From NCBI GenBank assembly GCA_900322105.1, contig ONYV01000012.1, positions 1,726 through 29,446 on the forward strand: a DNA stretch of 27,721 nt, written 5' to 3'. The stretch comes from an uncultured Eubacteriales bacterium. GTDB lineage: Bacteria > Bacillota > Clostridia > Oscillospirales > Acutalibacteraceae. This document shows, piece by piece, positions 1 to 27,721 of this stretch (the stretch's first letter is position 1; each line of letters starts with the position of its first letter). The position numbers were made by a program, and so were the translations under genes. The notes beneath the pieces are model-generated. The model was not told where the DNA came from and did no database searches. It saw only the letters and a list, made by a program, of their open reading frames with translations.

Positions 1-429
1 AGAAACCGCGGCGAAGACGGCATCTGCAGCGGCGATGACTTCACCCGTACCAAGCGTCAGAGAAATGTTATCGGCATCATTATTGACGATCTGAAAGGGT
101 CTGATGTTCCGACGCTTTTATCTGTGATCTATGAGATCGGTCCGCTCATCACTACCAATATCAAGACCTCCGAGATCACCTCTTTGGCAGGCGATATGCC
201 GTCTTATCTGAAATACCCGATCGTTTCAGAAGCCGCTCCTCGTGTCAGCGGCATCGGCTCTGTGTTCAGCTTCTCGGATGAATATCGTCCTGTCTACATT
301 GACGGCGTTTTCTCCTCCGTTATCCTCATCAACGACTGGAACGATTTCCGTCAGCAAATCGCTGAATTTTTGTACGAAGAACAGGTCGTGCGTCATGATA
401 CAGCGGAAAGCACCGTTTCGGGCGAATGA
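1..429 (+). CDS. LCP (LytR-CpsA-Psr) family protein, C-terminal part (5' truncated by window edge)
   Basis: Frame 1 is open from base 1: RNRGEDGICSGDDFTRTKRQRNVIGIIIDDLK, matching the LCP R-x-R...GD-x2-R-x2-RQR motif. It continues into the listed 124..429 ORF and ends at TGA 427-429. Confidence 0.8.
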   Translation, partial: RNRGEDGICSGDDFTRTKRQRNVIGIIIDDLKGSDVPTLLSVIYEIGPLITTNIKTSEITSLAGDMPSYLKYPIVSEAAPRVSGIGSVFSFSDEYRPVYIDGVFSSVILINDWNDFRQQIAEFLYEEQVVRHDTAESTVSGE

Positions 430-457
430 CCCGTTCGCAAAACGACACACATACAAA

Positions 458-494
458 AAAGACTGATGAACCAATTGCGGTCTCATCAGTCTTT
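458..494. terminator. Bidirectional intrinsic terminator between convergent genes
   Basis: Perfect 12-bp inverted repeat AAAGACTGATGA (458-469) / TCATCAGTCTTT (483-494), with an A run before and a T-rich run after. Confidence 0.8.
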
Positions 495-583
495 ATGTTT
501 TTCCTTATCAAACAAAGTCGGTTTTCAAACGGTCAGCCCTTTCCCTCATCATACAGGATAGGACGTACCACACGTCTGCATCA

Positions 584-1219
584 TTAGAATTCCTCTTCTG
601 ACTTTGGCGCAAAGGGTACGGTATCGAACACCTCCGCCACACGGTCTCTCATCCAGAGCATGGGTGTGATCCTGAGGGCAAAGCCATAGCCGTTGTCCAT
701 CCTCCAGCGGTAACTTTCCGCCTGCGGAATGCCGTACATCGAAAGCAGCGTCATGATCACACCGCCGTGTGTTATGACCGCCGCACTTTTTGTATTGCGT
801 GCAGACATCTCTTCCACGATACGTTCAAATCCACGGCTGATCCTTGCGGCGAACTGTTTTCCGCTTTCCCCTTTTGGAGGCGGCGTCTTGTCGGAATTTT
901 GCAGCCACTGCGCAAAGACAGGATCGCCTGCCAGGTCGGCTGCGCTCTTTCCCTCCCATTCGCCGAAATTGCATTCACTGAGTGCGCCGACGATCCTGAC
1001 ATCTCTGCCCGGATACAGTATCGAGCAGGTCTCGATACAGCGCAGCAGCGGACTGGTATAGATCTCTTCCGCATTCGGATAGCCGAACTGTTCAGCGATC
1101 TCTTTGAGTGTCTGCCGTCCGCGGTTTGACAAATGAACATCTGTCTGTCCGATATACCGTCCCTTATTTGTTTCCTCTACCGCGCCGTGGCGGATCAAAT
1201 AAATCGTGTATGACTGCAT
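584..1219 (-). CDS. Histidine phosphatase superfamily protein (phosphoglycerate mutase/CobC-like)
   Basis: LIRHG motif, SPLLRCIET, LSECNFGEWEG, GES and VITHGG motifs. Confidence 0.9.
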   Translation of the reverse strand: MQSYTIYLIRHGAVEETNKGRYIGQTDVHLSNRGRQTLKEIAEQFGYPNAEEIYTSPLLRCIETCSILYPGRDVRIVGALSECNFGEWEGKSAADLAGDPVFAQWLQNSDKTPPPKGESGKQFAARISRGFERIVEEMSARNTKSAAVITHGGVIMTLLSMYGIPQAESYRWRMDNGYGFALRITPMLWMRDRVAEVFDTVPFAPKSEEEF

Positions 1220-1352
1220 TGTTTTCTTCCTTTACTTTTTTATAATAATGATAAGATGCGTCACGAACCGAAATTGGCGCACCCATAGAAAAGATATACA
1301 GAAAAGATAAATAAAACAGCGTATTTTGTACATAAGAAAACCAAAAAAAAAC

Positions 1353-1381
1353 TTTACAAATTGTTTTGAATGGTATATAAT
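1353..1381 (+). promoter_or_regulatory. sigmaA-type promoter for the XRE gene
   Basis: TTTACA (1353-1358), 17-nt spacer, TATAAT (1376-1381). Confidence 0.6.
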
Positions 1382-1458
1382 TTACATACTGTTTATTTTG
1401 ATCGATATGGTCGACTTATGCCCTTTTTTCAGAAAGCACAGTCACACCTTTCGTTATC

Positions 1459-1487
1459 ACTATAATATCTTTTGTAATTTTTGTCAA
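1459..1487 (-). promoter_or_regulatory. sigmaA-type promoter on the minus strand, facing the plus-strand promoter
   Basis: Minus strand reads TTGACA (1487-1482), 17-nt spacer, TATAGT (1464-1459). Confidence 0.5.
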
Positions 1488-1501
1488 GAGGGAGGTGCAT
1501 T

Positions 1502-2206
1502 ATGGAAAACGATTTTCCAAGGATCGTAACGCTGCTTCGCAAGGAGCGGGGGCTTAGTCAGAAACAGGCGGCTCTTGAGCTTGGCGTATCGCAGGCGCTG
1601 CTGTCCCATTACGAAAAGGGCATCCGTGAATGCGGTCTTGATTTTCTTGTGAAGATCGCAGATTACTATCAGGTCTCCTGCGACTATCTTCTCGGACGCA
1701 GCTTAGAGCGCAGCAGTTCACCTGCGCAGGATAATGCACAAAGCCCTGTTGCTGTTCCATCCGACAACAGTAAGGACGAAACCTGCAAATCTGCCGCTTT
1801 GATCGCCATGAACAAAAAGCTCGCCCTCAATTCCTTACAGATCATTTTCAGTCTTTTGGAAGAGATCGACCACAAAGGACTTGCTTCCGAGCTGTCATCC
1901 TATCTGATGGTCACGATCTATAAAATGTTCCGTTCGGTCTATTCTGCGAATTTCAAGAATCCGCAGGCGATGTTCTCTGTGATACCGGAACTGTACGCAG
2001 GACTTTCCACAGCGCTGCAAAACATCGAGGAATCCAACATCAACTGTCTGTCTCTCGGCAAACCTGTCGGCAAGACTCCCGGCATCGAAACAAACGCTGT
2101 TCCCTATCTTTCTCCTGACGCTATCTCCAAAAAATATCCTGAATATGCGCCGTCCCTTTACAACCTCATTCGGGACACTGAGGACAGGATCAAAAAGATA
2201 CTCTGA
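1502..2206 (+). CDS. XRE-family helix-turn-helix regulator with uncharacterised C-terminal domain
   Basis: LLRKERGLSQKQAALELGVSQALLSHYEKGIRE...IADYYQVSCDYLLGR is an HTH_3-type signature. GGAGG RBS precedes ATG 1502, so the ORF-track start at 1481 is probably too early. Confidence 0.9.
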   Translation: MENDFPRIVTLLRKERGLSQKQAALELGVSQALLSHYEKGIRECGLDFLVKIADYYQVSCDYLLGRSLERSSSPAQDNAQSPVAVPSDNSKDETCKSAALIAMNKKLALNSLQIIFSLLEEIDHKGLASELSSYLMVTIYKMFRSVYSANFKNPQAMFSVIPELYAGLSTALQNIEESNINCLSLGKPVGKTPGIETNAVPYLSPDAISKKYPEYAPSLYNLIRDTEDRIKKIL

Positions 2207-2241
2207 AAAGCCGCTTCCATTATAAAGGATACGGCTTTTTT
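2206..2241 (+). terminator. Intrinsic terminator after the XRE gene
   Basis: AAAAGCCG (2206-2213) / CGGCTTTT (2232-2239) stem with inner TCC/GGA pairing, followed by a T run. Confidence 0.75.
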
Positions 2242-2253
2242 GTTGCCTTAAGC

Positions 2254-2293
2254 AAAAAATACCGTCCGCTGACATTCAAAGTGCAGCGAACGG
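2254..2293 (-). terminator. Intrinsic terminator for the CobW operon
   Basis: CCGTCCGCTG (2262-2271) / CAGCGAACGG (2284-2293) stem with one mismatch. The A6 at 2254-2259 gives the U tract on the minus strand. Confidence 0.65.
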
Positions 2294-2323
2294 CGTTTGT
2301 TTTTGTTGGCGTTTGTTTTTGTT
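2292..2323. repeat. Exact 16-bp tandem duplication
   Basis: GGCGTTTGTTTTTGTT at 2292-2307 and 2308-2323. Confidence 0.9.
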
Positions 2324-2384
2324 AAGGAATTCATATTAGACGGCAGCATTTGAGATACACATACACGCACCCTCTGACAAGGGA

Positions 2385-3338
2385 TTATGAAAAATATACG
2401 GTCTCTTCTTCAGGCTTCACTGCCGTTTTCACTTCGGTCACATACAGCATCGGACCTGTTTCACCGCCAAAAAGCGGATCACGCTCTGCCTTGATCTTTG
2501 CGGTGACGGTGTACCAGCCTTTGTTGGCAAGCGTTGAGGACTGATCCCATTTGCACAGGAAACCGACATAGCGGATATCCTCCACACAGCAGGTCATGGC
2601 AAACCGTCCGCCGACAAAGGTATTTGACGGCAGCTTGGGATTACGCGCCACCAGCGCCTTATACTGCACCGTTTTTCCGTCATAATCCTGCGGTTTGTCC
2701 ATTGCGTCCAAATACAGCAGTCCGAAATCCTCGTCCTTTACTTCGATCACGGGCGCATTTACATCGAACGGCAGCGGATCAACGATCTGATCGTTTTCCA
2801 CTGAACCGTCTTTGTACTCATACAGGATATTGGCGCGGCGGTTGATAGCACGGACGATGGTATGCAGCTTCATTTTGTCGATAGAGGCATCATAACGGTT
2901 AAAAAAGACGACCTCTGTTGCGCTGATCTTATCGTACACAAGCTGACGCATATTGCTGTTATACATATCGAATGTTCCTGAGTCCGCCGTCATCATGATC
3001 TGGAAGATCTGCCAGTTTTTCGGCAGCACCTGCGCTAAATCACTGAGCAGCCACATTCCGTTGTATTCGATCATGACCCTTTCAGCGCGCGCTTTTTTGG
3101 CGGCCTTTGACAGAAAATCTTCCGTCAGCTCGTCCTTGTCCTCTACCGTAACGATCGTGACATTTCGTCCGCCCGTATATTTGGAAGTGTCAAGTTCCTC
3201 CTCGCCTTCCTCACAGAGTACGACAAGGGTCTTTTCTCCTGTCATAAATTCTCTGTCACAGAGGTTTTCATGCATAAATCTTGTTTTGCCGCTGTCTAAA
3301 AAGCCCAAAAACAGATAGACAGGAATTATTTTTTCCAT
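2385..3338 (-). CDS. CobW/COG0523-like P-loop GTPase domain fused to a DUF1980/TIGR03943-like C-terminal domain
   Basis: N-terminal VYLFLGFLDSGKT Walker A, IEYNG and FNRYD. C-terminal YDGKTVQYKA...GRFAMTCCVED...KGWYTVTAKI resembles the soluble C-terminal domain of YcgQ-type proteins (recognised from memory, not searched). Confidence 0.7.
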   Translation of the reverse strand: MEKIIPVYLFLGFLDSGKTRFMHENLCDREFMTGEKTLVVLCEEGEEELDTSKYTGGRNVTIVTVEDKDELTEDFLSKAAKKARAERVMIEYNGMWLLSDLAQVLPKNWQIFQIMMTADSGTFDMYNSNMRQLVYDKISATEVVFFNRYDASIDKMKLHTIVRAINRRANILYEYKDGSVENDQIVDPLPFDVNAPVIEVKDEDFGLLYLDAMDKPQDYDGKTVQYKALVARNPKLPSNTFVGGRFAMTCCVEDIRYVGFLCKWDQSSTLANKGWYTVTAKIKAERDPLFGGETGPMLYVTEVKTAVKPEEETVYFS

Positions 3339-3375
3339 GACTCGTTCACTCCGTTTCCTATTCTTTCGTTCCGAT

Positions 3376-4488
3376 TCAGAACAGCTTTGACAGCGCTTCT
3401 TCGTTCAGCTTAGAGCCGATCACGCAGATCCTGCCTGTATAGTCTGCGCTGCCGCTGCGAACATCCGATTCCTCGGGAACATAGTCAAAGTGGATCCAGC
3501 TTCCGTCCTCGGCAGGAAGAATACCCTTTGCGCGCAGTACCATGCCGTAAGTTTCACTGTCCTCCAGCGCTTTCAGAATGGCTTCTACGCCCTCTTTGGT
3601 GTATTTCTTAGCCGTTTCTTTGCCCCAGCTGGTAAACACATCATCCGCATGGTGATGGTGATGATGATGGTGATGTTCATGCTCATCCTCGTCATGATCG
3701 TGGTGATGGTGATGCTCGTGTTCATCCTCGTCATGATCGTGGTGATGGTGATGTTCATGCTCATCCTCGTCATGATCGTGGTGGTGATGTTCGTGTTCGT
3801 CCTCGTCATGATCGTGGTGATGGTGGTGATGGTGACACTCACAGTCGGGGTCGTCACATTCTTCTTCATATACCACATCATCCACCGTCAGGAGTGCCTT
3901 GCCTTCGGTAGCGGCAAGGATCTGTGCGCCCGTCAGTTCATCCCAAGGTGTGGTTACGATTGCTGCCTTTTGGTTATGTTCTCTTAAAAGGGTGAGCGCC
4001 TGATCTAATTTCTCATCAGAAACATTCTGCGTTCTGCTGAGAATGATGGTGCTGGCGCTTTCGATCTGATTATTATAAAACTCTCCGAAATTCTTCATAT
4101 AGATCTTACACTTGGAAGCATCCGCTACTGTGATAAAACTGTTCAGCACGACTTCATCGCTTGCCACCGTTTTAACAGCGTTGATAACATCCGACAGTTT
4201 GCCCACACCTGACGGTTCGATAATGATCCTGTCAGGATGATACTGCTCCAGCACCTGATTGAGCGCCTTTCTGAAATCACCGACCAGAGAACAGCAGATA
4301 CAGCCTGAATTCATCTCATTGATCTGTATGCCTGCTTCTTTCAGAAATCCGCCGTCAATGCCGATCTCTCCGAATTCATTTTCGATCAGAACGAGCTGTT
4401 CGTTCTGATAACCTTCTTTGATGAGCTTTTTGATGAGCGTTGTCTTGCCTGCGCCTAAAAAGCCCGAAAAAATGTCGATCTTTGTCAT
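3376..4488 (-). CDS. COG0523/CobW-family metallochaperone GTPase with His-rich linker
   Basis: SGFLGAGKTT, IENEFG, SGCICCS (CxCC), IEPSG and a CobW_C-like C-terminus (VLRAKG...GRICVIG). Start moved to ATG 4488 (MTKIDIF), which follows a GGAAAGGAAGAG RBS. Confidence 0.92.
   Translation of the reverse strand: MTKIDIFSGFLGAGKTTLIKKLIKEGYQNEQLVLIENEFGEIGIDGGFLKEAGIQINEMNSGCICCSLVGDFRKALNQVLEQYHPDRIIIEPSGVGKLSDVINAVKTVASDEVVLNSFITVADASKCKIYMKNFGEFYNNQIESASTIILSRTQNVSDEKLDQALTLLREHNQKAAIVTTPWDELTGAQILAATEGKALLTVDDVVYEEECDDPDCECHHHHHHHDHDEDEHEHHHHDHDEDEHEHHHHHDHDEDEHEHHHHHDHDEDEHEHHHHHHHHHADDVFTSWGKETAKKYTKEGVEAILKALEDSETYGMVLRAKGILPAEDGSWIHFDYVPEESDVRSGSADYTGRICVIGSKLNEEALSKLF
3649..3834 (-). repeat. 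His/acidic coding tandem repeat inside the CobW gene
   Basis: 62 codons: H7-(DHDEDEHE)-H4-(DHDEDEHE)-H5-(DHDEDEHE)-H5-(DHDEDEHE)-H9; 38 His. Confidence 0.95.
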
Positions 4489-4564
4489 AACCGATCTCTT
4501 CCTTTCCATTTTCTGTAAACTCGGTAAACTTACTGTGACTTTCAGCATTTTACGTCCGTCCTAT

Positions 4565-4593
4565 ATTATATACCATTTATCCCGAAATTTCAA
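4565..4593 (-). promoter_or_regulatory. sigmaA-type promoter of the CobW operon
   Basis: Minus strand TTGAAA (4593-4588), 17-nt spacer, TATAAT (4570-4565). Confidence 0.65.
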
Positions 4594-4664
4594 TGCCGGA
4601 GATACGCTTTGTTTCGGGCAATAGTACCTGTAATGCACCATCATTTCTTTTTTCGTTCATCCTA

Positions 4665-5312
4665 TCATACCTCATGATCCGCAAAAAGCGTTTCGCACTC
4701 TTTCATCAGCTCGTCAGGCTGAAAGATGATCGGCGGCTGCTCATTTTCTGCATAGTATGACAAGATATAGTCGGGATATGCTTTTGTGTGAATATGCGCC
4801 ATTTCAGGAAGCGCTGACGTAATGCCCGAAAATGCCCGTGACATTCCCTCTCCTGTCAGTTTGGAAAAGCATTCTTTTCTTGTCCAGTATTTCAAAAAGC
4901 AGGTGTCGGGGTCGCTGTCCTGAAGGATAATACGCTGTTCTTCATCCGAACAGACTCTTTTCATGACGTTGTTTTTCAGTTTGCGGCGGTCTGTCAGATC
5001 AAGGGAGGTATTGCGATCGGACACGATACAGCCGAGAGCAGTCTTGCAATGACTGATGTTAAAATGAATGTGCGTATCATTTTTCAGAAACGGCTTGTCA
5101 TGCTCACCGAATGTGAAGATCGGTTGTTCCCTGATGCCGTACTCACGGTACAAAGCAACTCTCAGCAGCAGATAAGCGCCGCACCCGTCTGCTTTGTCGT
5201 GCAGTGAACCATACGCTCCGATCTTCTCCCTGCGCTGCAAACTCAGGAATCTCATGCCGCCGTCCAGAAAGTCTTCCCCCAGACCCATCGTGTTTTCCAG
5301 CAGATACAGCAT
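4665..5312 (-). CDS. Sfp-type 4'-phosphopantetheinyl transferase
   Basis: GEHDKPFL, HFNISH and YWTRKECFSKLTGEG (WxxKExxxK) motifs. GGAGTG RBS. Confidence 0.85.
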   Translation of the reverse strand: MLYLLENTMGLGEDFLDGGMRFLSLQRREKIGAYGSLHDKADGCGAYLLLRVALYREYGIREQPIFTFGEHDKPFLKNDTHIHFNISHCKTALGCIVSDRNTSLDLTDRRKLKNNVMKRVCSDEEQRIILQDSDPDTCFLKYWTRKECFSKLTGEGMSRAFSGITSALPEMAHIHTKAYPDYILSYYAENEQPPIIFQPDELMKECETLFADHEV

Positions 5313-5361
5313 ATACTCACTCTCCTTTTGTATCTGAACTTTCTGCGTTGTGATGTTCTAT

Positions 5362-5390
5362 ATTGTATCAATATCCCTGCAGCTTGTCAA
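5362..5390 (-). promoter_or_regulatory. sigmaA-type promoter (extended -10) for the PPTase gene
   Basis: Minus strand TTGACA (5390-5385), 17-nt spacer ending TGA, TACAAT (5367-5362). Confidence 0.7.
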
Positions 5391-5553
5391 ATCCTTACAA
5401 AACGGCAAGGGACAGACGTCTTCCGAAAAAGCAAGAGCTGTACTCCCTCTCCGACCGATCATGACTGCTGTCACAAAGAGATCTGAGATTTCACCAAAAA
5501 CTCCGTGAATCTTACAATATTGTTACGGAAAGAAAGAAATAGATCATAAAACC

Positions 5554-5583
5554 TTGCATTTTGTATGTGGTTTGTGTTATAAT
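5554..5583 (+). promoter_or_regulatory. sigmaA-type promoter (extended -10) for the PASTA protein gene
   Basis: TTGCAT (5554-5559), 18-nt spacer ending TGT, TATAAT (5578-5583). Confidence 0.6.
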
Positions 5584-5662
5584 CAATTGGATATAACGGC
5601 AGGGAATACCGTACAGCCCTGTCAGGTGATAAAATCAGTACGGAGAATGGCGGAATGATGCT

Positions 5663-7285
5663 ATGGCTCAGCTATGTCTTGGCTGTATGCAAAAAAACAA
5701 CGGAGAAAAGATCTGTCCGATCTGCGGATTTAACCGTGATACGGTGCAGAACGCTCCTTTTATGCCTCTTGGTACAGAGCTTCAGGAGGGTAACTATATT
5801 GTAGGAAAAAAACTCAGCAACAACGCTGAGGGCGCAAAGTATATCGGCTACAGCAAAACGATGGGAACGACGGTTGTCATCAGCGAATTTATGCCGGCAG
5901 GCATCTGCGGCCGTGCCAATGGCAAAAAGAAAGTCGTCATCCGTTCGGGCTATGAAGACCAATATCAGCAGCTCAACGAAGAGTTTCTCAGCTACTATCG
6001 GAACATCGCCCGTCAGAGAGAGTTGACTTCCATCGCTCCGATCTTTGATATTTTCAGCGAAAACGGCGTTTCCTATACCGTTTCCGAGTATTACGATTCC
6101 ATTCCCTTTACAGAATATATCGACCGCCGCAGCGGCAGCATTGACTGGAATACGGCTCGTCCGCTGTTTATGCCGCTGATCACCACTCTGTCGGCGCTTC
6201 ACGCTTCGGGCATCGGTCATTATGCGATCTCACCCGAAAATCTTGTCGTCACAAGCTCCGGAAAGCTCCGTCTGACAGATTTTGCGCTCAAGGAGCTTCG
6301 TCAGACAGGCAGCTTCTTCACACCCGAACTGATGGATGGCTGCGCTGCTCCCGAACAGTATAAGGAGATCGGCGTGCTGGATGAAGCAACAGACGTTTAC
6401 GGCTTTACGGCTACTCTGTTCTATGCGCTCACAGGACGTTTGCCTGAAAACAGCAACGAAAGAAAGGCGGACGGCAAGCTCTCTATCCCGACATCCGTAT
6501 TCAAGCGTCTGCCGCCGCATATCGTTTCTGCGCTTTCGGGCGGCTTGCAGGTACAGAAGCTGAACCGTATCGCAACCTTTGAAGAAATGCGTACACAGCT
6601 TTCCTCTGCGCCGACCGTCAAAGCCATCCAGAACGAAGCGAACCGCAGCGCAATCCAGAGTGAAGTTGCCAAAAACTACACGCCGCGCAAAAAAGACGGC
6701 GTTCCCGGTTTTGTATGGGGGATTCTGACAGTGCTGACCTGTCTGCTCATCCTGCTGGGCGTCGGCATTTACTGGATCACCAACAATCCCGATTCCTTCA
6801 ACAGCTTTATCTCAGGCAAACAGGAAGATACCGAAGAGGATTCTATCCCTGCGGATGTCGATCCCGATTTGGTAACGATCCCCGATCTGGTCGGTCAGCG
6901 TTATGACGATCTTGTCGCAAAGATCGGCACAGGCTCTGACTATGTTCTCATCAAAACAGAAGACGAGATCAGCGATAAATACGAGCAGGGTATGATCAAA
7001 TCCCAGAGTCCCGAACCCGGTCTTACCGCAAAAAAAGGCGTGACGATCGTTGTCACCGTCAGCATGGGATCTGCCGAAAGAGAACTTCCCGCGATCGCAG
7101 GTCAGTCTGTCGAAACGGCAGTACGTGCGCTCAATGCACAGGGCTTTGTTGCATCGGGCATCTATGTATCAAGCGATACCGTAGAAGCCGGCAAGGTCAT
7201 TGGCTACACCAGCCATAATGCAGGCGACAAGGAAAGATACGGCTCTACTGTCGTCATCCAGATCAGCACAGGTCCTGAACCGTGA
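5663..7285 (+). CDS. Membrane Hanks-type kinase-fold protein (probable pseudokinase) with N-terminal Cys ribbon, one TM helix and two PASTA domains
   Basis: CLGC...CPICG; kinase subdomain remnants (ISPENL, LTDFA, APEQY, TDVY, LTGRLP); TM FVWGILTVLTCLLILLGVGIYWI; PASTA repeats IPDLVGQ...SQSPEPG...VTVSMG and LPAIAGQ...IQISTG. Confidence 0.85.
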   Translation: MAQLCLGCMQKNNGEKICPICGFNRDTVQNAPFMPLGTELQEGNYIVGKKLSNNAEGAKYIGYSKTMGTTVVISEFMPAGICGRANGKKKVVIRSGYEDQYQQLNEEFLSYYRNIARQRELTSIAPIFDIFSENGVSYTVSEYYDSIPFTEYIDRRSGSIDWNTARPLFMPLITTLSALHASGIGHYAISPENLVVTSSGKLRLTDFALKELRQTGSFFTPELMDGCAAPEQYKEIGVLDEATDVYGFTATLFYALTGRLPENSNERKADGKLSIPTSVFKRLPPHIVSALSGGLQVQKLNRIATFEEMRTQLSSAPTVKAIQNEANRSAIQSEVAKNYTPRKKDGVPGFVWGILTVLTCLLILLGVGIYWITNNPDSFNSFISGKQEDTEEDSIPADVDPDLVTIPDLVGQRYDDLVAKIGTGSDYVLIKTEDEISDKYEQGMIKSQSPEPGLTAKKGVTIVVTVSMGSAERELPAIAGQSVETAVRALNAQGFVASGIYVSSDTVEAGKVIGYTSHNAGDKERYGSTVVIQISTGPEP

Positions 7286-7347
7286 TCGTGCAAAGCAGAT
7301 AAAGCCGCTCACACTGTATGATTTATCACACAGTTTCAAAAAAACAC

Positions 7348-7381
7348 CGCCCTTATTACTGTTCCATCAGCAATAAGGGCG
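7348..7381. terminator. Bidirectional intrinsic terminator between convergent genes
   Basis: CGCCCTTATT (7348-7357) / AATAAGGGCG (7372-7381) perfect 10-bp stem plus inner CTG/CAG, with A-rich and T-rich flanks. Confidence 0.75.
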
Positions 7382-7393
7382 ATTTTATATCTG

Positions 7394-8875
7394 TTATTTC
7401 TTCAGCTCTATGCGGAAGGTGCTTCCTTTTCCAAGCTCACTTTCCACAAGACATTTTCCCTGATGCAGCTGTACGATGCGGCTGACGATCGCCAGTCCAA
7501 GCCCCGAAACGCCTTTTCCACTGCGCTGGCGTGAGGTATAGTACCGCTCAAAGATACGCTCCGCCTCCTCTTTGGAAATACCGTTCCCGTAATCCGTCAC
7601 GTCGATCATGATACGCTCCTTTTCCGTATACAGCGCCACTTTGACAGTCTTACTATCGCCTGTATGACGCACTGCGTTGTCCATCAGGTTGTAGACAGCA
7701 CGCTCTAACAGTCCTGCATCTCCCGAAACAGTGATATCTTTGCCGATCTTTCGCTCAACGTGCAGCCCGTCAGGCTTATAAAGTGTTTCAAACGTATCAG
7801 CGATACGCTCCATCATACTGCTGAGATCTACCGTTTCAAATTCTTTTCTGCCGCCTTCCGTTTGCAGTTCGGAGTATTCCAGTATCTCGTTGACAAGGCT
7901 TGTCAGTCGGTCTGCCTCCTTGATGATGACGGACAAATCAGACTTGCACTGTTCTTCGTCATTCCACGAGATATCCTGTATCATCTCTGCATAGCCTTTG
8001 ATCATCGTCAGCGGCGTTCTCAGATCATGCGAAACGTTCGCTAACAGTTCCATCTGAAAATCCTTTGCCCTGAGCAGTTTTTCGTTGGTGGTATCGAGCG
8101 CGCCGTTCAGTTCGTCCAGTTCCGAACAGAAGCCTTTTTCAAACTCTGTGCGATAGCTGCTCTCTCCTAATTTTTTTGCTTTTTCCCGAAGATGATCGAC
8201 AGGTCTTGCAAAACGTTTTGCGATAAACCACGACAGCACAAACCCGATCAGCACCGACAGCACCGTCACCCACACAAGCTGCATACTGATGATCGCCACC
8301 GAAGGTCCCACTGTGTCTATGGCAGCGCTGACATACAGCACTGCCTTTTCGCTTTGTCCGTAATAGTCGATATAAGCGCCGTAAATATACAGGCTCTCCG
8401 TGCTGTACTCTGCGCGATGTTCTTCCGAACTTCTCAGCGTTGCGAGGAACTCATCATAATGCTGCGGCAGCACACGCAGATTCCCCGGTTTAACCATCAC
8501 GCCATCGGAAAACTGCGGCTTTTCGGGGAGCTGGTCAATATTATCACGAGGTTCCCATTCATCATTTTTACGCATTCTCTTATCAGGCTGATTGAACGCA
8601 TCCGAACTGTAAATGGTTTTGCCGTTCGTATCGGTAATGAATACCAATATATTGTTGTCGTGCGTCAGTTCATCAATCTGTTCGTTGATGTTGCTCTGAT
8701 CGCTGTGAGCAATAATGCGGTCTGCTACCTCTTTGGTGTTGTGTATCAGCATTGCATTATAAAAGCTCTGAAAAAAAACTGTTTGCAGCAGCCACAGTAC
8801 CGAAAAAATAATGGCGGTAAACAGCACAAAATACAGCCACAGTTTTGTTTTGAAGGACTTAGGTCTCGTTTTCAA
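7394..8875 (-). CDS. Sensor histidine kinase (TM-sensor-TM-HAMP-HisKA-HATPase)
   Basis: H-box NVSHDLRTPLT, N-box NLMDNA, G1 DYGNGI, G2 GLGLAI; two hydrophobic segments. Start proposed at TTG 8875 (LKTRPKSFKTKLW) after GAGGGG, overlapping the regulator's 3' end; the ORF-track start at 8974 is less likely. Confidence 0.9.
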   Translation of the reverse strand: MKTRPKSFKTKLWLYFVLFTAIIFSVLWLLQTVFFQSFYNAMLIHNTKEVADRIIAHSDQSNINEQIDELTHDNNILVFITDTNGKTIYSSDAFNQPDKRMRKNDEWEPRDNIDQLPEKPQFSDGVMVKPGNLRVLPQHYDEFLATLRSSEEHRAEYSTESLYIYGAYIDYYGQSEKAVLYVSAAIDTVGPSVAIISMQLVWVTVLSVLIGFVLSWFIAKRFARPVDHLREKAKKLGESSYRTEFEKGFCSELDELNGALDTTNEKLLRAKDFQMELLANVSHDLRTPLTMIKGYAEMIQDISWNDEEQCKSDLSVIIKEADRLTSLVNEILEYSELQTEGGRKEFETVDLSSMMERIADTFETLYKPDGLHVERKIGKDITVSGDAGLLERAVYNLMDNAVRHTGDSKTVKVALYTEKERIMIDVTDYGNGISKEEAERIFERYYTSRQRSGKGVSGLGLAIVSRIVQLHQGKCLVESELGKGSTFRIELKK

Positions 8876-9542
8876 ATTTATATCCCGCCCCTCTGATGGT
8901 ATGGATCGCATCTCTGTATCTGCCCAGCTTATTGCGCAGCAGCTTGATCTGCCAGTCGACCGTTCTGTCGTCACCGAAATAATCGTAACCCCATACCTTA
9001 TCCAGTATCTTATCTCTGGAAAGGACGATCCCTTTGTTTTGCATCAGATATAATAAGATACCGTATTCCTTAGCGGTCAATTCGGTTTTCTGTCCGTCTA
9101 CATAGACCTCATGTCCGAGCGGATCCAGTTCGATACCGCCGCAGACAAGGCGCTGTTCTTTGACAGCAGGACTTCCCTGATGACGGCGGATAATCACTTT
9201 CGCCCTTGCCATCAATTCTTTCGGAGAAAACGGTTTCGTGACATAATCATCTATGCCGACTTCAAATCCGAAGAGCTTGTCATATTCCGTACCGCGCGCC
9301 GAGAGCATCAGCACAGGGATATCCTTACTCTCATGTATCTTTTTACACGCTGTAAATCCGTCCGTATCGGGCATCATCACATCCATGATCACCAGATCAT
9401 AGTCCTTTTCACGACACAGCTCGATCGCCTCTCTTCCGTCAGACGCCTGCGTCACCTCATACCCTTCTCTTTCGGCATACCGCGCGATCAGCCGCACAAT
9501 ATCAGGCTCATCGTCACAAATCAATATCTTTGCCACCATCAT
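8859..9542 (-). CDS. OmpR/PhoB-family response regulator
   Basis: ILICDDE, MDVMMP phospho-acceptor, KPF, winged-helix C-terminus (LTAKEY...VWGYDY...TIRGAGY). AAGGAGG RBS. Confidence 0.95.
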   Translation of the reverse strand: MMVAKILICDDEPDIVRLIARYAEREGYEVTQASDGREAIELCREKDYDLVIMDVMMPDTDGFTACKKIHESKDIPVLMLSARGTEYDKLFGFEVGIDDYVTKPFSPKELMARAKVIIRRHQGSPAVKEQRLVCGGIELDPLGHEVYVDGQKTELTAKEYGILLYLMQNKGIVLSRDKILDKVWGYDYFGDDRTVDWQIKLLRNKLGRYRDAIHTIRGAGYKFENET

Positions 9543-9591
9543 TCCTCCTTCTTTCGGGATAATTCATTGTTTCATTTCGATTTTATGAAGA

Positions 9592-11100
9592 TCATGTGTC
9601 AGCATCATTTGCTTTTGCCTGCTGATAGAATGTGTTCAGCAGTTCCTTTGTCACAGAACCGTGACGGTTGAAGCACACCTTGCCGTCAGGGTCGATCACG
9701 ATCGTCTGCGGCATCGAAGACGTGCCGCCAACGGTCTTCCAGACAAGATCATCCTCCGTATCCACGGCAAACGGTATCGTCCAGCCCTTGTCAGAAAGGA
9801 AAGCGGAGATATCCTCTGTGATGATCGAGCTATGAACAGCGATCACCTCCACATCCTCCCGATGTTCACGGTACAGCGCATCGAACAGCGGCAGTTCCTG
9901 CACACACGGCGTACAGTAGGTACCCCAGAGGTTGATAAACACCACCTTGCCCTTCTGTTCCGAAAGCGTAAAGCGTTTTTGATCGAGTGTGATAACAGAA
10001 AAGTCCGCTAAATACTGCCCCGGCTCATATCCCGTGACGACTGTTTCCGAAACAGCACTGCTTTGCTGATTTGAAAGCTCTGCTTTCGTGTGATCCGCAG
10101 CAGGGTCGATGAAATTGAACCAGATCAGCGCAAATAATAGCAGCGCCAATGCCGCAGCGCCGACACACGTTTTGATTTTCTGCCGTTTTTTTCCACTCTG
10201 CAAAGATCGGTCTGCAAGGTCGCTTTTCGGCGGCAAGAGCGTGATCTTTCCTGCTTTCAGGGAGATCGCATCCTGAGCGCAGAAGTCCATACATTTTCCG
10301 CAGTGGATGCATTCATGGTCGCCGACGTGTCGGATATCCATGCTGCAATGCCGCACACAGTTTCCGCATCCGCTGCAGTGGCTTTTGTCGACCTTTACGC
10401 CAATGAGGGCAAAACGGTTGAAAAGACTATAGATCGCGCCGAGCGGACAAAGAAAACGGCAGAACGCACGATAGCAAAACACACACATCAGTCCGATCAC
10501 CAGCATGATAACGGCTTTTCCCGTAAACAATGCGCCAAGCATTCCATAGAATCCGTTATTCTTGATATTGGAGATCAGAGAAACTGCGCCTTCGAGCGTA
10601 CCCGCAGGACAGATATACTTGCAGAAAGACGGCAGCGGCAGATCGTGCCACAAACCGTACCACAGCGGAACAGCGATCACAAATACGGCAAGTATCACAT
10701 ATTTCAGATAGGACAGCGCCCGTGTCACACGGCTTTTCGGTATCTTGAAAGTCGGGATCTTGTGCAGCAGTTCCTGTATCAATCCCATCGGACAGAGCCA
10801 TCCGCAGATCGTCCTGCCGAAGATCAGACCATACAGCAGCATGATGCCGAACAGATAGAATCCTGCCCTTTTGCCCGATGCGGCAAGGGCATTTTGCAGC
10901 GCTCCGAGCGGACAAGACCCTACTGCTCCCGGACAGGAATAGCAGTTCAGCCCCGGAGTGCAGACGATCTTGGTTTTGCCCGTATAGATCTCACCTTCAA
11001 TAAACCCCCTGAGATGCGCATTAAACAGCAGCGCAGCATACAGTTGTATCAGGCGGCGTTTGAATGACCGCTTTTTTTTGATATCTTTCGATCGTTTCAT
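9592..11100 (-). CDS. Membrane 4Fe-4S polyferredoxin (NapH/FixG/NosR-like CxxxCP motifs) fused to a C-terminal TlpA-like thioredoxin domain
   Basis: CYSCP, CGWLCPMG, CKYICPAG, CRFLCPLG; two ferredoxin motifs CSGCGNC and CIHCGKC; TM helix; then NLWGTYCTPCVQELP...MPQTIVIDPDGKV. Start placed at ATG 11100, just after the upstream stop. Confidence 0.85.
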   Translation of the reverse strand: MKRSKDIKKKRSFKRRLIQLYAALLFNAHLRGFIEGEIYTGKTKIVCTPGLNCYSCPGAVGSCPLGALQNALAASGKRAGFYLFGIMLLYGLIFGRTICGWLCPMGLIQELLHKIPTFKIPKSRVTRALSYLKYVILAVFVIAVPLWYGLWHDLPLPSFCKYICPAGTLEGAVSLISNIKNNGFYGMLGALFTGKAVIMLVIGLMCVFCYRAFCRFLCPLGAIYSLFNRFALIGVKVDKSHCSGCGNCVRHCSMDIRHVGDHECIHCGKCMDFCAQDAISLKAGKITLLPPKSDLADRSLQSGKKRQKIKTCVGAAALALLLFALIWFNFIDPAADHTKAELSNQQSSAVSETVVTGYEPGQYLADFSVITLDQKRFTLSEQKGKVVFINLWGTYCTPCVQELPLFDALYREHREDVEVIAVHSSIITEDISAFLSDKGWTIPFAVDTEDDLVWKTVGGTSSMPQTIVIDPDGKVCFNRHGSVTKELLNTFYQQAKANDADT

Positions 11101-11101
11101 A

Positions 11102-11818
11102 TCATCCCAACCCAATACATTCTGTGCAGATCACGACTGCTTTGTTCAAAACATCCTGAGCGCTGCCGTTCATAATACCCATAACGATCAATACGACCGC
11201 TGTCAGCAGGATGCCCAGCCGCAGTATCATAACACCTTTTCCGGTCTTTCTGTTTTCGGATGTTTGCACCTTATTTTTGAGCGCTGTTTCATCCTGTATC
11301 TTTTGCCTGTCTGAACTTTTGATGATCTCTCTTGCCGCCTCTGTTTCACGCAAAATGCTTTTATCCCGCAGGATAAGACACACCGACAAAGCGCCGATCG
11401 AGATCAGCGTCCACGGCAGGATATGGCAAAGAAGAGTGAAAATCGTCTGCGACAGCCCTTTTGCATCCGCCGCTGCAAAATGCGACGGAATACAGAGATA
11501 GATCAGCACCGGAACCATACACAGTCCGAAGCAGCACCATCCGACCACGTGCAGTGTCCTTTGCACACGGCGTTCTTTCTCTATGAGCGGCGACGGCTCT
11601 TTGATCTTTTTGCAAAGCAGATCGCGCACTGTTTCCACGTCTTGAAAAGGTTTTTCCTTTATGCGGACAGACATCAGGACTGCGGCGACGGTGAGCGCAA
11701 AAGACAGCAATATCAGCGGCAGACAGTGAAACAGTGCGTTTGAAAGCGCCTGCGGCGTATAGATATCCGCCATCGGGTCAGTCTGTTTCAGAGCAAGTCC
11801 CGAACGCAGGATCATCAC
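11102..11818 (-). CDS. Multi-pass membrane protein ending in a CD1871A-like KAxxICxECIGLG motif (start uncertain)
   Basis: About four hydrophobic segments; C-terminus GIMNGSAQDVLNKAVVICTECIGLG. Family recognised from memory. The start may lie at 11873 if the A6 run contains an extra base. Confidence 0.7.
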   Translation of the reverse strand: MMILRSGLALKQTDPMADIYTPQALSNALFHCLPLILLSFALTVAAVLMSVRIKEKPFQDVETVRDLLCKKIKEPSPLIEKERRVQRTLHVVGWCCFGLCMVPVLIYLCIPSHFAAADAKGLSQTIFTLLCHILPWTLISIGALSVCLILRDKSILRETEAAREIIKSSDRQKIQDETALKNKVQTSENRKTGKGVMILRLGILLTAVVLIVMGIMNGSAQDVLNKAVVICTECIGLG

Positions 11819-12003
11819 TAAGTCCGTACACAGCAGCAGCGTGATCGCATTTTTTCAGTATCAGTCTGCACATAACACGATCATCCTGTACGTGACTCCG
11901 CACTGTGTCTTGAGGCAACACCGCACAAAGACCGCCTTGCGGCTTAGCGCCACATCTGCTTGCATATTTTCCGTCATCCTGCACAAAAATCCCTCGACAT
12001 ACG

Positions 12004-13461
12004 TCAGTATGCCTTCGGAATTTCTGTACAATCTGACGAAAAATCGTATTCATCGACACGCGCGCCGATGGTGGCTTCTGCGGCGATCTTTCCTTTGCTG
12101 TCGATATAGTATGTTGTCGGGTATGCCCGAAACGGCAGGATCCATTCCAAATTCTTCGGCGGCGTCAGGTTCAGATAATCACATCCTGCTGCGCTGAGGA
12201 GCGCTCTTGCTTTTGCCAAAGTTTCTTCGTCTGCCGCATCATAACAGATACCGATCAGCTGACAGCCCTTTGCTTCAAGATCCTTTGCTAATTTTGCAAG
12301 TTCGGGCAGCTCATTTTTACACGGTCCGCACCATGTCGCCCAGATATTGACCAGCGTCAGCTTATTCTTTGCAAACAGCTCGGCAACAGAAACCTGAACG
12401 CCGTCAAGATCGGTCGTTTCAAAGGCGCTGACCGTTTTTCCGCTGTTCAGATCAGCCGATGCGCCCGATTCAGGCTCGAAAAATTCAAAGCAGGAAAGCA
12501 TCCCGTCCCTGTTGTTTCTGACAGTCTGATACTCATCATAAAACGATCCCATCGACTTTTGAAGTGTCTGCTCCTGTTCTGCACTGCGGCACTGAACAAA
12601 ATAAAAATCCGTATTTCCCTTGGAATCTGCTTTTGAGAAATACTCGACTTCTCCTGCGCTGTAGTATTCGTTTGTCACAAAATCACGTACTTCCTTGGGA
12701 GAAACGCTGTTGTCCACAATAAAAACACTGCACACCTCTCCGCCAAGTTCTCTCCAATTTTCCCATGCCTCCACAGGCGGCTTTGGCAGATCCTGACCGG
12801 CATAATAGGCTTGTGTCCATGCGTTGACATATTCGGCAAAACTGCTCCACTGCTCTTTTGCAACGGCATAATAGCTCACTTCAAACACCTTGATAGCAGG
12901 ATCGCTCTCCTTGACTGTCTGCGCGCCAAAATTCAGAGAACCCGAAAGCGCCGTGTCAAAAGCATCGTTTTTCGTGAACTTGATGCCGAACTCTTTTGCC
13001 GTCACCGTTCTTGCGCTGTCATCGTCTGTATTGCTTTCCTCAGACTGCGGCGCCATATCCGACAGTATGATCTCCATTTCACCTGCTGTTTTTGGCGCAG
13101 TATATTCTTTTTCATCCTCTGCATAGCCTTCGGGTACTTTGAGAATATGTACTTTATAGTCGCCGTCAGGATAAGCAAAACCTGCCATTCCGTTTTCATC
13201 CGTCTTCTCCACCGTGCATTCGCCGTCCGAACAAAACTGTACCGTTACGCCCTTGACTGCCACTCCTGCCGGGTTTTTGACGACGACACGATATCCTTTC
13301 GTCATAACGGAAGGTTCTGTCATGGAAGTTCCGTCAGCGCCCGAAACTGCCGTATCATTTTTTGCTGCATCCGATGCCGTACCGTCCGTTTTACTGCCGC
13401 ATCCTGCCAGCAAAGCCACACACAACAGCATGGATATCAGCCCGCAAGTCCAACGTTTCAT
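12004..13461 (-). CDS. Lipoprotein with C-terminal TlpA-family thioredoxin domain
   Basis: Lipobox LLAGC; beta-sandwich-like segment (VTVQFCSDGECTVEKTDENG); uncharacterised middle; TLVNIWATWCGPCKNELP...AYPTTYYIDSKG. AAGGAG RBS. Confidence 0.88.
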   Translation of the reverse strand: MKRWTCGLISMLLCVALLAGCGSKTDGTASDAAKNDTAVSGADGTSMTEPSVMTKGYRVVVKNPAGVAVKGVTVQFCSDGECTVEKTDENGMAGFAYPDGDYKVHILKVPEGYAEDEKEYTAPKTAGEMEIILSDMAPQSEESNTDDDSARTVTAKEFGIKFTKNDAFDTALSGSLNFGAQTVKESDPAIKVFEVSYYAVAKEQWSSFAEYVNAWTQAYYAGQDLPKPPVEAWENWRELGGEVCSVFIVDNSVSPKEVRDFVTNEYYSAGEVEYFSKADSKGNTDFYFVQCRSAEQEQTLQKSMGSFYDEYQTVRNNRDGMLSCFEFFEPESGASADLNSGKTVSAFETTDLDGVQVSVAELFAKNKLTLVNIWATWCGPCKNELPELAKLAKDLEAKGCQLIGICYDAADEETLAKARALLSAAGCDYLNLTPPKNLEWILPFRAYPTTYYIDSKGKIAAEATIGARVDEYDFSSDCTEIPKAY

Positions 13462-13504
13462 TGTGTTTCACTCCTTTTGATGATATGAGGAACTCTCTTT
13501 GAAT

Positions 13505-13533
13505 ATCATACCTGTTTTTCTCTTCTCCGTCAA
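13505..13533 (-). promoter_or_regulatory. sigmaA-type promoter of the thiol-redox operon
   Basis: Minus strand TTGACG (13533-13528), 17-nt spacer, TATGAT (13510-13505). Confidence 0.7.
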
Positions 13534-13573
13534 GTGAGCCTGACGGACTTTCCGCAAAAGTCCGCTTACTATC

Positions 13574-13629
13574 AAAAATGCTTGAAAGTGACCTTTCCAT
13601 TGTGGGTAGAAAAGTCACTTTCAAGCATT
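13574..13629 (-). terminator. Long-stem terminator closing the Ter operon
   Basis: Perfect 16-bp inverted repeat AATGCTTGAAAGTGAC (13577-13592) / GTCACTTTCAAGCATT (13614-13629); A5 at 13574-13578 gives the U tract on the minus strand. Confidence 0.7.
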
Positions 13630-13640
13630 CACCATGATAT

Positions 13641-13664
13641 TTTTATATACTGTTTTATATACTG
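13641..13664. repeat. Exact 12-bp tandem duplication
   Basis: TTTTATATACTG at 13641-13652 and 13653-13664. Confidence 0.9.
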
Positions 13665-13715
13665 CTTAACTGTCACTGAATGGTTTGTCTGACATAACTT
13701 CGTTCTTCGCCTGTA

Positions 13716-14513
13716 CTATATAATAGGTATTTTTCTTGAGAGAATGCGGCATATTTCATCCGAAAAAAAGCCACTGACAGCATATCCCTGTTTGTTCTGC
13801 GGCATATAACCCGAAAGTGCGTCAGGATAGATCGAAATATCCGTTTCCTGCAGCATACTCAGATCAAAGCTGCTGTCCCCTGATGAGATCGTCCTGATAT
13901 CGCCCGTACCGACATTTTCTTCCCGAAGAAAAGACAAAAAGCGTTTCACTGCCGTCCCTTTAGACAGGATCGCAGGGAAGCAGTGCAGCTTGCTGCCGCT
14001 GTAAAAGACTTGAATGCCGTGCGGCGCAAAGGTCTTTTCTAAGTATTGAAAAAATGCAGGATCGTTTTCAGTTCGGGCGTATACCATATAAGTATCGTTT
14101 CGGTGAAGATGTTCCCTGCCTAAATGCTCCTGCATCACTTCATAGACCTTTTCTAAATGCGCTGCGGCAGGTTCGATCATTTTAAGCGTATCCCGTGTCC
14201 ACTGTTCGTTTTCTTCTCCGTTTTTCAGCAGCACAGCGCCGTTTGCGATCAGCGCATAAGAGTAAGACAGCTTTTCACGCAGCAGAAAGATCCGCTCATA
14301 CTGTTCACGATTTCTCGTGGTCAGCGGTACAAACAAATGTCCCTGACGTTCCGAAAAGCGCCGCAGGAATTGCAGCGTTAATTCTGTCATATAGCTTTGT
14401 TCCCTGCCCTGATAGTATTCTGCAAGGAGCTTTGGGGACGGGATCTCATGACGGTGTGAAAAGATGAGTGTATTGTCAAGATCGGTAAACCAGATGTTCA
14501 AGTTCTTCATCAT
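13716..14513 (-). CDS. HAD-superfamily phosphatase (Ter-associated type)
   Basis: FTDLDNTL (DxDxT), TTR, SKGTA, GDSSFDLSML. ATGA overlap with the upstream gene. Confidence 0.88.
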   Translation of the reverse strand: MMKNLNIWFTDLDNTLIFSHRHEIPSPKLLAEYYQGREQSYMTELTLQFLRRFSERQGHLFVPLTTRNREQYERIFLLREKLSYSYALIANGAVLLKNGEENEQWTRDTLKMIEPAAAHLEKVYEVMQEHLGREHLHRNDTYMVYARTENDPAFFQYLEKTFAPHGIQVFYSGSKLHCFPAILSKGTAVKRFLSFLREENVGTGDIRTISSGDSSFDLSMLQETDISIYPDALSGYMPQNKQGYAVSGFFSDEICRILSRKIPII

Positions 14514-15559
14514 GTATCAGCTAACCTTCGTATCAGTCCGCAGGCTTTATAGTGCTTGAAAGGATATATCTCCAGCTCTACCTGTTTTTCTTTGGCTAAC
14601 TGATAGATATGTCCTAAATAGCGGTCATCATCAAAGCTGTGGACTAAGATTTTCCACGGTATTCTTCGGAGCAGCACTCTGGTCGCTTCACCACTACCCG
14701 GTTTGATAAAGTTGATATCTGAGATCTGATACTGCTCCTTGATATTTTGTATTTCCTCTTGCGGCAGGAGATTCGTCTCAAACTGAGGACTGAACGCATA
14801 ATCACAGCCGAACTGTGCTTCCACTGCTGACAAAAAGGTTTCTGTCAGGTCGTCCTGCTCAAACTCCCGATAGTACGCAGCACCGTGAAAGTCATTTTCT
14901 CCGATGATATCAAAACGATAGAACGTTCTGCTAATCAGTCCTGAGACCGTCGCATTCAAACACGAACTCGGGATCAGAAAATCTTCATGCGTACCGCAGA
15001 TCCCTGCTGCATAGGCAGGATCAGACAGCACCGCTACGGTATCGTCCACTCCGGGAAAATCCTTCATTGCTTCTTTCAGCTGATTCTGTATAGCGCCCTT
15101 TCCTGTCCAGCCGTCCACAAACTGTATCTGCTCTTTTTGATGGCGGCTCAGGATGTAATTCATAGCATTTTTGTCGATACCCTTGCCTCTGATGATGGAG
15201 ATCGTATAGTGCAGGATATCGAGTCCGTATGTTTGCCTGAAATACCGTTTCAGCAGCACACCGACAGGTGTACCTGCCCTTGCCAGCGACACCAGCACAA
15301 CATTTTCTCCTTTCTTTCGGAGAATGTTCTCACAAAGAAGCTGCACCGCTTTCGCTGTCGGCGCAGCATATAGCGTCAGCGCTTTCAAAAACGTTTCCCG
15401 ATACTCTTTGCTTGGCAAATGTTCTTTCGGCAGCATTTCCGAATAATGCACGCCCGACTGTATTCTCTTTTCTCTTTCGCTGTTTTCCAGCGGTTCGACC
15501 ATACCGCTGATATCTTTCAGCAGCAATATCACTTCGTCTTTTTTATAACTGCTCTGCAT
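14510..15559 (-). CDS. StiP-like/PRTase-fold protein with C-terminal PELOTA-like domain (Ter-associated)
   Basis: LVSLARAGTPVG, FVDGWTGKGAI, DFLIPSSCLNATVSGLISRT, IKPGSGEATRVLLRRIPW; recognised by motif and operon context. Confidence 0.8.
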   Translation of the reverse strand: MQSSYKKDEVILLLKDISGMVEPLENSEREKRIQSGVHYSEMLPKEHLPSKEYRETFLKALTLYAAPTAKAVQLLCENILRKKGENVVLVSLARAGTPVGVLLKRYFRQTYGLDILHYTISIIRGKGIDKNAMNYILSRHQKEQIQFVDGWTGKGAIQNQLKEAMKDFPGVDDTVAVLSDPAYAAGICGTHEDFLIPSSCLNATVSGLISRTFYRFDIIGENDFHGAAYYREFEQDDLTETFLSAVEAQFGCDYAFSPQFETNLLPQEEIQNIKEQYQISDINFIKPGSGEATRVLLRRIPWKILVHSFDDDRYLGHIYQLAKEKQVELEIYPFKHYKACGLIRRLADT

Positions 15560-15562
15560 GGC

Positions 15563-16681
15563 TTATCCTCTAATCAAAAATATATTCTTACAGTGCGGAC
15601 GGAAGATTCCGCAAAGCTCCGTCATTGCTTTCTCTGTCTGCTGACGATCACGGTTGTCCGTTATGACGGCAACTGTATCGTAATCCTGAATGTTATACAG
15701 ATAATTCACCCGTTCTGCTTCGTAGAAGCTGTGGATACGGAACCCATTCTGACAGGGGTAATGCTCCGCTGTACTGATACCGATCGGACTTCTTGTGGCA
15801 GCGTGTGTAAACACAGCAGTGTCACGGCACTCATTTTCGATGAACCGTCCGGCAAGGATCGCAGGAGTCATACATTCCTCTGTCCCCAAAAACAGCAGTC
15901 TTCCGTGCAGCAAGTCACGTTCTTTGAACGCATCAAAAACGGCTTTTGAGAATACCGACATACGATCTTTCCATTCTTTGACAGACACCGCTTTTCTCAG
16001 GTCGGGTACAGACGCTGAAAGCATGATCTCCTGATAGTCACTGCTGAAAGACGTACATTTTTTTGCAGAAAACACTTCCATTGCCTTTGCAGCGGCTTCA
16101 AAATCACGGTCTGCCACTGAAACGAGAGAAACAAATTCAATGTTTTCAAGACGCATTCGCTCTCTGATCTCATCTTTCATGCGGTTGATAACAGAGCCGA
16201 TCACAAACCTTGTCTTTTGCAGATGAGGGAAACGAATGCGGAGCTGTGTGACGATATTTTCGATCGTCCTGCCTGTTGAGATCTCATCGTCGATCATCAC
16301 GATCGTTTGAGGATTACTTTCAGCGATCACCGTGCAGTCGATCTGCTGATCCACTGCGTGACTGTGTTCTTCTAAAAAACTGACGATATGAGCGGAAGTC
16401 AGCTTTTCTCTGGTGGTGTGCAGATAGCGCACATTTTCGGGAAACGCAAGAGATGCGACGGCAGCGATGGCGGTGGCTGTTTCTGCAAAGCCGATCACGA
16501 TCTCTGCGTTCTTAGCATTTTTATATAATATTTCTCCAAGGGAATAGGCTAAACGATAGGTCTTATCAGGTGAAACAGGGACGTGCTTTCCCTGCAGCGG
16601 ATCTACTAACAAGTAGCTGCGCTTTGTATTGTTGATTCTTTTGGCAAGCTGTAAAACGTCTTGTTCTGTGTATCTTTCCAT
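15563..16681 (-). CDS. Ter-associated phosphoribosyltransferase with C-terminal TRSP-like domain
   Basis: AKRINNTKRSYLLV, GFAETATAIA, HTTRE, PRPP-binding MIDDEISTGRT; C-terminal LGTEECM and ATRSPI. Confidence 0.85.
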   Translation of the reverse strand: MERYTEQDVLQLAKRINNTKRSYLLVDPLQGKHVPVSPDKTYRLAYSLGEILYKNAKNAEIVIGFAETATAIAAVASLAFPENVRYLHTTREKLTSAHIVSFLEEHSHAVDQQIDCTVIAESNPQTIVMIDDEISTGRTIENIVTQLRIRFPHLQKTRFVIGSVINRMKDEIRERMRLENIEFVSLVSVADRDFEAAAKAMEVFSAKKCTSFSSDYQEIMLSASVPDLRKAVSVKEWKDRMSVFSKAVFDAFKERDLLHGRLLFLGTEECMTPAILAGRFIENECRDTAVFTHAATRSPIGISTAEHYPCQNGFRIHSFYEAERVNYLYNIQDYDTVAVITDNRDRQQTEKAMTELCGIFRPHCKNIFLIRG

Positions 16682-16685
16682 TTCC

Positions 16686-17693
16686 TTACTCCTGCGTAAT
16701 GATCAAAGGTCGTTCCAGATAGGCGATCTTGGTTTCTTTTTTGCTAAGGTGCCAGTCTTTTTCAGCGCCGATCAGCTTTGACACGGCGATATCGAGGATA
16801 TTGATCTGTTCGGCATGACACGCCAGCGGCACTCCGCCCGACATTCTGGTATTCACTTCCAGCAGATACGGCACGTCACACAGATATTTGAACTGGATAT
16901 TAAACGGCCACTGCAGCGGAAACCGATCCATAAAGTCACTGCACATTTTCAGGATATCCTCCTGAAAAGAAATGCGTTCGGTACGGGTACTGCCTTTGAA
17001 ACGAGGGATCATGATCCTGCCCTTTGCTGTTGACAGACAATCTACGCTGACTTCTTCGCCGGGCAGATAGGGCATCACGATCAGCGGCGCAATCTTTTCA
17101 CGTTCGGAAAGGGCACTGACCGCTTCTTCAAACGTGATCTTTCCAAAACGATTTCTGAACAGGGACGCATACCCCTTTGCCCTGTCATCGATCAGCCGAA
17201 AGCTGAGTCCCCCCTCGTCAAATTCAAACTTGAAGCATACTTGTGAATAGTCCTTCTTCAACTGACGGTAAGCCGTCACAAACTCTTCTGCGTTTGTCAC
17301 TTTGAAGTATGGCGGGATATGGATGCTCCGGATATCCTTCAGACACTCATACGTTTTTGTTTTGCAGCTCAAAGGCTCTATCAGATCATAGTCATCCACC
17401 ATCACCGAAACGCCCAGCGCTTCAAAATCTTTTTTGTGGCGGCTGACGGACAAAAACTGCCGTCTGGGGATAAAGATATCCACCCGATGCGTTCTGCAAA
17501 AGTTCAGACAATACTGAATGTACTCTGTTTCACTTAGCACAGGCTCTTGGTACCATTCGTCACATACCGCCCTGTACACTGCGTTTTCTTTATCGTTGCT
17601 GCCGATGATATAATACTCCCGATCGGCTTGTTTCAGCATCTCGATCATCAGATAGACGGTGCTGAACCAGTGATTGAACCAAATCCGTTTCAT
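16686..17693 (-). CDS. ATP-grasp enzyme (Ter-associated type)
   Basis: WFNHWFSTVY N-terminus, MPYLPGEEVSVDCL, FNIQF, LLEVNTRMSGG. Confidence 0.85.
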   Translation of the reverse strand: MKRIWFNHWFSTVYLMIEMLKQADREYYIIGSNDKENAVYRAVCDEWYQEPVLSETEYIQYCLNFCRTHRVDIFIPRRQFLSVSRHKKDFEALGVSVMVDDYDLIEPLSCKTKTYECLKDIRSIHIPPYFKVTNAEEFVTAYRQLKKDYSQVCFKFEFDEGGLSFRLIDDRAKGYASLFRNRFGKITFEEAVSALSEREKIAPLIVMPYLPGEEVSVDCLSTAKGRIMIPRFKGSTRTERISFQEDILKMCSDFMDRFPLQWPFNIQFKYLCDVPYLLEVNTRMSGGVPLACHAEQINILDIAVSKLIGAEKDWHLSKKETKIAYLERPLIITQE

Positions 17694-17700
17694 GCTGATC

Positions 17701-19782
17701 TCACTCTATCTCCACTCCGAAGCTCTCGCACAGGGCTTTGAGTTTTCCGTTATAGCCTGCCCCGACTGCTTTCAGCTTCCATATTTCTTTATTCTTATAC
17801 AGCTCCACACCGACCAGACATTTTTCCTGATTCAGATGTTTTAGTTCGATGTGAAAGAGTTCTTTATTGTCTGCAATGACTTGTATCACAGGATTTTTGA
17901 CCATAGTAAAATTCAGTCTGCTGTCATCTCCATAGGCGGAGAAGCAAACAGACACTTTTTCATACTGACTGCTGACTTTTTTCGGCAGGATAAAGACAGA
18001 AGGCTTATCCATCAGCATTTCCGGTTCTGTATAGACAGCGCCGTCTGCGGAGCGTTCGTTTCCGAAAAAGATCAGATCCTTGTCATTGGTGACTTTTCCG
18101 TCTGATGCCAGCATAAAGGCATAGCCGTCAAGGTCGATATCCCCTGAAACACCGTCACATTCAAGCCGTATCTCCAATGTTTTTCCGACATATTCCTGAA
18201 TATTGATCCTCTGTCCCAAAGACAGCTCCCGTCCCGTTTTGGGAACAGACTTTTGTTTGCTGTCGGTATATTTCGTCACGCTGCTGCCTGACAGCGGCGC
18301 AGGTTTCATCATAGGATCAGTGCCGCTAACGGACAAGGGCATTTCAAAGCTGTTGTCATCGCTAAGGTCGGCAGCTTCGATGCCTGCTAACTGTTCATCC
18401 GTCCATCTGCTGTTTTTAGCAAGGCGGTTCGCTTGTCTTGCCACTGCTTTTTCAAAATAATTCCGCACATCTCTGCCGTTTGCAAAATTCTCATCACGGT
18501 TTTCATACAGCCGCTCAAAATCATTCTTTGCCCTGACCCTTGCTTTTGCGGACAGGTGGTAGCCCTGCCCTTTGCACATTTTTTCAAAGATCTCCAGCAG
18601 TTCATCGGGCTTATAGTCCTGAAAATTGATGTATTTGTTGAATCGTGACTGTAATCCGGGGTTAGAAGAGATAAACTGCGTCATCAAGTCAGGATAACCT
18701 GCCACGATCACGATCAGGTCGCTGCGGTGATCCTCCATACATTTCAGCAGGGTATCCACCGCTTCCTGACCGAAATCCTCACCGTTCTGACTTCTTGTCA
18801 GCGTATAGGCTTCGTCGATAAACAAAATGCCGCCCAGCGCCTTTTTCACTAACTTTTTGACTTTCAGCGCCGTATGTCCGACATATCCGCCGACCAATCC
18901 TGCACGATCCGTTTCGATCAGATGTCCTTTGGAAAGTACGCCTAAGCGGTAATAGATCTTGGATACCAGCCTTGCGACCGTCGTTTTGCCTGTACCCGGA
19001 TTGCCGTAAAACACCATATGCAGTGACATAGGCAAAGACTTCATCCCTCTTTGCTGACGAACCTGCTGCATCTTCACCATGTTGATCATAGTGTTGACAT
19101 CTTTCTTTACTTCTTTGAGTCCTGTCAGATCGTCAAGTGTCTTCAGCAGTTCTTCGAGTGTCTCCGTCACTTCTGTTTCCACCTTGACATCGGGTTCTGT
19201 ATCGTCATCCTGCTCATCAGGCGTATTTGCGCCGCCCCTTGAAGGGGTAAAGCAGCTTTTCAGATCCAGTTCCTGAGTTTCTGTCTTAAAGTTCAGGCTG
19301 CTGATAATATACTGCTGCATCTTTTTCAGAAATCCGTCCGTATAGTCCAGTGTTTCCTGAGAAATGCTGCTGACAGACCGAAACAGCTCATCTGTAATCT
19401 GGAACAAAACAAGATACATCATCTGTGAGATCGGAGTGGAAAATCCTTTGTTTTTTTTTCGCATCTGATTGTCAAGATCAATAAAGTTCGTCAGCAGTTC
19501 CAGACGGTAATGTTTCAGATTGCTTTTCATGGTATATTCATTGGCAAGACGTTTCAGGTTTTCCGGTGTTGCGCCGAAATCAAAGTTTTCCTGTACAAAT
19601 CGTGCGGCTTCCTTTGGGTTCAGATCCGTATGAAGGAGCAGATACCCGATATATCCTTGGATCTCTGTTTTGAGCGCCTGACGATAGGTATTGTACGTGC
19701 TTCTCGGAGTCATGGGAAGTCTGTCCGCCTGATCGCAGATCTCATATAAACTATTGACGTTTTCCTGTACTGTTTTATCCAT
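17701..19782 (-). CDS. CbbX/SpoVK-like AAA+ ATPase fused to a C-terminal TerD-like domain
   Basis: HMVFYGNPGTGKTTVAR Walker A, ILFIDEAY Walker B, SRF, FANGRDVRN; C-terminal LSLGQRINI...LIFFGN...VELYKNKEIWKLKAVGAGY...LCESFGV. Start at ATG 19782 after AGGAG, not 19887. Confidence 0.88.
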   Translation of the reverse strand: MDKTVQENVNSLYEICDQADRLPMTPRSTYNTYRQALKTEIQGYIGYLLLHTDLNPKEAARFVQENFDFGATPENLKRLANEYTMKSNLKHYRLELLTNFIDLDNQMRKKNKGFSTPISQMMYLVLFQITDELFRSVSSISQETLDYTDGFLKKMQQYIISSLNFKTETQELDLKSCFTPSRGGANTPDEQDDDTEPDVKVETEVTETLEELLKTLDDLTGLKEVKKDVNTMINMVKMQQVRQQRGMKSLPMSLHMVFYGNPGTGKTTVARLVSKIYYRLGVLSKGHLIETDRAGLVGGYVGHTALKVKKLVKKALGGILFIDEAYTLTRSQNGEDFGQEAVDTLLKCMEDHRSDLIVIVAGYPDLMTQFISSNPGLQSRFNKYINFQDYKPDELLEIFEKMCKGQGYHLSAKARVRAKNDFERLYENRDENFANGRDVRNYFEKAVARQANRLAKNSRWTDEQLAGIEAADLSDDNSFEMPLSVSGTDPMMKPAPLSGSSVTKYTDSKQKSVPKTGRELSLGQRINIQEYVGKTLEIRLECDGVSGDIDLDGYAFMLASDGKVTNDKDLIFFGNERSADGAVYTEPEMLMDKPSVFILPKKVSSQYEKVSVCFSAYGDDSRLNFTMVKNPVIQVIADNKELFHIELKHLNQEKCLVGVELYKNKEIWKLKAVGAGYNGKLKALCESFGVEIE

Positions 19783-19838
19783 ACGTTCCACTCCTGTCTG
19801 ATCGTCAAGGCAGCTTTTTGCAGTGACGGTTTTTACAC

Positions 19839-19882
19839 AAAAAACAGAGCAGAAATCATATGGTGAATTTCCACTCTGTTTT
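19839..19882 (-). terminator. Operon-internal intrinsic terminator between terD and the AAA-TerD gene
   Basis: Minus strand AAAACAGAGTGGAAAT-10 nt loop-ATTTCTGCTCTGTTTT-TT: 16-bp stem (two G.U pairs) whose 3' arm ends in a U6 run. Confidence 0.7.
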
Positions 19883-19913
19883 ATCATTAGACTTCCTCGG
19901 GAACCGGAGAAGT
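19882..19913 (+). repeat. Palindromic short repeat, copy 1
   Basis: TATCATTAGACTTCCTCGGGAACCGGAGAAGT; 29/32 identical to 24071-24102. Confidence 0.85.
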
Positions 19914-19935
19914 CTATTGTTTTGAAAAGGATCCG

Positions 19936-20526
19936 TTACCGAAAACGGTTTGCGATCTCGTGAACGCTCTGATCCTGTGTTGCCTGACCGATGGCGTTGA
20001 ACTTCCATGCGCCGTTGTGACGGTAAAGCTCACCGAACACCATTGCTGTCATGCCATTGTAGTTCTCGTTCAGATCATATTTGCACAATTCCTGACCGTT
20101 GTCATCACAGATACGGATAAAGGCATTCTGGAGCATTCCGAAATGCTGTCCTCTTGCTTTCGCCTGGAAAATATTAACAACAAACACGATCTTGTCATAA
20201 ACTTTAGGCAAGCGCTGAAGGTCAACTGCGATCTGTTCGTCATCGCCTTCACCCTCACCCGTCAGGTTATCGCCCATATGACGGACAGTGCCGCTTTCGT
20301 GGGTCAGATTTCCGAAATAGATCATATCGGCGCTGGATACGAATTTTCCGTTTTGCAGCAGAAGAGCTGTTGCGTCACAGTCTATCTCCTGAGTATTCTT
20401 TTTCAGGAAAAATCCCTTCGTCTGCTTGATCTCATCCCAGCCAAGACCTACCATAACTTTTGTCAGATCGCCGCCGTTTGATTTACGGAGTTCGACCTTC
20501 TGTCCTTTTTGCAGATTCACTGCCAT
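19936..20526 (-). CDS. terD: TerD-family stress protein
   Basis: MAVNLQKGQKV, VGLGWD, IYFGN, HMGDNLTGEGEGDDE acidic Ca-binding motif, ELYRHNGAWKFNAIG. Subfamily (TerD/TerZ/TerE) not resolved. Confidence 0.88.
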   Translation of the reverse strand: MAVNLQKGQKVELRKSNGGDLTKVMVGLGWDEIKQTKGFFLKKNTQEIDCDATALLLQNGKFVSSADMIYFGNLTHESGTVRHMGDNLTGEGEGDDEQIAVDLQRLPKVYDKIVFVVNIFQAKARGQHFGMLQNAFIRICDDNGQELCKYDLNENYNGMTAMVFGELYRHNGAWKFNAIGQATQDQSVHEIANRFR

Positions 20527-20557
20527 GAAATCACCTCTTTTAGGATGCCGATGACAA

Positions 20558-21136
20558 TCAGACGTTTACGCCAAAGTTCTGGCAGAGCGCATACAAACCG
20601 CCCTGGAAGCCGCTGCCGATGGCATTGAATTTCCATTCGCCGTTCATGCGGTAAAGCTCGCCGACGACCACTGCTGTCTCGATCGAGAAATCTTCGCCGA
20701 GGTCATAGCGGATCAGCTCTGTGCCGTTTGCCTGATCCATAATGTGGATATAAGCGTTGCTTACCTGACCAAAGTTCTGACGGCGTGCTTCTGCATCGTC
20801 GATGGTAACGGTGAATGCAATCCTGCTGATGTTCTGGGGAACGAGAGCCAGATCGATCTTGATCACTTCGTCATCGCCATCGCCTGCACCTGTTCTGTTG
20901 TCGCCTGTATGCTCAACAGCGCCGGAAGCGTGCTTGAGGTTGTTATAGAATACAAAATCTGCATCGCTGAATACTCTGCCGTTATCACCGCAAAGGAAAG
21001 CCGCAGCATCCAGATCGAAATCAGCAGAACCATCGTACTTGTTGGTGTCCCAGCCAAGACCAACGAAGATCTTTGTAAGACCCGGATTGGATTTTGTCAG
21101 ATCTACTTTCTGTCCTTTTGATAAACTTACTGCCAT
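20558..21136 (-). CDS. terD: TerD-family stress protein
   Basis: [66 protein letters not shown]. Subfamily not resolved. Confidence 0.92.
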
Positions 21137-21174
21137 GATGAATTACCTCCTGAAATTGAATTGATTATTTTCAG

Positions 21175-21192
21175 CAGAACCCTTCGGTTCTG
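21175..21192 (-). other. Stem-loop without U tract between the ATPase and terD
   Basis: CAGAACC / GGTTCTG perfect 7-bp stem, 4-nt loop (GAAG on the mRNA strand), starting 4 nt after the ATPase stop codon. Confidence 0.55.
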
Positions 21193-21196
21193 TGAT

Positions 21197-23824
21197 TTAC
21201 TGTTTGGAAATTGCTTTTGTGATTGCCTTGCGGATCATGTCGATCGGAATGACCATGATAGAGATGCCGATGCAGATCAGCCAGTGGAGCGGCTCAAGAG
21301 CGTGTACGTTCAGGAAATCGCCGCCGAAGGTCACGAAAATAAACTGCATTGCAAAGATGATGAACATGACAATGAGGAACGTCTTGTTTCTGCCAATGTG
21401 TTCAAAGACATTGATGTGTTCTGTGCGGGCGTTGAAGCCGTTCCAGCTGATCGCCATCATAAAGGTCGCAAACAGCGCCGAGCAAAGGTAGACAGGTCTG
21501 CCGTCAGAAGCTAAGATATTGGCAGAATCGCCGAACCAGCCCGACATAAACGGAATAAAGAGGATGCCCAGGCACACAAAGGTGATATAAAGCGCGCTGA
21601 TGAGAATCTGAACGAACATCTTTTTGGTAACGATGCTTTCCTTTCTGGGGACGGGTTTGTCTTTCATATATTCCTTCAAAGCAGGTTCGCTGCCGAAAGC
21701 AATTGCGGCAAGAGTGTCCATCGCAAGGTTAATGAGCAGAAGCTGAACGACTGTCAGCACAACGTTGACGCCCATCAGAGGGCCTAAGAAGCAGATCAGC
21801 ACAGCCGCAACGTTGACGGTCAGCTGGAAGATCAGGAACTTTCTGATGCTCTTGAACATGGTTCTACCGTAAAGGATCGCTTTTTCGATCGAGAGGAAGT
21901 TATCGTCAAGGATCGTGATGTCGCCTGCTTCCTTGGCGACCTCCGTACCGCTGCCCATTGCAAAGCCGACATCGGCTTTTTTCAGCGCAGGCGAGTCATT
22001 CACGCCGTCACCTGTCATGCCGACTACATATTCCATTTCCTGCGCCACACGCACCAGACGGCTCTTGTCCGTCGGCAGCGCACGGGAAACGACTCTCAGG
22101 TGCGGCATGATCTCTTTGAGCTGATCGTCTGTCTTTTCGGCAAGTTCTGCGGAAGTGAGGGCTACGTCCTGATGAGATTGTAACAGTCCGGCTTCCTTTG
22201 CGATCGCCACAGCGGTCTCTTTTCTGTCGCCTGTGACCATCACGACCTGAATGCCTGCATTCTGCACTTCTCTGATCGCATCCACGGCTTCCTTACGCAC
22301 GTTATCACGGATGCTGAGCACGCACACAAGGGTCAGATCACCTTCTGCGTGATCTCCGAGTGCCTTTGCAACGGCTAACAGTCTCATGGAACGTCCTGCC
22401 TGCGTATCCATATAGGATGTCAGGTAATTTCTCTCTGTCAAAGGCTTGGTCGTGCCGTTTTCGTCAATATAGTGAGTACATCTTTCGATGATCTTTTCGG
22501 GCGCACCCTTGATGTATGTCATACTGCTGCCGTCCTTGATGACGGTGACGCTCGAATACTTCTTTGCGGAATCGAATGCATCAAAGGACTTGACTTCTTC
22601 CTTTGACATTTTGTTGACTGCATCGGATTCCATCAGAAACGCCATCAGTGCGCGGTCTGTGCTGTTGCCGCCGATAATCGCGCCCTCGCTGGCAACAGCG
22701 CCGTTGTTGATGCCGATCCCTGTGATGACATCGAACATCAGGCTCTTATTCATTTCAGAGAGTTTCTGATACACCTTTACATTGCCTGTGGCAAGCTCTA
22801 CAACAGACAGCTTGCCTTCGGTGATCGTACCTGTCTTGTCGCTGAACAGCAAACTCAGACTGCCGGCTGTTTCCAAGCCGTTTATCTTGCGGACAAGAAC
22901 GTTGTCCTTTGCCATTCTCAGACTCTGGAAGGACAGCAGGATCGAAGTCAGCATCGGCAGACCTTCAGGTACTGCGCAGACGATGACGGTGACGGCTACG
23001 GTGATCGCATCCAGGATCAAACGGAGCCATCCGAAGAAATCTGTCGGGATATTGCCCGTGAGCAGTGCTTTGAGCAGAACGGCAATGATGATCGCCGCTG
23101 CGCCGATATAGCCAAATACGGAGATCTGCTTAGCGAGCTTTCCGAGCTTGACCTGAAGCGGCGTTTCTCTGGTGTCCTCCTGAACTTCCAGCGCAAGCTG
23201 ACCGAACAGGGTGGTATCACCTACGTTGTCGATGCGGATATAGCCTTCGCCGCCGCATACGACTGTGCCTCTGTATGCGTAGAATTTGTTCAGCAGGTCT
23301 TTTTTGTCAAATGATTCGTTGTTTTCGTTCGGGTGCTTTTTAGCTTCTTCTGTTTCACCGTTCAGGGCGGACTGATCGACCTTGATCTCGCCCTCAACGA
23401 CCACGCCGTCCGCAGGGAACTTGTCGCCTGCCTGAACGAACACGATATCACCGACAACGACTTCGCTGACGTGGATCTCCTTCAAAGCGCCGTTTCTCAG
23501 CACCTTGGCGGTCTCCTTTGCTTCCTCTTCCTGTTTCAGAGCGGAAGCCTTGTTTTCCTGACGGTATTCACTGATGGAAGATACACCGTTTGCGATAAGG
23601 ATCGCGATCAATACACCGACAGGCTCAAACCATTCCGCCTGTCCGATACAAACCAGAACGACCTGCACAACCAGTGCAACCAGAAGGATCATGATCATCG
23701 GATCCTTGAAGCCCTCCAATATTTTTTTCCATAGCGGATCAGGAGGAATCTGCGTCAGTTCATTAGAACCATGTTCCTCTCGGCTTTTGAGTACCTGCTC
23801 ATCTGTCAATCCTTGCAGTTTCAT
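21197..23824 (-). CDS. P-type ATPase, PMCA-like (P2B) probable Ca2+ pump
   Basis: DKTGT phosphorylation site, VCAVPEGLP (TM4), MVTGD, MTGDGVNDSPAL, FLIFQLTVN (TM5), INLAMDTLAA (TM6). AAGGAG RBS. Confidence 0.9.
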   Translation of the reverse strand: MKLQGLTDEQVLKSREEHGSNELTQIPPDPLWKKILEGFKDPMIMILLVALVVQVVLVCIGQAEWFEPVGVLIAILIANGVSSISEYRQENKASALKQEEEAKETAKVLRNGALKEIHVSEVVVGDIVFVQAGDKFPADGVVVEGEIKVDQSALNGETEEAKKHPNENNESFDKKDLLNKFYAYRGTVVCGGEGYIRIDNVGDTTLFGQLALEVQEDTRETPLQVKLGKLAKQISVFGYIGAAAIIIAVLLKALLTGNIPTDFFGWLRLILDAITVAVTVIVCAVPEGLPMLTSILLSFQSLRMAKDNVLVRKINGLETAGSLSLLFSDKTGTITEGKLSVVELATGNVKVYQKLSEMNKSLMFDVITGIGINNGAVASEGAIIGGNSTDRALMAFLMESDAVNKMSKEEVKSFDAFDSAKKYSSVTVIKDGSSMTYIKGAPEKIIERCTHYIDENGTTKPLTERNYLTSYMDTQAGRSMRLLAVAKALGDHAEGDLTLVCVLSIRDNVRKEAVDAIREVQNAGIQVVMVTGDRKETAVAIAKEAGLLQSHQDVALTSAELAEKTDDQLKEIMPHLRVVSRALPTDKSRLVRVAQEMEYVVGMTGDGVNDSPALKKADVGFAMGSGTEVAKEAGDITILDDNFLSIEKAILYGRTMFKSIRKFLIFQLTVNVAAVLICFLGPLMGVNVVLTVVQLLLINLAMDTLAAIAFGSEPALKEYMKDKPVPRKESIVTKKMFVQILISALYITFVCLGILFIPFMSGWFGDSANILASDGRPVYLCSALFATFMMAISWNGFNARTEHINVFEHIGRNKTFLIVMFIIFAMQFIFVTFGGDFLNVHALEPLHWLICIGISIMVIPIDMIRKAITKAISKQ

Positions 23825-23897
23825 AATTTTCTCCTTTTTAGCCCGAAGCGTTAGTGTTCCACTCCTTCAAGCTCAAGTATTGTATCTGATATTTCAA

Positions 23898-23926
23898 ATT
23901 ATACAATAGTTTTCCAATTACGTCAA
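23898..23926 (-). promoter_or_regulatory. sigmaA-type promoter of the Ter operon
   Basis: Minus strand TTGACG (23926-23921), 17-nt spacer, TATAAT (23903-23898). Confidence 0.8.
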
Positions 23927-24070
23927 GCAATTGTCGTCAAACACCGACAAAAACATAATAAAAATCACATAAAAGATATGGATCTCTCCAAAAAATAGGA
24001 TCTCTCTGCCTGATTTATGAGATCGGATAGAATTTCTGTCACATTTGATTTTTTTGACGCATCCTGACAA

Positions 24071-24102
24071 TATCAACAGACTTCTTCGGGAACCGGAGAA
24101 GT
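24071..24102 (+). repeat. Palindromic short repeat, copy 2
   Basis: TATCAACAGACTTCTTCGGGAACCGGAGAAGT; core ACTTCT-TCGG-GAA-CCGG-AGAAGT is self-complementary with one G.U pair. Confidence 0.85.
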
Positions 24103-24185
24103 GCCGTATTACGCAGGATATTTTGTGCCGGAAAAAGCGTCTCGAGTGCAGCACTGCTTGGTGTCATGCAAGGGAGAGACACAAA

Positions 24186-24224
24186 GTAAGACGGTGCTTC
24201 GGAAGTTTCCAAGGAAGTCTAATG
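24186..24224 (-). repeat. Degenerate inverted copy 3 of the short repeat
   Basis: Reverse complement of 24205-24224 (CATTAGACTTCCTTGGAAAC) matches 19885-19904 at 18/20. Reverse complement of 24186-24220 matches 24078-24112 at 25/35. Confidence 0.65.
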
Positions 24225-24252
24225 AATTCTGTACAACAAAGCAATAAAGATA

Positions 24253-24281
24253 TTGACAGATATCGTCGAAAACAGTATAAT
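24253..24281 (+). promoter_or_regulatory. Consensus sigmaA promoter of the acyltransferase/GT8 operon
   Basis: TTGACA (24253-24258), 17-nt spacer, TATAAT (24276-24281). Confidence 0.85.
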
Positions 24282-24352
24282 TTATGATAGAATTTTTGTG
24301 TTTACCAATCAGTGCATGAAATTTGAACGATTCTCTTTCAGACGGAGGAACA

Positions 24353-25138
24353 ATGGATAAACGTAACATTATATATTATACAGACGAGCTGAACGACGAA
24401 TTTTCGACCGCTCAGATCGAACCGAAAAAGATCGATGAAAACTATGTGTATCTTCATCATTCTCTTTTTAAGCGCTTTACCCATTTCTTTTGGTATCGTA
24501 TCATCGCCACGCCGATCGCTTTTCTGTATGTCAGGTTTACCTTTCGACAGAAAACCATAGGACGCAAGGCTTTTTCAAAGTGCAAGGACAGCGGCTATTT
24601 TATGTACGGCAACCATACACAGGTCGTGGGCGATCCTTTTATTCCCAATATCATTAACTTTCCGAAAAACGACTATATCATCGTCCATCCCAACAATGTG
24701 TCGATCCCCGTTTTAGGCAAAGTCACCCCGTCTTTGGGCGCTTTGCCCATCCCTGACGGAAAGGCCGCTTTCAAAAACTTCAACGAAGCCATTGAAACAC
24801 ATATCAAACAAAAGCACGTTGTGGTGATCTACCCCGAAGCCCACATCTGGCCGTACTATACCAAAATACGCCCCTTTCCCGACACTTCTTTTACTTACCC
24901 CTGTAAGCTCAGCGCTCCTGTCTACTGTTTTACCAACACTTACCACAAGCCGAAGTTCGGCAAACAGCCAAAGATCATCACCTTTGTAGACGGTCCCTTT
25001 TTCCCCGACCCGGAACTTCCTCTCAAACAGCGCCGCAAAAAACTGCGGGATACGGTTTATGAAACCATGTGTGAGAGAGCCAAATCTTCGGATCACGAAC
25101 AGATCCGCTATATCAAAAAGGAAGAAGATCATGATTGA
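24353..25138 (+). CDS. PlsC-like (LPLAT superfamily) acyltransferase
   Basis: GNHTQVVGD catalytic block, LGALPIP, IYPEAH block. Start at ATG 24353 after GGAGG. Confidence 0.8.
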   Translation: MDKRNIIYYTDELNDEFSTAQIEPKKIDENYVYLHHSLFKRFTHFFWYRIIATPIAFLYVRFTFRQKTIGRKAFSKCKDSGYFMYGNHTQVVGDPFIPNIINFPKNDYIIVHPNNVSIPVLGKVTPSLGALPIPDGKAAFKNFNEAIETHIKQKHVVVIYPEAHIWPYYTKIRPFPDTSFTYPCKLSAPVYCFTNTYHKPKFGKQPKIITFVDGPFFPDPELPLKQRRKKLRDTVYETMCERAKSSDHEQIRYIKKEEDHD

Positions 25139-25961
25139 TATACTCTTTTGCGGCAATATCGGCGTTTTCGACGGAATGCTCACCTGCATCCTGTCTATCC
25201 TGAAACGCTCCAAAACCAAAGAACCCTTTACCTTTCACCTCTTTACGATGGATGTATCCCATCTGAAGGACAATTATGTGCCTGTCACGCAAAAACAGGT
25301 GGACTTTCTCAACGAGATCGTCAGAGGGTATCATGAGGATAATCGTGTGATGCTCTATGATGTGACGGAACACTATATGAACAGCTTTTCGGGTTGTCCG
25401 AACGAGGGCGCTTACTGCTCGCCCTATACGCTCATTCGTCTGTTTGCAGACCTCTATGAGAGCATTCCTGACAAGCTGCTGTATCTTGATACCGATATCA
25501 TGTTCAACAGAGATGTGCGGCTGCTTTGGAATGAGGATCTCTCAGGATTTGAATATGCCGCCGCTCCCGATCACTACGGAAAATATCTCATCCATCCGCA
25601 TTATATCAATGCAGGCGTGCTGCTGTTCAATATGAAGCTGTGCAGGGAAACAGGATTGTTTCGGAAAGCCCGTGAGTGGATTCAAAAAAAGAAGCTGCCC
25701 TTTGCTGACCAGAGCGCCATCATCCGTTCCACCACACGCCGCAAGATCCTGCCGCAGCGGTATAACGATCAGAAGTTTCTGCATGACCACACTGTGGTTC
25801 GCCACTTCTCCAAAAGACTGTTCTGGCTGCCTTATCCCCATACCGATAACATCAAGCAATATCATGTTGACAAAGTGCATTCCGTTTTCAAGTATCATCA
25901 GTTTGATGATATCCTGAACGAATACCTGACTTTGAAAGAGAATTTTAAGAAAAGGACATGA
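25131..25961 (+). CDS. Glycosyltransferase family 8
   Basis: YTLIRL, KLLYLDTD (DxD), YINAGVLLFN, DQS, VRHF. Start at ATG 25131 overlapping the upstream stop; the ORF-track start at 25059 is less likely. Confidence 0.85.
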   Translation: MIDILFCGNIGVFDGMLTCILSILKRSKTKEPFTFHLFTMDVSHLKDNYVPVTQKQVDFLNEIVRGYHEDNRVMLYDVTEHYMNSFSGCPNEGAYCSPYTLIRLFADLYESIPDKLLYLDTDIMFNRDVRLLWNEDLSGFEYAAAPDHYGKYLIHPHYINAGVLLFNMKLCRETGLFRKAREWIQKKKLPFADQSAIIRSTTRRKILPQRYNDQKFLHDHTVVRHFSKRLFWLPYPHTDNIKQYHVDKVHSVFKYHQFDDILNEYLTLKENFKKRT

Positions 25962-25965
25962 GTTT

Positions 25966-27721
25966 ATGAACCGGATAATTCCAATTTTTTACGCCTGTGA
26001 CGATAATTTCGTGAAATACACCATCGTTTCACTGTATTCAATGATTCAGAATGCCTCTGTTGAGTATCGGTACAAGGTTTACGTGCTGCATACTGAGATT
26101 TCCGAAGAAACGCAGCGCAAGGTGCAGGCTTTGAAAAACGACAACTTTTCTATCGAGTTTGTGGATATGACAGATTACCTCAAATCCATCTCCGACAAGC
26201 TGCCGCTGAGAGATTACTATTCCAAAACGACTTACTACCGTCTTTTTATCGCAGAAATGTACCCTGATTACAACAAAGCGATCTATATTGACAGCGATAC
26301 CATCGTTCAGGGCGATATCAGCGAGTTTTACAATACCGATATCAAAGATGCTTATGTCGGCGCCTGCCATGAACAGGTCATGCTGCAAGTGGATGAATTC
26401 GGCACTTATGTGGAAAAAGTTGTTGGTGTTTCACGATATAATTTCTTCAATGCGGGCATCCTGCTCATCAACTGCGATCAGTTCCGTCTGAAATTCGTGC
26501 TGGATAAGTTCCTCGACTATCTGCACTATTATAATTTCGTTGTCACACAGGACGAGGATTACCTCAACCTCATCTGCAAAGATCACGTTTACTGGATCGA
26601 CCAGCGCTGGAACACCGAGGTGTTCTGCGAGATCTCTTATCCTATCGAACAGGCAAATATGCTGCACTATATCATGACCAGCAAGCCTTGGCACTATGAG
26701 GACTGCAAACACGCCGATATTTTCTGGCGCTATGCAAAAGAAACCTCTGTCTATGAAGAGATACTGAATGTCCTGCATTCTTATTCTGACGAAGAAAAAG
26801 AAAAAGACAAGCTCGTGCAGGAAAAACTTGTCAAGCTCGCCATAACCGAGATCGAACGTGACGACAACTTCCTCAACCGCATCAACCGTGACAAACGCGC
26901 AAAAGATCGTGTGGAGATCCTCCATAAGATCGAACAGTTTGAACGGGAAGGAAGATTCGATGAGGACGTTGAAGCCGATCCTCCCGGACGTGTTCTCGAA
27001 CCGGACGAGATCGAATATATTCAAAAAAGCATCACCGACAAGCTGAAAGCAAAGATCGCTTTCATGATCGCTCACCGATTCGTCAACGGTCTGATCAAGG
27101 ACAAAAAATTCATCATCAAAGAAATGAGAGGTTTGGAAAACTTCACAAATCTCGACTGCGGCGCTGTCATCACCTGCAACCATTTCAACGCCTTTGACAG
27201 CTTTGCCATTCAGCTCACTTATGAAGCATCAGGGCACAAAGATCGCTCTTTCTGGAGAGTCATTCGTGAAGGCAACTATACTTCTTTCCCGGGCTTTTAC
27301 GGCTTTTTGATGCGCCACTGCAATACGCTTCCCCTTTCTTCTAACCGTAAGACCATGAAAAAGTTTATCGCCGCCACCAACGAACTGATACAAAACGGCA
27401 ACTTCGTTCTGTTCTACCCTGAACAGAGTATGTGGTGGAACTACCGCAAGCCAAAGCCTCTCAAGAGCGGTGCTTTTATGTTCGCTGCCAAAAACCACGC
27501 GCCTGTTCTGCCCTGTTTCATCACCATGAAGGATTCCGATGTGATGGGCGAAGATGGTTTCTATGTGCAGGAATACACCATTCATGTAGCAAAGCCCATT
27601 TTCCCTGACGAAAGCCTTCCCTACCGTAAGCAGATCGACGACATGATGCAGAAAAACTATGATGTCTGGAAAGATATCTACGAAAAAGAATATCACATCG
27701 CCCTGACCTACACCACCGAAA
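25966..27721 (+). CDS. GT8 glycosyltransferase fused to a PlsC-like acyltransferase (3' truncated; not in the ORF track)
   Basis: Translated by hand from ATG 25966; open for 585 codons to the window end. GT8 part: IPIFYACDDNF, TYYRLFI, IYIDSD, FNAGILLIN, QDEDYLN, LHYIMTSKPW. Acyltransferase part: TCNHFNAFD (HX4D) and FYPEQSMWW. Confidence 0.9.
   Translation, partial: MNRIIPIFYACDDNFVKYTIVSLYSMIQNASVEYRYKVYVLHTEISEETQRKVQALKNDNFSIEFVDMTDYLKSISDKLPLRDYYSKTTYYRLFIAEMYPDYNKAIYIDSDTIVQGDISEFYNTDIKDAYVGACHEQVMLQVDEFGTYVEKVVGVSRYNFFNAGILLINCDQFRLKFVLDKFLDYLHYYNFVVTQDEDYLNLICKDHVYWIDQRWNTEVFCEISYPIEQANMLHYIMTSKPWHYEDCKHADIFWRYAKETSVYEEILNVLHSYSDEEKEKDKLVQEKLVKLAITEIERDDNFLNRINRDKRAKDRVEILHKIEQFEREGRFDEDVEADPPGRVLEPDEIEYIQKSITDKLKAKIAFMIAHRFVNGLIKDKKFIIKEMRGLENFTNLDCGAVITCNHFNAFDSFAIQLTYEASGHKDRSFWRVIREGNYTSFPGFYGFLMRHCNTLPLSSNRKTMKKFIAATNELIQNGNFVLFYPEQSMWWNYRKPKPLKSGAFMFAAKNHAPVLPCFITMKDSDVMGEDGFYVQEYTIHVAKPIFPDESLPYRKQIDDMMQKNYDVWKDIYEKEYHIALTYTTE

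Follow-up and report, generated by a model that had tools for sequence, protein, structure and literature searches.

A five-gene operon of an uncultured Eubacteriales bacterium that may carry reducing power to exported thioredoxins without CcdA/DsbD

We describe, from a rumen bacterium of the Clostridia, a locus of five co-directional minus-strand ORFs (7394-13461, here g1-g5) which, judged by its sequence signals, is a single transcription unit in two parts, a membrane redox module (g1-g3) followed by a two-component system (g4-g5). The whole is best explained, with a confidence that we put at about even, as a system in which g1-g3 send reducing power outward without CcdA/DsbD and g4-g5 regulate their own operon. 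In the core of the module an Fe-S membrane protein is joined by a very small two-cysteine protein and by two outward thioredoxins; this core is widespread and unstudied. The features of the locus are as follows.

13580..13626, minus strand: intrinsic terminator of the upstream gene, a stem of 20 pairs and then ATTTTTGAT; 5' boundary of the operon
13505..13533, minus strand: sigma-70-type promoter, TTGACG, 17 nt, TATGAT (10/12 matches), the top promoter-like site in the region
12004..13461, minus strand: g1, 485-aa TlpA lipoprotein (lipobox LLAGC; Pfam AhpC-TSA and Redoxin)
11819..12003, minus strand: g1/g2 spacer of 185 nt, partly a relic of the g2 5' end
11102..11818, minus strand: g2, 238-aa membrane protein with four predicted TM helices (NF040920 match)
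9592..11115, minus strand: g3, 507 aa, a NapH-like polyferredoxin with a fused thioredoxin domain (Pfam Fer4_5, Fer4_7, Redoxin)
8859..9542, minus strand: g4, OmpR/PhoB-type response regulator (Response_reg 112.8 bits, Trans_reg_C 88.6 bits)
7394..8974, minus strand: g5, sensor histidine kinase (HisKA 65.9 bits, HATPase_c 95.3 bits)
7346..7383, minus strand: intrinsic terminator, a 16-pair stem followed by GTTTTTTTGA (T7 run); 3' boundary of the operon

The operon reading follows from the flanking terminators, the single good promoter, the coupled or overlapping g2/g3 and g4/g5 genes, the short g3/g4 gap and a gene order that recurs elsewhere. The 20-bp-stem terminator (13626-13580) sits just upstream of the promoter (13533-13505), the ribosome-binding site AAGGAG (13471-13476) lies 9 nt 5' of the g1 ATG, and the 3' terminator (7383-7346) begins 11 nt past the kinase stop codon. 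At the g2/g3 junction (TGAtATG) g3 starts either 1 nt past the g2 stop, at the likely ATG 11100, or with a 14-nt overlap at TTG 11115. The 49-nt gap between g3 and g4 carries an AGGAGG ribosome-binding site, and g4 and g5 overlap by 17-116 nt depending on the g5 start codon chosen: the ORF opens at GTG 8974, ATG 8911 or TTG 8875 are likelier, and all of them overlap the end of g4. The complete order TlpA-CXXC-polyferredoxin-regulator-kinase was also found in two distant Clostridia families (loci L036 and L037), and the order from the CXXC gene to the kinase in a 70%-identical rumen MAG (L118). The original prediction of a five-gene operon with these domains and with its promoter at 13505-13533 was thus borne out, the promoter as the best site. 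The 185-nt g1/g2 spacer is the operon's one weak link and could conceal an internal transcription start or stop; a search of it revealed no convincing promoter or terminator and no Rfam match, and its predicted RNA folding is not unusual (z = -0.5). The spacer contains the in-frame stops TGA-TAC-TGA (11863-11855), and homologues of g2 align as far as 11848, directly past the stop, with two weak alignments reading through. Compared with its homologues, g2 is one TM helix short at the start and has these stops ahead of it; the long N-terminal part may be in decay, a point against the relay proposed below.

The final 37 residues of g2 (11105-11215) make up the CD1871A-family module, in which a TM helix leads into the C-terminal ...KAVVICTECIGLG, so that the protein ends in ...VVICTECIGLG. 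Against NF040920, a 38-position model with a cut-off of 32 bits, it scores 41.7 bits over residues 202-238 of 238, and 44.2 bits in the genome-wide search. The match lies at the extreme C-terminus and ends in C-x-E-C-(I/V)-G-(I/L)-G, the tail aligns with those of 73 family members, and g2 stands immediately upstream of, and coupled to, the NapH-like 4Fe-4S binding protein g3. RefSeq applies the family name (CD1871A family CXXC motif-containing protein) to a minigene whose neighbours are annotated '4Fe-4S binding protein' and 'TlpA disulfide reductase family protein'. In contrast to typical members of 42-60 aa, g2 has a multi-TM N-terminal extension of about 195 aa, also found in rumen and gut relatives, and a subtype motif, NG(S/G)..DVL.KA..ICTECIGLG. 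CD1871A is a sequence family with no function attached.

The membrane core of g3 (10216-11115) has four TM helices and, besides a 2x[4Fe-4S] domain, three CX3CP motifs and one C-x5-C-x2-C-x6-CP loop; it is followed by a fifth TM helix and an outward-facing ResA/TlpA domain (9613-10026) with the active site YCTPC. Fer4_5 was matched with 56.7 bits in two stretches (cut-off 22), Fer4_7 with 34.7 bits (cut-off 27) and Redoxin with 62.8 bits. By its two TM-CX3CP units and the two CX2CX2CX3C ferredoxin motifs behind them, the protein belongs to the NapH-like superfamily (Fer4_5, PF12801). It is NapH-like only, as it falls below the cut-offs for true NapH/MauN (TIGR02163, 76.4 vs 213 bits; NapH NF007013, 60.9 vs 234), and a NosR/PceC type was rejected because g1-g3 hold no match to the extracytosolic FMN-binding domain (FMN_bind, PF04205), flavinylated by ApbE, that defines this type (PMC8238504). 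The fusion architecture is shared with more than 7,900 database proteins, and all 18 core cysteines are invariant in alignments of 69 and of 82 sequences. An AF2 model of g3 has pLDDT 87.2 and pTM 0.82. Its membrane core is unlike any solved structure: the top match (Z 2.6) aligns the ferredoxin subdomain alone, so structure assigns no cofactors to the CX3CP and loop motifs. For the thioredoxin domain the nearest structures are reductases, ResA and pneumococcal Etrx1/2; 4evm scored Z 19.5, and ResA 2f9s scored Z 19.1 (rmsd 2.2, 137 residues).

In g1 the lipobox is followed by an Ig/prealbumin-like domain (residues ~55-135), a middle part without assignment and a C-terminal TlpA-type thioredoxin (WCGPC); the AhpC-TSA (58.7 bits) and Redoxin (50.9 bits) matches are each above cut-off. 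The Ig-like part reappears in other loci as separate small proteins adjoining the module. With Redoxin/AhpC-TSA matches above cut-offs, the WCGPC and YCTPC sites, the lipobox of g1 and the TM anchor of g3, both proteins belong to the TlpA/ResA/DsbE group, and both remain below the cut-offs of its named families (g1: DsbE 53 vs 123 bits, TlpA 53 vs 230; g3: ResA 97 vs 170, TlpA 53 vs 230).

Conservation of the module was surveyed in 400 Clostridia genomes (73 loci) and in 21 loci of rumen and gut relatives. NF040920 matches occurred in 74 of the 400 genomes; in 70 of 73 loci the CXXC gene was directly followed, on the same strand, by the polyferredoxin gene, and in 59 the pair adjoined a TlpA, as a gene or as a domain. 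The long CXXC protein with a polyferredoxin-thioredoxin fusion is the usual form among the rumen and gut loci (14/21). This survey, proposed together with the original prediction, showed strong conservation of the module and confirmed that related neighbourhoods occur in other Clostridia; equally, we found neither an assigned function in the literature or RefSeq, as had been claimed, nor an experiment on any family member. Despite their coupling, the CXXC and polyferredoxin genes were fused in none of 94 loci, which fits the opposite sidedness of the two ends that such a fusion would join. Genes around the module vary widely across loci and include rhodanese, ABC transporter and housekeeping genes.

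The g4 protein combines a receiver with a winged-helix domain, and g5 joins HisKA and HATPase_c to a TM-flanked sensor loop; none of the named equivalogs searched (PhoB, WalR, CopR and others) reached its cut-off. The extracytoplasmic loop of 147 aa has no cysteine and no family match. A two-component system was found nearby in 14 of the 73 loci and in about 4 of the 21 rumen and gut loci, i.e. in about 20%, and module-adjacent regulators of other loci are only 30-37% identical to g4, while the sensor domains of their kinases share nothing with that of g5. The two-component system is thus an add-on outside the conserved module; the claim that the two are coupled stands with regard to transcription signals and gene overlap, but not with regard to membership of the module. 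We consider g4-g5 a lineage-specific OmpR-type system that probably autoregulates the operon on an envelope signal, a reading drawn entirely from gene overlap and shared transcription signals.

It is unlikely, though worth weighing, that g1-g3 form a redox module and the two-component system is a mere neighbour, expressed by read-through or from a weak promoter of its own and controlling other targets. Its absence from about 80% of module loci and the lack of orthology and of common sensor domains among the pairs present elsewhere would agree with this, as would several loci where the neighbouring pair stands beside an ABC transporter of the MacB/FtsX type, with which such systems are usually partnered. 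Nevertheless, no terminator was found between g3 and g4, where the short gap holds a ribosome-binding site only, the sole strong one comes after g5, and at least four lineages show this gene order independently. Moreover, thiol-redox operons with their own two-component system have precedents, in which, as here, one locus holds the exported thioredoxin, a redox component of the membrane and the OmpR-type regulator with its kinase; Bacillus subtilis resABCDE is one. A second one is the peroxide-induced, ModR-regulated modRS-trx-ccdA-msrAB locus of Fusobacterium nucleatum (PMC9239216). Unlike these two systems, the operon has no CcdA, MsrAB or ResBC, and a search of the assembly (79% complete) gave no match for MsrA.

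Extending the search for DsbD_TM (PF02683) from g1-g5 to the window (the whole 27,721-nucleotide stretch analysed) and to the 1.78-Mb assembly, we obtained no match, in agreement with the original prediction, with the limit that a ccdA may have been missed in an assembly that is 79% complete, so that its absence from the organism is unproven. The only two Redoxin-family domains in this incomplete assembly are those of g1 and g3. Among the Clostridia genomes, DsbD_TM was present in 19 of 74 with the module (26%) vs 160 of 325 others (49%), an odds ratio of 0.36 uncorrected for phylogeny, and, likewise uncorrected, in 12 of 57 (21%) with the full TlpA-CXXC-polyferredoxin set; 165 genomes had neither the module nor DsbD_TM. 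The negative association is real but partial: the predicted anti-correlation with ccdA/dsbD held in direction and failed in completeness, and co-occurrence in 26% of module genomes means that the two are not strictly alternatives.

By the positive-inside rule the ferredoxin domain of g3 is predicted inside and its thioredoxin domain outside, and the predicted outer parts comprise the CXXC tail, the six loop cysteines and both thioredoxins. For the tail, 61 short CXXC forms gave the same placement, with a net charge of +2.5 in the N-terminal flank and +0.2 in the tail. Such a predicted layout agrees with a transmembrane relay. We infer that the 2x[4Fe-4S] domain of g3 would take electrons on the cytoplasmic side, probably from reduced ferredoxin or another low-potential carrier, and that these would cross the membrane via the invariant cysteine motifs, two CX3CP at the inner face and, at the outer one, the C-x5-C-x2-C-x6-CP loop and the third CX3CP. 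There they would reduce the C-terminal CXXC of g2, the reduction of a disulfide by an Fe-S cluster being chemistry like that of ferredoxin:thioredoxin reductase or heterodisulfide reductase. The g2 dithiol, or the loop cysteines of g3 directly, could then keep the g3-fused and the g1 lipoprotein thioredoxins reduced, and these might reduce envelope clients, so that the module would do the job of CcdA/DsbD. Fe-S cluster assembly on the outer face would be unusual and counts against this mechanism.

The reductive direction is suggested by the module's TlpA active sites, mostly C-x-P-C (CGPC, CSPC, CTPC, CAPC) with no DsbA-type CPHC, and by ResA and Etrx1/2 as the nearest structures; since TlpA-fold oxidases exist, as the SdbA match (Z 18.0) illustrates, the fold by itself leaves the direction unfixed. 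We therefore weighed the opposite pathway, in which TlpA-like domains form or isomerise envelope disulfides and electrons pass from the CXXC tail and loop cysteines via Fe-S clusters to a cytoplasmic acceptor; it would give strict anaerobes a counterpart of DsbB or VKOR-Trx that needs no quinone. Bacterial VKOR-Trx fusions do parallel the four-TM core with an extra TM helix and an outward thioredoxin-like domain, and many Clostridia are without DsbB and quinones. We hold this pathway improbable, given that low-potential [4Fe-4S] ferredoxin-type clusters accept thiol electrons poorly, that the active sites resemble those of Trx, TlpA and ResA and that the nearest structures are reductases. A shade less probable still is a main role of the polyferredoxin and CXXC pair in handling or reducing metal, like the NapH-family cupric reductase CcoG, with a metal-sensing kinase and with thioredoxins that would serve metal-binding cysteines as TlpA serves ScoI and CoxB, holding them in the reduced state, because the weak CcoG match of g3 (33 bits), the sub-threshold score of g5 against TIGR01386, a family of heavy-metal sensors (169 bits vs cut-off 292), the SCO1/SenC domain (PF02630) on some fusion homologues and the match to FetE, an iron-uptake-system thioredoxin (Z 17.7), are set against the lack of a metal transporter, chaperone or oxidase gene in the operon or recurring in the 94 loci, neighbours that differ widely among loci and a g5 sensor loop without cysteine or recognisable metal site.

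Among known systems, NapH/MauN, NosR, PceC/RdhC and CcoG (Fer4_5, PF12801) share with g3 a core of four TM helices that bears CX3CP motifs and, behind it, a cytoplasmic 2x[4Fe-4S] domain. As a precedent for the proposed relay, NapH-like proteins were suggested to act as modular conduits that link electron pools of the cytoplasm or membrane to an extracytosolic redox partner, namely an FMN domain in NosR and PceC (PMC8238504). While the acceptor in this group is an FMN-binding domain, NapG or copper, here it would be a TlpA-type thioredoxin. Moreover, g3 adds a third CX3CP and an invariant four-cysteine outer loop, the CXXC microprotein partner is obligatory, and there are no nap, nos or rdh genes nearby. 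With CcdA/DsbD/ScsB/DipZ the proposed job is alike, the transfer of cytoplasmic reducing power to exported thioredoxin-fold proteins, although the two are unrelated in sequence, g2 and g3 giving no DsbD_TM match. The CcdA/DsbD-type carriers use two membrane cysteines alone and draw on thioredoxin, whereas g3 would use Fe-S clusters together with cysteines and probably a ferredoxin-type donor. Nevertheless, their clients (TlpA/ResA/CcmG/Etrx) share the fold of the g1 and g3 thioredoxins, and the fusion of carrier and thioredoxin in DipZ and DsbD parallels that of g3.

Five open reading frames (g1 to g5) occupy 13461-7394 of the window, head-to-tail on the minus strand, with the following genes and flanking signals.

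13626-13580, minus strand: terminator of the upstream gene, 20-bp stem
13533-13505, minus strand: promoter, TTGACG, 17 nt, TATGAT, the best promoter-like site in the whole 7-kb region
12004-13461, minus strand: g1, 485 aa, lipoprotein signal MKRW...LLAGC, Ig/prealbumin-like domain and C-terminal Redoxin/AhpC-TSA thioredoxin with WCGPC
11102-11818, minus strand: g2, 238 aa, no Pfam family, last 37 residues matching NF040920, C-terminal end ...KAVVICTECIGLG
9592-11115, minus strand: g3, 507 aa, two Fer4_5 units, 2x[4Fe-4S] ferredoxin domain, a further TM helix and C-terminal ResA/TlpA-like domain with YCTPC
g4, minus strand: OmpR/PhoB-type response regulator
g5, minus strand: HisKA/HATPase_c sensor kinase
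7383-7346, minus strand: terminator 3' of g5, 16-bp stem, T7 run, 11 nt past g5

The g2 tail matched NF040920 ("CD1871A family CXXC motif-containing protein") with 41.7 bits at a cut-off of 32. Neither g4 nor g5 reached the cut-off of a named equivalog, and the sensor loop of g5 contains no cysteine and matched no family.

Judged by its sequence signals, the g1-g5 set very probably forms a single transcription unit. AAGGAG lies 9 nt ahead of the g1 ATG, the g2 stop runs into the g3 ATG (11100) as TGAtATG, the 49-nt g3/g4 gap contains only an AGGAGG site, and g5 overlaps the end of g4 under every candidate g5 start codon. Thus the five-gene, one-promoter operon of the original prediction is supported by the promoter, both flanking terminators and the tight g2/g3, g3/g4 and g4/g5 junctions, while the 185-nt g1/g2 spacer is its weak link. 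No convincing promoter or terminator was found in this spacer, its RNA showed no exceptional structure (fold z = -0.5), and an Rfam search over 7200-13800 returned no family at E <= 0.1. Terminator-like matches within g1, g2 and g3 were taken as chance because of their short stems and poor T runs. A short second hairpin (GCGGACTTT...AAAGTCCGT, minus strand, 13543-13565) follows the upstream terminator and precedes the -35 box; it may belong to that terminator region or serve as a regulator binding site. At the other end, a convergent PASTA-domain gene (5663-7285, plus strand) faces the terminator at 7346-7383, which is flanked on both sides by A- and T-rich stretches and may therefore serve both transcripts.

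Homologues of g2 could be aligned up to 11848, immediately past an in-frame TGA, and two weak alignments continue through TGA-TAC-TGA (11863-11855) into an upstream 56-aa ORF (11861-12031, minus strand) that is in frame with g2 with two stops between. At least part of the g1/g2 spacer therefore appears to be a remnant of the g2 5' end. At 11819-11863 on the minus strand, the window g2 is truncated relative to its homologues, which carry an N-terminal segment rich in Lys and a first TM helix without an intact counterpart here. Gene decay or an assembly error could explain this truncation, as could an unusual start. Neither the 56-aa ORF, which lies in the g2 frame and is cut off by the two stops, nor a 93-aa ORF in the same gap was accepted as an independent gene.

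A neighbourhood survey covered ~12 kb around every NF040920 match, with neighbours labelled by profiles from the window proteins. NF040920 was present in 74 of the 400 sampled Clostridia genomes and in 0/14 control genomes. In 70/73 loci the gene that follows on the same strand encodes a NapH-like polyferredoxin, and a TlpA gene or domain lies on the same strand, at most two genes upstream or three downstream, in 59/73, bearing out the expectation of related neighbourhoods in other Clostridia. TlpA was upstream in 30 loci, downstream or fused in 28 and in both placements in none; the two thioredoxins of the window are thus unusual for the 73-locus sample. Closer relatives of 50-70% identity, 21 in all and almost all of them Clostridia MAGs from rumen or gut, mostly encode a long CXXC protein and, after it, a polyferredoxin-thioredoxin fusion (14/21). 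The fusion architecture occurs in >7,900 database proteins, named at source at most "redoxin family protein" or "polyferredoxin/peroxiredoxin"; RefSeq labels at one such locus read TlpA family / CD1871A family / 4Fe-4S binding protein. In genome G027, a 712-aa frame that matched the tail weakly had no polyferredoxin match and was rejected as a CXXC-polyferredoxin fusion. The source genome also holds a second Fer4_5 (NapH-like) ORF, a 249-aa frame near a contig end (G000 contig C13, ~240-581; L144/L145).

The Ig/prealbumin-like domain of g1 (residues 55-135) recurs in small proteins beside the module at seven loci (L092, L095, L111, L112, L113, L120, L127), either as stand-alone genes or as TlpA fusions, and SpaA, Big_1 or CarboxypepD_reg domains are present in some polyferredoxin-thioredoxin fusions. 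These domains may be spacers pushing the thioredoxin outward through the cell wall.

The regulatory pair is the less constant part of the locus. In 14/73 loci, and in about 4/21 closer relatives, a regulator gene is at most a few genes away from the module. The order TlpA-CXXC-polyferredoxin-regulator-kinase was also seen in two distant families (L036, L037), and CXXC-polyferredoxin-regulator-kinase in L118. Module-adjacent regulators share only 30-37% identity with g4, while the adjacent kinases aligned with g5 solely over the cytoplasmic catalytic part and never over the sensor loop. Hence orthology of the two-component systems across module loci was rejected, and different systems have been recruited repeatedly, none ancestral to the module. 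The rival explanation that the two-component system is merely adjacent to the redox module agrees with this patchy, non-orthologous occurrence; in the window itself, the short g3/g4 gap with only a ribosome-binding site and the strong terminator 3' of g5 speak for the proposed co-transcription. In some loci a MacB/FtsX-type ABC transporter accompanies the regulator/kinase pair. In L039, L041, L052 and L058 the genes 3' of the polyferredoxin gene encode, in order, a MacB/FtsX permease, an ABC ATPase, another FtsX permease and a regulator, with a subsequent kinase detected in L052 only. Modules for peptide-antibiotic sensing and resistance typically have this FtsX/ATPase/FtsX/regulator arrangement. 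The gene after which the CD1871A family is named lies within the conjugative transposon CTn5 of Clostridioides difficile 630, beside an ABC permease. On the more tentative reading of the module as a new class of reductant exporter (below), it might also inactivate disulfide-stabilised antimicrobial peptides in lineages where peptide-type ABC transporters and two-component systems are its neighbours.

The polyferredoxin core carries 18 cysteines, all of them invariant (69 sequences; 82 sequences): C52/C58/C61/C68 in a C-x5-C-x2-C-x6-CP loop, the CX3CP motifs C104/C108, C165/C169 and C219/C223, and eight ferredoxin cysteines. The topology of g2 and g3 was predicted from hydropathy and the positive-inside rule. 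For g3 the predicted order is N-terminus inside, TM1, four-Cys loop outside, TM2, first CX3CP inside, TM3, second CX3CP outside, TM4, third CX3CP and ferredoxin domain inside, TM5 and thioredoxin outside. The g2 prediction has the charged loops (11 and 12 Lys/Arg) inside and the CXXC tail outside, and the net charges in 61 short CD1871A members (N-terminal flank +2.5, tail +0.2) likewise place the tail outside. The CXXC and polyferredoxin genes are always coupled and were fused in 0/94 loci, a pattern expected for two proteins whose ends to be joined, one C-terminus and one N-terminus, face opposite sides of the membrane. The AlphaFold2 model of g3 is confident (pLDDT 87.2, pTM 0.82), and its thioredoxin domain resembles pneumococcal Etrx-type proteins (Z 19.5) and ResA (Z 19.1), in agreement with Foldseek. 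Compared with solved structures, the full model matched only thioredoxins. When the membrane core was folded by itself (pLDDT 81), Foldseek returned no match for it at E <= 0.001, its best match to solved structures (VIA Z 2.6) covered only the ferredoxin subdomain, and a profile search of PDB sequences with the core matched the ferredoxin part alone.

The best reading of g1 to g3, from sequence and models, is a reductive relay. A low-potential cytoplasmic donor would reduce the 2x[4Fe-4S] domain of g3, from which electrons would pass to the cysteine motifs of the membrane core, then to the CXXC tail of g2 at the outer face, and finally through the two TlpA domains to envelope clients. An oxidative pathway is a rival explanation, and the reductive direction is supported by the C-x-P-C type active sites of the module TlpA proteins, the reductases among the structural neighbours and the low potential of ferredoxin-type clusters. 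A metal-handling, CcoG-like role is likewise less favoured than the reductive relay. More tentatively, and in our view rather doubtfully, the polyferredoxin and the CXXC microprotein would be a third class of exporter moving reductant across the membrane, new in mechanism, in which putative CX3CP/four-Cys-loop Fe-S clusters span the membrane and reduce the microprotein disulfide at the outer face by chemistry like that of ferredoxin:thioredoxin reductase or heterodisulfide reductase. If so, the low-potential ferredoxin pool of strict anaerobes would be coupled directly to envelope thiol maintenance.

To our knowledge, in all studied bacteria the exported thioredoxin-fold reductases (TlpA, ResA, CcmG, Etrx) are fed via CcdA/DsbD-type cysteine relays. 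About half of the sampled Clostridia genomes have no CcdA/DsbD-type protein, and a conserved module built on Fe-S clusters would offer a concrete, testable explanation of envelope thiol reduction in these organisms. As originally stated for this DNA, no DsbD/CcdA was found: the DsbD_TM domain (PF02683) and MsrA were both absent from the source assembly (1.78 Mb, 79% complete), whose two Redoxin-family domains are both in the g1-g5 operon. DsbD_TM occurred in 179 of the same 400 Clostridia genomes, namely in 19/74 module genomes versus 160/325 others (odds ratio 0.36, naive Fisher p 2.6e-4, kinship ignored). It was present in 12/57 module genomes with an adjacent TlpA and in 7/14 without, six of the 7 belonging to one genus. 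The anticipated anti-correlation with ccdA/dsbD is therefore real but partial, with kinship ignored, and both systems can coexist. In genus g53 (L057, L070, L078, L080, L082, L086), the CXXC-polyferredoxin pair has no adjacent TlpA and stands between housekeeping-type genes and a TrkA_C-domain (Pfam) membrane protein; by eye, we take the former to be RsgA-like and ribulose-phosphate 3-epimerase-like, followed by an aminotransferase-like ORF. DsbD_TM is present in these six genomes and absent from the seventh g53 module genome (G343).

In B. subtilis, the thiol-redox operon resABCDE includes a regulator pair of its own. Another is modRS-trx-ccdA-msrAB of F. nucleatum (PMC9239216). These two are the closest precedents for a redox operon carrying its own regulator pair. 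NapH-like proteins were proposed earlier to be modular conduits that reach across the membrane to extracytosolic FMN domains, with thioredoxin-like proteins listed as a parallel acceptor class and no NapH-like plus thioredoxin combination described (PMC8238504). The partners in the NapH-like conduit family are flavin and cytochrome; here the partner would be thioredoxin. The module, real and widespread, would thus belong with NapH-like transmembrane electron transfer and extend that conduit family to thioredoxin partners, its electron-transfer role being proposed. In agreement with the original prediction, no function assignment was found in the literature on the CD1871A family; published mentions of CD1871 concern the neighbouring ABC permease and the CTn5 transposon. 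Literature joining polyferredoxin, CcdA and thioredoxin was not found, and nothing relevant was found for NapH with TlpA. The module reaches about one in five sampled Clostridia genomes and thousands of gut and rumen metagenome proteins. The window copy adds to this a pair of thioredoxin clients, a long-form CXXC protein whose gene has apparently decayed at its 5' end, and a two-component system that is non-orthologous and probably co-transcribed. It is a good test case, because two thioredoxin clients and their own regulator lie in one compact operon with no competing CcdA or redoxin genes in the 79% complete assembly. Elsewhere, in L044 (G262), a two-rhodanese lipoprotein (Pfam; 7157-7927) lies directly 3' of TlpA-CXXC-polyferredoxin, and in L047 (G100) of the same genus a gene of equal length, known by length and position, holds the same place, which hints at a sulfur-transfer client in this lineage.

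Follow-up and report, generated by a model that had tools for sequence, protein, structure and literature searches.

Ter loci are widespread and have been tied to stress, gut fitness and resistance to phages and colicins, with a mechanism that has been elusive for decades. TerC is the usual membrane partner in these systems, and a TerB domain was taken here as the expected link from the TerD proteins to the biosynthetic module. Ter stress-response systems with a biosynthetic module were described by Anantharaman, Iyer and Aravind in 2012 (as summarized in PMC11994780, PMC7824862 and PMC8115787). The biosynthetic core was taken here to be a PRTase_2-TRSP protein, a StiP/PRTase_1-PELOTA protein and a HAD phosphatase, which are always present, with an ATP-grasp ligase as an optional member. 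In line with the original prediction, these Ter papers (PMC8115787, PMC7824862, PMC11994780) give no established identity for the metabolite made by the enzymes. The Bacillus 'cluster 2' ter loci consist of three terD genes, a terC-type gene, the biosynthetic module, yceG and yceH/telA (PMC11994780). Two loci of gut Clostridia, L032 and L043, combine a Ca ATPase with three TerD proteins, a rhomboid protein, YceG and TelA.

Here we analyzed a 27,721-nt stretch of DNA (the window) from the draft genome, 79% complete, of an uncultured rumen Clostridia bacterium, together with five further cluster-bearing genomes of the same genus (99% complete in one case). The locus is a real gene cluster of the already known Ter stress family, with a function that we infer from sequence, and the fusion protein is its one interesting part. 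In common with the Ter systems summarized in the papers above, it encodes TerD paralogues and ATPgrasp_Ter, PRTase_2-TRSP, StiP/PRTase-PELOTA and HAD proteins, and its genome encodes the C-C lyase and TelA. It differs from the systems in those summaries in that its operon begins with the Ca pump gene and has a TerB-like-AAA-TerD fusion gene separating the terD genes from those of the enzymes. In addition, its lyase and TelA genes lie apart from the operon, and TerC, YceG and canonical TerB were not found in the genome. With Bacillus 'cluster 2' it shares a Firmicute chromosomal location and tandem terD genes followed by a lyase, PRTase, StiP and HAD module, whereas 'cluster 2' has TerC, YceG and an adjacent TelA and is without the pump, the AAA-TerD fusion and, in the strain described, the ATP-grasp ligase (PMC11994780). 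L032 and L043 also have a Ca pump adjoining Ca-motif TerD paralogues, and the TerD domain of their terminal AAA fusion likewise lacks a Ca loop. Unlike the window, they carry YceG, TelA and the rhomboid protein within the operon, and their fusion is of the form AAA-AAA-TerD, with both arginines in each of the two AAA modules.

Operon structure

An open reading frame check of the window placed all eight genes on the minus strand, at the positions of the original prediction. Every domain assignment was borne out by Pfam and NCBIfam, with all scores above the curated cut-offs, and the domain calls thus agree with the proposed Ter-type combination of a Ca pump, Ca-motif TerD proteins, an AAA+-TerD fusion and Ter biosynthetic enzymes. 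The tight packing described for the end of the operon was also confirmed, the last four junctions being gaps of 7, 4 and 3 nt and a 4-nt overlap. Both ends proposed for the operon are consistent with the signals found there: a promoter-like site (TTGACG-17-TATAAT, 11 of 12 consensus positions; 23898..23926, minus strand) lies 5' of the ATPase gene, and an intrinsic-terminator-like hairpin with a 20-bp stem and a T tail (13580..13626, minus strand) lies 3' of the HAD gene. The gene content is thus complete for the transcription unit, as had been claimed, but not for the system, since the lyase and TelA are encoded on other contigs of the genome. Nor is the layout one of a kind: the neighbourhood comparison that the original prediction had proposed found its gene order again in five further species of the genus, and layouts related to it in other gut Clostridia.

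The calcium module

The first gene (21197..23824, minus strand) encodes an 875-aa PMCA-type (P2B) Ca2+-translocating P-type ATPase, which scored 620 bits against the 507-bit cut-off of the PMCA equivalog TIGR01517; all remaining P-type models in NCBIfam stayed below their own cut-offs. The protein has the motifs PEGL at 286, DKTGT at 329 and GDGVND at 605, with QLTVNVAAV in M5 and INLAMD, including the Asn and Asp, in M6. Its phosphorylation and ion-site motifs are those of the one-site PMCA type, from which Ca2+ transport is predicted. Two TerD paralogues follow, one of 192 aa (20558..21136, minus strand; PF02342, 287 bits) with a canonical Ca-loop and 84-88% identity to its same-genus copies, and one of 196 aa (19936..20526, minus strand; PF02342, 235 bits) with the Ca-loop GDNLTGEGEGDDE. 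The GDNxTGxGxGDDE loop is kept in both.

The biosynthetic enzymes and their unlinked partners

The whole biosynthetic core and the ATP-grasp ligase are found in the operon as a single tight run. The Ter-type ligase (ATPgrasp_Ter, 335 aa; 16686..17693, minus strand; PF15632, 110 bits) carries an E-x-N motif within LLEVNTRMSGG, and its gene is missing at one same-genus locus. It is followed by a 372-aa PRTase_2 and TRSP phosphoribosyltransferase (15563..16681, minus strand; PF15609 and PF12500) with the PRPP loop IVMIDDEISTGRT, a 349-aa protein joining StiP (PRTase_1-like; PF11202, 342 bits) to PELOTA_1 (PF15608, 100 bits; 14510..15559, minus strand) and a 265-aa HAD-IIB phosphatase with the motif I DLDNT (13716..14513, minus strand; NCBIfam).

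Four genes that often accompany such enzymes had been reported as missing. A search of the rest of the genome, also proposed originally, overturned this for two of them. The Ter-type TIM-barrel C-C lyase (PF15617, 388 bits, about 380 aa) is intact on contig C210 with its own promoter, and TelA is intact on a separate contig; both contigs share a genome-specific REP element with the window. TelA is unlinked to the operon in all six cluster-bearing genomes. In each of the four same-genus loci that extend far enough, the lyase lies directly 3' of the HAD gene in convergent orientation; the present genome has therefore been rearranged. For TerC and YceG the reported absence stood: neither TerC (PF03741) nor YceG_bac was found in the 79%-complete genome or in the five other cluster-bearing genomes of the genus, a search in which incomplete assemblies cannot prove absence. 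Because two of the four genes are present on other contigs, the gene set departs less from the usual one than it had seemed, and a single window is insufficient for calling any Ter locus "reduced".

The AAA-TerD fusion protein

The fusion gene, with AAA, AAA_lid_6 and TerD domains in Pfam, was first called at 17701..19887 on the minus strand. The ATG at 19887 falls inside a repeat hairpin and lacks a ribosome-binding site, whereas the ATG at 19782 is preceded by AGGAG and is the point at which homologues start. With the start revised to 19782, the protein has 693 aa and the gap to terD2 is 153 nt. The fusion represents a recurrent metagenomic family that is uncharacterised. Among eight sampled types of neighbourhood, TerD paralogues adjoin it in every one, a Ca ATPase in five or six and the biosynthetic enzymes in six.

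Residues 1-172 of the 693 (19267..19782, minus strand) form an N-terminal helical domain, which is followed by an acidic linker and is probably TerB-like, though degenerate. Its AF2 model has a pLDDT of 84, and TerB-named AFDB clusters were among the best matches in a fold search. A profile search recovered 107 relatives; 97 of them were scanned, of which 19 matched Pfam TerB (PF05099) weakly (E 1e-4 to 1e-2). In a Pfam scan PF05099 had no match anywhere in the genome, nor directly in the fusion protein, and comparison with solved TerB-like folds gave a Z of 4.8, which is the noise level for helical bundles. In one relative (P0125) the domain is fused straight to TerD, without an AAA module.

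The central AAA+ module with its lid (18358..19173, minus strand) scored 221 bits to CbbX (3ZUH/3SYL), the red-type Rubisco activase, with about 50% identity across the 249-residue module. By its motifs it belongs to the CbbX/SpoVK/EccA clade of classical AAA+ ATPases, with which it has in common Walker A (GNPGTGKT) with its Lys, Walker B (ILFIDE), the pore-loop Tyr, the GY motif (sensor-1 signature) and the lid helix FANxRxxRN...RQANRL. Its second region of homology reads NPGLQSRF, with the Asn upstream of the arginine pair present. The arginine equivalent to R194 of CbbX is retained, and the R192 equivalent is Gln in every single-AAA member, so that full motor activity of the fusion is not assured. 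Scores against the CbbX and SpoVK NCBIfam models (270-305 bits) fell below the equivalog cut-offs; the fusion is therefore not an orthologue of either. It also differs from CbbX in its TerB-like N-terminal domain and its extra C-terminal TerD domain, and Rubisco is certainly ruled out as its target. Members of the CbbX/SpoVK/EccA clade have been described as narrow-target chaperones (PMC11513918).

The C-terminal TerD domain (17704..18228, minus strand; Pfam TerD, 108 bits) is without a Ca-binding loop, which appears as a deletion when it is aligned to K. pneumoniae TerD (2KXT). None of the 11 fused TerD domains in the alignment (the window protein's and those of 10 homologues) has the loop, and the proposal that the fused domain forms part of a Ca sensor was accordingly not upheld.

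Proposed function and alternative explanations

Our combined findings suggest, with a probability of about 0.55, a chromosomal Ter stress locus made up of three modules: a calcium module, the fusion protein and a biosynthetic module. In the promoter-proximal part of the operon (pump, terD1 and terD2), the predicted roles are Ca2+ export for the PMCA-type pump and Ca2+ binding for the two canonical TerD proteins. The fusion, with its TerB-like head, acidic linker, CbbX-like AAA+ ring and a TerD domain predicted to be unable to bind Ca canonically, may act as a narrow-substrate chaperone or an ATP-dependent switch, tied by its TerD and TerB-like ends to a TerD assembly, a small-molecule ligand or both. 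The ATP-grasp ligase, the two PRTase-type proteins and the HAD phosphatase, together with the C-C lyase encoded on another contig, would turn PRPP into a ribose-linked metabolite. Counted against the three-module reading were the separable modules, the gap and depth step, the Gln at the R192 equivalent, the weak TerB matches and the failure to find TerC.

CbbX is activated by a sugar bisphosphate. By analogy, the fusion could be a CbbX-type chaperone gated by a ligand, the phosphoribosyl metabolite of the neighbouring enzymes, and could remodel an assembly of Ca-TerD and the pump, passing the signal on to calcium handling; the metabolite would then be sensed through the Ca-blind TerD domain, the TerB-like head or the conserved lid. 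We regard this more specific version as speculative and rather improbable.

As a Rosetta-stone fusion, in which a single polypeptide combines a CbbX-like AAA+ ring with a probable TerB and a Ca-blind TerD, the protein is an argument for TerB and TerD working in one complex with an ATP-driven chaperone, and it offers a soluble, purifiable handle for ligand and client discovery. In gut Clostridia the pairing with a Ca pump recurs, so that the TerD calcium hypothesis can be tested directly.

The locus may instead consist of two unrelated neighbouring units without a common pathway, a calcium-homeostasis operon (pump, TerD, TerD) and an operon of the fusion and the enzymes. The 153-nt gap between the two parts contains a REP-like 24-nt palindrome (19889..19912) that folds as a hairpin and is not locus-specific, having 63 copies in the genome compared to 0 for a reversed control. 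RNA-library contigs break at this palindrome, and their depth, a poor measure of expression, was 4-9 times higher on the calcium side of it in 4/4 libraries. Given the gap with its hairpin and the depth step, the two parts of the operon may be regulated apart. The modules are also found apart in other lineages: one locus has the pump, both TerD proteins and the fusion without the enzymes, with an integrase next door, and another has TerD proteins, enzymes and the fusion with no pump nearby. Rates of evolution are very unequal, with identities among species of 86-88% for the pump and TerD1 and 49-72% for the fusion, ATP-grasp, PRTase-TRSP and HAD proteins. However, the fusion itself contains a TerD domain and has TerD paralogues next to it in each of the eight neighbourhood types, a single RNA-library contig extends from the pump gene across terD2 and on into the fusion gene, and a good promoter was not found inside the operon, where the best site matched 9 of 12 positions. 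We therefore consider separate units unlikely.

The fast evolution of the fusion and of those three enzymes, the patchy presence of the cluster (6 of 70 species in the genus) and the variant adjoining an integrase would also fit an anti-phage or anti-plasmid conflict system, in which a nucleotide-like alarm signal from the enzymes would be detected by the TerD and TerB-like domains and acted on by the pump and the AAA+ protein. The literature ties Ter loci to phage and colicin resistance and proposes PRTase and HAD enzymes as signal makers (PMC7824862, PMC8115787), and TerD has been proposed to bind specialised nucleotide derivatives (PMC7159879). Against this, PADLOC-DB 2.0, which is without a Ter model, gave no system match and only weak generic hits to AAA (IetA, 39 bits) and PRTase (17 bits), the full-length fusion was not found among 50,697 phage or 72,556 plasmid records, and the cluster has no nuclease or other obvious effector. 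In addition, unlike that of a typical defence island, the upstream chromosomal neighbourhood is shared with metagenome locus L028 and with the three other same-genus genomes whose contigs extend that far. A role in conflict is thus quite unlikely.

Metal or metalloid tolerance, with TerD and the pump handling a non-Ca cation (e.g., Mn) or oxyanion stress and the enzymes making a protective or chelating metabolite, can draw on the tellurite resistance that gave the Ter family its name, on the reported need for StiP in tellurite resistance in Acinetobacter (as cited in PMC11994780) and on the atypical A-domain motif of the pump (NGET in place of TGES), but is very unlikely, since the pump passes the cut-off of the PMCA equivalog only and has PMCA-type residues in M4, M5 and M6, a solved TerD binds Ca (Pan et al. 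2011, as cited in PMC8123226), and the usual membrane partner TerC was not found.

Detection in rumen RNA libraries

Rumen RNA libraries from four studies contain contigs that cover the operon between positions 13687 and 23847 of the window. The longest contig stops at 23847, downstream of the promoter-like site, and a contig end lies at 13687 on the terminator side. The locus is thus probably used in its natural habitat.

Proposed modular organization of the operon

The best-supported reading of our combined findings is a three-module Ter system, composed of a calcium module (a PMCA-type Ca ATPase, here the pump, with the stand-alone paralogues TerD1 and TerD2), a fusion protein with AAA+ and TerD domains, and a biosynthetic module (ATP-grasp, PRTase-TRSP, StiP-PELOTA and HAD proteins, together with the Ter-type C-C lyase, PF15617); we infer every link between the three. 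Ca2+ export is the role of P2B pumps. TerD proteins bind Ca2+ (Pan et al. 2011 and Daigle et al. 2015, as cited in PMC8123226), members of the CbbX/SpoVK/EccA clade are chaperones with narrow targets (PMC11513918), and a nucleoside-like product has been predicted for the Ter enzymes (PMC8115787, PMC7824862 and PMC11994780). The Ter system and its biosynthetic module are known already, as are TerD paralogues without metal binding. In the literature searched, which did not include the 2012 Ter source paper, we found no description of the fusion of AAA with TerD or of the TerB-like head.

Eight open reading frames, all on the minus strand, fill positions 13716-23824. Pfam and NCBIfam upheld the domain identities originally predicted for all eight genes: the Ca ATPase (620 bits to TIGR01517, above its 507-bit cut-off), a pair of full-length TerD proteins, the fusion (AAA, AAA_lid_6 and, at the C-terminus, TerD), ATPgrasp_Ter, PRTase_2 plus TRSP, StiP plus PELOTA_1, and a HAD-IIB phosphatase. 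The last four junctions were also as predicted (gaps of 7, 4 and 3 nt, then a 4-nt overlap), and so were the two ends, with a near-consensus promoter at 23926-23898 and a hairpin with a 20-bp stem and a T tail at 13626-13580. In the A-domain of the pump, the dephosphorylation motif is NGET and not the usual TGES, with the Glu kept (23350-23361, ATPase residues 155-158).

The fusion gene starts at the ATG at 19782, which is preceded by AGGAG and is where homologue alignments begin; the protein is thus 693 aa long and the terD2-fusion gap 153 nt. An alternative start, the ATG at 19887, was rejected, as it sits within a hairpin and lacks a ribosome-binding site. The hairpin-forming element in this gap is a 24-nt palindrome, GACTTCCTCGGGAACCGGAGAAGT, with 63 copies in the 1.78-Mb genome at up to 3 mismatches (reversed control, 0). 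Those in the window lie at 19889-19912 and 24078-24101, with an inverted partial copy at 24205-24225, and the element occurs at 60 more places in the genome. This copy number counts against reading the 32-nt repeat as a regulatory element specific to the locus, and we reject that reading in favor of a dispersed REP-like element.

Architecture of the fusion protein

We assign the fusion a TerB-like head, an acidic linker, a CbbX-like AAA+ module and a Ca-blind TerD domain, the TerB part being probable, not proven. The acidic loop GDNxTGxGxGDDE is kept in TerD1 and TerD2. Alignment to the solved K. pneumoniae TerD showed that in the fused domain this loop is shortened and non-acidic, and it is missing from all 11 fused TerD domains aligned (the window protein and 10 homologues). 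A complex prediction for TerD1, TerD2 and the fused domain scored 0.01, which is uninformative on binding either way.

The AAA module matches CbbX at 221 bits and keeps, in CbbX numbering, the Walker A lysine (K80), Walker B, the pore-loop tyrosine (Y114), the GY signature and R194. The first arginine finger, an arginine four residues past a conserved Asn, is reported to be required in SpoVK (PMC11513918). Every single-AAA member compared has Gln at the position of R192, leaving full motor activity of the module uncertain. Double-AAA proteins have Arg at this position in both modules.

Residues 1-172 were modeled confidently as a helical domain (pLDDT 84). Solved-structure searches with this domain were not discriminating: Foldseek returned nothing from the PDB at E <= 0.001, and a wide VIA-align search gave only generic helical matches (Z up to 6.2). 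The top 11 AFDB fold matches included three TerB-named clusters and one DjlA-N cluster (probability 0.91-1.0, TM 0.30-0.66). The ESM Atlas yielded one unnamed Bacillota cluster by shape and none by features. A direct Pfam scan of the N-domain family gave no consistent family, and canonical TerB was found in none of 150 genomes of the class at 1e-8. A profile search of 1.84 billion representatives recovered 107 relatives of the N-domain; among the 97 scanned, Pfam TerB was the commonest family (19 at E <= 0.01). Their consensus carries a TerB-like SASDGxIxxxE motif, of which the window protein has a degenerate form only. In one metagenomic relative, P0125 (357 aa), the TerB-like domain is joined straight to TerD with no AAA module between, and about 14 others combine the N-domain with a single AAA module, without TerD.

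Distribution and gene neighborhoods of the fusion

We sought relatives of the fusion among 5.8 billion proteins and found two groups, almost all of whose members are without a name: proteins of about 670 aa, which combine a single AAA module with TerD and share 51-62% identity with the window protein, and proteins of about 986 aa, which have two AAA modules and TerD. Searches of phage and plasmid collections yielded no full-length fusion, and no other was found in a sample of 400 genomes of the same order. Eight types of neighborhood were compared. TerD paralogues adjoin the fusion in all eight, the biosynthetic module is present in six and a Ca ATPase in five or six; YceG, TelA, a rhomboid or a TerD-vWA protein is kept in some. 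One type (locus L042, 3033-12322) consists of a phage-type integrase followed by the pump, two TerD proteins and the fusion with no enzymes, where a zinc-ribbon protein and a C-type-lectin-domain protein take the place that the enzymes would occupy.

RNA libraries and evolutionary rates

Contigs from four rumen metatranscriptome libraries (four studies) cover 13687-23847 at 95-100% identity, and one bridges 19507-23847. They often end at the REP copy, as expected of a repeat. In some runs, cover was scant or lacking near the two ends, in the bins at 13300-13670 and 23688-24058. Contig depth over the pump and terD genes was 4-9 times that over the fusion and enzyme genes in all four runs. Because contig depth measures expression poorly and RNA libraries may contain DNA, we treat this step as no more than a hint of higher expression of the calcium module. 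DNA contamination by itself should produce an even depth. At 24059-24400, summed contig depth was very high in all four libraries (220 to 4400, where the operon itself had 5 to 105), and loose contig ends and small joints were numerous at 24115-24191, likely because REP copies attract contigs of many loci.

Identities taken among one same set of species differed between genes: 88% for the pump, 86% for TerD1, 80% for StiP-PELOTA, 78-80% for the lyase, 63-70% for the fusion, 60-72% for ATP-grasp, 57-60% for PRTase-TRSP and 49-59% for HAD. Either relaxed constraint or diversifying selection would fit this pattern.

Partner genes and rearrangement of the locus

The window is nearly the whole of its contig in a draft genome of 1.78 Mb, 340 contigs and 79% completeness, and bovine gut metagenomes from 11 studies hold near-identical DNA. 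Four common partners, the lyase, TerC, TelA and YceG, had originally been considered missing. A whole-genome search was consistent with this for TerC and YceG (YceG_bac), neither of which was found in this 79% complete genome, nor was canonical TerB, but not for the other two: an intact lyase gene (388 bits, product about 380 aa), with its own extended -10 promoter, lies on contig C210, and TelA (235 bits) on contig C315. Both contigs bear the window's palindrome, on C210 upstream of the lyase gene, and sharing this 63-copy element supports their belonging to the same organism. A fourth TerD, on contig C290 (1-639, minus strand), has no Ca loop and passes into a low-complexity tail, rich in Pro/Ser/Thr/Gln, that is cut off by the contig end.

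Fused-type TerD is carried by 6 of 70 species of the genus, counting the host. The order pump, TerD, TerD, fusion, (ATP-grasp), PRTase-TRSP, StiP-PELOTA, HAD was found in all four same-genus loci long enough. A divergent GT8/acyltransferase operon lies upstream in the window, in 3/3 other same-genus genomes that reach this flank and in a metagenome locus (L028). Directly downstream of HAD, on the opposite strand, the lyase gene follows in each of the four loci that show this gene order, with a PLP enzyme next in three. Here, HAD is instead followed by a thiol-redox operon, with the lyase and PLP genes on C210; the locus has thus undergone rearrangement rather than reduction. TelA is present yet unlinked in all five other cluster-carrying genomes, and searches of these five, one of them 99% complete, returned neither TerC nor YceG. 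The ATP-grasp gene is cleanly missing from one same-genus species (99% complete genome; L054/L041), in which the operon is otherwise the same and only 107 nt (10373-10480) separate the fusion and PRTase-TRSP genes.

Same-genus species without the fusion carry a different TerD cluster (L023, G018:C2, 4483-18632). It begins with TelA and an SNF transporter and continues with four TerD genes in tandem, a small radical-SAM (Fer4_12) protein, two proteins without a family assignment, a 535-aa protein whose C-terminal part weakly matches TubZ, and an 1184-aa triple-AAA protein that belongs, as does the AAA module of the fusion, to the SpoVK/CbbX clade. This cluster links TerD to that AAA+ clade a second time, independently of the fusion.
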